Shown: positions 1 to 45,020 of the stretch, piece after piece
Layout of the letters: each line of letters starts with the position of its first letter
Position numbering within the stretch: position 1 is the stretch's first letter
Assembly: GCF_049969415.1 (NCBI RefSeq)
Contig: NZ_JBMFOX010000008.1
Coordinates: forward strand, 1 to 45,020
Direction: 5' to 3'
From: Candidatus Hadarchaeum sp.
Lineage (GTDB): Archaea > Hadarchaeota > Hadarchaeia > Hadarchaeales > Hadarchaeaceae
Length of the DNA: 45,020 bases
Notes under the pieces: model-generated
The model's input: only the letters and a program-made list of their open reading frames with translations
Database searches by the model: none
What the model was told of the DNA's origin: nothing
Translations under genes and position numbers: made by a program

Positions 1-883
1 CCGATATTTGGAAGGAAAATCTTTGTTCATGATTTTCTACAATCCCTCGACAAGGACAAGAAACTCGTTTGAATGCGGCATGACACAGCTGGGCGGTCAT
101 GCCAACTTTTTGGACCTCACGGCGAGCTGGATAGCTTCAGAGGAGATAAAGGACACGGCGGCAGTTCTGTCCCGTTACGGCCACGGTATTGCCGTTAGGT
201 GCTGTCCGGCGGGAAAGGAATACGGAACGGGGCACGACGTTATCCGCACCTATGGCAAGCATTCGACGGTCCCGGTCATCAACATGGAGGACGACAAGTT
301 TCACCCCTGCCAGGGCATGGCCGACATAATGACCATCAAGGAGAAGATGAGGAAGTTTGAGGGTAAGAAGTTCACCATGTGTTGGGCACCGGGACACGTC
401 AGGGCACCGCTGGCTGTGGCCCAGACCAATGTATTGTTGATGACTCGTTTCGGCATGGATGTTACCTTGGCCTATCCTCCTGGGTATGACTTGGATCCGG
501 AGATCATCAAAAAGGCGAAGGAGTATTCCGAAGAGGCCGGCACTGAGTTCACGATAACCAATAACGTTGAGGAGGCCTACGAAGGGGCCGATGTGGTTTA
601 TCCAAAGTCCTGGATAAACTGGAAGCTTTATCAGGAAGGCGGGTTCACGGAAAAACTGTTACCGGATTATAGAAACAAGTTCTTGAACTGGACGTGCAGG
701 CCGGAGTTGATTGACCTCTGCAACAAAAAAGCCATTTACATGCACTGCCTGCCCGCCGTGAGAGGGGAAGAGGTAGTGGACGAAGTTATCGACGGCCCTC
801 ACTCAGTGGTAATCGACCAAGCCGAAAACAGGCTACATGCACAGAAGGCCATAATGACGCTGACGATGGGTGGCGCCAGATAA
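1..883 (+). CDS. Carbamoyltransferase, YgeW/AOTCase-like (knotted) type; 5'-truncated by window edge
   Basis: STRT (YNPSTRTRNSFE), HPCQ and MHCLP motifs. It lacks the OTC DxxxSMG loop and has ADVVYPKSW and WAPGHVRAPLAVAQ..LMTRFGMDVTLAYP instead, which resemble YgeW. Confidence 0.8.
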   Translation, partial: RYLEGKSLFMIFYNPSTRTRNSFECGMTQLGGHANFLDLTASWIASEEIKDTAAVLSRYGHGIAVRCCPAGKEYGTGHDVIRTYGKHSTVPVINMEDDKFHPCQGMADIMTIKEKMRKFEGKKFTMCWAPGHVRAPLAVAQTNVLLMTRFGMDVTLAYPPGYDLDPEIIKKAKEYSEEAGTEFTITNNVEEAYEGADVVYPKSWINWKLYQEGGFTEKLLPDYRNKFLNWTCRPELIDLCNKKAIYMHCLPAVRGEEVVDEVIDGPHSVVIDQAENRLHAQKAIMTLTMGGAR

Positions 884-905
884 CTCTGGAAAAAAGGTAT
901 GTCAA

Positions 906-2288
906 ATGTTAGTGGATGCGGTGATAAAGAATTGCAGGATAGTTGGAATTGAGGGTATTTGGTCTGCCGGAATTGGCATCGAGGGAGGAAAAATAGTAGT
1001 TATCGCGAAGGACCCGAACCTGCCCGCCGCGGAAAAATGTATAGACGCCCAAGGAAAATTTGTAATCCCTGGCGTCATAGATCCCCACGTTCACTATTCC
1101 ATATACCGCCCGTACGAAGAGGACTGCAAAAGTGAGACAAGGGCCGCAGTTGCTGGAGGGATTACTACTGAAGCGCTGATGACGTGGGGCGGGATGGATA
1201 AACTAGTGGCACCTTATAAAGAAAAATTTGAAGAGGCCAAAAGGACCGTCGAGAAGCATGCCTTAGCCAACGTGGTTTTCATCGCTTGCCTGTTCACAGA
1301 TCAACATATCCGCGAAATTCCAGAATGCGCTCGTGATTTGGGCATTACGCAGTTCAAGCATTGCATGTTTTTGAAGGGTAGCGATGCCGAGGCGCTTGGT
1401 CTGCCTTCTTTCGATGATGCAAAGCTATACACCGCCCTTGAGATCGCGTCGAAATTGGGACCCCCTACCATATCGATGATTCACGCCGAAAACGTGGAGA
1501 TATACTACGGGCTGAAAGAAAGGCTGATGAAAGCAGGAAGGAAGGACCTGAAGGCTTGGACCGAGGCCAAGTCGAGCATCTGTGAGTCGGAGGCAGTAAG
1601 TCGGGTGATTGCCATCTCAGAACACCTCGGGGCCCCGATTTATCTAGTCCATATAAGTTCCAGGAAATCCCTCGATGCGATTATCCAAGCGCAAGCCAGG
1701 GGCAGCAAGATCATCGTGGAAACGTGTCCCCATTATCTGTCCCTGTCTTACAAAGATTTCCCCGATGATTACGTGCTAGCGAAGTGCAATCCACCGTTGA
1801 GAGATGAAAGGGATGTGGAAAGACTTTGGTGGGCAATTCAACGGGGATATGTTCATTGCATAGGAACGGATCACTGCGCCTCCACGGGTAAGGGCGCTCT
1901 CGACATCTGGTCGGCGCCCGCTGGTCTACCGGGTTTGGAGACGCTTCTTCCGGTGATGTTGAGTGAGGGGGTGAACAAGGGGAGGATTTCGATGGAAAAA
2001 TTGGTTGAGGTCTGTTGTCATAATCCAGCGAAAGTTTTGGGATTGTTCCCGCAGAAAGGTATGATTGCAGTCGGTTCCGATGCCGATTTGGTGGTTGTGG
2101 ATTTAAACAAGAGCAAAGTGGTGAAGGCGGATAACTTGCACACAGCATCGGACTTTACACCTTACGAGGGAAGGGAACTTAAGGGTTGGCCGGTTGTCAC
2201 TATAGTTGGAGGCAATGTCGTTGTGGAAGATGGTGAGATAGTCGGGAGGCCCGGTGTTGGGAAATATGTCCCACGAAAACTCTCCTAA
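906..2288 (+). CDS. Cyclic amidohydrolase (dihydropyrimidinase/hydantoinase/allantoinase family)
   Basis: PGVIDPHVH, FK (carboxylated Lys candidate), HAEN, VHISS, ETCPHYL, KCNPPLRD, GTDHC, GSDADLVV. ATG at 906 preferred over 870. Confidence 0.88.
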   Translation: MLVDAVIKNCRIVGIEGIWSAGIGIEGGKIVVIAKDPNLPAAEKCIDAQGKFVIPGVIDPHVHYSIYRPYEEDCKSETRAAVAGGITTEALMTWGGMDKLVAPYKEKFEEAKRTVEKHALANVVFIACLFTDQHIREIPECARDLGITQFKHCMFLKGSDAEALGLPSFDDAKLYTALEIASKLGPPTISMIHAENVEIYYGLKERLMKAGRKDLKAWTEAKSSICESEAVSRVIAISEHLGAPIYLVHISSRKSLDAIIQAQARGSKIIVETCPHYLSLSYKDFPDDYVLAKCNPPLRDERDVERLWWAIQRGYVHCIGTDHCASTGKGALDIWSAPAGLPGLETLLPVMLSEGVNKGRISMEKLVEVCCHNPAKVLGLFPQKGMIAVGSDADLVVVDLNKSKVVKADNLHTASDFTPYEGRELKGWPVVTIVGGNVVVEDGEIVGRPGVGKYVPRKLS

Positions 2289-2381
2289 CCCGTAATCAAT
2301 CTCGGTTGCAGTTAGCTAAATTTGCTATGCGGGCAGCATCATCTTTTTAAGCGATTAAACTTTAGGGACAATGGTGAAAAG

Positions 2382-4196
2382 ATGAGCAAAAATTATCTGA
2401 ACAAAAAAATTTTGAGAGTAGATCTTTCGAATAAAAAGATAAAAGAACAAACCGTTCCGCAAGATTGGTTTGGGAAATATATCGGTGGAATGGGATTTGG
2501 TATAAAAATACTGTTTGATGAGGTGAATCCTAAGGTTGATGCATTTTCTCCCGAAAACAAGCTAATTTTTTCAATCGGTCCGCTAACTGGGACGATGGCC
2601 CCGATGTTCGCCCAGACGTGTGCCGTGACGAAATCTCCGCTAACCAATGGCGCGTTGAACACCTATGCGGGCGGATTTTTCGGGGCGGAACTCGCCCGGA
2701 CGAACTACAGCACCATTGTGATTGAGGGCAGGGCTGAGAAACCGTGTTATCTGAGCGTTGAAGAAGATGGCGCTGAAATCGTTGATGCGGGAAGCCTCTG
2801 GGGAATGAAAACCATTCCAGCACAAGAGGCAATAAAAAAGGACTTAGGGAAGAATGTTCAGGTGGCATGTATTGGTCCAGCCGGCGAGAATCTCGTCAGA
2901 TTTTCCTCGATCATAGCCGGCAGAAGGGCCTTTGGAAGAGGCGGTTCGGGTTCGGTGATGGGGTCCAAAAATCTGAAAGCGGTCGCTGTTAGCGGCGGTG
3001 AAAGATTACCCGAAAATGAAAAATTGGCTGAAGCCATCAAGGAAGCAAGGGAGATATTAAAGAACGCACTTTCCCAGGAATGGCATTTGACTGCGTTATT
3101 CTCCAGATACGGAACAAACGCCGCCATGCCGTCATTAAACGAAAGGGGCATGCTTTCGACAAGAAACCACCAAGAGGGAGTCTTCGAGGGCGTGAACAAA
3201 ATAAGTGCGGAATATTTCGGGAAAAACCTCTTCGTGAAAAATGTTGCTTGCTTTGCTTGTCCAGTTGCCTGTGGCAGATTTTCAGTTGTTAAAAGCGGAC
3301 CTTATGCCGGGACGCAGACCGAGGGGCCTGAATATGAAACGATCTACGCCTTTGGGTCAAACTGCGGCATCGACAGCGCCGAGGCGATAGCTAAGGCCGA
3401 TCAACTGTGTGACGAGTACGGTATGGACACGCTATCCACTGGAGTCACGGTGTCTTTCGCGATGGAATGTTACGAGCGTGGCATAATAAATAAAAAAGAC
3501 ACGGGTGGATTGGAACTAAAGTTCGGAAACCATGAAGCCATGGTAAAGCTGGTGGAAATGATTGCCGAGCGTGAGGGTATTGGGGATCTTTTGGCCGAGG
3601 GTTCCAGAAGGGCATCGGAAAAACTGGATGTGGGATCGGAAGTTTTCGCCATGCAGGTTAAGGGCATGGAATTCGCGGCCTGGATGCCTGAGGCGATGAA
3701 GGGGATAGCCTGCACCTTCGCGACTTCTAACCGTGGAGCGTGTCACAAAAGGGCAATCATTGGCGACGAATTTTCCGGCAGGGCTGATCCTCTTGCCTAC
3801 GAGGGAAAGGGTAAGTTGACAAAGGAGATTCAGGACAAGGTGAACGCGATTTTCACCTTGGTCGGCTGTAGATTTTCTGAGTGGACCTATCCACTTGACT
3901 TGTATCTAAAACTGTTAAATGCCGCAACGGGGATGAACTTCTCGGAAAAGGATTTCATCATGGTGGGCGAAAGAATTTGGAACATGGAGAGAATTTTCAG
4001 CGGATTTACCAGAAAGGATGACAGGCTGCCCGAGAGATGTTACACCCATCCAATTCCGTCGGGTCCGCTTGCAGGAACTCTTGTTGACAGGGAAAAGTTC
4101 GAGAAAATGCTTGACGAGTATTACGAGGCACGAGGGTGGGATAAGGAAGGAAGACCCACCGAGGCGAAGCTTAGAAAGCTGTCGATTTTAACCTGA
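2382..4196 (+). CDS. aor: Tungsten-containing aldehyde:ferredoxin oxidoreductase family protein
   Basis: ILRVDLS, TKSPLT, CIGPAGENLV, GRGGxGxVMGSKNLKA, CxxCxxxC (CFACPVAC), GPEYET, DEYGMDTLS, NRGACH, YYEARGWD. Confidence 0.93.
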   Translation: MSKNYLNKKILRVDLSNKKIKEQTVPQDWFGKYIGGMGFGIKILFDEVNPKVDAFSPENKLIFSIGPLTGTMAPMFAQTCAVTKSPLTNGALNTYAGGFFGAELARTNYSTIVIEGRAEKPCYLSVEEDGAEIVDAGSLWGMKTIPAQEAIKKDLGKNVQVACIGPAGENLVRFSSIIAGRRAFGRGGSGSVMGSKNLKAVAVSGGERLPENEKLAEAIKEAREILKNALSQEWHLTALFSRYGTNAAMPSLNERGMLSTRNHQEGVFEGVNKISAEYFGKNLFVKNVACFACPVACGRFSVVKSGPYAGTQTEGPEYETIYAFGSNCGIDSAEAIAKADQLCDEYGMDTLSTGVTVSFAMECYERGIINKKDTGGLELKFGNHEAMVKLVEMIAEREGIGDLLAEGSRRASEKLDVGSEVFAMQVKGMEFAAWMPEAMKGIACTFATSNRGACHKRAIIGDEFSGRADPLAYEGKGKLTKEIQDKVNAIFTLVGCRFSEWTYPLDLYLKLLNAATGMNFSEKDFIMVGERIWNMERIFSGFTRKDDRLPERCYTHPIPSGPLAGTLVDREKFEKMLDEYYEARGWDKEGRPTEAKLRKLSILT

Positions 4197-4461
4197 CGAA
4201 TGAAATTTTTCCAACGTGAAATTCGTCTCCGCAGGCGATCATTGAGATCTCTGCGATACCTAGGGTGCTTTAAATTCAGCTCCAATAGCGTTGACAGAAG
4301 CTTTTTTCACAGGCGGCATGTGTACATCAGGCCACAAATTTCTCCACCAGTGCAAAGTTTGGCTTGCTTTACACATCTAAAAATTAATTTTTCAGCTTTT
4401 TTAAGAAAGTTTTTTCAGGAATAATAAACGAAAACCACGTTTTGAAAAATAAAGGAGTTAA

Positions 4462-4475
4462 AAAAAATTTATATA
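4462..4475 (+). promoter_or_regulatory. Archaeal BRE/TATA promoter of preA-like gene (probably leaderless)
   Basis: A-run followed by TTTATATA (4468-4475), 23 nt before the ATG at 4499; no SD. Confidence 0.55.
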
Positions 4476-4498
4476 GCAGGCGTTTTAAAGTTCTACAC

Positions 4499-5821
4499 AT
4501 GACCGACCTAAGTGTTAGCTTTATGGGAAAGGAGTTGAAGAGCCCGATTCTTCTAGCGCCGGCGATGTACAACACTTTTGTGGGCTGGTTCCCGAAGTTT
4601 GCCCACAAGATTGCCAAAGCTGGCTGGGGAGGAATTGTGGCCAAAAATATAGTTACGGACGACGTGAGGGTTGGATTCTGCAGCGAACCGGCATTGTGGA
4701 CCACCCGTATCGATACACCCGTGGGTAAGAGAATGAAAGAGGGCATGGCACTAGTGAATGCCGGGCCAGATGTCGAGTATTACTCGGAGAAAAAATTGGA
4801 CGATCCGGCTGAGGAAATGTGGAGGATTAGCAAAGAAAGGATGAAAAAGGGAATTGAAAAGGCCCACGAGGAGGGATTGGTTGTCATCGGGAACTTCTCA
4901 CCCACAGGGCCCGAAAATGCCGTAAGGATTGCTAAATTATATGAGGAGTGCGGATACGATGGACTTGAGTTCAACAGCGCCTGCCCGATGATACACGAGC
5001 TAGGGATGGGGGCCTTTGCCGTAGGCGTGTACACGGAAAAGTTACAGGAAATAGTAAAGGCAGTTAAGGAGGCCACCAGCCTCCCGCTGATGGTTAAGTT
5101 GAGTCCTCACACGCTCAGCTTCCCGGACACGGCTAGAGCGGTTGTTAAAGCTGGTGCTGATGCTGTTTCAGCCATAAACACCGTTCTGTCAATAATCGGC
5201 TTAGATGTCGAAACCGGATACCCGCTGTCGCGTTCTGCTGATGGAGGATTTTCCTCGCCGTGCGGATATTCAGGTCCACCGATTAAACCCATCGGACTAA
5301 GGGCCGTCTGGGAAATCGCCCGATCGGTGAAGACACAAGTCAGCGGCATAGGTGGGGCCCACGACTGGAAAAGCGTAGTTGAATACATGATGGTGGGAGC
5401 GACAACGGTTCAGCTCTCCACGGCGCCAATGTTCAAGGGACTTGGCGTTGGGCGGGAAATCTTGGATGGAATGATTGAGTTCATGAAGAGAAAGGGATAT
5501 ACTAGCGTACACGATTTCATCGGAATGTCAGTTTCCCGCATCGTGCCAGTCGGAGTAGCCACGTTTACTTCAGCCAAACCTGCGGTAGGCGTCGTCGATA
5601 CTGAGAAGTGTACGGGATGCAGACGCTGTGAAATAGTGTGCGATGATAACTGCTCAAGTGCGGCGAAGGTCATCGATGGAAAAGCCGTAATTGATGACAA
5701 CTTGTGCTTGGGTTGCGGGTTGTGTTCGGTGGTTTGTCCGGTGGAATGCATCAGCTACAAGCCGATAACGATGGAGAAGAAGCTCGAGATAATGAGGAAC
5801 TTCCACCGCCAAGGTGAATGA
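4499..5821 (+). CDS. Dihydropyrimidine dehydrogenase PreA-like / DHOD-family FMN enzyme with C-terminal 2x[4Fe-4S] domain
   Basis: MTDLSVSFMGKELKSPILLA, EFNSACP (catalytic Cys loop), VKLSP, SAINT, GYSGPPIKPIGL, SGIGG; C-terminal CTGCRRCEIVC and CLGCGLCSVVCP. Confidence 0.85.
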   Translation: MTDLSVSFMGKELKSPILLAPAMYNTFVGWFPKFAHKIAKAGWGGIVAKNIVTDDVRVGFCSEPALWTTRIDTPVGKRMKEGMALVNAGPDVEYYSEKKLDDPAEEMWRISKERMKKGIEKAHEEGLVVIGNFSPTGPENAVRIAKLYEECGYDGLEFNSACPMIHELGMGAFAVGVYTEKLQEIVKAVKEATSLPLMVKLSPHTLSFPDTARAVVKAGADAVSAINTVLSIIGLDVETGYPLSRSADGGFSSPCGYSGPPIKPIGLRAVWEIARSVKTQVSGIGGAHDWKSVVEYMMVGATTVQLSTAPMFKGLGVGREILDGMIEFMKRKGYTSVHDFIGMSVSRIVPVGVATFTSAKPAVGVVDTEKCTGCRRCEIVCDDNCSSAAKVIDGKAVIDDNLCLGCGLCSVVCPVECISYKPITMEKKLEIMRNFHRQGE

Positions 5822-5862
5822 ACCCATAGAGCAATCGGTTTAGCAATTCCGCTAAAAATTGG

Positions 5863-5890
5863 TGAGGCTGAGTTTTAATGCTCAGCCTCA
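5863..5890 (+). terminator. Perfect 10-bp stem-loop downstream of the preA-like gene
   Basis: TGAGGCTGAG-ttttaatg-CTCAGCCTCA; function unproven. Confidence 0.35.
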
Positions 5891-6161
5891 GCAAAATCCG
5901 TCTGATAACTGTTACGACTGGCGGCAGGAGCAAGTTGGTCTGAATCTAACAAACTGTAGATGGCTAGGTTTAGTGGGTGCTGTCAGAATTTTTCTTAAAT
6001 TCAATTTTTAAAGCAAATTCAAAAATTAACTGTCCAGTTCCCCACCGCATTTAGTGTTTTCGGCAAGGATTCGGTGTTACGGATTAAAGGGCGAGTTCTG
6101 ACATGGAAACAACTTTATTTTTGTAGGAAATCTATTAATTTAAAAAGTGAATAGTGATGCT

Positions 6162-7529
6162 ATGTCTCTGAAAAGTTTCTTTGAGCCGTCGAGCGTCGCC
6201 GTGATCGGTGCCTCGCGCGAGCCCGGTAAGCTAGGGCATGAGGTATTCAAAAACATAATCGACGCCGGTTACAAGGGAAAAATCTATCCCATCAACCCTA
6301 AAGCACCCGATGTTCTGGGTGTAAAATGTTATCCGTCCATCAAAGATGTGCCGGAAGAGGTTGAACTTGCCGTGATTATTGTCCCAGCGCGTTTTGTCCC
6401 TTCGGTGATATCCGACTGTGGTGGCAAAGGCGTCAAGGCAGCAGTGGTCATCTCTGGTGGATTTGGGGAGACGGGACCAGCGGGTGCCGAACTAGAGCGC
6501 CAGCTGGTGGAAGCCGCAAGAAAAGCCGGAATTAGAGTTGTCGGGCCAAACTGCCAAGGGGTTAACAGCACCTCAGCGGGATTATGTGCCAGCTGGCCTC
6601 TGGTTAAGACAAAAGGGCCAATCTCGGTGATCTCCCAGAGCGGCACTGTCTTAGCCGCAATAGCCTGCTGGGCTGAGGAGGAGAAGGTGGGGGTTGACAA
6701 GATAGTGGCGTTGGGGAATAAATGCGATGTCGATGAAACGGAGCTGCTCGACTATTTCTCAAACGAACCGACGACGAAAGTCATCGCCCTTTATATCGAG
6801 GGTGTCAGAGATGGAAGAAAATTTTTCAGAGTTGCGCGTGCTGCGGCCGAGAAAAAACCGATAGTGGTTTTGAAGAGCGGGAAGACGGCCAAGGGTGCCA
6901 AAGCCGTGGCGTCGCACACGCGTTCTCTGGCGGGAAAGGACGCGATTTTTGATTCTGTTTTTAAACAGGTGGGCATCCAGAGAGCCTCGAGCGTGGAGGA
7001 GCTATATGATTTCTGCAAAGCATTTGCAGGTCTGCCCACCCCATCAGGAAATAATGTGGCCATAATCACAAGCTCTGGTGGCTCCGGAATTCTGGCTCTT
7101 GACGCTAGTGAGGAACTCGGGATGAACGTGCCCGATCTTCCCGCCGAGGTCCGTGAGAGATTGAAAGAAAAGTTACCTCCCGAATGCATACTCCGGAACC
7201 CGCTTGACCTTACTGGCAGTGCGACAGCCCAAATGTATGATGAGACTCTCAATATTTTGAACGAATCGGGAGAAATTGATGCCTTTGTCGTGATTGTCGG
7301 TGACCCCATGCCAGGAATATCAGAGGTTATTTCCAAGCATGTTTCCCGAGGCAGAACCATCGTCCCGGTCATGCTGGGTGGGGGTAAGGCAGAGGCTGAG
7401 GAGAAGACCAAACTGGCGAATGCGGGAATTCCGTTGTACTCCGATCCGATCCGCGGGGTTAGGGCTTTGGCTGCCTGCGTCCGCCGCGCTCAGTGGTTGG
7501 CTTCATCCAATAAATTTGGCAATGTTTAA
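6162..7529 (+). CDS. acdA: ADP-forming acyl-CoA synthetase alpha subunit
   Basis: FFEPSSVAVIGAS, YPINPK, ISGGFGE, VVGPNCQG, ISQSG, LGNKCDV, SHT catalytic His, TSSGGSGIL, NPLDLTG. Confidence 0.9.
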   Translation: MSLKSFFEPSSVAVIGASREPGKLGHEVFKNIIDAGYKGKIYPINPKAPDVLGVKCYPSIKDVPEEVELAVIIVPARFVPSVISDCGGKGVKAAVVISGGFGETGPAGAELERQLVEAARKAGIRVVGPNCQGVNSTSAGLCASWPLVKTKGPISVISQSGTVLAAIACWAEEEKVGVDKIVALGNKCDVDETELLDYFSNEPTTKVIALYIEGVRDGRKFFRVARAAAEKKPIVVLKSGKTAKGAKAVASHTRSLAGKDAIFDSVFKQVGIQRASSVEELYDFCKAFAGLPTPSGNNVAIITSSGGSGILALDASEELGMNVPDLPAEVRERLKEKLPPECILRNPLDLTGSATAQMYDETLNILNESGEIDAFVVIVGDPMPGISEVISKHVSRGRTIVPVMLGGGKAEAEEKTKLANAGIPLYSDPIRGVRALAACVRRAQWLASSNKFGNV

Positions 7530-7575
7530 AAGTTGAAATTGCTATTTCACTACAAGCAACACGGGGGAAAGGATT

Positions 7576-9030
7576 ATGGTTGGTTTGAAAGGCGGACAGC
7601 TCGAGATACTATCTCAAGACGAGGTATGCAAAATTCATCAGAAGACAATGGAAGTTCTGGAAAAGGTTGGCGTCAAAGTGATGGAACCAAATGCTTTAAG
7701 AATTTTAAAGGAAGGCGGCGCGGAGGTGGACTTTAGGACAAATCGGGTTTTCCTTCCAGAGCATTTGGTTAAAGACGCGTTGAAGAAAGCTCCGGGAGAA
7801 TTTACCCTTCATGCCCGAAATCCAAAATATGATGTTAAAATTGAAAAGAAGCGCGTTTATTTCGGCCCAATGATTGGCCGAATTTACATCCTTGATCTTG
7901 ATACCGGGAAAAGGCGCATGACCAATTTAAAGGACGTAGAAGATTTGTGCAAAGTTGCGGACGCGATGGAGACCTACAGATTGATCCACGGCGGCGCCGT
8001 CATGCCCAACATCGACGGCGTGCCGGGAAAGGTCACCCATGTCCTCGGCTATATTGCCAGCGTTAAGAACACCTCAAAAGTGGTCAAAGCGACGGCGCGC
8101 GGCACAAAAAGGGCAAGGGACTGTTTGAAGATGGCCGCCATACTAGCAGGTGGGGAGGAAGAGCTGCGCAAGAAACCGATGATATACACCACCGTGAACC
8201 CGATCAGTCCCCTCCAGCATGCAACCGACATGACCGAGGGACTTCTGGAGTACGCCAAGATGGGACAGCCCGTTGATTTCGGCGTTGAGATTCAGGCCGG
8301 CGCTACTGGCCCCGTTACTTTGGCCGGAGTCCTCGTGCAACAGGGCGCGGAAATATTGAGTGGAGTTACCATCGCTCAACTAGTTAACCCAGGCACCCCA
8401 GTCTTCTACGGCACCTGTTCTACCATCATGGACATGAAACGCGGGCACATTGCTTTGGGCGCGATTGAGGCTGGCATCTTGAACGTGGCATCAGCGCAGA
8501 TGGCGAGGTATTACAACCTGCCCTGTCGTGGTACCGCCGGCGATACCGAGTCCAAGCTAATCGACGTTCAGAACGGTTATGAGCGGGCCATGAACTTGCT
8601 GCTGGCATCTTTGGCCGGCGTAAATTACATTTTTTATCCCGGGACTTTGGAGTCGGCCAGAACCATTAGCTTGGAGCAGTTGATCATCGATGACGAGATC
8701 TGCGGGATGATTTATCGCGTTTTGAAAGGGATCAAGGTCGATGAAGATACTTTGGCCTACGATGTTATCGCTCAAACAGGCCCTGGCGGACACTATTTGG
8801 ACAAAATGCACACGTTAAAGTATCTGATGGAAGAGCAATATTTCCCAAAGATAAGCGACCGGGAGACGCGAGAAAATTGGGAAAAGGCAGGTGCGAAGGA
8901 CCTGTGGCAGGTGGCGCGGGAGAAAGCCAAGGAGATACTCGCGAAGCATGAGCCGGATCCGCTGGATAAAGAGGTTGAGAAGCAACTGATTGAATATGCT
9001 AAAGAGGTGGAGAAACGGGAGTTAAAGTAA
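7576..9030 (+). CDS. Trimethylamine methyltransferase (MttB) superfamily, non-pyrrolysine homolog
   Basis: LSQDEVCKIHQKTMEVLEKVGV, NPISPL, GATGPVTLAG, QLVNPGTP, DMKRG, ARYYNLP, GPGGHYL; no in-frame TAG. Confidence 0.9.
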   Translation: MVGLKGGQLEILSQDEVCKIHQKTMEVLEKVGVKVMEPNALRILKEGGAEVDFRTNRVFLPEHLVKDALKKAPGEFTLHARNPKYDVKIEKKRVYFGPMIGRIYILDLDTGKRRMTNLKDVEDLCKVADAMETYRLIHGGAVMPNIDGVPGKVTHVLGYIASVKNTSKVVKATARGTKRARDCLKMAAILAGGEEELRKKPMIYTTVNPISPLQHATDMTEGLLEYAKMGQPVDFGVEIQAGATGPVTLAGVLVQQGAEILSGVTIAQLVNPGTPVFYGTCSTIMDMKRGHIALGAIEAGILNVASAQMARYYNLPCRGTAGDTESKLIDVQNGYERAMNLLLASLAGVNYIFYPGTLESARTISLEQLIIDDEICGMIYRVLKGIKVDEDTLAYDVIAQTGPGGHYLDKMHTLKYLMEEQYFPKISDRETRENWEKAGAKDLWQVAREKAKEILAKHEPDPLDKEVEKQLIEYAKEVEKRELK

Positions 9031-9115
9031 TGAGAACATTAGCACTGTGAAAGCTTGAACTGAGCCATACAAACATCTAAATATAACCTAGATGATTGGA
9101 TTAAAGGTGATATTC

Positions 9116-10150
9116 GTGTCCAAAAAAGTTGAATTTCTATATCTGAGTCAAGAGGACGTTAGGGCCGCTGGTGGCCTCGACATGAAGATGACAATGGAAG
9201 CCATTGAAAGGGCCTTTAAACTCCTCAACGCTGGTCAGGTGATAATCCCTGACAAAATTGTTATGGAGCTTCCCCCGGGAGAAAGGGAACGAGGACGGAT
9301 AAACGGCCTCGCGGCATACATCGGCGGGGATTGGGAAGTGGCCGGAATAAAGTGGATTCCCAGTTTCCCGAAAAATCCATTCCAACGCGGATTGCCTAGG
9401 GCCAGCGCACTTATTATCCTCAACGATACCCAAACGGGGTTGCCCTTAGTAGTAATGGATGGCACCATACCGAGCGCAATGAGGACTGGAGCCGTCGGCG
9501 GCGTAGGGGCAAAATATCTGGCTAGAAAAAACTCCGAAGTGCTGTGTTTGATAGGTCTGGGAGTTCAGGCAAGAACCCAAGCTATGGCGATAAAAGAGGC
9601 TTTGCCATCACTAAAGAAAATCCGTGGTTATGATAAGGCAGTGGAACGGGGGGTTGAGGGAGCTAAGGAGATTGAGAAATTAACGGGAGTTCCTACTAAA
9701 TATTTCAGCACGCCGGAGGAAGCCGTCATGGGTGCCGACGTTATCGTCACCGCGACGGTAGCCAATGAACCTATCGTCAAGGAAAAATGGGTTAAGGATG
9801 GAAGTCTTTTCATCCACATTGGTTCCTATGTTGAGGAAGAGTATGAAGTGGTTCTGAACTCGGACAAAATAGTGGTGGATGACTGGCACGTGGTAAAACA
9901 CCGCAAAACACCAGTTCTGGCAAGAATGTATGATGAAAAACTGATCACCGACAGCGACATCTACGCTAACCTTGATGAGATCGTGGCCGGGAAAAAACCC
10001 GGCAGGGAAAGCGACGATGAAAGGATCTTCTTTGCCCCGATAGGAATGGCACACGAAGACGTTGCCGTGGCCTCCATGATATACGAAAGGGCCAAGCGCG
10101 AGGGAATCGGAAAAACTTTGACGCTCTGGAATGAACCAATCTGGATTTAG
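9116..10150 (+). CDS. Ornithine cyclodeaminase/mu-crystallin family protein (SbnB-like)
   Basis: GIKWIPSFPKN, RASALIILND..TGLP, SAMRTGA, IGLGVQA, ADVIVTAT, GMAHEDVA; GTG start after AAGGTGA. Confidence 0.88.
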   Translation: MSKKVEFLYLSQEDVRAAGGLDMKMTMEAIERAFKLLNAGQVIIPDKIVMELPPGERERGRINGLAAYIGGDWEVAGIKWIPSFPKNPFQRGLPRASALIILNDTQTGLPLVVMDGTIPSAMRTGAVGGVGAKYLARKNSEVLCLIGLGVQARTQAMAIKEALPSLKKIRGYDKAVERGVEGAKEIEKLTGVPTKYFSTPEEAVMGADVIVTATVANEPIVKEKWVKDGSLFIHIGSYVEEEYEVVLNSDKIVVDDWHVVKHRKTPVLARMYDEKLITDSDIYANLDEIVAGKKPGRESDDERIFFAPIGMAHEDVAVASMIYERAKREGIGKTLTLWNEPIWI

Positions 10151-10208
10151 GCCGATTTCGTCGTCGGCTGTGAGTCTTAATTATGTTTGTCTTACTTTTT
10201 AGACCTTT

Positions 10209-11388
10209 TGTTAAGTAAACTTTCTAAGTTAACATTTGAAAGCAAATCACGATCCCGCGACCGACCAACTATCCCATTTTGCCACGCAATGACAATTGAA
10301 GCTGTGTTCAGCGTCGATTTTCTTCACCGACAGAGATCCTTTTTCATCGACGATGAAGCCTCCGGCTGGCGATGCGGCCAAGAGTTTGGGCGGTATCTGC
10401 GGCCGTCAGATCAACGCGGGATACAGCTTCGCTGGCTGGGTGTCTATGCCGCGGTGGAACCTGTGGCAGTTGTACCATCTTCGGTACTCACTAATTCTGG
10501 CCAGCCACTCCGGGAACTTCCTCAGCAGGTTGACGAACTCCTCGGCGACGTTCCTGATGGTCCGCTCGACCTTCCCCTTGTCCTGCGGGTAGTACGGGTG
10601 CGCGAACAGCGGTTCTATCCCTTTTTCCCTACACCATCGCTTCCATCGTTCCTTGAACTGGGCACCGCGGTCGGTGAGGATCTTCCCCGGTTTCCTTCGA
10701 AGCTCTTCCAGGAGCCCCGTGAGTTCATCGGTCGTCGGCTCGTGGTCGAATTGCTCGCAGACCAGCAGATAGCGGCTGAAATCGTCCACGCAGACGGGGA
10801 ACCAGTACTTCCGTCCTTGGAGCCAAAAGGGCCCCTTCACGTCCAGCTGCCACAGCTCGTCCGGCTTTTTGGCCCTGAAGAACTTCCAGGCCTTCTCCTC
10901 CCGGCCGTACCCGTTGAGCCCAAAGCGATTCAGCACCCCGTTTATCGCCGTCCTAGACAGGCGGATCCCCTGAACGTGGGGCTTGAGCTTCCTCCTCATG
11001 AACCCGGGGAGGTTTATCAGTGCCTGCCGTATCCGAGCGGTTCCCCAGCCGAACGTGGTGCGGAGCGCCACGATCGATGCCTCGACCTTTTTGGTTATTT
11101 TGCCCTTCCTCGGCTTCCTAGGCAGATCCCTGAAGCTCTCCCTGCCGCGGTGTTTGGCGCGCTTGCACCACTTCCATGCTGTTTGCCTGCCCACCCCGAA
11201 AGCCTCGGCCGCATCTTTTTTAGCCATGCCCTGCCTAATTACTTTCACCATCTGGCGGCGCTGGTCAGTATTGAGTCGGGGCATCGTGAGGTGTCTCGGT
11301 CCAGCCTCCGCCGGGTGGTCTTAGCTTTTGATGATAGGAATATTGGATTAAAATAGTAAAAGTGTTAACTTGGAAACTTTACTTAACA
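10209..11388 (-). mobile_element. IS481-family insertion sequence, 1180 bp
   Basis: 26-bp TIRs beginning TGT: 10209-10234 TGTTAAGTAAACTTTCTAAGTTAACA versus the reverse complement of 11363-11388 TGTTAAGTAAAGTTTCCAAGTTAACA (24/26), enclosing one DDE transposase. Confidence 0.88.
10406..11284 (-). CDS. IS481-family transposase (HTH + rve integrase core)
   Basis: N-terminal HTH (AAEAFGVGRQTAWKW), WGTARI, WQLDVKG, VDDFSR, ILTDRGAQF, PQDKGKVER (DDE). Confidence 0.92.
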   Translation of the reverse strand: MPRLNTDQRRQMVKVIRQGMAKKDAAEAFGVGRQTAWKWCKRAKHRGRESFRDLPRKPRKGKITKKVEASIVALRTTFGWGTARIRQALINLPGFMRRKLKPHVQGIRLSRTAINGVLNRFGLNGYGREEKAWKFFRAKKPDELWQLDVKGPFWLQGRKYWFPVCVDDFSRYLLVCEQFDHEPTTDELTGLLEELRRKPGKILTDRGAQFKERWKRWCREKGIEPLFAHPYYPQDKGKVERTIRNVAEEFVNLLRKFPEWLARISEYRRWYNCHRFHRGIDTQPAKLYPALI

Positions 11389-11562
11389 AGTAAGCCCATG
11401 ATCATTTTGCGTTTTAGCAGAGCCTGAGATAAAAGCAAAACTTGGTTTTAACTTTTTCTCGTCTGTCATAAGCCAAGTTCAGGGGACAATTGGCAATTAA
11501 ACCAGGCGCGAAAATTATTTTGATCTCGATTTATAAACAATACAAAAAATTCAGGCATTAAC

Positions 11563-11597
11563 TTTAAATAGTAGTTCAAATAATTTTGAAATACTAT
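11563..11597 (+). promoter_or_regulatory. TATA box plus ArsR/CadC-type operator upstream of permease
   Basis: TTTAAATA (11563-11570) overlapping a 13-4-13 inverted repeat ATAGTAGTTCAAA-taat-TTTGAAATACTAT (11568-11597, 1 mismatch) that covers the start codon. Confidence 0.7.
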
Positions 11598-12693
11598 GTA
11601 CGACATTATCAAACCCGGCTTCGATGCCTTGGCCGAATATCTCTCAGCGCATGTGCTCACTTGTCTGGTGCCCGCTTTCTTCATCTCGGGGGCGATAGCA
11701 GCTCTCGTCAGCAAGGATACCGTCATAAAATACTTTGGAGCAAGGACGAAGAAGTGGTTGTCATACGGCGTCGCATCGATATCAGGGGCAATCCTGGCGG
11801 TTTGCAGCTGCACGATCTTGCCCATGTTTCAAGGCATATACAAGAGGGGGGCTGGAATAGGGCCCGCATTCGCCTTCCTGTTCTCCGGTCCCGCGATCAA
11901 CGTCCTGGCAATAGTATTCACAGCCAGCGTGCTTGGGTTCGACATAGGGATCGCCAGGGCTGTAAGCTCAGTCTCCATGGCGGTGATAGTCGGACTGATC
12001 ATGGCCACCATTTTCGAACGAGGTGCAAAGGGGGAGACGGCATCGGTTGCTCCAGCAGTTGCTCAAGTAGAAACTGCCGCCAGAACACGCCCCAAGTACA
12101 TCTCCCCCATATTTTTTGTCCTGTTGATCGCGATACTGTTAATCGGCGCTTCCGGGCTAATCTCCTTGCTGTTCAGGTTGGCGGTCGTGTACCTCCTTAC
12201 CATCGCGGTCGCCGTGATATTGATATTCTACTACACAAGGGACGAGGTCAAAAGCTGGGGGCACGAGACATGGTGGGTCACGAAAAAGATATTCCCGATC
12301 CTTCTGGTTGGAGTGTTTATAGTCGGGGTGATCGGCGGGGTCGCCGCGAATTTCTCGCCATCCCATGACCCATCGACTGCCGTGGGTGAACTGACAAAAC
12401 CCTACCTTGGAAACAACACGCTTTTTGCGTGCCTGCTGGCTTCAGTCATCGGGGCGCTTCTTTACATGCCGACGCTGCTCGAGGTCCCGATAATCGGGAC
12501 GTTTTTCGGGTACAGCTCAGGGCTCATGGCCCCCGGGCCTGCCCTCGCCCTCTTGCTGGCCGGACCAGCCTTGAGCCTGCCCAGCATGGTCGTGCTCGTG
12601 AGGATGGTCGGCTGGAAGAAGGCCGGCGTTTACATAGCGTTGGTGGTCATCATCGCCACGATGATCGGCATGATCTACGGGGCATTAGCATGA
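11596..12693 (+). CDS. ArsP/DUF318-family permease
   Basis: CLVPAFFISGAI, LAVCSCTILPMF, FLFSGPAIN, YMPTLLEVPI, LLLAGPALSLPS; two hydrophobic halves. Confidence 0.85.
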   Translation: MYDIIKPGFDALAEYLSAHVLTCLVPAFFISGAIAALVSKDTVIKYFGARTKKWLSYGVASISGAILAVCSCTILPMFQGIYKRGAGIGPAFAFLFSGPAINVLAIVFTASVLGFDIGIARAVSSVSMAVIVGLIMATIFERGAKGETASVAPAVAQVETAARTRPKYISPIFFVLLIAILLIGASGLISLLFRLAVVYLLTIAVAVILIFYYTRDEVKSWGHETWWVTKKIFPILLVGVFIVGVIGGVAANFSPSHDPSTAVGELTKPYLGNNTLFACLLASVIGALLYMPTLLEVPIIGTFFGYSSGLMAPGPALALLLAGPALSLPSMVVLVRMVGWKKAGVYIALVVIIATMIGMIYGALA

Positions 12694-12746
12694 TGGTCTT
12701 TACCTCCGACCACAGGAAGAGCTCATGAGGACCGGAGGCGACGAAG

Positions 12747-13487
12747 TTGACCGAGCTTGAGCAATACCGGGGCATCGGGCGCAGGATTCGAGAAATTCTA
12801 GCGCTCAAGTCCCCGTTAGTGGCTGTGAGCTTACTGAGCAAGCCAGAGGATATCCCCACAGGCGTCGAAGAACTCGACAGCCCAATGTTCTACTGCTGCA
12901 TGGTAAAGTACGCCATGGCCGGCAATACGTTCTACGCAACAGATAAGCTCCATGAGTGCAAGAGAGGCGCTTCGGCCTTGGGCCTTACGGAACCTCCCAA
13001 AGAGGAAATTACTGGAGAATTCTACTTCAACAAGGCCTCATGCAGTTCGAGGATGGCCGCAAGGAGATATTTCGAGTCGGCTCCGTGCCTCAGAGCTGGG
13101 AGCGTGTACGCCACTCTACTCTCCCCACTTGAAACTGCCCCCTTAAAACCCGACGTGGTAATCGCGGAAACCATACCCAGAAGGGCATTGGAGGTGATAC
13201 AGGCCTCCATATTTGAAAGGGGCGGGAAAGTTGAGAGCTGGTTCTCGGCACCGCGCCAGATATGCTCCTACTCAACCGTCAGGCCTTATCTTGGGAGCCT
13301 CAACATAACTTTCGCCTGCGAATTCTCAAGAAACAAGGCGAGGGAGATGGGGTTGGACTATTTGGATGAAGGTGTAATAATAGGCATTCCTGCCGAGCTT
13401 CTGCCAAGAATAGCGGAGAACCTTCCGCTCATCGGGTACATAAAGAAAAGACTTGGCGAGGCGGCACGGCATGACCTCGAAGTTTAG
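12747..13487 (+). CDS. DUF169 family Cys-rich protein
   Basis: LALKSPLVAV, FYCCMV, ECKRGASALGL, PLETAPLKPDVVI, ICS..VRPY, TFACEFSR. Confidence 0.75.
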   Translation: MTELEQYRGIGRRIREILALKSPLVAVSLLSKPEDIPTGVEELDSPMFYCCMVKYAMAGNTFYATDKLHECKRGASALGLTEPPKEEITGEFYFNKASCSSRMAARRYFESAPCLRAGSVYATLLSPLETAPLKPDVVIAETIPRRALEVIQASIFERGGKVESWFSAPRQICSYSTVRPYLGSLNITFACEFSRNKAREMGLDYLDEGVIIGIPAELLPRIAENLPLIGYIKKRLGEAARHDLEV

Positions 13488-14205
13488 AAAATTGGGAACA
13501 GAGATAAAAGAGCTACTCGGCCTGAGATGGTCGCCCGTGGGAGTTCGATTAATGTCGACTGAGGGCGAAGTCTCGAATGCCGAAGCATTGGTCAAGCACC
13601 GATATTGTCAGGCGGTGATGAAGGCGAGAGAGGGACACAACATCCTGCTCAAAAAGGATGAACTCTCGTGCCCGGCAGCATCGTCGTCGTTCGGTTTTCG
13701 GGAATTAACGGATAACCTCAAGTCGGGCAAAGCCCTCGTTGGCTTTGGCATCGTTTCCGGTGAGCGCGTGGGGCAGAAGATGTTTGCCGACATGCCGAGG
13801 CTGCAACCCGGGTTTATCAAACAGATACATCTTTTCCCCTTGGACGGTTTCAACTACGAGCCGGATGTGGTGGTCGTGGAAGACGAGGTGGAAAAGCTTA
13901 TGTGGATTGTTCTGGCATACCTGAACTTGAAAGGGGGCGAACGTGTGCAGGCCTCAACGGCCGTGCTTCAAGCCGCGTGCGTCGATGCCACGGTCATTCC
14001 CTATCTTGAGGACCGGCTGAATTACTCCTTCGGTTGCTACGGATGCAGGGACGCAACGAACATCGGGACAAACGAGGCGATCCTTGGTTTCCCGGGTTGC
14101 CTTTTGCCATCAATCGTTGAAAATTTAAGAAATCTATCGAAGAAAGCAATCCCCATGTCCCGCTCAAAGCAGGCTTGGTCTGCCCTTCAAAGGAGCCGCA
14201 GCTAG
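13471..14205 (+). CDS. DUF169 family Cys-rich protein
   Basis: LGLRWSPVGV, RYCQAV, LSCPAA, EPDVVVV, AACVDATVIPY, SFGCYGCRDAT. Confidence 0.8.
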   Translation: MTSKFRKLGTEIKELLGLRWSPVGVRLMSTEGEVSNAEALVKHRYCQAVMKAREGHNILLKKDELSCPAASSSFGFRELTDNLKSGKALVGFGIVSGERVGQKMFADMPRLQPGFIKQIHLFPLDGFNYEPDVVVVEDEVEKLMWIVLAYLNLKGGERVQASTAVLQAACVDATVIPYLEDRLNYSFGCYGCRDATNIGTNEAILGFPGCLLPSIVENLRNLSKKAIPMSRSKQAWSALQRSRS

Positions 14206-14340
14206 GCGGTGATGGTGAAGGCCGCGTTGGTATATCTGCCGGCTCCGGGAGCGGGAGTGAGGGAGTCTCCCAAGATCTCTACACAGCTGCTGGGCCTTGC
14301 GTGCTTTATCTTGATGCTGGAGGAGCGGATGACGCTGGAA

Positions 14341-14604
14341 AATGTAGATTTACACATTCCATTAACAAATTCCATGATTATGGTTTTTTCAACAGTGACT
14401 GTGACGACATATCCTTTGCCCAAAAAACATTCAATTCTAAGTTTCGCTATAACTTACTCTTCTGGCATGAAAAATTCACCCATCGCGATGGGAATCACAA
14501 TCACATCTTTTGGTAAAGTGACTGCTCTTCCAATAGCAGTTAGTTATATATTTCAGATAGCCACCGCTATAGCATTTTATATGCTGTTTAGAAAAAAAAG
14601 GTGA
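14341..14604 (+). pseudogene. C-terminal remnant of a bile acid:Na+ symporter/Acr3-superfamily transporter
   Basis: AITYSSGMKNSPIAMGI..FG..ALPIAVSYIFQI resembles the final SBF helices (GxxN motif). The N-terminal part is missing and the sequence turns AT-rich near 14340. Confidence 0.5.
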
Positions 14605-14610
14605 GAAAAC

Positions 14611-15998
14611 ATGAAGGTGTTGTTGGTTTCGCCGCCAACGGAAAGCGCTCTAAGAAGAATCATGGGCACAACCGGACCCCCTCTTGGCCTAGCATATGTT
14701 GCTTCAATGGTGAAGGATGAACATGATGTGAAAATTATCGACTCAATTGCGGAAGGATATGGGAAGGAAGATGTGGCCACTATAATAAGAAATTTTGACC
14801 CCGACGTAGTTGGCTTAACGGCAACAACTTCGATGATGCCAGATGCCTACGAAATAGCAAAGATCGCCAAGGAGGTAAATGAAAACGTGAAGATTATTTT
14901 AGGCGGCCCCCACGCAACTTTTATGCCAGAGAGGACCATGCAAGAATGCCCTTACATAGATTTTATTGTAAGGGGAGAAGGGGAACACGCATTTAAAGAG
15001 TTGGTTGATGCCCTTGAAAGGGATGGGGATCTCAAGGGCATAAACGGCTTAACTTTCAAAAGAAATGGAAAAATAATAAATAATCCTCCAAGAAAGCTGA
15101 TAAAAAATATTGATGAAATTCCAATTCCATCTTATGACCTACTCCCCATGAAAAAATATAAGCTAAACAAAATTGAATTTGGGACAATAATTACAAGTAG
15201 GGGTTGCCCGTTCAACTGCACGTTCTGCTCTTCGTCCTTGCAATTCGGGAAGAAATGGCGGGCGCACAGTGTGGAGAGGACAATAGATGAACTATCCTTG
15301 CTTAGGGATGAATACGGTAAAAAGGAAATAGAATTTTTGGATGATACATTTACTTTATTAAAACCAAGAGCTATTGCGATAGCCAATAAAATAAGGGAAG
15401 AGAGGTTGGATATTTCGTGGGCTGCGTCTTCAAGGGTGGATACATTTTCTACGGAAATTGCAAACGCGATAAAAAATGGAGGAGCCCACACAGTATATTT
15501 CGGTATAGAATCAGGTTCTCAAAAAACACTTGATTTCATCGGGAAGGGATTACGCTGGAGGAATCAGAGCTGGCCGTGAAAAATGCCAAGAAAGCGGGAT
15601 TGCATGCCTTAGGTTCTTTCGTGATAGGCTTTCCAGAGGAAAGTAATGAAGATGTTAACAAAACAATAAAATTTTCGAGAAAAGTTGGAGTTGACTTTGC
15701 CCAATTTGCCATTGCTACTCCTTACCCGGGAACAAAATTGTGGCTGTACGCATTGAAAGAAAAATTGCTTCTCACGATGAACTGGAGAAAATTCACAACA
15801 TTGGAACCTGTGATGAAATTAAAGTATTTCACGACATCTCAGATAGCAAAAGTTTTGAAATTGGCCTACGTGAAATTTTATCTTCGTCCAAAAACGCTGG
15901 CAAGGGATCTAATAGAGGATAAAGGGCTCATATTTAGAAAGGCGGTGCGCTACCTGGCCACCGAGTTATTTCAAGGGAAATGGCATGGCGTAAAATGA
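14611..15998 (+). pseudogene. B12-binding (class B) radical SAM protein split by a 1-nt frameshift near 15547
   Basis: PPLGLAY, GGPHAT, VRGEGE, TSRGCPFNCTFC, DDTF, GIESGSQ. Continues in the -1 frame as ITLEESELAVKNAKKAG..GSFVIGFPEE..TPYPGT. Confidence 0.85.
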
Positions 15999-16188
15999 TA
16001 ACTACAACGACGATGGATATTAAGGGCCGTGATCGGCGATCCGGTTACAAGATACCAAACACCAAGCTATTGCCGATTTTTAAAGATTAATCAACACACC
16101 ATCCCCCGCCAACGTCGCGCGCGAAATAAAAAGCTTCGGAAGGTTAAGCGTGCTTGGAATACAGGAGGCCCACTGATCCTCCGAAAGG

Positions 16189-16219
16189 TTTAAGTAGGAA
16201 TTTCAAATAAAGTTGAAAT
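16189..16219 (+). promoter_or_regulatory. TATA box plus ArsR/CadC-type operator upstream of thioredoxin-like genes
   Basis: TTTAAGTA (16189-16196), then ATTTCAA-ataaag-TTGAAAT (16200-16219); same core as the site at 11575-11592. Confidence 0.7.
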
Positions 16220-16228
16220 GGTGATTAA

Positions 16229-16489
16229 TTGAAGATAAGGATTTTCGGCACGGTACCGCCATGCATGAAGTGCAAGGCGGCTGAGAAGACGGTAAGGGAG
16301 GCCGTGAAGGAACTCGGTTACAAGGACATCGAAGTTACAAAAGAGGATGCGCTCTCCGAAGAGGCCGGAAAACTCGGCATAATGATGACGCCGACGGTAA
16401 TGATAGATAAAAAAGTCATAACAGTCGGAAGAGTCCCGACCAAAGAGGAAGTTAAAAGAGCAATAGAAGAGATCAGGGAGGGTGGTTGA
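16229..16489 (+). CDS. Small thioredoxin-like redox-active disulfide protein (MTH895-like)
   Basis: PPCMKC; GIMMTPTVMID cis-Pro loop; TTG start after GGTGA. Confidence 0.85.
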   Translation: MKIRIFGTVPPCMKCKAAEKTVREAVKELGYKDIEVTKEDALSEEAGKLGIMMTPTVMIDKKVITVGRVPTKEEVKRAIEEIREGG

Positions 16490-16490
16490 A

Positions 16491-16745
16491 ATGGCAAAGT
16501 TGGAAGTTTTCACGGCTGAGCCTCCATGTCCGGGCTGCTTAAAGCTCCTCGAACTTGCCGACAGGATAAAGGAAGAATACGGCGACAGGGTGGAAGTCGT
16601 GAAACACATAGGGCCCTGCGACGAGTTCACGAAGTACGGCATAACGGTGGTCCCCGCGGCCGTTGTCGACGGAAAGATAAAACTGATGGGGGTCTGTCCG
16701 AGCGAGAAGACCCTGAAAACTGCCCTATGGGAGGCCGGGGCATGA
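16491..16745 (+). CDS. Small thioredoxin-like protein
   Basis: PPCPGC; YGITVVPAAVVDG. Confidence 0.85.
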   Translation: MAKLEVFTAEPPCPGCLKLLELADRIKEEYGDRVEVVKHIGPCDEFTKYGITVVPAAVVDGKIKLMGVCPSEKTLKTALWEAGA

Positions 16746-16999
16746 AGATACTTGTGGAAGTCTTCGCTTCTCTTCCTCCATGTTCGGGAGGGAGAATGGT
16801 AAAGAAGATGATGCGCGATATAGCTGAGAAATACGGGGATAGAGTTGAGATAAAAATCTACGAGGGTACAAACGAAAAAGTCAAGGAGTATGGGATAGAG
16901 ACAACTCCTGCCATTGTTATCGATAGGGACATCAGGATAATAGGTGTGGCACCGAGCATGGAGACGCTGGAAAATGCCCTGAAAGAAGCAGGGCTGTGA
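16742..16999 (+). CDS. Small thioredoxin-like protein, monothiol (CSGG)
   Basis: ATG at 16742 overlaps the upstream TGA (ATGA). MKILVEVFASLPPCSGG..YGDRVEI..YGIETTPAIVID, paralogous to the previous gene. Confidence 0.8.
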   Translation: MKILVEVFASLPPCSGGRMVKKMMRDIAEKYGDRVEIKIYEGTNEKVKEYGIETTPAIVIDRDIRIIGVAPSMETLENALKEAGL

Positions 17000-17041
17000 A
17001 CTATTTATTATGCCAGGACGGAAGTTTACTCTGCTGAAACC

Positions 17042-17395
17042 ATGGGGAAAAAGCAGTTTCTCAGGCTTAGGTCCAAGGTTCCTCCGGACTACATCATCTC
17101 CGATGATGTTTTGAGGCGAGTGGAGGAAGAGATGCAAACGAACACAAAGGACACGCTCAGATTTTTGCAGGCCATGTCTCACCCGACAAGGCTGCGTATA
17201 CTCAGGGCTTTGAGGGTCAAGGAGCTGTGCGTGTGCGTGTTTGTCGCCCTGATGAAGATCAAGTATTCGAAGCTCTCTTACCATTTGAGGTTATTGAAGG
17301 AGGCCGGGCTGGTGGATTTCAAGAAGGACAAAAATTTTTTGATATACAGGCTCACGGACCTCGGCAGAAAAGTCCTGGATGACGTCGAGGGCTGA
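17042..17395 (+). CDS. arsR: ArsR-family repressor with alpha3 As/metal site
   Basis: SHPTRLRIL, ELCVCV, LSYHLRLLKEAGLV, YRLT. Confidence 0.88.
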   Translation: MGKKQFLRLRSKVPPDYIISDDVLRRVEEEMQTNTKDTLRFLQAMSHPTRLRILRALRVKELCVCVFVALMKIKYSKLSYHLRLLKEAGLVDFKKDKNFLIYRLTDLGRKVLDDVEG

Positions 17396-17465
17396 ATTTG
17401 TGGGCTATTAGCGGGGAACCCCATATCCCCGGTTCACGGGCTTAGGGTTCACGTCTCCCCAATCC

Positions 17466-17503
17466 TTATATACTGCTTAGGATATTATGAATATAAGTTC
17501 ATA
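17466..17503 (+). promoter_or_regulatory. TATA box plus SmtB/ArsR-type operator upstream of acr3
   Basis: TTATATA (17466-17472); TATGAA-tataag-TTCATA (17486-17503) at the expected start site; SD GAGGT follows. Confidence 0.65.
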
Positions 17504-17515
17504 TGAGGTAAAACC

Positions 17516-18553
17516 ATGACGGAAGAGAGAAAGCTTGGCCTCTGGGAAAAGTATCTTACCCTCTGGGTAGCCCTCTGCATCCTCCTTGGGATCCTACTAG
17601 GCAGAACCGTGCCACAGATCTCGGAAATACTAGCTGAATTTCAGTTCGCCCAAGTCTCCATCCCAATAGCAATCTGCCTCTTTTTCATGATTTATCCCAT
17701 CATGGTTCAAATCGATTTTCGGGAGGTCAAAAGGGCCATCCAGTCTCCAAAGCCCGTAGGCCTAACTCTCTTCATGAACTGGGCGGTGAAACCGTTCACG
17801 ATGGCCTTCTTTGCCTGGTTTTTCCTGAGCGTCGTCTTCGGCCAATTCCTGACGCCCGAGCAAATCCAGCAATATCGGGCTGGGATGATCCTGCTCGGGG
17901 TGGCTCCCTGCACGGCGATGGTGCTGATGTGGAGCTATTTGGCTAAGGGAAATGTCGCCCACACTCTGGTAATGACCGCAATTAACTCTCTGACCATGGT
18001 CATCCTTTACGCGCCAATGGCAACCTTCCTGCTCGGCATCTCCGGGATTGAGGTTCCCTGGGTCACCATCGCCCTGACGGTGACCGTATATATTGTCACC
18101 CCTCTGATCGCGGGCTATTACACCCGAAAATGGGCGATTGAAAGAAAGGGCCTGGAATGGTTCCAAAGAAAGCTTGTCACACCGCTGGTCAAAATCGCCA
18201 TAGCGGCCTTGCTGATAACCCTCGTCGTCCTGTTCTCTTATCAGGGGCACCTTCTCCTTGCCATACCAGCAATAATCGGCATGATAACTGTGGGCATCTT
18301 CGCCAACATCCTCGTCATCTTTGCAATACCCTACGTCATTGCCAAAAAGATCCACCTCTCTTACGAGGACGCCGCGCCGGTGGCGATCATCGCGGGTAGC
18401 AACCACTTTGAGGTCGCGGTCGCCGTCGCCATCACGCTGTTCGGGGTGCAATCGGGTGCCGCCCTAGCCACCGTGGTCGGCGTCCTGACCGAGGTCCCGT
18501 TGATGCTCTTCCTAGTCTGGCTCTGTAAAAAAACGAGGGGATATTTCGATTAA
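17516..18553 (+). CDS. acr3: Arsenite efflux transporter Acr3
   Basis: EKYLTLWV, MIYPIM, NWAVKPFTM, APCTAMV, SNHFEVAVAVA, GVLTEVP. Confidence 0.93.
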   Translation: MTEERKLGLWEKYLTLWVALCILLGILLGRTVPQISEILAEFQFAQVSIPIAICLFFMIYPIMVQIDFREVKRAIQSPKPVGLTLFMNWAVKPFTMAFFAWFFLSVVFGQFLTPEQIQQYRAGMILLGVAPCTAMVLMWSYLAKGNVAHTLVMTAINSLTMVILYAPMATFLLGISGIEVPWVTIALTVTVYIVTPLIAGYYTRKWAIERKGLEWFQRKLVTPLVKIAIAALLITLVVLFSYQGHLLLAIPAIIGMITVGIFANILVIFAIPYVIAKKIHLSYEDAAPVAIIAGSNHFEVAVAVAITLFGVQSGAALATVVGVLTEVPLMLFLVWLCKKTRGYFD

Positions 18554-18607
18554 AGCGCGACTTTATTTTTATAGGTGGAAAATATCGGATGCTGAAGGGT
18601 GCTCGCA

Positions 18608-18889
18608 ATGAGCGTAGAGGAACAGCTCAGGGTGCTGAAATGCGTGAGCGACCGGACAAGGCTGCAAATCTTGCGCCTGCTGAAAGAAGGGGAAAAATGC
18701 GTGCGCGACATGGTGGAGATAATCAACCAAGAGCAATCCCTAGTCTCGCACCATCTGCGTGAAATGAGAAAGTGCGGGCTGGTGAAAACGCGGCGCGAAG
18801 GAAAAAGGATAATCTACCGTCTCGCCGATGACTCGATCGTCAGGCTTCTGGATGATGTGGACCTGATTTCCAAAAAATTCTGCAGGTAA
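18608..18889 (+). CDS. ArsR-family transcriptional regulator
   Basis: DRTRLQIL, EKCVRD, QSLVSHHL, GLVKTRREGKRIIYRL. Confidence 0.88.
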   Translation: MSVEEQLRVLKCVSDRTRLQILRLLKEGEKCVRDMVEIINQEQSLVSHHLREMRKCGLVKTRREGKRIIYRLADDSIVRLLDDVDLISKKFCR

Positions 18890-18911
18890 CCTGAGTAATC
18901 TCCGTTCCCCA

Positions 18912-19901
18912 TTAACCGCTCAAATCAGAAATCTCCTTCGCTATCAACTTCAGCGATTTCAACGGTTCCGGCCCGATTGGGGAGCCGATTACGATAGTGG
19001 TTACTCCAATTCTCGCCAGCTCCTCCACCCGGTCGGCCAGCACCTCGACGCCACCGCAAACCGAGAACTCGTCCAGCATCTCATCTGTGACTGCCTCCCT
19101 CGCCCTAGCCAAATCCCCCCGGCGCAGGTATCTTCTTACCACCTCCACATCCTCGGCCGAAATTGCCCGGTGGGCCAGCGACTTCTCCGGAGCTGATGAA
19201 GCAACGAAGGCAACGACCCCCCGCGCGGCATCGCGGGCCCTTTTCCCATCGCTGTCTATTGAAACCGCCAAATAGGCCACAAAGTCAAACGCTGCGTGAG
19301 CACGTCCGCCCTGAATCATGCCCTCTTTGATGCTCTTGACCGAGTCCTCGATGTCAACCGGATGAGAGGCGTTAATGAGGGCACCGTCGGCCACCTCACC
19401 TGCCAGCCTGAGCATCCTCTGCCTCCTGCCTCCAATGTAGATCGGGATGTGGTTTCCCGGTTTAAACCTGAGCCTGGCCCCCCGGCAGGTGAAGCACTCC
19501 CCCTCAAAATCCACTTTTTCCCCAGCGAGCAAGCCTCGGATAATGTGAATCGCCTCACGAACGCTGGTGACCGGCTTGGTCTGTTCCACCCCCACCGTCT
19601 CTAAAAAAAATGGATCGCCGGATGACATTCCTAGCAGCGCCCGCCCCTTGGAGATTTCATTGAGGGTGGCCACCGCGGCCGCCGTCACCGCCGGATGGGT
19701 GAGATAAGGATTGGTCACCCCGGGTCCCAGCTGAACCCGGTGAGTATTCAAGGCAAGCTGGGCCAGCACCGAATGAACGTAGCGGTTGTGATAGTGATCG
19801 CAGACCCAGATCTGCTGAAAACCCAGCTGCTCCACCTCCTTGGCCAGCGCAACCATCGTGTCCAGCCGCAGGTAGGGAACAAATTCTACGCCAAACCTCA
19901 A
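18912..19901 (-). CDS. mer: F420-dependent methylene-H4MPT reductase (Mer) family
   Basis: MRFGVEFVP, WVCDHYHNR, LGPGVTNPY, GDP, LINASHP, GSPIGP. Confidence 0.8.
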   Translation of the reverse strand: MRFGVEFVPYLRLDTMVALAKEVEQLGFQQIWVCDHYHNRYVHSVLAQLALNTHRVQLGPGVTNPYLTHPAVTAAAVATLNEISKGRALLGMSSGDPFFLETVGVEQTKPVTSVREAIHIIRGLLAGEKVDFEGECFTCRGARLRFKPGNHIPIYIGGRRQRMLRLAGEVADGALINASHPVDIEDSVKSIKEGMIQGGRAHAAFDFVAYLAVSIDSDGKRARDAARGVVAFVASSAPEKSLAHRAISAEDVEVVRRYLRRGDLARAREAVTDEMLDEFSVCGGVEVLADRVEELARIGVTTIVIGSPIGPEPLKSLKLIAKEISDLSG

Positions 19902-19954
19902 GGGAACACCATCTGATTTAAGCCGTCCGGATTAATAATCCCCTTCGGTGCCCT

Positions 19955-20695
19955 ATGCAGCTCATCCCGATAAAAGGCATCCCGATGGTCAGACGTGGTG
20001 ACGACATTGGTGAGCTGATCATAGAGGCAGCGGAAAAACAACATCTGAAAATAGAGGACGGTGATGTCCTGGCCGTGGCCCAGACGGTGATCTCCAAGGC
20101 CGAGGGAGAAGTCGTCGACCTTCGCGCGGTCAGGCCCAGCCAGCGCGCCATCGAAATCGGCAGAAAGATTGACAAGGACCCGCGCGTGGTTGAGGTCATC
20201 CTTCAGGAATCTGCCGAGATCGTCAGATTGGCGCATGTAATCATTTCCCGGACCAAACATGGCTTTGTCTGCGCCAACGCCGGCGTGGACCAATCCAACG
20301 TTGACCACGAGCACGTGACGCTTCTCCCCCGCGACCCCGACGCCAGCGCCGCCAAGATTCGAGATACCATCAGGAAAAAATTGGGGGCAGATGTTGCAGT
20401 GGTTGTGACCGACACGCAGGGGCGGCCCTTCCGTTGTGGCTGCATCGGAACTGCCATCGGAGTTTCGGGCATGAAACCTCTGCTGGACATGCGCGGCAGG
20501 CGGGACCTCTACGGGAAGGAGCTGAAGGTAACCGTGACCTGTCCTGCCGACTCGCTGGCTGCCGCGGCCGTAATGCTGATGGGTGAATCTAATGAGGGCA
20601 TCCCGGCCGTGCTGATCAAAGGGGCCAGCTACGAGCGGGGAAACGGCGCAATCCGCGAACTTATCAGGGCCCCGGAACTCGACCTCTTCAGGTGA
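19955..20695 (+). CDS. cofE: Coenzyme F420-0:gamma-glutamyl ligase
   Basis: PMVRRGDD, ISKAEG, CANAGVDQSN, LLPRDPDASA, DTQGRPFR, DLYG, MGESNEGIP. Confidence 0.93.
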   Translation: MQLIPIKGIPMVRRGDDIGELIIEAAEKQHLKIEDGDVLAVAQTVISKAEGEVVDLRAVRPSQRAIEIGRKIDKDPRVVEVILQESAEIVRLAHVIISRTKHGFVCANAGVDQSNVDHEHVTLLPRDPDASAAKIRDTIRKKLGADVAVVVTDTQGRPFRCGCIGTAIGVSGMKPLLDMRGRRDLYGKELKVTVTCPADSLAAAAVMLMGESNEGIPAVLIKGASYERGNGAIRELIRAPELDLFR

Positions 20696-20699
20696 TGAC

Positions 20700-21647
20700 T
20701 TGCTGACGGTACTGTCCGGAGGCACCGGAACACCCAAACTGCTTCAGGGGCTCGTCCATCTGGTGAAGCAGGAGGAGCTGTCCATCATCGTCAACACCGG
20801 GGAGGACCTGGAGATTTCCGGCCTCTACGTCTCACCGGACATCGACACCGTCATGTACACCTTGGCCGGCATAGTCAACGAGGAAACCTGGTACGGCATA
20901 AGGGGAGACACGTTTGAGGAACACGAAAGGCTCAGGCGCGAGGGCCGGCCCGAGCTGCTCCGCATCGGCGACCGGGATCGCGAGGTTAAAAAAAGACGCA
21001 CCCTGCTCCTACAAAGAGGTCACCCCCTTTCCGCCGTTACCCGAGAACTCTGCAAAAATTTTCATGTCCTTGCCAACGTGCTGCCCATGTCCGATGACAG
21101 GGTTACCACGCACATTGACACCGAAGCGGGCGTGTTGACCTTTCACGAATTCTGGGTCGCTAGGCGAGCCCGGGACAGGGTGAGATCCGTAACCTTTGAC
21201 GGCGCTGAGTCTGCCCGGGCCGCTCCCGGGGTCCTAGAGGCGATAGAAAACAGCGAGGCCGTCATCATCGGTCCCAGCAACCCTGTGACCAGCATTGGTC
21301 CTATCGTGGCAATTAAGGAGATAAGATCTGCCTTGGAAAAGGCACGAAAAAAAATCATCGCCGTCTCACCAATCGTGGGCAGTTCACCCGTAAGCGGCCC
21401 GGCGGGGGTCCTGATGAGTGGGATGGGTTACGAGGTTAGCCCGTTGGGTGTGGCGCGGTATTATCGCGATTTCACGGGCAAGCTGGTGATTGACAAAAGG
21501 GATGAAGGGCTGGCGCCGAAAATTGAGGAGCTTGGGCTAAAGACTTTTTCCACCGATCTAATGATGCCCGATCTGCCCTCGCGGATTAAGCTCGCGAGAT
21601 CTGTCCTAGCCTTTGCCGGATTGAAAATCGAAGACGGCTCCTGCTGA
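20700..21647 (+). CDS. cofD: 2-phospho-L-lactate transferase
   Basis: LSGGTGTPKL, VNTGED, SPDIDTVMY, IGDRD, PMSDD, IGPSNPVTSIGPI, VSGPA. Confidence 0.95.
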   Translation: MLTVLSGGTGTPKLLQGLVHLVKQEELSIIVNTGEDLEISGLYVSPDIDTVMYTLAGIVNEETWYGIRGDTFEEHERLRREGRPELLRIGDRDREVKKRRTLLLQRGHPLSAVTRELCKNFHVLANVLPMSDDRVTTHIDTEAGVLTFHEFWVARRARDRVRSVTFDGAESARAAPGVLEAIENSEAVIIGPSNPVTSIGPIVAIKEIRSALEKARKKIIAVSPIVGSSPVSGPAGVLMSGMGYEVSPLGVARYYRDFTGKLVIDKRDEGLAPKIEELGLKTFSTDLMMPDLPSRIKLARSVLAFAGLKIEDGSC

Positions 21648-21654
21648 ACTCGTG

Positions 21655-22764
21655 CTAAATTAACTCGTAAGTGGTGGTTCGCTGCCGCGGGATCCGCCCT
21701 ATCTCCAGAATTAGGTTTTCCAGCTGTTCCGCGGTCATGCTGCTCAAGTTTCCTCCTGCGGCCCGGGTTATGTGTTCTTCCATCAGCGTGCCACCCAGGT
21801 CGTTTGCACCCGCCGTGAGCATGAGCTGGGCGCCACGAGGACCAAGCTTCACCCATGAGGCCTGAATGTTGTCCACGTGGCCAGCGAGCATTAACCGAGC
21901 CACTGCATGCAGGCGCAGGCTGTGGGTCAGGTCGGGGAATGGTTGCAAATTAAATTCCCGCCCCAGCGGGGTGTTCTGGGACACGAAGCCCAACAAAACG
22001 AACTCGGTAAAGCCTTTAGTCTCCTTCTGGATTTCCCGGATGATGGAGATGTGCCGAGCCTGTTCCCAAGGCGTTTCCACATGGCCGTACATCATCGTCG
22101 CGCTCGTGGGCAGGCCCAAACGATGGCAAGTCTTTATTGTCCTCACCCACTGCTCGGTGGAGATCTTCTGAGGGCAAATGATGGAACGGACCCGGTCCAC
22201 TAAAATCTCGGCTGTCGTTCCAGGAACTGAATCCAATCCTGCTTCCTTAAACTTCCTGATCACCTCCTCCAAGCTCCTGCCCTCCTTCTCCGCGATATAG
22301 TTAATCTCCGCGGGCGAAAAAGCGTGGATGTGGACCCTAGGAGCCACCTTCCTCACAGTGCGAAGAATTTCAAGATAGTCCTCCAGGCCAAAAAAAGGGT
22401 GCAACCCGCCTTGGATGCAAACCTCAGTGGCGCCCGCTTCCAGTGCCTCAATGACCTTCATTTCAATCTGCTCCTGAGATAAAACGTAAGCCTGGGGATC
22501 TTCAAGGGAACGATGAAAGGCGCAAAACCTGCAGCTACCGATGCAGATGTTGGTGAAGTTTATGTTTCTGTTTTTCACATAGGTGACGATATCACCGACC
22601 CGGCGCCTTCTCACCTCGTCGGCCGCCTGGATCAACTCCTGCAGCCTCCTGCCCTCGGCCTGAAGTAGCAGCGCTCCCTCCTCCACACTCAGCTCATCTC
22701 CGGCCAGAGCGCGCTGCAGGATTTCCCTGAATCTAGAGCGGTTCGGCGCGATAGCCTTCCTCAT
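21655..22764 (-). CDS. cofH: FO synthase subunit CofH (radical SAM)
   Basis: TYVKNRNINFTNICIGSCRFCAF, EVCIQGG, HIHAFSP, PGTTAEIL, TMMYGHVE, NIQASWVKLG, NDLGGTLMEEHI. Confidence 0.92.
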   Translation of the reverse strand: MRKAIAPNRSRFREILQRALAGDELSVEEGALLLQAEGRRLQELIQAADEVRRRRVGDIVTYVKNRNINFTNICIGSCRFCAFHRSLEDPQAYVLSQEQIEMKVIEALEAGATEVCIQGGLHPFFGLEDYLEILRTVRKVAPRVHIHAFSPAEINYIAEKEGRSLEEVIRKFKEAGLDSVPGTTAEILVDRVRSIICPQKISTEQWVRTIKTCHRLGLPTSATMMYGHVETPWEQARHISIIREIQKETKGFTEFVLLGFVSQNTPLGREFNLQPFPDLTHSLRLHAVARLMLAGHVDNIQASWVKLGPRGAQLMLTAGANDLGGTLMEEHITRAAGGNLSSMTAEQLENLILEIGRIPRQRTTTYELI

Positions 22765-23782
22765 CGGCAAGGTCGAGGACAAGTCTCTTCACCTCACTTG
22801 ACATAAACCTGCTGGCTCTTATGAATGCTGGGTAAATGGGCAGCCTCTCCCGGGGCCTGCAACCGGCGAATTCTATGGCGGAGCGAAGCTGAGCCGGGCT
22901 GGGCCAAGGCCGGTTCACGTTGATGAAGTCCGGGGTCACGGAGGAGATGCCGCCGAAGTCAGAGGCACCCGCCGAAATCGCCTTTGAGACGGCAATCTTG
23001 AACTTCGGGTTCTCCGGACCAACCACGGAGCCATTAAGGCTCAGCAGATTCGGGGGGACCTGAACGCTGACGCCGGGAAGAATCGAGCGGGCCAGGGCCA
23101 CCGTGGTCAACAGGGTTTCCTCGTCCGGAACCGGCCACGACTGCATCACCGTTCCAGGCTTGGGGTCGAAGGGCTGGATGATCACCTCCTGAATATGGCC
23201 GTATTTTTCCTGCAGATTCCTGATCTCCAACAAAGATTGGGCGCGATCTTTCTGACTCTCGCCAATTCCTATCAGGATTCCGGTGGTGAAAGGTATGCCT
23301 AACTTACCCGCCGCTTCGATGGTTGCCAGCCTCAGCTTGGGGTCCTTGCCCGGGCTCATGGAATGGGCCGGGAGCTGCGCGGTGGTCTCCAGCATTAGCC
23401 CCATGCTGGCGTTATAGCGGCATAGGCGCTGCAGCTCTGACTGTTCCAGAACTCCGGCGTTGGTGTGGGGAAGCAGCCCAATCTCGAGTATCTGTCTACA
23501 AAGGTCCACAAGGTAATCCACGGTGGTGCGATAGCCGAACTCGTCCAGCCTTTCCCTCGCCGACGGATGAACCTCTGGAAACTCGCCTAGGGTCAGCAGG
23601 GCCTCGGAGCATCCCGCCTCCCTGCCCCGCCTGGCCAGAGACAAAACCTCCTCCGGGGACATGAACCAAGCACCGTCACCGGGGTCCCTTCTGAAACCGC
23701 AGTAGTGGCAACGATTGCGACAGAGGTTGGTCACGGGGATGAAGACGTTACGGGAGTAACTGATCTCCTTTTTAAGAACCAA
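22733..23782 (-). CDS. cofG: FO synthase subunit CofG (radical SAM)
   Basis: SYSRNVFIPVTNLCRNRCHYCGF, EALLTLGE, PHTNAG, SMGLMLE, SPGKDP, PFTTGILIGIGE, QEVIIQ, QVPPNL, ERLPIYP. Start uncertain (TTG 23782 after GAGGTGG, or ATG 23806). Confidence 0.92.
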   Translation of the reverse strand: MVLKKEISYSRNVFIPVTNLCRNRCHYCGFRRDPGDGAWFMSPEEVLSLARRGREAGCSEALLTLGEFPEVHPSARERLDEFGYRTTVDYLVDLCRQILEIGLLPHTNAGVLEQSELQRLCRYNASMGLMLETTAQLPAHSMSPGKDPKLRLATIEAAGKLGIPFTTGILIGIGESQKDRAQSLLEIRNLQEKYGHIQEVIIQPFDPKPGTVMQSWPVPDEETLLTTVALARSILPGVSVQVPPNLLSLNGSVVGPENPKFKIAVSKAISAGASDFGGISSVTPDFINVNRPWPSPAQLRSAIEFAGCRPRERLPIYPAFIRASRFMSSEVKRLVLDLADEEGYRAEPL

Positions 23783-23838
23783 GGCCCACCACCTCAAGAC
23801 AACCATAAAACAGGGGTGGCATAAATATGCTTGTTATC

Positions 23839-24495
23839 ATGAAAATCTGGACCATCATCCCGATAAAGCATCTTGGTGAGGCAAAGTCCAGCTTGGCCCG
23901 AGTGCTGGATCCGCAGACCCGCCGCCGTTTGGTTCTGGCCATGCTCGCCGATATGCTAAAGGCCATTAGCGAGGCGCCGTCCATATTTAAAACCGCTGTT
24001 GTTTCCCCCGACAACGAGGTACTTGATTTCGCCCGCGCCAACAACGCGCTGGGTGTGGAGGAACCGGGCCTCAGCCTTAACGGAGCACTTAAGCTGGCGA
24101 TATCTCGAGCTGTTGCCTTGGGCGCTAGGGCGGTGCTACTGCTTCCCGGAGATCTGCCGCTGATCCGGGGAGTTGACATCGAAAACATCACTGCTATGGC
24201 AACTTCCGAACGCGATGTGGTCATCTCCCCCTCAAAGGCAAACGGAACCAACGCCCTATTTCTCAGACCTCCGGAAGCCATGGATCTAAATTTCGGCGGA
24301 GAAAGCTTCCCCCGGCACCTAAGGGAAGCGGTGCGGGTGGGGATTAAACCGCGCATCTATCGATCGACAACGGTTTCCTTTGACGTTGACGAGCCCGAGG
24401 ATCTGCTAGAACTGAAAAGGCTGGGCCCGGGCACCAACACTTACGAGGTGCTAAAACAAAAGCTGCCCGTACTTGAAAAGAAAATAAACTCCTAA
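23839..24495 (+). CDS. cofC: 2-phospho-L-lactate guanylyltransferase
   Basis: IIPIK..AKSSL, AMLADML, LNGAL, GDLPL, GTNAL, FGGESF..H, DVDEPEDL. Start 23839 or 23827. Confidence 0.92.
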   Translation: MKIWTIIPIKHLGEAKSSLARVLDPQTRRRLVLAMLADMLKAISEAPSIFKTAVVSPDNEVLDFARANNALGVEEPGLSLNGALKLAISRAVALGARAVLLLPGDLPLIRGVDIENITAMATSERDVVISPSKANGTNALFLRPPEAMDLNFGGESFPRHLREAVRVGIKPRIYRSTTVSFDVDEPEDLLELKRLGPGTNTYEVLKQKLPVLEKKINS

Positions 24496-25086
24496 AACAA
24501 AAAGCAGCAGCGTGCAGAAAGATAGGATTGCCCTATAACCCCGGACGCCGATAACTTTCTTGCCTTTCACTACTGATAGTGAAACCAGCGAGAACCAGAT
24601 CAAGTCCGAGAGGAAGTGACCGACCAACCAGAGGACGACCCCGGCGAGCGAGGCCACCAAATAGGCCTCCATGATTGTGGCCACCCCGATCGTGGCCCAC
24701 CAGAAGATAACGGTCGGATTCAGAATGGTGCTGTAGAGGATACCGCCGAGGACCGGATGGTGTTTCGTGGCCACCATTTTACTGGGGGAGGGATTTTTTC
24801 TTAACTTGGAGATTCCGTCGAAGCCCAGCAGAACCAGCATCACCCCGCCAAAGAGCCCAAACCCGGCCTGAAAGGTGCTCGCCTGGAGAATCACGCCCAG
24901 CCCCAGCGAAATCAGCGAAAGGATGACTAGCTCAACCAGCACGTGGCCAACCACGGCCAGCGGCCCCGTGCGGGCACCATAGTCGGGCGATTTCGCCATG
25001 GTGTAGGCGAGAAGCGGCCCAGGGATCAGGGACCCGGAAAGCCCGATGATGAACCCAATCGGCAGCTGAATCAATGTTTGTATCAT
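24451..25086 (-). CDS. LysE/RhtB-family amino acid exporter
   Basis: [39 protein letters not shown]; real start ATG 25086. Confidence 0.85.
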
Positions 25087-25156
25087 TTTGTACCTTGATG
25101 AACTTAATAGCACAAAGCTTATAAAGGGCACGGTTATAGTAGGGGTGGTCGAAAAA

Positions 25157-26515
25157 ATGAAGCAGATGAAATACCTTCTTGACGAGGAAGAAATCCCCAA
25201 GGCTTGGTACAACATCCAAGCCGATCTGCCGTCTCCTTTGGACCCGCCGCTGAACCCGGCGACCAAGGAGCCCATCGGGCCCCAGGATCTGGCCCGAATC
25301 TTCCCCATGGAACTGATCAGGCAGGAGGTGAGCCAGGAGCGCTGGATACCGATCCCTGAGGAAATCAGGGATGTCTACCGCATCTGGCGACCGACGCCCC
25401 TCTACCGGGCGCTGAGGCTGGAGAAGGCGTTGAAAACCCCGGCCAGAATTTATTACAAGTGGGAGGGGGTAAGCCCGCCCGGAAGCCACAAGCCGAATAC
25501 AGCCGTCGCCCAGGCCTACTACAACATGAAGGAGGGGGTGCAGAGGCTGGCCACCGAGACCGGTGCCGGACAGTGGGGCAGCGCGCTGGCCTTCGGCACG
25601 ATGCTCTTCGGGCTCAAATGCACGGTGTACATGGTCCGGGTGAGCTATGATCAGAAGCCCTACCGTCGCATCCTGATGGAGACCTGGGGAGCTGAGTGTG
25701 TCCCCAGCCCGAGCAACCGGACGGAGTACGGCCGCAGGGTCTTGAAGGAGGACCCGAATAACCCGGGGAGCTTGGGAATCGCGATTTCCGAGGCTATCGA
25801 AGACGCCGCGACCCACGAGGATACCAAATATGCTCTAGGCAGCGTGCTCAACCACGTGATGCTGCACCAGACGGTGATCGGCCTCGAGGCCAAAAAACAG
25901 CTGGAGCTGGCGGGTGACTATCCCGATGTCATCTTCGGCTGCGTTGGCGGGGGAAGCAATTTCTCCGGACTGGTCTTCCCGTTTATCGCCGACAAGCTCA
26001 CCGGGAAGAGGCCTGAACTGCGGGCGGTTTCCTGTGAACCCAAGGCCTGCCCCACCCTAACCAAAGGGCCCTACACCTATGACTTCGGCGACACGGCGGC
26101 GATGACCCCGCTGCTGAAGATGTACACGCTGGGCCACTGCTTCGTGCCTCCACCCATCCATGCCGGTGGCTTAAGATACCACGGAGATGCACCGCTGCTC
26201 TGCAAGCTCACCCACGAGGGATATATGGAAGCCGCGGCCTACCATCAGACCGAGGTCTTCCAAGCCGCTAAACTCTTCGCCGAAACCGAGGGATTCGTGG
26301 TCGCCCCGGAGACCTCGCATGCTATAAGGGGAGTAGTCGATGAAGCATTGAGGTGCAGGGAGACGGGGGAGGAAAAGGTGATACTTTTCAACTGCAGCGG
26401 GCACGGACACTTCGACCTAGCAGCCTACGACGCCTTCCTCCGCGGCAAGCTGGTCGACTACGAATATCCGGAGAAGCTGGTCAAGGAAGCCATAGCCAAG
26501 ATACCGAAGGTGTGA
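25157..26515 (+). CDS. trpB2: Tryptophan synthase beta chain, type 2 (TrpB2)
   Basis: [20 protein letters not shown] (PLP Lys), [49 protein letters not shown]. Confidence 0.95.
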
Positions 26516-26528
26516 TGGAGGCGAGCTC

Positions 26529-26759
26529 ATGCCGGTGGCCTTTGTTTTAATCGATGCCGACATCGGCAAGGTCCGTGAGATCTTGGACCAGCTCAGGCGA
26601 ACCGAGGGAGTTGTCGAGGCCTACACGGTGGCCGGCCCCCACGACATCGTAGTAAAGCTGCAGGCGGACAAGTTCGAAAAGGTCGCCGAAGCCGTTACCA
26701 GAAAGATCCAGCTGGTGGAGGGAGTCAAAAACACCTTGACCCTGTTCGCCTTTGAGTAG
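26529..26759 (+). CDS. Stand-alone Lrp/AsnC ligand-binding (RAM) domain protein
   Basis: AFVLI..EGVVEAYTVAGPHDIVVK..IQLVEGVKNTLT; no HTH. Confidence 0.88.
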   Translation: MPVAFVLIDADIGKVREILDQLRRTEGVVEAYTVAGPHDIVVKLQADKFEKVAEAVTRKIQLVEGVKNTLTLFAFE

Positions 26760-26767
26760 GGGTAAAG

Positions 26768-27145
26768 ATGCCGGTTGCCTTCATCCTCGTGGAGACAAAG
26801 CTGGGGCGGATTGACGAGGTTCTGGATAAGCTGCTTAACGTGGACGAGGTCACCGAGGCCTACACGGTGGCCGGGCCTTACGCGATTGTGGCCAAGGTGG
26901 AAACAGACTCCTTTGAAAAGCTGGTCAAGGTGATACCGGAGAAGGTCCACACCATCGAGGGGATCGTTAAAACCCTGACGCTGGTCGCCTTTGGAACGGG
27001 TAAAGAGTTCAGGACCGAGGCCTGCGACGCCGCCATCGAGCTGGGCAAACGCGGCGATCTGGAGGGGCTCTACGCACTCTGCCGGGGCTGCCGACAGCTG
27101 AAATACTGCGCGCACGGTGCCCGGGTGATCACTTACGGGATTTAA
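26768..27145 (+). CDS. Stand-alone Lrp/AsnC RAM domain with Cys-rich C-terminal extension
   Basis: Paralog of the previous gene (21-nt identity, 26615-26635 and 26854-26874), plus a tail with C-x18-C-x2-C-x5-C. Confidence 0.82.
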   Translation: MPVAFILVETKLGRIDEVLDKLLNVDEVTEAYTVAGPYAIVAKVETDSFEKLVKVIPEKVHTIEGIVKTLTLVAFGTGKEFRTEACDAAIELGKRGDLEGLYALCRGCRQLKYCAHGARVITYGI

Positions 27146-27420
27146 AGACGAAAATTGCCCTCTCTGGAAAACACCCCCAGCTACCACCCCAACAACAATT
27201 TTCAAAGGTTATGGGGAATCAATTTCTGGCAGACAACGACTCAAATCAGCAAATGCCTCAGACCGCCCATCATCTAATCATCGACTTTCTCAGACGATGT
27301 CGTGACATCATTGGCACCTATAACTAATCTCTACTGAGATAAAAAATTTGGGTCGCTCTCGTTGCCTGTGGCCAAACAGCAAGACTTTTCAAGGCCAGAT
27401 TAAATGTTTTTGCTGATGCT

Positions 27421-28083
27421 ATGATCGCCATTTTGGGAGGAACCGGAGATCTCGGTCAGGGGCTGGCCATGCGCTGGGCAATGGCCGGTGAAAAGGTGAT
27501 AATTGGATCTAGGTCCAAAGAAAAGGCCGAGAAGATCGCCCAAGAACTGAGCGCAAAAATAGGAAAATCAATCCTAGGCGACACCAACTTGGAAGCGACG
27601 AGACGCGCCGATTTCGTCGTTTTGAGCGTCCCCTTCGAGGGCTGTGAAAAAATACTGGAAGAGGTGGTGCCAGCCCTCACGATGGAGAAGATAATGCTGA
27701 GCGCCATGGTGCCTCTCAAACCAACCGATGGATTGCTCACCTGCTACTCGCCCCCGGCCGGTTCCGCCGCCGAGACCGTCGCCAAGATGGTCGGGGACCG
27801 GGTGCGCGTCTGCTCCGCGCTACAGTCGGTCGGGGCCCAAGAACTACAGAGAATCGATCGTCCGGTAGAAGGGGACACCGTAGTCTGCGGTGATGATGCC
27901 CAAGCCCGGCGGCAGACCATGAATTACGTGGAAAAAATCGCCAACCTGCGGGCCATCGATGGCGGCCGCCTCTGCAACAGCAGGCTCGTAGAACCAGTGA
28001 CAGCGTTGCTCATCAAGCTGACCGCGAGGTACAAAGTTCCGGCAGTGGGTATAAAATTCATTGGTTTGGATAAGAGCACATAG
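27421..28083 (+). CDS. npdG: F420:NADP+ oxidoreductase
   Basis: IAILGGTGDLGQGLA, IGSRSKEKA, LSVPF, GSAAE, VCGDD, IDGG.L.NSRLVE. Confidence 0.92.
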   Translation: MIAILGGTGDLGQGLAMRWAMAGEKVIIGSRSKEKAEKIAQELSAKIGKSILGDTNLEATRRADFVVLSVPFEGCEKILEEVVPALTMEKIMLSAMVPLKPTDGLLTCYSPPAGSAAETVAKMVGDRVRVCSALQSVGAQELQRIDRPVEGDTVVCGDDAQARRQTMNYVEKIANLRAIDGGRLCNSRLVEPVTALLIKLTARYKVPAVGIKFIGLDKST

Positions 28084-28144
28084 CGCCGAAAAAGTTACTG
28101 AATTATCCGAATATTTCTCCATGAAGTTCAAACCACGGTAAAAA

Positions 28145-29338
28145 TCAGTCCCCGAGCAACGCATTCAGGATTATCTCAGGTTTGAACTCCACTAAATCAT
28201 CGTAGCCCTGTCCCGTTCCCAGGAACAAGATGGGCTTGCCGGTTACCTGGGTTATCGACAGTGCTGCACCGCCCCGGGCGTCGGCATCCATTTTGCAGAG
28301 GATGGTCCCGGTGATACCCACGGCCTGATCAAAGGTCCTCGCCTGCTCCACCGCGTCATTCCCCGTAAGGGCATCGCCGACGAAGATGACAGCGTCTGGT
28401 TTGGCCACCCTCACCACCTTCTTCATCTCATCCATCAGGTTGATATCCGTCTGCATCCTGCCGGCAGTATCCACCAGCACCACGTCCAGACCCCGGGCCT
28501 TAGCGTGGGCAATCGCGTCATAGGCCACTGCGGCGGCGTCGGCCCCGCGTCTCTGCTTCACGATGTCCACTCCCAGACGCTGGGCATGTATCTCCAGCTG
28601 CTCGATTCCCGCCGCGCGGAAGGTGTCGCCAGCGGCCAGGACCACCTTGAAGCCTCGCTTGGTCAGATATCGTGCCAGCTTGGCGATGGTCGTCGTCTTG
28701 CCGTGGCCGTTGATGCCCACAAAAACCAACACCGCCGGTTCTCCCTTTGCCCGTTTATTCTCAATTATCTTGATCAAATCAACCTCATGCTCGCTTTTCA
28801 GCACCTCTCTGATGGCCTCACCCAGGACTTCATCGGCCAGTTTTTTCAGGTCGGTTCTGAGGCCCACCTTTCTGCCCAAAAGGCCTGTCTTTACCCTTTC
28901 CACTATCTGATCGGCGACCGGCACGGCAACGTCACTTTCCAGCATGGCCACCTGAAGATCCCAGAGGATGTCCTCGATGTCCTTTTCCGTGAGCTCCCTG
29001 CCGGTGACGCGCTTGATAGCCCTGACGAGGCCACGCTTGGGTTTCTCAGGAAGAATGACCCCGACCTTGGCCTCGCCGGCCGCGCCCCTTTCCGGCTTGA
29101 TCCTTGGCCCCTTTCCTTTGACCGCTGCCTCCGGTTTTTCCTCCAGGACCGCCGGCTTTACCTGCTCGACCGCCTTGCCCTCAGGTTGAACCTCCAACTT
29201 GGTCTCTTCGACAGGCGAAGTCTCCGGACCAATCTCCAAGGTAGGCTCGGATTTTTCCCCAACAATTGGCTCAGGAGCCACCTTTTTAGTTATGCGCTCC
29301 TTGACCTGCTTCAGCTTCTGCTTGAGCTTCTCAAACAT
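28145..29338 (-). CDS. ftsY: SRP receptor GTPase FtsY
   Basis: GINGHGKTTTIAKLA, DTFRAAG, DTAGR, DALTGND, KMDADARGG, GTGQGYDDL. Confidence 0.96.
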   Translation of the reverse strand: MFEKLKQKLKQVKERITKKVAPEPIVGEKSEPTLEIGPETSPVEETKLEVQPEGKAVEQVKPAVLEEKPEAAVKGKGPRIKPERGAAGEAKVGVILPEKPKRGLVRAIKRVTGRELTEKDIEDILWDLQVAMLESDVAVPVADQIVERVKTGLLGRKVGLRTDLKKLADEVLGEAIREVLKSEHEVDLIKIIENKRAKGEPAVLVFVGINGHGKTTTIAKLARYLTKRGFKVVLAAGDTFRAAGIEQLEIHAQRLGVDIVKQRRGADAAAVAYDAIAHAKARGLDVVLVDTAGRMQTDINLMDEMKKVVRVAKPDAVIFVGDALTGNDAVEQARTFDQAVGITGTILCKMDADARGGAALSITQVTGKPILFLGTGQGYDDLVEFKPEIILNALLGD

Positions 29339-29349
29339 CGCCGCGGCCT

Positions 29350-29802
29350 CTATTTACCGGTCGCTTCCCTCGCTCTGAGCAACAACTTTTCCGCCTCGGG
29401 CTTGATGGCCTCAATCCGTTCCTCAACCTTTTTCAGCTCGGTCCTCGTCTGCTCGATGGCCTTCTCCACTTCCGCAATTCTGGCTTCCAAGAACTTTATC
29501 GCCTCCTCGACGGTTCTTTCAACCATCACATCGGCACCGAGCCCCACCAAGACCCTTTCGGCGGATATCAGCTTGGCCGGGATAAACGTGTCCGAACCAA
29601 GGGGAACCAGAATGTCGGCCGAGGGCTGAAGCTCCTTGAGGGATTTCAGCGCTCCGACGGTCATGTTAAGCTCGGAAAGAGAGCCTGCCAGCGCTGAGGC
29701 CTGTTGCCGCAACAGCTCCACCACGGCCTGACCGTCGTTCATCTCGGCGAGCAGGCGCTGCAGCTTCTCCCTTTCTTCAACCTTCAGGGGTTCCATCACC
29801 AT
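29350..29802 (-). CDS. pfdA: Prefoldin alpha subunit
   Basis: Coiled coils flanking ILVPLG..VLVGLGADVMVE; conserved position. Confidence 0.92.
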   Translation of the reverse strand: MVMEPLKVEEREKLQRLLAEMNDGQAVVELLRQQASALAGSLSELNMTVGALKSLKELQPSADILVPLGSDTFIPAKLISAERVLVGLGADVMVERTVEEAIKFLEARIAEVEKAIEQTRTELKKVEERIEAIKPEAEKLLLRAREATGK

Positions 29803-30023
29803 CACTCCGACATCGCCAGAACTCTGGGATCCGTTACCTCCTCAGGGGTAATTTCTACGACTTCCTCTATATGGATTCTGTTTCGGGAGATTCCGTGCCG
29901 GCTCCCCAGCAGCGAGTAAACCCTCTCCAAGGCTTGTTCCTTTGAAAGAGCCGCAACCTCACGCCTGAACCTCTGCTTGAAAAGGCCCTGTTTGAACCAA
30001 CCGCTTATCCGATAGATCTGCAT
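29802..30023 (-). CDS. rpl18a: 50S ribosomal protein L18Ae/LX (eL20)
   Basis: YRISG..F.REV.A..ALERVYS.LGSRH.I.R..IHI; synteny. Confidence 0.9.
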   Translation of the reverse strand: MQIYRISGWFKQGLFKQRFRREVAALSKEQALERVYSLLGSRHGISRNRIHIEEVVEITPEEVTDPRVLAMSE

Positions 30024-30032
30024 TCGATCACC

Positions 30033-30695
30033 TCAGATAAACCCCAGCGCACTTTCGACGCGTCCCAGCTCGGAACCGGTCGTAGTCATGCCTACGATAG
30101 CGCCCTTTGAGTTCGCCGCCATGCAGAGCCCGACGAACTTCACCCCGGCACAGGCCGTGCCCACGTCAACCGGAACGTTCAGTGTCTTCTCGATGAGCCT
30201 GGCCTCCTCGCCGGTGACATCGGGATGAACCAGGACCCCACGATTCGTGGCCACACCAACCGCCCCCACATTTTTTATCCCGGCGATTGTTCCGCGGACC
30301 ACGGGCACGCGCAGCTTCTGGCCCACCTGCTTCAAGACATCATCCGGCAAGTCAGGGTTGGCTATGGCCCCATAATCGTTCACTAGAAAAACATTACCAA
30401 AGGCGTTGAACTTCCCCGGGATCTGAGCCACCGCGACATCAGGCTTCAGGCTCCCTTCACCACAACCAATCTCAAAGAGATCCGAACAGATCAAACCGTT
30501 CGAGTTGCCGGCCAGCAGGATGCCAATTAGCGGACTGCGATCGACGTCGGTCCTCACCACCGGCACCCCCAGAGCGGCTTCAACCTCCTTTTCCTTGAAT
30601 CGGAAGATTGAGGGTAGCAAGGCGATTTTGTCGGTGCACAAGGAATATGCCCCCAAGAACGGATTTCTGTTGAAAGCCATCCGAATAATCGCCAT
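30033..30695 (-). CDS. eif6: Translation initiation factor 6 (aIF-6)
   Basis: NPFLG, GNSNG, GNVFLVNDYGA, GTIAG, ATNRGVLVHP, ANSKG, TTGSELGRVE. Confidence 0.93.
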   Translation of the reverse strand: MAIIRMAFNRNPFLGAYSLCTDKIALLPSIFRFKEKEVEAALGVPVVRTDVDRSPLIGILLAGNSNGLICSDLFEIGCGEGSLKPDVAVAQIPGKFNAFGNVFLVNDYGAIANPDLPDDVLKQVGQKLRVPVVRGTIAGIKNVGAVGVATNRGVLVHPDVTGEEARLIEKTLNVPVDVGTACAGVKFVGLCMAANSKGAIVGMTTTGSELGRVESALGFI

Positions 30696-30709
30696 CACCT
30701 ACACCTTGT

Positions 30710-30961
30710 TTACTCGGCAGGAGAAGCGTGAACCAGCCCATCGTCGTCCTTAACGGCCTTCACCCTAATCTTGGTCGGGGGCTTCTCCTGGCCTTTCTCC
30801 CAGAGCTTTTCATTCAGCTTAGGATCCAACTTTATCCGATCCGACTTCATGTGTCTAGCCAAGTACTCTCGGACCAGCTTTGCCCCACGGCGGGCGCGTC
30901 GGTAGCGCGGAACTCTCTTGAGATCTCTCAAAGGAATGACGAATATCTTTTCCTCAGGCAT
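30710..30961 (-). CDS. rpl31e: 50S ribosomal protein L31e
   Basis: IPLR..RARR..REYLARHMK..LNEKLW.KG..PP.KIRV. Confidence 0.95.
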   Translation of the reverse strand: MPEEKIFVIPLRDLKRVPRYRRARRGAKLVREYLARHMKSDRIKLDPKLNEKLWEKGQEKPPTKIRVKAVKDDDGLVHASPAE

Positions 30962-30969
30962 GCGACCAC

Positions 30970-31125
30970 CTATGGCTTAATTCTCGACCTTCGCCAGCTC
31001 CTTCTCTTAACGCTGGTGCGAATCTTTCCCTTGGTCTTGCTCATCACCCAGACGGGGGCCCTTCTGGTCCTCCTAGCCGCCCGAGCCAGCCTCTTTTTCA
31101 CCGGGAATTTCTTGTTTCTCGCCAT
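30970..31125 (-). CDS. rpl39e: 50S ribosomal protein L39e (51 aa; below ORF-track cutoff)
   Basis: Read by hand: MARNKKFPVKKRLARAARRTRRAPVWVMSKTKGKIRTSVKRRSWRRSRIKP*. Confidence 0.93.
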   Translation of the reverse strand: MARNKKFPVKKRLARAARRTRRAPVWVMSKTKGKIRTSVKRRSWRRSRIKP

Positions 31126-31126
31126 T

Positions 31127-31459
31127 TCAGATCCTCCTGATCTTGATCTCGCGCTTTCGCGACTGCAATCGATCCAGTATCTCCTTCAGCTGGGAGTCAG
31201 TTATCTTGGCGCTAATCCTGCCCGCCTGCGCCAGCTGCATCAACTGGATTTCCAGCTGCTCCGCGAACTCCGGCTTTACCGCGCGGATGTTGGCCAACCG
31301 GCTTCTCGCCTCCGGTGTCAATATCTGGGAGAGTATCGCCCTCTTCTGGATCTCGAACTGCTGCCTCAGCTCGGCCTGGCGCTGCTGCTCCTCATACTGG
31401 GCCTGCAACTCCTGCGCCCTCTTCCTGCGCAAAGCCTCGAGCTCGCTTTCCTCCTCCAT
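31127..31459 (-). CDS. PDCD5-like DNA-binding protein
   Basis: ELEALRRKR..ILSQILTPEARSRLANI..KPEFAEQLE.QL.QLAQ.GR. Confidence 0.93.
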   Translation of the reverse strand: MEEESELEALRRKRAQELQAQYEEQQRQAELRQQFEIQKRAILSQILTPEARSRLANIRAVKPEFAEQLEIQLMQLAQAGRISAKITDSQLKEILDRLQSRKREIKIRRI

Positions 31460-31463
31460 AAAA

Positions 31464-31889
31464 TCAAGCCTTCATTTCATTTTTCAGCTGTTGGGCAAGG
31501 GACTCGACCATGCTCACGCCTTTGGGGGTGAGCTTCCTGCCCTGGCGCTCGACCTTGGTCACCAGCCCGGCCTTCTCCAGCTGTTGCAGCGCGACGCGGA
31601 TGATCTTGCCGCCAGCCCTTCGGAAGTGCTCCGGAGGCTGACCTCGGTTCTGCCGGCCACCGTAGTAGGTGCGCAACCTGGAGATTCCGACTGGGCCATC
31701 CACGTAGAGACGCCGCAGCAATGAAGCCGCCCGGAGGTACCACCAGTCCGTCTGTTCCGGCGGCCTCTCCTTGTGAACGCCCGTCTTGACAAATATACTC
31801 CACTGGGGCGGCTTTATCGCCTCGATCTTCTTGAGCTCCTCGCTCAGCCGCTTCACCAGCGCAGTGGGTTGAACTTCCCGAACCGACAT
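31464..31889 (-). CDS. rps19e: 30S ribosomal protein S19e
   Basis: VKTGVHKERPP..WWYLRAASLLRR.Y..GPVG..YGGR..GKIIR..LQQLE. Confidence 0.96.
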   Translation of the reverse strand: MSVREVQPTALVKRLSEELKKIEAIKPPQWSIFVKTGVHKERPPEQTDWWYLRAASLLRRLYVDGPVGISRLRTYYGGRQNRGQPPEHFRRAGGKIIRVALQQLEKAGLVTKVERQGRKLTPKGVSMVESLAQQLKNEMKA

Positions 31890-31906
31890 TTACATTCCAA
31901 CCTGAT

Positions 31907-32302
31907 TTAGTCCTCTAATTTCTGGTCGCAGGCGGTATTAACGCTTTTCCCAAGGGATCCAGGATCAGTTCCCGGGCCCACTCTCGGTCCCCAGGGTAGC
32001 CTCTTTACCCGTCCGCACTTCAAACAAGTGATGATAATCCTTTTAGACTTAACTCTAACCCGACAGGTTACGCCGGGCTTCCAGTAGCTCAGGCATTTCC
32101 TGCAGAATTTCAAGCGGATGTCCCCGGGCAACCTCAGATTGTACCGCGTCTTGAGCCTCCACGCGGCCCGGACGTATCTGTCGGCGAGTTCAGGGTTGCT
32201 GGCAAAAATTTTTTCCGCTTGTTCAAAGAGGCGGGCCACGCGTTCCAGCGCCAATTCCCGGAACTCATCCATTTGGCCCCGGCGTCTCTTTCGGTGTGGC
32301 AT
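31907..32302 (-). CDS. rnp4: RNase P protein component 4 (Rpp21)
   Basis: ALER...LF.QA, ADRYV, FCRKC, PG..CRVR, TCLKCG.VKR.P. Confidence 0.9.
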   Translation of the reverse strand: MPHRKRRRGQMDEFRELALERVARLFEQAEKIFASNPELADRYVRAAWRLKTRYNLRLPGDIRLKFCRKCLSYWKPGVTCRVRVKSKRIIITCLKCGRVKRLPWGPRVGPGTDPGSLGKSVNTACDQKLED

Positions 32303-32303
32303 T

Positions 32304-32996
32304 TCATCTACCCAACCTAGACCTAGTTATCCCTAACGCCTCCTCATAGGCATAGATCGCTCGGGAGACCACGGTCGGCGCCGTGAGCAGCTCGGGATCT
32401 ATGCAAACCTGCTCATCTGAAATCGAGCTGACATCCGAAAGAAAATCGCCGCTGGGGAATCCCCCCACCAGAATACAAGCATTGTCAGCCTTGGAAAGTC
32501 CGGCAAAGACTTCCGCCAGCGGCTTTCTCTGTCCCCGGTCGCTGAAGGTAATTGTCCTTTTTGGTTGCAATCTGCGCACCAAGTCCGCCAGCGTTGCCTC
32601 CTCCAGCCTGAGCAGCGGCTTCCCTGGAGGTGCCTCGCCGGTAAGAAAGAGATGCTCCAGCAGACCCTCAAAACGGTTAAGTACCCGGGGGAGGCGGGTC
32701 GAGGGATCCACCGAAATAACCTTGTTTTGCCGGGTATGGAGGTAAACGCGCAGCAGCCCCTCTCGGTTCAGCGGCGCGTCCAACGCCAGCAGCAGGCACA
32801 GGTGGGCGATGTCGGGTCTGCCGCGCCTATCACCATCAACGAGCTTCCTCATCGCCGCATGATGCAGGCCGGAATTCAAAATGATCTCAACCGGCCGCCT
32901 TCCTCTCTGCCGGGCATGCCAACGGATGACCCGGTGACCGGCAACCTCGGCGGGAACCGTCTCAACCTCGGCGTCGGCGATGATTAAATTCAGCAT
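32304..32996 (-). CDS. nep1: 16S rRNA pseudouridine N1-methyltransferase Nep1
   Basis: HHAAM, RGRPDIAH, LNREG.L.VY.HT, RLPR..RFEGL, VGGFPSGDF. Confidence 0.92.
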   Translation of the reverse strand: MLNLIIADAEVETVPAEVAGHRVIRWHARQRGRRPVEIILNSGLHHAAMRKLVDGDRRGRPDIAHLCLLLALDAPLNREGLLRVYLHTRQNKVISVDPSTRLPRVLNRFEGLLEHLFLTGEAPPGKPLLRLEEATLADLVRRLQPKRTITFSDRGQRKPLAEVFAGLSKADNACILVGGFPSGDFLSDVSSISDEQVCIDPELLTAPTVVSRAIYAYEEALGITRSRLGR

Positions 32997-33056
32997 GAAA
33001 ACCCAGAAGAACTTTCACCGATTTATATTTAACCTAACAATAATCACAGGGATGGC

Positions 33057-33533
33057 ATGTTGGAATCACAGATTTTAATCACGCTTGTCGTCGTGGCCGC
33101 CATCATCATCTTCTGGAGAGGGGTGGATAGCCTTTTCCGAAGAAAACTGAGGAGAATGGTGGGACACCAGCGGCTTTCTAACTCGCTGTCAATAATCTTC
33201 GCCGTCGTGGTCCTGATTTACCTTCTCAACGTCTGGGGGGTAATCCAGGCAATCGTGGAGTTGACCTTGACCTTCGGCACCATCAGCGCCGTCCTGCTCT
33301 GGGCAATGAAGGATGTGTGGATCTCGAATATCTTCGCTGGGATCTCGCTGATAGGGGACAGGAACATCAGGATAGGGACGGAGGTTGAGATTGGAGGGCA
33401 GAGGGGAAAGATTGTGGAGATCTCGCTGACCGTCACCAAGCTCAGGTCTCCCGACGGCAGATTGATCATCGTTCCCAACCAAGTCTTCCGGGCTTCCGTC
33501 GTCGTGATAAACACCAAGAAAAAACAACGGTGA
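33057..33533 (+). CDS. Small MscS-family mechanosensitive channel protein
   Basis: 3 TM segments, then SNIFAGI..IRIG.EVEI.G..GKI.EI.L..TKL...DG.LI.VPN. Confidence 0.8.
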   Translation: MLESQILITLVVVAAIIIFWRGVDSLFRRKLRRMVGHQRLSNSLSIIFAVVVLIYLLNVWGVIQAIVELTLTFGTISAVLLWAMKDVWISNIFAGISLIGDRNIRIGTEVEIGGQRGKIVEISLTVTKLRSPDGRLIIVPNQVFRASVVVINTKKKQR

Positions 33534-33539
33534 ACCGCG

Positions 33540-34220
33540 GTGTTTCCCCTCAAGGACGAAAATCCCTCCTCAAGCTTCCCCTACGTCAACACGGCACTTA
33601 TCGTGGTCAACCTAGCCGTGTTCATCATCACGCTGCTCAACGGGACATTCGAGAGCACCATTGAGGCCTATGGAATGAGGCCGGTCGAGGTGCTCGCGGG
33701 TAAAAGGCTTGAAACGCTATTCATCTCTTTGTTCCTGCACGGCGGCGTCCTCCACATCCTGGGCAACATGCTCTACCTTTACATCTTCGGGGACAACGTC
33801 GAGGATGCGCTGGGCCACGGCAAATATCTGGCCTTTTATCTGGGAACCGGGATAATCGCCAGCCTCATTCACGCCCTGAGCGACCCGGTCTCAGATATCC
33901 CCACCATCGGCGCCTCAGGTGCTATCTCCGGGGTGCTGGGGGCCTATCTCGTGCTCTATCCTCGGGCCCGGGTCTACACGGCGGTGGGGATCTATCTCTT
34001 CTGGAGAATAATCATGATCCCGGCGATATTTTTCCTCGGGTTCTGGTTCCTGCTCCAGCTGCTCTCGGCCTCGGTGACCTGGCTGACCGGGATTTCGGAG
34101 GGGGTCGCCTACTGGGCGCACATCGGCGGGTTCATCGTCGGCGCCCTGCTGATCCTGCCGACCCGAGCCAAGCTCAGGAAGCGCCGGAAGTCCAGCCACT
34201 ACCTCTACGACGGGTTTTGA
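33540..34220 (+). CDS. Rhomboid intramembrane serine protease
   Basis: FLHGG..HILGNM, FGDNVED, GASGAISG (Ser), AYWAHIGG (His). Confidence 0.93.
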   Translation: MFPLKDENPSSSFPYVNTALIVVNLAVFIITLLNGTFESTIEAYGMRPVEVLAGKRLETLFISLFLHGGVLHILGNMLYLYIFGDNVEDALGHGKYLAFYLGTGIIASLIHALSDPVSDIPTIGASGAISGVLGAYLVLYPRARVYTAVGIYLFWRIIMIPAIFFLGFWFLLQLLSASVTWLTGISEGVAYWAHIGGFIVGALLILPTRAKLRKRRKSSHYLYDGF

Positions 34221-34247
34221 ACCAAGGGCTTGTTGCGGGAGCTGAAA

Positions 34248-34262
34248 GAAAAGGGTTTATAA
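34248..34262 (+). promoter_or_regulatory. BRE/TATA promoter of KaiC-like gene
   Basis: GAAAAGGG-TTTATAA about 30 nt upstream of ATG 34293. Confidence 0.5.
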
Positions 34263-34292
34263 CCGCACTGAAAAGCCTTAACTGGCGAACCC

Positions 34293-34988
34293 ATGCTCCG
34301 CGACACAGTGAAAGGGCTGGACAACGTCCTGAAGAACGATATACCTCGAGGTTACGTGGTGCTGGTGACCGGTGGAGTGGGATCGATGAAATCCAGCTTC
34401 GTCTACAATGTTCTCTCCAACTACCTGACCAAACACAGGGACGAGTTCGGCGTCTACGTGACGCTCGAGGAGTCCAGGGAAAGCCACCTGAGAAACATGG
34501 AAAGCTTGGGGATCAAGAAACCGGAGCACCTCCAGATCTTTGACTACCAGGACATCCGCAAGGAGTGGCGGGAGGAGGAGCCGTCGCTGGATATGGTGAG
34601 CATAACTGAGGACGTGATCAAGTTCTACAAGGAGGAGATGAAGGACAAGTTCACCGTCTTCTGCCTTGACTCCCTGAACGCCCTGCAGACGCTGGCGAAG
34701 ACGGACAACCTGCGCCGGGAGAGCTATCACTTCTTCAATCTGCTCCGGGACAGCGGCCTGACCTCATTCATCATCCAGGAGATCCAGGCCGTCGGGGAAG
34801 GGCGAAGGCACATCCCGGAGTCCTACCTCGCCGACGGAGTTATCGAACTGGGCGTGATCGAAACTCCGGAGCTGGTAACCCGGTACATCCAGATCAGGAA
34901 GATGCGCGCCTGCAGGCATTCCATGAAGAAACACCAGCTGATGGTCAACGAGGGCGGGCTGGAAGTTCTCGGGCCGGTTTACGAGTAG
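34293..34988 (+). CDS. Single-domain KaiC-like/RAD55-family ATPase with variant Walker A
   Basis: GLD.VL..IPRG.VVLVTGGVGSMKSS, YVTLEES, LDSL, ESYLADGVIEL, IQIRKMR..H. Confidence 0.88.
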   Translation: MLRDTVKGLDNVLKNDIPRGYVVLVTGGVGSMKSSFVYNVLSNYLTKHRDEFGVYVTLEESRESHLRNMESLGIKKPEHLQIFDYQDIRKEWREEEPSLDMVSITEDVIKFYKEEMKDKFTVFCLDSLNALQTLAKTDNLRRESYHFFNLLRDSGLTSFIIQEIQAVGEGRRHIPESYLADGVIELGVIETPELVTRYIQIRKMRACRHSMKKHQLMVNEGGLEVLGPVYE

Positions 34989-35119
34989 TCCCTGCTAAGG
35001 GTGGGTTTTGAAAAATCTCGACATGGGGAGCATCGCCTTTTTGCCCAATTTTGTCTTATAAAGGGAAATTTTCGGAAACTGAAACATTACCTTAAATAAC
35101 GCCCGTCTTTCCTGAGGGT

Positions 35120-36739
35120 ATGGTCTTTATGGGGGAAGGCGAGGATCTTTGGAAGGAGCATTGCTCCTTCCTAGAAAAACCATTTTCCGAGCAGTTGGAG
35201 ATCAATCTCCAAAGCCGAGATGAGTACTTTAAAAGATGGCAAAAAACGAAAATGGCTGCCAAGCTGTGCCCGAACGGCGTAAAGGGCTTTGAAGAAGTAC
35301 CGCTCACGACCTACGAGGACTATACCATCTTGCACGATTTTGGCGAAAAAGTCGAGCAGCTCAGCAGAACCATTCCTAGGGAGAAAGAAGAACTATGGTG
35401 GGACTACTATCTCCGGATCGGCAGGATGGCTGCTCCGATGCTAGACGGGTGGTTGCCCGAGGAGTTTGACTTTTGCGCCAAGACTTCTGGGAGCAGCGGT
35501 AAAAGCAAGTGGCTCGCCTACGGGAGAAGCTTCCGCAGGGAATGGGACAGTTTAACTTCATACCTAATAATAATGTGTAGCGAAAAATCCGGAGACACCA
35601 ATCTTCGCAAGGGAGATACCTACCTGAACATTGTAGCTCCTGCACCCTATGCCTCGGGATTTCAAATGCATCCTATCGAAAAACTGCTTAGGCCGATACC
35701 GCCGAGAAGCGTCACCGATAACATTAGCAACATGCGCAAGAAAATGTGGATAATCCTCAAGGAAATCGAGAAGGGGGCCAGAATCGATATCGCCGGAGGA
35801 ATTGCTTCCACCTTCTACATGATGGCGCGATACTTCACCAAGCCAGATGAATTTTTCAAGGACTATTACCAATCGATGAACTTCGGGATAACAAAATTCC
35901 TGCTCTTTTTGAAATATCTTCAGTGTAAAATGAAGGGAAAAAAATACAACAGGGCAAGAGAGATACTGCCTGTGAAGGGAATCGGCTTGGGTGGATACGA
36001 CACCAGACTGTACTTAGATAGTATAAAAGAAGAATTTGGAGTTATCCCCACCAACGCCTACGGTTGCACGGAATTCGGTATGGTGATGTACGGACATTCC
36101 GACAGAAAACTGGATTTGATTCCTGACCTGCGTAACATGTACTTCGAGTTTTTAACCGAAACCGGGGAGATAAAAAGGATTGATGAGTTGAAAAAGGGAA
36201 GAATATACGAACTCGTCGGCACTCCGTTCGGAACCATGCTGATGAGATACAGGATCGGGGACAAGTTCAGGCTTGTCGACTTCAGGGACGATGGGTTGCC
36301 CATCTTTGAATTTGAGGGCAGGGAAAACGAGGTAATCGATATCTATGGGTATTTCAGGATCTCGCAGGCCGTAGCGGTCAAAGCCCTCTGTGAGGCCGGC
36401 CTTAAGGAGACCGACAGATGGTGCCTAACAAAGGTTACCGACCCGAAGGAACGCTTGCTCCTGCTGATGGAACCGGAGTGGGACTACCCGGAAGAAAAAA
36501 CCGCGGAGCTTATCTTCAACGCCCTTTATCGGATTAACCCAGAATTTAAAAACTACGTGGATGATTTCGGGATCAAAACATCGCAGGAGCTGGTCGAGGT
36601 CCGGTACCTCAAGAAAGGCGCTTTTATGAGATATAGCATGAAAAAGATGAAGGAAGGGGTTCCAATTGGAAATATAAAGCCGCCCAAAATAGTCGTTAGC
36701 GATAAAAGCGATGCCATCGAAGTGCTCAGGAGCGTGTAA
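35120..36739 (+). CDS. GH3-family acyl-adenylating enzyme (ANL superfamily)
   Basis: VPLTTYEDY, KTSGSSGKSK (P-loop), YGCTEFG, YFEF, MRYRIGD, FEGRE, C-terminal GNIKPPK. Confidence 0.75.
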   Translation: MVFMGEGEDLWKEHCSFLEKPFSEQLEINLQSRDEYFKRWQKTKMAAKLCPNGVKGFEEVPLTTYEDYTILHDFGEKVEQLSRTIPREKEELWWDYYLRIGRMAAPMLDGWLPEEFDFCAKTSGSSGKSKWLAYGRSFRREWDSLTSYLIIMCSEKSGDTNLRKGDTYLNIVAPAPYASGFQMHPIEKLLRPIPPRSVTDNISNMRKKMWIILKEIEKGARIDIAGGIASTFYMMARYFTKPDEFFKDYYQSMNFGITKFLLFLKYLQCKMKGKKYNRAREILPVKGIGLGGYDTRLYLDSIKEEFGVIPTNAYGCTEFGMVMYGHSDRKLDLIPDLRNMYFEFLTETGEIKRIDELKKGRIYELVGTPFGTMLMRYRIGDKFRLVDFRDDGLPIFEFEGRENEVIDIYGYFRISQAVAVKALCEAGLKETDRWCLTKVTDPKERLLLLMEPEWDYPEEKTAELIFNALYRINPEFKNYVDDFGIKTSQELVEVRYLKKGAFMRYSMKKMKEGVPIGNIKPPKIVVSDKSDAIEVLRSV

Positions 36740-36741
36740 GC

Positions 36742-37476
36742 GTGGCTAACTGGTACTTCTTCCCTATCACATTGCAGTATTTAATTGGTGGCGGACTTAT
36801 CTTCGCGATTTCATTTTTGCTAATCCGGAGAAATTCTAAAAGCTGGGTTTACTGGCCTTTTTTCCTTTACGGCCTCTTCGCCGGCCTGTGGATGCTGATG
36901 GCCTTTTTCCACAGAAACGCGCCTAATGCCGAGCTATCCGCCGATTTCATCACGCTGGGCGCAGTCTTCGGCTTCACTTTTCCAGCGTTTCTGCTAATCA
37001 CCTTTCTTATGCTCAAAAAACAAACTTGGAAAAACTTGCTGTCGTTAATTCCAGCGCTAATCATGGGTGGGATAACACTTTCCATTTTTCCCTTTAAGGT
37101 CCTGTGGACCGACTTTGGCTGGACCTATAACTACGCCTCCTCTTGGTACTTCGCTGCCGCCGTATTTTTAAATCTGGCCTACATCGCGGCGAACCTGATT
37201 GTCGGTGTTAACTTGGTCAGAACCGCCCCAACTGCTCTGCTAAGAAAAAAATATAAGCTCCTGTTGATCAGCTACTTTGTTTTTTATGTGGTAGCCATCG
37301 CGATCACCAACATGCTTCTGGTCCGTTACACCAACTACCCGCCCTTCGGTGGAATCATCAGTACCCTCGCCTTCCTTACCATTGCATGGGCCCTCTCACT
37401 TAGAATTGAGCCGGGTCAAAGGGAAAATCTGAACGCAGCAAGCAAGGACGATGGAAACCATGGCAAGGATGTTTAG
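36742..37476 (+). CDS. Stand-alone 7-TM membrane sensor (HisKA_7TM-like N-terminal domain) without kinase
   Basis: Seven hydrophobic segments, RRNSKS..WPF..LW, periplasmic WTDFGW loop, RKKYKLLLI before TM6; no H-box or catalytic domain. Confidence 0.6.
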   Translation: MANWYFFPITLQYLIGGGLIFAISFLLIRRNSKSWVYWPFFLYGLFAGLWMLMAFFHRNAPNAELSADFITLGAVFGFTFPAFLLITFLMLKKQTWKNLLSLIPALIMGGITLSIFPFKVLWTDFGWTYNYASSWYFAAAVFLNLAYIAANLIVGVNLVRTAPTALLRKKYKLLLISYFVFYVVAIAITNMLLVRYTNYPPFGGIISTLAFLTIAWALSLRIEPGQRENLNAASKDDGNHGKDV

Positions 37477-37515
37477 CCCAAGTCCAGAAACCGGCATCCG
37501 GCTGGGGGGAGTGAT

Positions 37516-38406
37516 GTGGAAAACTACGTTTCGGAACTACCATCCATTTCGGCGCTGAAAAAATTTCTGCATGAACTATTGCCCTCCCTGCCCGGCCAAG
37601 AACTGGGTGAGAACGTCATCGAATTCCAGAATTTTATTAAAAGCATTGGGCTTGGAAACATCATATACTTGGACGAAAGAGGAAACGTCTCACTGAAATC
37701 CTCCGCATTGTCTTCGCTAAACATGCCCGAAACCGTGAGAAAAATTCTCGTTTATCTCGGAAACCAAATGGAACCCAATCTTTCCGATCCTTACAGAGAA
37801 CTGTTCATTAAAAACTATCTCGAATTCAGGTCAGGTTCACAGCCCGCCGCTGAGATCTGGCTGAATCAAATGCTGCATGACCACGGAGGTCTCCTCTCAG
37901 CCTACGGAATCATCGAGAAGCTACCGAAAGATACCAAACTACCGCCAATTTTTCAGCTACTGCGCCCTGGATCAATCCATTTCCTGAAAGAGGAAAAACC
38001 AGAACAAGGCTACGCAATGATCAGAGAGGCAATCAAATATGCATTCAAGGGATTCTGCGTGAGCAAACTTGAACCGAACAAGGTGAGATATAGATACGGG
38101 GTGAAGAATGCCCAAATCATCTGGCTGACCTTCAACAAAACCAAGGAAAAATCTATATCACCTGACGATCTGGACGGACTGAAATCCTTAATCTCAAAAG
38201 CGGACATCGGGTCGGTGATTCTATTTGACTGCCTCAACGAGATAAAACTGGTCAACGGTTTTAAGGAAGCACTTGAGCTTTTCAAGGAGCTGAAGAAGCT
38301 CTGCAGAGAAGGCAGATTGATCCTGATCGTCTCAGTTGACCCGAAGAAGCTCGCCGAGAAACAGCTTCTGGCGCTGGAGCAAGCCATGGAGGTTAACGAG
38401 AAATGA
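37516..38406 (+). CDS. DUF835-domain protein (inactivated KaiC-like domain) with N-terminal helical domain
   Basis: C-terminal GFCVSK..P..IIWLT..SISPDDL..VILFDCLNEIKLVNGF..L..L..LIVSVDP..L..QL..LE. Confidence 0.75.
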   Translation: MENYVSELPSISALKKFLHELLPSLPGQELGENVIEFQNFIKSIGLGNIIYLDERGNVSLKSSALSSLNMPETVRKILVYLGNQMEPNLSDPYRELFIKNYLEFRSGSQPAAEIWLNQMLHDHGGLLSAYGIIEKLPKDTKLPPIFQLLRPGSIHFLKEEKPEQGYAMIREAIKYAFKGFCVSKLEPNKVRYRYGVKNAQIIWLTFNKTKEKSISPDDLDGLKSLISKADIGSVILFDCLNEIKLVNGFKEALELFKELKKLCREGRLILIVSVDPKKLAEKQLLALEQAMEVNEK

Positions 38407-40268
38407 GCCTGAGCGAATTTTTTATCCTGCTTCTTGGCGTTGTTCTTCTGGGCTTGGTGCTGGTCTTTGTAATCTACTCGACCGAAAACATGAGAAGATT
38501 TAGATATTCTGCGGCCTTAATGGTGACGGCCGTAGGAGCAATCTGCTTTTTACTTTCAATGGTATCAACGGCCTTAGCCATTTTCTTTGTTGCTGAAGTA
38601 ACTGCCCACACCGCAGCTATTTTCTGGGTCTTCGGAAGTGCTCTAGTTCTGACGGGCCAATTTTGGCGGGTTGCGGTTTTTAGGAGAATCTATGGTTCCG
38701 TAAGAGCCGTGATAAATCTCTCTAGCTCCAAGTGGTCCTTAGCCGGTACCATTGCGCTAATCCTCGGAATTCCCGTTTACTTCATCTTCTTTTACCAATC
38801 AATTGCCGAGGGATTCAGCTGGTACAGCGTCGGAAGCGAGGCATTATGGGTATTTGTCTTTGCCTGCTTGATTATCGCTGAAAGGAAGCTGTTCCAAGTT
38901 TCGAGCGCTCCGCATCCGATACTGCGGGAAACTACGATTCAGAACGAAGCTCAAACTTTAGTGGCTTATTCAAACTTAACGAACAGGTTTCTGGCCCACC
39001 TCATACCCGTCATCGGCGTCTCGGGAGTTGAAGATGCCCTCACCAGCTGCGTTGAGGAACATCCCATCCTGTTTGGGGATAAGATTATTGAGGGCGGGCT
39101 GCTCAACGTGGACCAACTGATAAAAAACAGCAGACGCATTCACGAGAGCGAGAGACCCCGAGAACTCCTCAGCGCTTTTTCTGATCTAAACACGACCATA
39201 ATAGACCTCTACGCCGCGCTCACGTCGCCGGTCCAGGCGTATCACATGGTGGGCACCGAGGCGGAAATTTATCGGGACGATGCAGCTCTCTGGAATGCTG
39301 GTGTTCCTCTGGGCAAATATAGCGAGGCCGTTTACGAGAGGGAGCTAATGCTCGGACTGCCTGAGGGAATCGCGGACGCCGGCAAGGTGAATAACTTCGC
39401 TTACATCCTGTTCAAACGATATCTGGAACAGCTGCTGAGCAAATGTAAAAAATCAACGAGAATCGACTTGAAAAGGAAGCTGGATGAACTGGCCAAGAAA
39501 AATCAGATGGTTGGGCTGGTTGATATCTCTGACGAGGGGAAGATTGACCTGGGCAACCTTTACCAACACCTGTCAAAACTGAAATTCAAAGAGGGCATGC
39601 GTGAAATCGTGAAGACGTTCTCCGATGTCTTCAACGCCTGCTACGAGGCTGCCAAGAAAGATCTGGGTCTGAAAAAGGCTTCGGAGACGGCCACGGAGAT
39701 ACTCTCCGAGCTGCTGCGCAGATACGGCGGTTTCCTGCAGCACTACGGCATCATCGAAGCCATTCCGGAGGGAGTTCAAATCCCGGGCACCTATCTCCCC
39801 TTGGTAACAGGGAAGTGCTACCTCGTGGAAGGGAGGAGCCCAAGACATGCCTTCAAGATGTTCGCCGATCTGGTGCGGTTCGGCAACCCCGGACTTATCA
39901 TAACCACCTCCCACCCGACACACATCAGAAAGGAATACAACCTTCCGGAAAGAATCACCATCCTCTGGCTCTCAAAGGTGGAGGTGGAGTACGCAATTTC
40001 CCCATCGAACCTCGGAATCATCCGGGACCGCATCTCGGCCTTCGTCACCAAGAAGGAGAACGCGGTGGTCATGCTCGAAGGTCTGGAATACCTGATCACC
40101 ACCAACGGCTTCGATCTGACGCTGAAGCTGATGCACGACATCAGGGAGATAACCATGGTCAACCGCGCCCGGCTCATCGTGCCGGTGGCGCCGCTGACCC
40201 TTGAACCCAAACAGTTGGAGATGTTACGGCGCTTTATGGAGGTGATTGCGGTGGAGGGAAAAGCATGA
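38403..40268 (+). CDS. Membrane protein with about 5 TM, two helical repeats and C-terminal DUF835 domain
   Basis: N-terminal TM helices; C-terminal GLIITTSHP..ILWLSK..ISPSNL..VVMLEGLEYLITTNGF..KLMHDIRE..LIVPV.P..LE.KQLEML. Confidence 0.8.
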   Translation: MSLSEFFILLLGVVLLGLVLVFVIYSTENMRRFRYSAALMVTAVGAICFLLSMVSTALAIFFVAEVTAHTAAIFWVFGSALVLTGQFWRVAVFRRIYGSVRAVINLSSSKWSLAGTIALILGIPVYFIFFYQSIAEGFSWYSVGSEALWVFVFACLIIAERKLFQVSSAPHPILRETTIQNEAQTLVAYSNLTNRFLAHLIPVIGVSGVEDALTSCVEEHPILFGDKIIEGGLLNVDQLIKNSRRIHESERPRELLSAFSDLNTTIIDLYAALTSPVQAYHMVGTEAEIYRDDAALWNAGVPLGKYSEAVYERELMLGLPEGIADAGKVNNFAYILFKRYLEQLLSKCKKSTRIDLKRKLDELAKKNQMVGLVDISDEGKIDLGNLYQHLSKLKFKEGMREIVKTFSDVFNACYEAAKKDLGLKKASETATEILSELLRRYGGFLQHYGIIEAIPEGVQIPGTYLPLVTGKCYLVEGRSPRHAFKMFADLVRFGNPGLIITTSHPTHIRKEYNLPERITILWLSKVEVEYAISPSNLGIIRDRISAFVTKKENAVVMLEGLEYLITTNGFDLTLKLMHDIREITMVNRARLIVPVAPLTLEPKQLEMLRRFMEVIAVEGKA

Positions 40269-40368
40269 TGAAATTCTTAACCGGATTAAACGCGGTAAAC
40301 ACGCGGGGTTTAAAAAGGAAGCATTTATTCCCGCGCCCGAGCAAGCAGGAGCAAGGTGGTGGTAAGAG

Positions 40369-41337
40369 ATGGTGACGTCTAGGGACTCGACCACGATCCC
40401 GCTCGATAAGAAGGTACTCATGATCAACGAAATCCTCATCAGCGACTGTTCGCTGCTGCTCTACAGCTCTGGAGTGAACGTCTGGCAATCCTTCGGCTCC
40501 TTCATCGACAGCGGGCTGGCCAACGGGGAGACCTGTCTTTATGCGTACGACGAATCGAGCAACAAGTTGCAACTGGAAACCATCTTCGGGGAATACCTTT
40601 CCAGCGGCAGGCTCCTGAGGTTCCCGCTGGGCAGAGGCTATCTTCCCAAGGAGATCGAAGAACTGGGAGAAAAACTGAAGGAGCTGTGCGCGAAGTCTCG
40701 CTCGGAAAAATGCCCGGCCCGAGTTCTGGTCGACTTCGGTGGCCTTATCACTAGGCACAGCTTCGACAAGGCCTTCGGTCTTCTGAAGGAGGTGATGGCA
40801 AGGAAGGAGGAATCGTTCACGCTGCCGCAGGAGAGGAAAAAACAGCCGGTTTTGCGGACCGCGATAGTGGCCTTCAACCTGGAATCACTGAATGAGGGGG
40901 AAATCAAGGCTTTGCTGGAAACGAGTCAAAACGTGATGATCTCCACGAACGACGGGACCACCACCCTGGCGCTGAACTTCAGGTACCGCCAGAGGATCCC
41001 GGAGCTCGAGCTGGCCCCGAAGGAATCGCTGGAGCATTTCGTCAAGCGACACCTAGAGACCATCGTCCTGTCAATGCTGACCGAGCATCCGATGTGCGGT
41101 TATGACGTCATCAAGACGATCTACCAGCGTTATTACACCTCGCTGAGCCAAGGGACCGTCTACTCCCTGCTCTACTCGATGGAGGCCCGGGGACTGGTGA
41201 CCGTGATGAAAACAGAATCACAGCGGTCCAAGCTCTACGTCCTGACGAAAAGGGGTCGGGAGCTGGCGGAGAGCCGGATAAAGGAGTTCATCACCGCCCA
41301 GCGCTATCTGCTCGAGTCAATTCAAAAGCCCGGGTAA
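40369..41337 (+). CDS. MEDS-like sensory domain fused to PadR-family wHTH regulator
   Basis: N-terminal LLY..FIDSGLANGETCLY..RVLVDF (MEDS-like); C-terminal PMCGYDVIK..SQGTVYSLLYSMEARGLV..KLYVLTKRG. Confidence 0.72.
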   Translation: MVTSRDSTTIPLDKKVLMINEILISDCSLLLYSSGVNVWQSFGSFIDSGLANGETCLYAYDESSNKLQLETIFGEYLSSGRLLRFPLGRGYLPKEIEELGEKLKELCAKSRSEKCPARVLVDFGGLITRHSFDKAFGLLKEVMARKEESFTLPQERKKQPVLRTAIVAFNLESLNEGEIKALLETSQNVMISTNDGTTTLALNFRYRQRIPELELAPKESLEHFVKRHLETIVLSMLTEHPMCGYDVIKTIYQRYYTSLSQGTVYSLLYSMEARGLVTVMKTESQRSKLYVLTKRGRELAESRIKEFITAQRYLLESIQKPG

Positions 41338-41346
41338 CCGACGCCC

Positions 41347-41682
41347 TCAGCCGCTGGACTCGAGGAAATCGAGGACCATCCTCTTGGCGCTGATGTATCC
41401 CTCCAGCAGCCCTCGGATCTTCTCCTCCATCCCCTCAGCCGTCCGGTACCTCTTTATCTTTCCGCCCCGCTCGAACTCAACTAGCCCTCTCCGCTTCAGC
41501 TCGTGCAGTAGCGGATAGACCGTCCCCGGGCTGAGCAGCAGGCCGAACTTCTCGTGAATGGTCCTGATGATATCGGTTCCGCACATCGGCTGTTTCATCA
41601 ACAGCGCCAAGACCAGATACTCCAGCTCGCCCCGGACCGGGCTTGGCATCAACCCTGGAGCTCCTTCCATCACCCCCACCAC
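41347..41682 (-). CDS. PadR-family transcriptional regulator
   Basis: LEYLVLALL..PMCGTDII..SPGTVYPLLHELKRRGLV..KRY. Confidence 0.88.
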   Translation of the reverse strand: MVGVMEGAPGLMPSPVRGELEYLVLALLMKQPMCGTDIIRTIHEKFGLLLSPGTVYPLLHELKRRGLVEFERGGKIKRYRTAEGMEEKIRGLLEGYISAKRMVLDFLESSG

Positions 41683-41792
41683 AATCCTCCGTTAACGTGT
41701 TCTTATATATCGATTTTCGTGTCGAGATTTGATAGATTTTCCATAAGAAAACCCATTTTTAAAACCGAGGTTCCCGCTCACTGGGTGCCCGG

Positions 41793-42179
41793 GTGACCAC
41801 TGGTAGCGCCGAGACATGGACAAGAGCGCTGGAGCTGCTGAGGTCAATCAGGATCGACCGGGAGAGGCTGTCCGAGGTGGAAAAGATGGTAAATCAGCTG
41901 TTGATGGAGCTGGAAAATGCCTCGGGGCGGGGGGCGCTTTACAACCCGCGCGATGTCCACGAACAGCTGCAGGTCTTGGTCAGGTTGAGCTGCGCCATCG
42001 AACGACTCAGCCGGGAAATGGAGGAGCTGGAGAGAATTGAGAAGAAAATGCAGCTCGTGGAAAAGAGGATTGAGATGGACCTGAGGACTATGGAACAGAT
42101 CAGGGAGCAGTTGAAGAAAAAGCTGCAGATCGTGGTCAAGGAGGAAAAGTCTGAGTTAAAAACTGGTTCTCAAACATAA
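41793..42179 (+). CDS. Hypothetical coiled-coil protein
   Basis: 128-aa E/K/L-rich heptad pattern, host-like codon usage; TTTTAAAA upstream. Confidence 0.55.
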   Translation: MTTGSAETWTRALELLRSIRIDRERLSEVEKMVNQLLMELENASGRGALYNPRDVHEQLQVLVRLSCAIERLSREMEELERIEKKMQLVEKRIEMDLRTMEQIREQLKKKLQIVVKEEKSELKTGSQT

Positions 42180-42253
42180 CTGATATCCTTGCTTTGAGCC
42201 AAACTTTGAACCTCGACAAAACATTTTTATTCACCCACGTGGGACTTTCAGCC

Positions 42254-43462
42254 ATGACCGAAGAAATTTCAACCATCGGAAACGTGGAGTTTAACTATCC
42301 GAAGAAGTATATCTTCGGACCAAACGCGGTCGACAACATCTGCCGCGAAGTGGAGCCCCTCGCCAAAAGGGAGTCAAAAATTTTAATTGTGACTGACAAG
42401 AACCTGATGGAAATCGGACTGGTCAACAGGATCCTGAAGCCACTCGAAGAAGAAAAATATTCCCTGACCGTCTACGACCAGGCTTCGCAGGAGCCAACCA
42501 TGAGCATGGTGGAAAAGGTTGCCGAAAAGGCGAGGGCTGAAAAACCGGACCTCGTCATCGGCTTTGGGGGCGGCAGCGCTCTGGATATGGCCAAGTTCGC
42601 GGCCGCAGCCGTCACCAACCCCGGCCCGATGAAGGACTACATCACCTACCTCCAAGACAGCATCAAGGTACCACCGGTTCCCAAAATCCTCATCCCCACC
42701 ACCGCCGGAACCGGCAGCGAGGCCTCGGGTTACGCCGTGGTCATCGAAGAAAAGGGTTACAAGGGATTCGTGATGAGCCCAAAAATCGTTTCTGACGTGG
42801 CCATTGTCGACCCAACCCTTTCGCAATCAATGCCGCCAAGGCTGACCGCACACACCGGTCTGGACGCCCTCTCCCATGGCGTGGAGGCGGTGCTGTCATT
42901 CACGGCCAACATGTTCTCCGACACCTACGCCTACCGGGCCGTTGAACTCGCTGCAAAACACCTGCGGAGAGCATATCATCACGGTAAAGATCTGGTTGCC
43001 AGAGCCGGAATGGCCCTAGCCGCGACATACGGCGGAATCGCGATCACCACCCCTGCTGCGGTCAACATCGGACACTGCCTTGGAGAAACCATCGGGCCCA
43101 AATATCACCTTCCCCACGGCGCCGCCTGCGGCATCGTCCTGCCCTACATAACCAAGTTCAACATCGCCGCTTGGCCGGAGAGGGTCGCTTCACTGGCAAG
43201 GTTCTTCACCGAAGAGCCTGCCCCAGATGTGAGAAAGCGAGCCCTGCAGGTGGTCGAGGGGCTAAAGGAACTCCTCCTGGATCTCAACATCCCCATCAGC
43301 TTAAAGGAGCTGAACATCCCGCGGGAGGATCTGGAAAAACTGGCCGAATTCATCGCTAAGGAACAGCAGTACAACTACGGCCTGCCCGACATCAACCCGG
43401 CGGTAATCACGCTGGAAAACACCAAGAAACTGCTGAACGACATCTGGGAAGGAAATATCTAA
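42254..43462 (+). CDS. Iron-containing alcohol dehydrogenase
   Basis: GFGGGSALD.AK, IPTTAGTGSE, AIVDP, GLDALSHGVE, GH..G..HLPHG. Confidence 0.93.
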   Translation: MTEEISTIGNVEFNYPKKYIFGPNAVDNICREVEPLAKRESKILIVTDKNLMEIGLVNRILKPLEEEKYSLTVYDQASQEPTMSMVEKVAEKARAEKPDLVIGFGGGSALDMAKFAAAAVTNPGPMKDYITYLQDSIKVPPVPKILIPTTAGTGSEASGYAVVIEEKGYKGFVMSPKIVSDVAIVDPTLSQSMPPRLTAHTGLDALSHGVEAVLSFTANMFSDTYAYRAVELAAKHLRRAYHHGKDLVARAGMALAATYGGIAITTPAAVNIGHCLGETIGPKYHLPHGAACGIVLPYITKFNIAAWPERVASLARFFTEEPAPDVRKRALQVVEGLKELLLDLNIPISLKELNIPREDLEKLAEFIAKEQQYNYGLPDINPAVITLENTKKLLNDIWEGNI

Positions 43463-43498
43463 TCAAGCCCACGAGTTAAGTGATTCTACCGCCAAAAA

Positions 43499-43909
43499 CT
43501 AGAGGCTCTTGGCTTCCAGCGCAGCCACGGGGCACCACTTTACGCATTCTGGGTCCCCGCCGCAGAGGTCGCAGATCAGCGGTTTTCTGCTTTTCTCATC
43601 CATCCTGATCGCCGAGTAGGGACAGCTCCTCACGCACAGCCCGCAGCCCGTACAGGCCTCCCGGTCGAGCACAATGGCGTTGCTCGCTTCATCCTTCCTC
43701 AGCGCGGAAACCGGACAGGCTTTGACGCAGGCCTGCTCGGCACACTGAATGCAGGCCACCGGATACATTATTGTTCTAGGGTTGCTGACGACGACCTGAA
43801 CCCGCGATAACTCTGGAGCAAACGCCCCCGTCTTCCTAAACGAGCAGGCCAGTTCACACGTCCTGCAGCCAACGCATTTTTCCGGGTGAATTTCCAGTTT
43901 TACCGGCAT
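43499..43909 (-). CDS. 4Fe-4S dicluster (DmsB/AorA-like) electron-transfer subunit
   Basis: CVGCRTCELAC, CIQC..ACVKACP, CTGCGLCVRSCP, CDLC.GDPECVKWCP; start ATG 43909. Confidence 0.92.
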   Translation of the reverse strand: MPVKLEIHPEKCVGCRTCELACSFRKTGAFAPELSRVQVVVSNPRTIMYPVACIQCAEQACVKACPVSALRKDEASNAIVLDREACTGCGLCVRSCPYSAIRMDEKSRKPLICDLCGGDPECVKWCPVAALEAKSL

Positions 43910-43919
43910 TTTATTTACC

Positions 43920-44696
43920 TCACAGAAACTCCTCGAGACCCAGCTCCGCCAGTTTCTCCTTGGTCGGCGCCCCATTCGAGTCCCATTTTCTCAGCTTGTA
44001 ATAATCGTCCAGCATCCGGTTCAGGTCGCTGTCGCTGACCATGTGCCCCTTTGCCGGCCCGGACGGCAGCGGCTCCTCCTTAAACCTTCGGGGCAGGTCA
44101 TCGTCCTTACGGGTAAAGCCCTCGCGGACGTTGAACATTCGGGTGAGATTCCAAACGCGCTCACCAATCCTGAGAAACTCATCAGCGCTAATATCCCATC
44201 CGGTTGCCGCCGAAAGTAGCTGCGCTGAATGCTCCGGCATAAGTCCGGTTCGGCTGAAATCACAGCCGACCAGCGTGTCCACCGCGGCGAACCAGTCCTG
44301 CTCCCACTTTACGATCTCAGCCTTGCCGTTGAGCGACAGGCGCTCTACCGGCCCCGAGGGTCCGGGAATTCCCTCAACCTCATAGCCCACGGGCCACCCC
44401 CGCTCATGGCAGCCCCCCCTGTCCGCGGTCGCCAGCGCCAGCCCCATCCCTGGAGAGCCCCGCGGCGGCCAAGCAGGTGTTTCTAGCCCCTTGATATGGA
44501 TGGCGAAATCCCTGGCCCTTCCACCGACCATCTCCGCGACCTGCTTCACCCCCTCCGCTAGCAGATCTCCAACGCCTTCGCGGTAGGCCATCCTCTTGAT
44601 CAGCTCGAGCACCGCCTCGCCGTTGCCGAATCTCAGCTTCAGCGCCTCAAGCTCAGCTGGCCTCCAGATGCCCCTCTCGAACAGCTCCATGGCGAA
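43920..44696 (-). CDS. C-terminal third of an aldehyde:ferredoxin oxidoreductase (N-terminus missing)
   Basis: FAMELFERG..LRFGN..REGVGDLLAEG..IKGLE..DRGGCH..GERVWNL.R.FN.REG..DD.LP.RF..YYKLR.WD. Confidence 0.85.
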   Translation of the reverse strand, partial: FAMELFERGIWRPAELEALKLRFGNGEAVLELIKRMAYREGVGDLLAEGVKQVAEMVGGRARDFAIHIKGLETPAWPPRGSPGMGLALATADRGGCHERGWPVGYEVEGIPGPSGPVERLSLNGKAEIVKWEQDWFAAVDTLVGCDFSRTGLMPEHSAQLLSAATGWDISADEFLRIGERVWNLTRMFNVREGFTRKDDDLPRRFKEEPLPSGPAKGHMVSDSDLNRMLDDYYKLRKWDSNGAPTKEKLAELGLEEFL

Positions 44697-45020
44697 TTCG
44701 TCGGGATAATCGCCGTCGAATACAACCTTCACGATGCCGGCATTGATGATCATCTTGGCACAGTTATTGCACGGCTGGCAGGTTACGTAAAGTGTGGCGC
44801 CACGCAAGGACACCCCGTTGAGCGCCCCCTGCACAATGGCATTCTGCTCAGCATGAAGAGTACGGATGCAATGGCCGTCCTGCATCTTGCAGCCAACTTC
44901 CGTACAGTGAGGCAATCCATGAGGCGCCCCGTTGTACCCGGTGGTCAGAATGCGCCGATCCCGTACTACAACGGCCCCTACGTGGCGGCGGTTGCACGTT
45001 GCCCGGGTGGACACGACCCG
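44679..45020 (-). CDS. dCMP deaminase/ComEB-like fragment joined in frame to the AOR fragment; 5'-truncated
   Basis: RATC.RR.VGAV, TGYNG, HAEQNAI, PCNNCAKMIINAGI, YPDE. Confidence 0.8.

What the first reader, a model, noticed from the sequence alone, without database searches (positions are those of the whole stretch)
34293..42179. Candidate kinase-free archaeal signalling system: GH3 adenylating enzyme + 7TM sensor + KaiC/DUF835/MEDS relay + PadR outputs
Seen: a co-oriented run of KaiC-like ATPase, GH3-like enzyme, 7TM protein (2-bp gap after GH3), DUF835 protein, membrane DUF835 protein (ATGA overlap) and MEDS-PadR, then a convergent PadR and a coiled-coil gene. There is no His kinase or receiver domain. 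Known: plant GH3 enzymes adenylate small acids (IAA, jasmonate, benzoates) and conjugate them to amino acids. DUF835 and MEDS have been proposed to be inactivated KaiC/RecA-like domains in archaeal KaiC-centred signalling. Inference: the GH3 enzyme makes or modifies a small acyl-amide signal, the 7TM and membrane proteins sense it, DUF835/MEDS domains relay through the KaiC-like ATPase, and PadR proteins change transcription. This would be a quorum-sensing or hormone-like circuit. I know of no described system with this composition.
Basis: partly seen in the sequence, partly recalled or inferred. Interest (0 to 1): 0.88.

Follow-up and report, generated by a model that had tools for sequence, protein, structure and literature searches.

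The report
GH3 enzyme–7TM sensor signalling cassette
An archaeal gene cluster pairs a plant-hormone-type (GH3) conjugating enzyme with a seven-helix membrane sensor, and relatives swap the sensor's output between a classical histidine kinase and a KaiC-type module, so it looks like a real, undescribed signalling cassette.

Summary
All the genes exist at the stated coordinates and the domain calls hold; only MEDS is below its Pfam threshold. The organism is a Hadarchaeum-like archaeon. Its 95%-complete genome shows no HisKA or receiver domain.

The main new result is comparative. In 32 of 37 fetched loci, this GH3-like enzyme lies directly beside a homolog of the 7TM protein. The other 5 loci are cut by a contig end. 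In two genome samples (61 and 201 genomes), all 14 genomes with a full-length enzyme also have the 7TM gene, adjacent in 13.

The 7TM domain is a HisKA_7TM-type sensor whose output module differs between lineages. It is either HisKA-HATPase, often with a receiver gene nearby, or DUF835, always with a KaiC-like ATPase gene nearby. The second membrane sensor in the window shows the same swap.

So the enzyme and 7TM sensor form the conserved core, and DUF835 plus KaiC stands where kinase plus receiver stands elsewhere.

It is not shown that the enzyme makes the ligand, rather than removing it or being a regulated effector. No binding was shown either. I found no description of this cassette in the searched literature.

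The parts
34293..34988 (+). Single-domain KaiC-like (RecA-superfamily) ATPase, 231 aa. Its Walker A is deviant (GGVGSMKS: Met where the last Gly stands). The Walker B Asp and the EES Glu are kept.
   Evidence: Pfam PF06745 8.8e-35. Alignment A3 with 11 cassette KaiC-like proteins. A KaiC-like gene is present in 14 of 14 DUF835-type loci that have the flank.
35056..35064 (+). TTATAAAGG, a TATA-like box about 56 nt upstream of the GH3 start. It lies in a block conserved in the orthologous spacers and is the likely promoter of the GH3-7TM-DUF835a-DUF835b unit.
   Evidence: The block is seen by eye in the KaiC-GH3 spacers of the window, L011, L013, L014 and L019. Promoter function is inferred.
35120..36739 (+). 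GH3-family adenylating enzyme (acyl acid amido synthetase type), 539 aa, with no TM segment.
   Evidence: PF23571 at 28.6 bits. Family profile A1 hits 10 distinct plant GH3 chain sequences in PDB at 1.3e-10 to 1.7e-5. Motifs: TSGSSGKSKW at 122-131, YGCTE at 314-318, RYRIGD at 376-381, and GNIKPPK with K520 invariant. Motif definitions are from PMC12493201.
36742..37476 (+). 7TM sensor domain of HisKA_7TM type, N-out/C-in. It is the membrane half of a split sensor.
   Evidence: Seven hydrophobic segments. Family-wide positive-inside pattern. Homologs reach PF16927. It is adjacent to GH3 in 32 of 37 loci.
37516..38406 (+). Cytoplasmic half of the same sensor: a juxtamembrane domain (about residues 1-150) plus DUF835 (160-289), which lacks a P-loop.
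   Evidence: PF05763 1.4e-17. It is fused to the 7TM domain as one 510-531-aa gene in L015, L016, L017 and L019. NCBIfam ArlH 6.1e-5 on residues 222-293.
38403..40268 (+). Second membrane sensor: about 5-6 TM segments, a roughly 300-aa cytoplasmic domain (158-458), and DUF835 (483-611).
   Evidence: PF05763 2.1e-29. TM segments. Residues 158-458 are 34% identical (E 3e-49) to the N-terminal part of a HisKA-HATPase kinase at the same cluster position in L016. L017 likewise.
40369..41337 (+). Transcription factor: N-terminal MEDS-like domain plus C-terminal PadR winged helix.
   Evidence: PadR 6e-13; MEDS 24.0 bits, below the cut-off. 58 homologs, 9 with PF14417. Same position in L011, L014 and L019.
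41347..41682 (-). Small PadR-family regulator, convergent with the MEDS-PadR gene.
   Evidence: PadR 1.3e-9. Orthologs in L011 and L014.
41709..41733 (.). Imperfect palindrome (ATCGATTTT...GATTTGAT) beside a TATA-like TTATATAT, in the spacer between the small PadR gene and the small charged-protein gene. Candidate operator.
   Evidence: Read in the window, L011 and L014 spacers. Function is inferred.
41793..42179 (+). Small charged helical (coiled-coil-like) protein of unknown role, conserved with the cluster in the closest relatives.
   Evidence: No Pfam hit. phmmer hits at the same position in L011, L014 and L019.

Best explanation
This is a small-molecule signalling cassette. Its invariant core is a cytoplasmic GH3-type adenylating/conjugating enzyme and a HisKA_7TM-type membrane sensor.

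The enzyme most likely activates a carboxylic acid with ATP and joins it to an amine, probably an amino acid. This either makes the ligand of the neighbouring sensor or, less likely, removes it. The ligand is probably lipophilic, and the sensor reads it at its outer face.

In this lineage the sensor is split into a 7TM gene and a juxtamembrane-DUF835 gene. It signals not by phosphotransfer but through its DUF835 (degenerate RecA/KaiC-like) domain to the KaiC-like ATPase. A second membrane sensor also carries DUF835. A MEDS-like domain ties a PadR DNA-binding domain into the same RecA-like set, so transcription changes.

Shown: gene order, domains, conserved linkage, module swapping.

Inferred: the enzyme's chemistry, that its product or substrate is the ligand, every protein contact, and the target genes.
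For: 1. Linkage. 32 of 37 loci fetched with the enzyme family have a 7TM homolog as the immediate neighbour. The other 5 are cut by a contig end on the expected side.

2. Matching patchy distribution.
- The enzyme is in 9 of 61 related genomes.
- The 7TM is in the same 9, plus one marginal hit at E 8.9e-4.
- In a 201-genome class sample, all 5 genomes with a full-length enzyme have the 7TM gene next to it.
- The 19 genomes that hold only distant ~480-aa paralogs show no such adjacency.

3. The pairing survives changes of everything else: orientation (co-directional or divergent), output module and transcription factor. This points to the input side.

4. Module swap.
- Of 27 neighbouring sensors, 11 carry HisKA+HATPase_c and 7 carry DUF835.
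- A fused 7TM-DUF835 aligns with a 7TM-kinase over 377 residues, E 1e-41.
- Sensor 2 shows the same swap.

5. Partner swap.
- KaiC-like genes are in 14 of 14 DUF835-type loci with the flank, against 0 of 13 kinase-type loci plus one marginal hit.
- Receiver genes are in 11 of 11 divergent kinase-type loci and in 0 of the 11 type A and B (KaiC/DUF835) loci that one search scanned, which excludes the window.

6. Enzyme competence. All three GH3 nucleotide motifs and the C-terminal Lys are conserved. Only GH3s are hit in PDB. A bacterial GH3-like enzyme, OlsH, makes N-acyl-ornithine (PMC12493201: abstract and passages).

7. Sensor face. 10 of the 26 positions conserved at 80% or more lie in or at the edge of the three predicted outside loops, and so do all 3 invariant positions.

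8. Solo sensors without the enzyme exist (G012:C98 and G181:C3), as with orphan receptors of autoinducer systems.
Against: - No experiment or structure bears on the chemistry.
- The direction of the relation is open: the product may be the ligand, the substrate may be the ligand, or the enzyme may be a regulated effector.
- The enzyme is cytoplasmic while the sensor's conserved face is predicted outside, so export or membrane partition must be assumed.
- My profile comparisons did not support DUF835 or MEDS as KaiC homologs (hhalign probability 0.4% and 4.6%). That link rests on weak ArlH/FlaH hits and on the literature (PMC5847659 table).
- The window's KaiC-like protein has a deviant Walker A. 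It is not the best match in this genome to the KaiC-like proteins of the other cassette type, so a common origin of the partner is not shown.
- One enzyme locus (L021, Thermoplasmata) sits at a contig end, and no 7TM was found in that genome.
- Many loci are kin, and the kinase forms are one clade on the enzyme tree. Independent events are therefore few.
- Six of 7 co-directional kinase-type loci have no receiver gene within the fetched flanks.
Confidence: 0.45

Rival explanations
1. The enzyme is the regulated effector, not the signal maker. The 7TM sensor reads membrane or envelope state, or an outside acid. The cassette then switches on a GH3-type enzyme that builds an amino-lipid-like conjugate or detoxifies or assimilates the acid. 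This resembles a membrane sensor kinase placed beside the lipid enzyme it controls.
For: The only characterised prokaryotic GH3-like enzyme, OlsH, makes a membrane lipid precursor (PMC12493201). In 8 loci the enzyme and sensor genes are divergent and share a regulatory spacer. In the window lineage the enzyme has its own conserved TATA-like box. A UbiA prenyltransferase gene sits inside the cassette in L016 and L017. An ORF of matching size holds that place in L015, but its family was not checked.
Against: The enzyme stays with the sensor domain while the transcription factors and transmitters change. In most loci it is co-transcribed upstream of the sensor with 2-bp gaps or overlaps, not placed under a separate regulated promoter. 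The distribution is patchy (9 of 61 and 5 of 201 genomes), which is unlike a core membrane homeostasis function.
Confidence: 0.25
2. The enzyme is a co-sensor or modifier. It binds the sensor's cytoplasmic side and reports a cytoplasmic acid (a trigger enzyme). Alternatively it acylates or adenylates a signalling protein as feedback adaptation, as methylation does in chemotaxis.
For: Strict one-to-one adjacency, with frequent start/stop overlap between the enzyme and sensor genes. There is a conserved cytoplasmic LRKKY loop in the 7TM domain. GH3 enzymes transfer to amino groups, and a protein could offer one (established chemistry of the family; application here is inferred).
Against: Solo sensors without the enzyme exist. 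The divergent, separately transcribed arrangement is common. The sensor's most conserved positions are on the predicted outside. No GH3 enzyme is known to me to act on a protein (recalled).
Confidence: 0.12
3. The adjacency has no functional meaning. It is inherited gene order among relatives, and the cluster is a loose collection of regulators.
For: Many loci come from related Bathyarchaeia and Hadarchaeota. Arrangement classes follow the enzyme tree.
Against: The pairing is kept across loci whose record titles name several archaeal phyla, in both orientations, and with different partners. Presence and absence match in two genome samples.
Confidence: 0.03

Closest known systems
KaiC-centred archaeal signalling network with inactivated KaiC domains (DUF835, MEDS), proposed by Makarova, Galperin and Koonin 2017. 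I saw it only as cited in PMC5847659; the paper itself is not held.
   Same: A single-domain KaiC-like ATPase sits beside DUF835 and MEDS-like proteins, with membrane inputs and helix-turn-helix outputs. PMC5847659 lists DUF835 and MEDS as 'iKaiC'.
   Different: A GH3 enzyme is tied to one particular 7TM input. There is also a direct natural swap of DUF835/KaiC against HisKA-HATPase/receiver on the same sensor. I could not check whether the 2017 paper or its supplements list a GH3 neighbour.
Plant GH3 acyl acid amido synthetases (JAR1, GH3.12/PBS3, IAA-amido synthetases), which act before the hormone receptor
   Same: Same enzyme family by profile match and motifs. The logic is also the same: an enzyme that conjugates an acid to an amino acid sets the level of a receptor's ligand.
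   Different: Only the C-terminal half matches significantly (residues 310-528). The N-terminal half is divergent and the substrate is unknown. Here the receptor is encoded next door and is a 7TM sensor, not an F-box co-receptor (the latter is recalled).
OlsH, the bacterial GH3-like N-acyl-ornithine synthase (PMC12493201)
   Same: A prokaryotic GH3-like enzyme with the three nucleotide motifs. It shows that the family joins fatty acids to an amino acid outside plants.
   Different: OlsH is part of a lipid pathway with an O-acyltransferase and has no sensor partner reported. That paper's survey covers bacteria. 'Archaea' occurs in it only to say that such lipids are absent there.
Autoinducer synthase beside a polytopic membrane sensor kinase (CqsA/CqsS, LuxM/LuxN, RpfF/RpfC with the acyl-CoA ligase RpfB). 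All of this is recalled and not checked here.
   Same: The signal-metabolising enzyme gene is adjacent to a multi-helix membrane sensor. Orphan sensors exist. The distribution is patchy.
   Different: The enzyme family is different. The hosts are archaea. In this lineage there is no kinase or receiver at all.
HisKA_7TM histidine kinases of archaea (PF16927; PMC5847659, PMC6944256)
   Same: An N-terminal seven-helix domain precedes the transmitter. In Bathyarchaeia the cassette's sensor is just such a kinase.
   Different: The window's copy is a stand-alone 244-aa gene with no Pfam hit of its own. Its transmitter is DUF835, encoded separately. No ligand or partner enzyme for the domain is named in the passages I read.

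Membership tests
GH3 acyl acid amido synthetase (ANL superfamily) | Nucleotide motif 1, SSGTSxGxxK-like P-loop | tested here: met
   TSGSSGKSKW at 122-131. G124, K130 and W131 are invariant in 19 sequences. Motif as given in PMC12493201.
GH3 acyl acid amido synthetase (ANL superfamily) | Motif 2 (YGSSE) and motif 3 (YRxGD) | tested here: met
   YGCTE at 314-318 (Y314 invariant, E318 in at least 90%). RYRIGD at 376-381 (R376, Y377 and D381 invariant).
GH3 acyl acid amido synthetase (ANL superfamily) | Sequence-profile relation to solved GH3 enzymes rather than to PaaK or other ANL ligases | tested here: met
   10 distinct plant GH3 sequences at E 1.3e-10 to 1.7e-5. The only other row is an NRPS A domain at E 0.94. 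No PaaK. The match covers residues 310-528 only.
GH3 acyl acid amido synthetase (ANL superfamily) | ATP-dependent amide formation between an acid and an amino acid | not testable with these tools
HisKA_7TM sensor domain (PF16927) | Pfam score over the curated cut-off | tested here: inconclusive
   The window protein has no hit. Its homolog L023 scores 29.5 against 28.6. 5 of 27 hit at E<=0.01. P0181 carries PF16927 precomputed.
HisKA_7TM sensor domain (PF16927) | Seven TM helices at the N-terminus, followed by a transmitter | tested here: met
   Seven segments. N-out/C-in topology. The domain starts at residue 1-15 in most of the 150 listed representatives, and later rows look cut. The transmitter is fused in relatives.
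Two-component system (histidine kinase plus receiver) | HisKA/HATPase_c kinase and a receiver domain | tested here: not met
   None in the cluster. The genome has 0 HisKA and 0 Response_reg. Both are present in relatives' cassettes.
KaiC-like ATPase (PF06745) | Pfam match with Walker A, Walker B and catalytic Glu | tested here: inconclusive
   Pfam 8.8e-35. D126 and E60 are invariant. Walker A reads GGVGSMKS here against GGPGTGKT in the other cassette type. Activity is unknown.
Circadian KaiC proper | Two tandem RecA-like domains of about 500 aa | tested here: not met
   231 aa, one domain. NCBIfam circadian KaiC models score far below their cut-offs: 88 against 408, and 46 against 546.
DUF835 as inactivated KaiC (iKaiC) | DUF835 Pfam match and loss of the P-loop | tested here: met
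   64.2 and 102.5 bits against a cut-off of 33.1. No GxxxxGK[ST] is seen in either domain (sequences, alignment).
DUF835 as inactivated KaiC (iKaiC) | Detectable homology to KaiC/RecA-like ATPases | tested here: inconclusive
   hhalign of A6 against A3 gives probability 0.4%. NCBIfam ArlH 6.1e-5 and FlaH 2.6e-3 on DUF835a. The claim comes from the literature.
MEDS domain (PF14417) | Pfam score over the cut-off | tested here: inconclusive
   24.0 against 29.8. L019 ortholog scores 28.1. 9 of 58 homologs carry PF14417. hhalign against KaiC gives probability 4.6%.
PadR transcription factors | PadR winged-helix Pfam match | tested here: met
   49.0 and 38.3 bits against a cut-off of 27.
Autoinducer synthase-receptor pair (quorum sensing) | Enzyme product accumulates outside cells and activates the neighbouring receptor | not testable with these tools
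   Only adjacency, co-occurrence and solo receptors were seen.
Known anti-phage defence systems (PADLOC) | Match to a defence protein model | tested here: not met
   0 hits for 7 of 8 proteins. The small PadR matches only the Csa3 model, at 4.3e-7.

The most novel reading that the evidence does not exclude
Archaea from several phyla carry a hormone-like or quorum-sensing circuit. A GH3 amido synthetase makes an acyl-amino-acid signal that is read by a dedicated 7TM receptor. That receptor can drive either a histidine kinase or a non-kinase RecA-like transmitter (DUF835 to KaiC-like ATPase to MEDS-type factor). DUF835/KaiC would then be a genuine third kind of prokaryotic transmitter-receiver pair, interchangeable with kinase and receiver.
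Probability: 0.3. Interest if true: 0.9.

Novelty: new variant of a known kind. Interest (0 to 1): 0.74.

Why it matters
1. It gives the KaiC-hub hypothesis of archaeal signalling a concrete test bed. The same sensor appears with a kinase in some genomes and with DUF835 plus KaiC in others. Chimeras and partner tests can therefore ask directly whether DUF835/KaiC does the job of kinase/receiver.

2. It assigns a context to a large uncharacterised family of archaeal GH3-like enzymes. It also names a candidate partner for the HisKA_7TM sensor domain; the two reviews I read name no ligand for that domain.

3. If the enzyme makes the ligand, this would be a new chemical language in archaea, where quorum sensing is barely known. 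It would also parallel plant hormone conjugation.

Tried and rejected
- **Complex prediction.** Complex prediction of the enzyme (A1) with the 7TM domain (A4) gave no answer (score 0.00, mark 0.32). It is not evidence either way.
- **Structure prediction.** Switched off, so no fold search was possible.
- **RNA evidence.** No RNA holder was listed for the cluster.
- **Protein atlas.** For the 7TM protein it gave only a lead: a cluster with HisKA_7TM on 10% of members, score 0.92. For the middle domain of sensor 2 it gave no usable hit.
- **KaiC homology of DUF835 and MEDS.** hhalign of my small DUF835 and MEDS-N profiles against the cassette KaiC profile was not significant.
- **PadR operator.** The recalled PadR operator pattern ATGT-N8-ACAT has one match in the window, far from the cluster; 18 of 100 shuffles do as well. 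Rejected.
- **Shared 11-mer.** An 11-mer is shared between the KaiC-GH3 spacer and the PadR/small-gene spacer. My rough estimate of the chance expectation is 0.007. It is not kept at those places in L011, L013, L014 or L019 with up to 1 mismatch, so it remains only a lead.
- **Common origin of the cassette KaiC-like genes.** Not supported. The L039 KaiC-like protein matches another paralog of this genome slightly better (4.9e-15) than the cluster's own (3.6e-13).
- **G050.** I first read G050's enzyme and 7TM matches with internal stops as joint decay. The ORF maps fit an intact 506-aa enzyme and another split sensor, so I make no pseudogene claim.
- **Defence system.** No PADLOC support.
- **Rfam.** 0 matches in the window.
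- **Long-protein word search.** The search for long proteins carrying the 7TM domain returned only 7, because candidates crowd out relatives. The exhaustive search was used instead.
- **Literature.** No paper holds GH3 with HisKA_7TM. DUF835 occurs in one held paper and HisKA_7TM in two. 'Amido synthetase' with 'archaeal' and 'histidine kinase' gave one unrelated plant paper. Hadarchaeota terms with KaiC, GH3 or PadR gave nothing relevant.
- **Papers and files I could not see.** The 2017 KaiC-hub paper is not held. Supplements are closed. Either may list GH3 neighbours that I could not see.

Full report
**What is in the window.**

| Gene | Coordinates | Evidence |
|---|---|---|
| KaiC-like ATPase, single domain | 34293-34988 (+) | PF06745, 8.8e-35 |
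| GH3-like enzyme | 35120-36739 (+) | PF23571, 28.6 bits over a 23.6 cut-off |
| 7TM protein, 244 aa | 36742-37476 (+) | starts 2 bp after the enzyme; seven hydrophobic segments |
| DUF835a | 37516-38406 (+) | PF05763 |
| Membrane DUF835b | 38403-40268 (+) | overlaps DUF835a by ATGA |
| PadR factor with MEDS-like N-terminal half | 40369-41337 (+) | MEDS sub-threshold: 24.0 against 29.8 bits |
| Small PadR | 41347-41682 (-) | convergent |
| Small charged protein | 41793-42179 (+) | no family |

Protein names and record titles place the window in Hadarchaeaceae, near Ca. Hadarchaeum.

The genome holds 1.47 Mb in 138 contigs at 95.25% completeness. A census with Pfam models or the window's own proteins gave:

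- no HisKA and no receiver domain;
- six DUF835 matches;
- five KaiC-family matches;
- three MEDS matches;
- one copy each of the enzyme and the 7TM gene.

**The enzyme.**

The family is populous: 286 proteins at E<=0.001 among the 8000 candidates scored. Where sources give a name, it is an archaeal one.

A 19-sequence alignment (A1) keeps the three GH3 nucleotide-binding motifs. I took their definitions from the OlsH paper (PMC12493201; passages).

- TSGSSGKSKW at 122-131.
- YGCTE at 314-318.
- RYRIGD at 376-381.
- A C-terminal G-x-I-K-P-P-K, which aligns with the GQYKTPR of GH3.12 in the HMMER alignment.

The family profile hits 10 distinct plant GH3 chain sequences in PDB (GH3.12, JAR1, GH3.5, GH3.6, GH3.8, GH3.15, VvGH3-1) at E 1.3e-10 to 1.7e-5. 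The only other row is an NRPS A domain at E 0.94. It is therefore GH3-type and not an ordinary PaaK-type ligase, although two JGI records name homologs 'PaaK-like'. Only residues 310-528 align significantly, and the N-terminal half is divergent.

The one characterised prokaryotic GH3-like enzyme that my searches found is OlsH. It joins fatty acids to ornithine (abstract and passages). That paper surveys bacteria only.

**Conserved linkage.**

A pattern-plus-tblastn scan of one genome per species gave 37 loci. I called ORFs and searched them with the window's proteins.

- In 32 of the 37 loci a homolog of the 7TM protein is the immediate neighbour of the enzyme gene.
- In the other five (L012, L021, L024, L030, L041) the contig ends on the side where the 7TM gene would be expected.
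- For L012's genome (G007), the 7TM gene lies at the start of another contig.
- One more locus from the genome search (G050, L008) also has the pair.

Because that scan used a single peptide pattern, I added two unbiased samples.

- *Sample of 61 relatives.* The enzyme is in 9 genomes. The 7TM is in the same 9, plus one marginal 56-residue hit at E 8.9e-4.
- *Sample of 201 genomes of the class of G061.* Five genomes have a full-length enzyme (E<=1.6e-238), and all five have the 7TM gene beside it. Nineteen genomes have only distant ~480-aa paralogs that match profile positions of about 264-510. Of these, 17 have no 7TM match, and the other two (G184, G208) have only a weak 7TM-like gene on a different contig.

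The relation is asymmetric. Sensors without the enzyme exist:

- a second 7TM copy in G012;
- a 998-aa 7TM-kinase with receivers in G181;
- two more distant 7TM-DUF835 proteins, in G184 and G208.

None of these has an enzyme fragment alongside.

One possible exception runs the other way. The Thermoplasmata locus L021 ends at the enzyme's stop codon, and no 7TM was found in that genome.

**What the 7TM protein is.**

Scanning 27 neighbours, the window's included, against Pfam gave:

| Family | Members hit, of 27 |
|---|---|
| HisKA plus HATPase_c | 11 |
| DUF835 | 7 |
| DUF7090 | 5 |
| HisKA_7TM at E<=0.01 | 5 |

One of the HisKA_7TM hits (L023) passes the curated cut-off. A 525-aa database relative carries DUF835 and HisKA_7TM together.

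An exhaustive profile search found 604 cluster representatives at E<=0.001 and 76 at E<=1e-30. The domain is at the N-terminus in nearly all listed rows. Length classes are near 220-260, 515-535, 690-770 and 985 residues.

Across the family, K+R counts per loop give an N-out/C-in topology.

- The motifs HRxAP, FGW(S/T)Y and PPxGG fall in or at the edge of predicted outside loops. These loops hold 10 of the 26 positions conserved at 80% or more, and all three invariant positions.
- LRKKY lies in a cytoplasmic loop.

**Module swapping.**

The fused 7TM-DUF835 of L019 aligns with the 7TM-kinase of L025 over residues 8-373 (28% identity, E 1e-41). The shared part is the 7TM domain plus about 140 residues of juxtamembrane domain, and the two proteins diverge after it.

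In the window and its genus this sensor is split into two genes.

- In the window the two genes are in the same frame, separated by TAG and 39 nt, with a GTG start behind a GGGGGAG stretch.
- In L014 they overlap in different frames.
- In L015, L016, L017 and L019 the sensor is one gene of 510-531 aa.

The second sensor behaves the same way. Residues 158-458 of DUF835b are 34% identical (E 3e-49) to the front part of a HisKA-HATPase kinase that holds the same place in L016 and L017.

**Arrangement classes**:

| Class | Loci | Gene order |
|---|---|---|
| A | window, L011, L013, L014, L019 | rhomboid, KaiC-like, enzyme, sensor 1, sensor 2-DUF835, MEDS-PadR; the small PadR is found in the window, L011 and L014, not in L019 |
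| A' | L015-L017 | receiver, enzyme, 7TM-DUF835, UbiA prenyltransferase, small ORF, sensor 2-kinase, KaiC-like |
| B | L018, L034-L037, L039, L040 | wHTH regulator (with V4R in L018), KaiC-like, enzyme, 7TM-DUF835 type |
| C | eight loci | 7TM-kinase divergent from the enzyme; beyond the enzyme, two small ORFs, a receiver and a wHTH protein |
| D | seven loci | enzyme, then 7TM-kinase |

A local HMM census counted partner genes.

| Partner gene | Where found |
|---|---|
| KaiC-like | 14 of 14 DUF835-type loci with the needed flank; 0 of 13 kinase-type loci, plus one marginal hit (L044, 7.7e-5) |
| Receiver | 11 of 11 class C loci (cut ones included); 3 of 3 class A'; 1 of 7 class D (distant, beside another kinase); 0 of the 11 class A and B loci scanned (the window was not in that scan) |

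On a quick maximum-likelihood tree of 32 enzymes, the 16 kinase-type rows form one starred clade, all from Bathyarchaeia. One switch therefore suffices for sensor 1, and the sensor 2 switch within Hadarchaeota is a second. The tree is unrooted, so the direction of the switches is unknown.

**Reading.**

The enzyme stays with the sensor domain while orientation, transmitter, partner and transcription factor change. That places its role at the input. The genes are often overlapping or 2 bp apart.

I therefore take the enzyme as maker of the sensor's ligand, or less likely as its remover. The ligand would be read at the outer face, which requires a conjugate that leaves the cell or partitions into the membrane.

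The DUF835/KaiC pair stands where kinase/receiver stands elsewhere. This is the strongest support I know of, within what I could read, for DUF835 acting as a transmitter. The evidence is comparative only.

**Weak points.**

- My small profiles did not link DUF835 or MEDS to KaiC.
- The window's KaiC-like protein has Met in place of the last Walker A glycine.
- That protein is not the best match in this genome to the class B KaiC-like proteins.
- No contact was shown.
- The regulated-effector and co-sensor readings remain open, and I give them 0.25 and 0.12.

**Regulatory DNA.**

These observations were made by eye in five close relatives and are leads only.

- A TATA-like TTATAAAGG block at 35056-35064 is conserved upstream of the enzyme gene.
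- Similar boxes stand upstream of the KaiC-like gene (34254-34262) and the MEDS-PadR gene (40308-40318).
- An imperfect palindrome lies in the PadR/small-gene spacer at 41709-41733.

**Novelty.**

The components and the idea of KaiC-centred signalling are known (PMC5847659 passages).

I found no paper that links a GH3 enzyme to a HisKA_7TM sensor or to DUF835/KaiC. The archaeal two-component census does not contain 'GH3'.

The 2017 KaiC-hub paper and all supplements were out of reach, so prior mention there cannot be excluded.

Noticed in passing
window 36742-38406; L014, L015-L017, L019, L033: The 7TM gene and DUF835a are one fused gene in other Hadarchaeota. In the window they are in the same frame, split by TAG plus 39 nt. 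L033 has a similar split of a 266-aa 7TM gene from a 475-aa kinase gene, and G050 (L008) looks split too.
   Followed up: partly
window 34293-34988: The Walker A of the KaiC-like protein reads GGVGSMKS, or GGVGTLKS in L019. Cassette KaiC-like proteins of other phyla keep GGPGTGKT. This may mean weak or no hydrolysis.
   Followed up: partly
L016 8190-9062; L017 8639-9610: A UbiA-family prenyltransferase gene sits inside the cassette between the two sensors in these Hadarchaeota. This is a possible hint at an aromatic or prenylated substrate.
   Followed up: no
L018 6815-7501; L039 8610-9287; L036 8570-9199: In class B loci a wHTH regulator overlaps the start of the KaiC-like gene. It is of AsnC-type and carries a V4R small-molecule-binding domain in L018.
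   Followed up: partly
L035 and L036: The enzymes from a bin labelled Thaumarchaeota and one labelled Brockarchaeota are nearest neighbours with very short branches (0.05-0.06). The cause is either recent transfer or binning.
   Followed up: no
window 35013-35023 and 41720-41730: An 11-base word is shared, in reverse complement, between the spacer upstream of the enzyme gene and the PadR/small-gene spacer. It is not kept in orthologous loci.
   Followed up: yes
window 33057-34220: A short MscS-like gene (158 aa) and a rhomboid protease gene precede the KaiC-like gene. An ORF of matching size (158-163 aa, family not checked) and the rhomboid gene keep this place in L011, L013 and L014. L019 keeps the rhomboid only. 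Other cassette classes have neither.
   Followed up: partly
window 870-11356: A co-directional run with lower G+C and strong GC skew. It encodes an amidohydrolase, aldehyde:ferredoxin oxidoreductase, a DHODH-like protein with Fe-S domains, an ADP-forming acyl-CoA synthetase, an MttB-family methyltransferase (484 aa) with no in-frame stop, and an ornithine cyclodeaminase.
   Followed up: partly
window 14001-16000: The lowest G+C in the window (0.426), around a B12-binding radical SAM gene at 14611-15579.
   Followed up: no
L046 11619-12316 and the same places in other class C loci: Two small ORFs of about 130 and 101 aa lie between the enzyme and the receiver gene. ORFs of matching size hold this place in the other class C loci. 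The L046 pair has no Pfam match.
   Followed up: partly
G012:C98 (L048); G181:C3 (L049): Close 7TM sensors occur with no enzyme gene alongside. One is a 998-aa kinase followed by receiver genes.
   Followed up: partly
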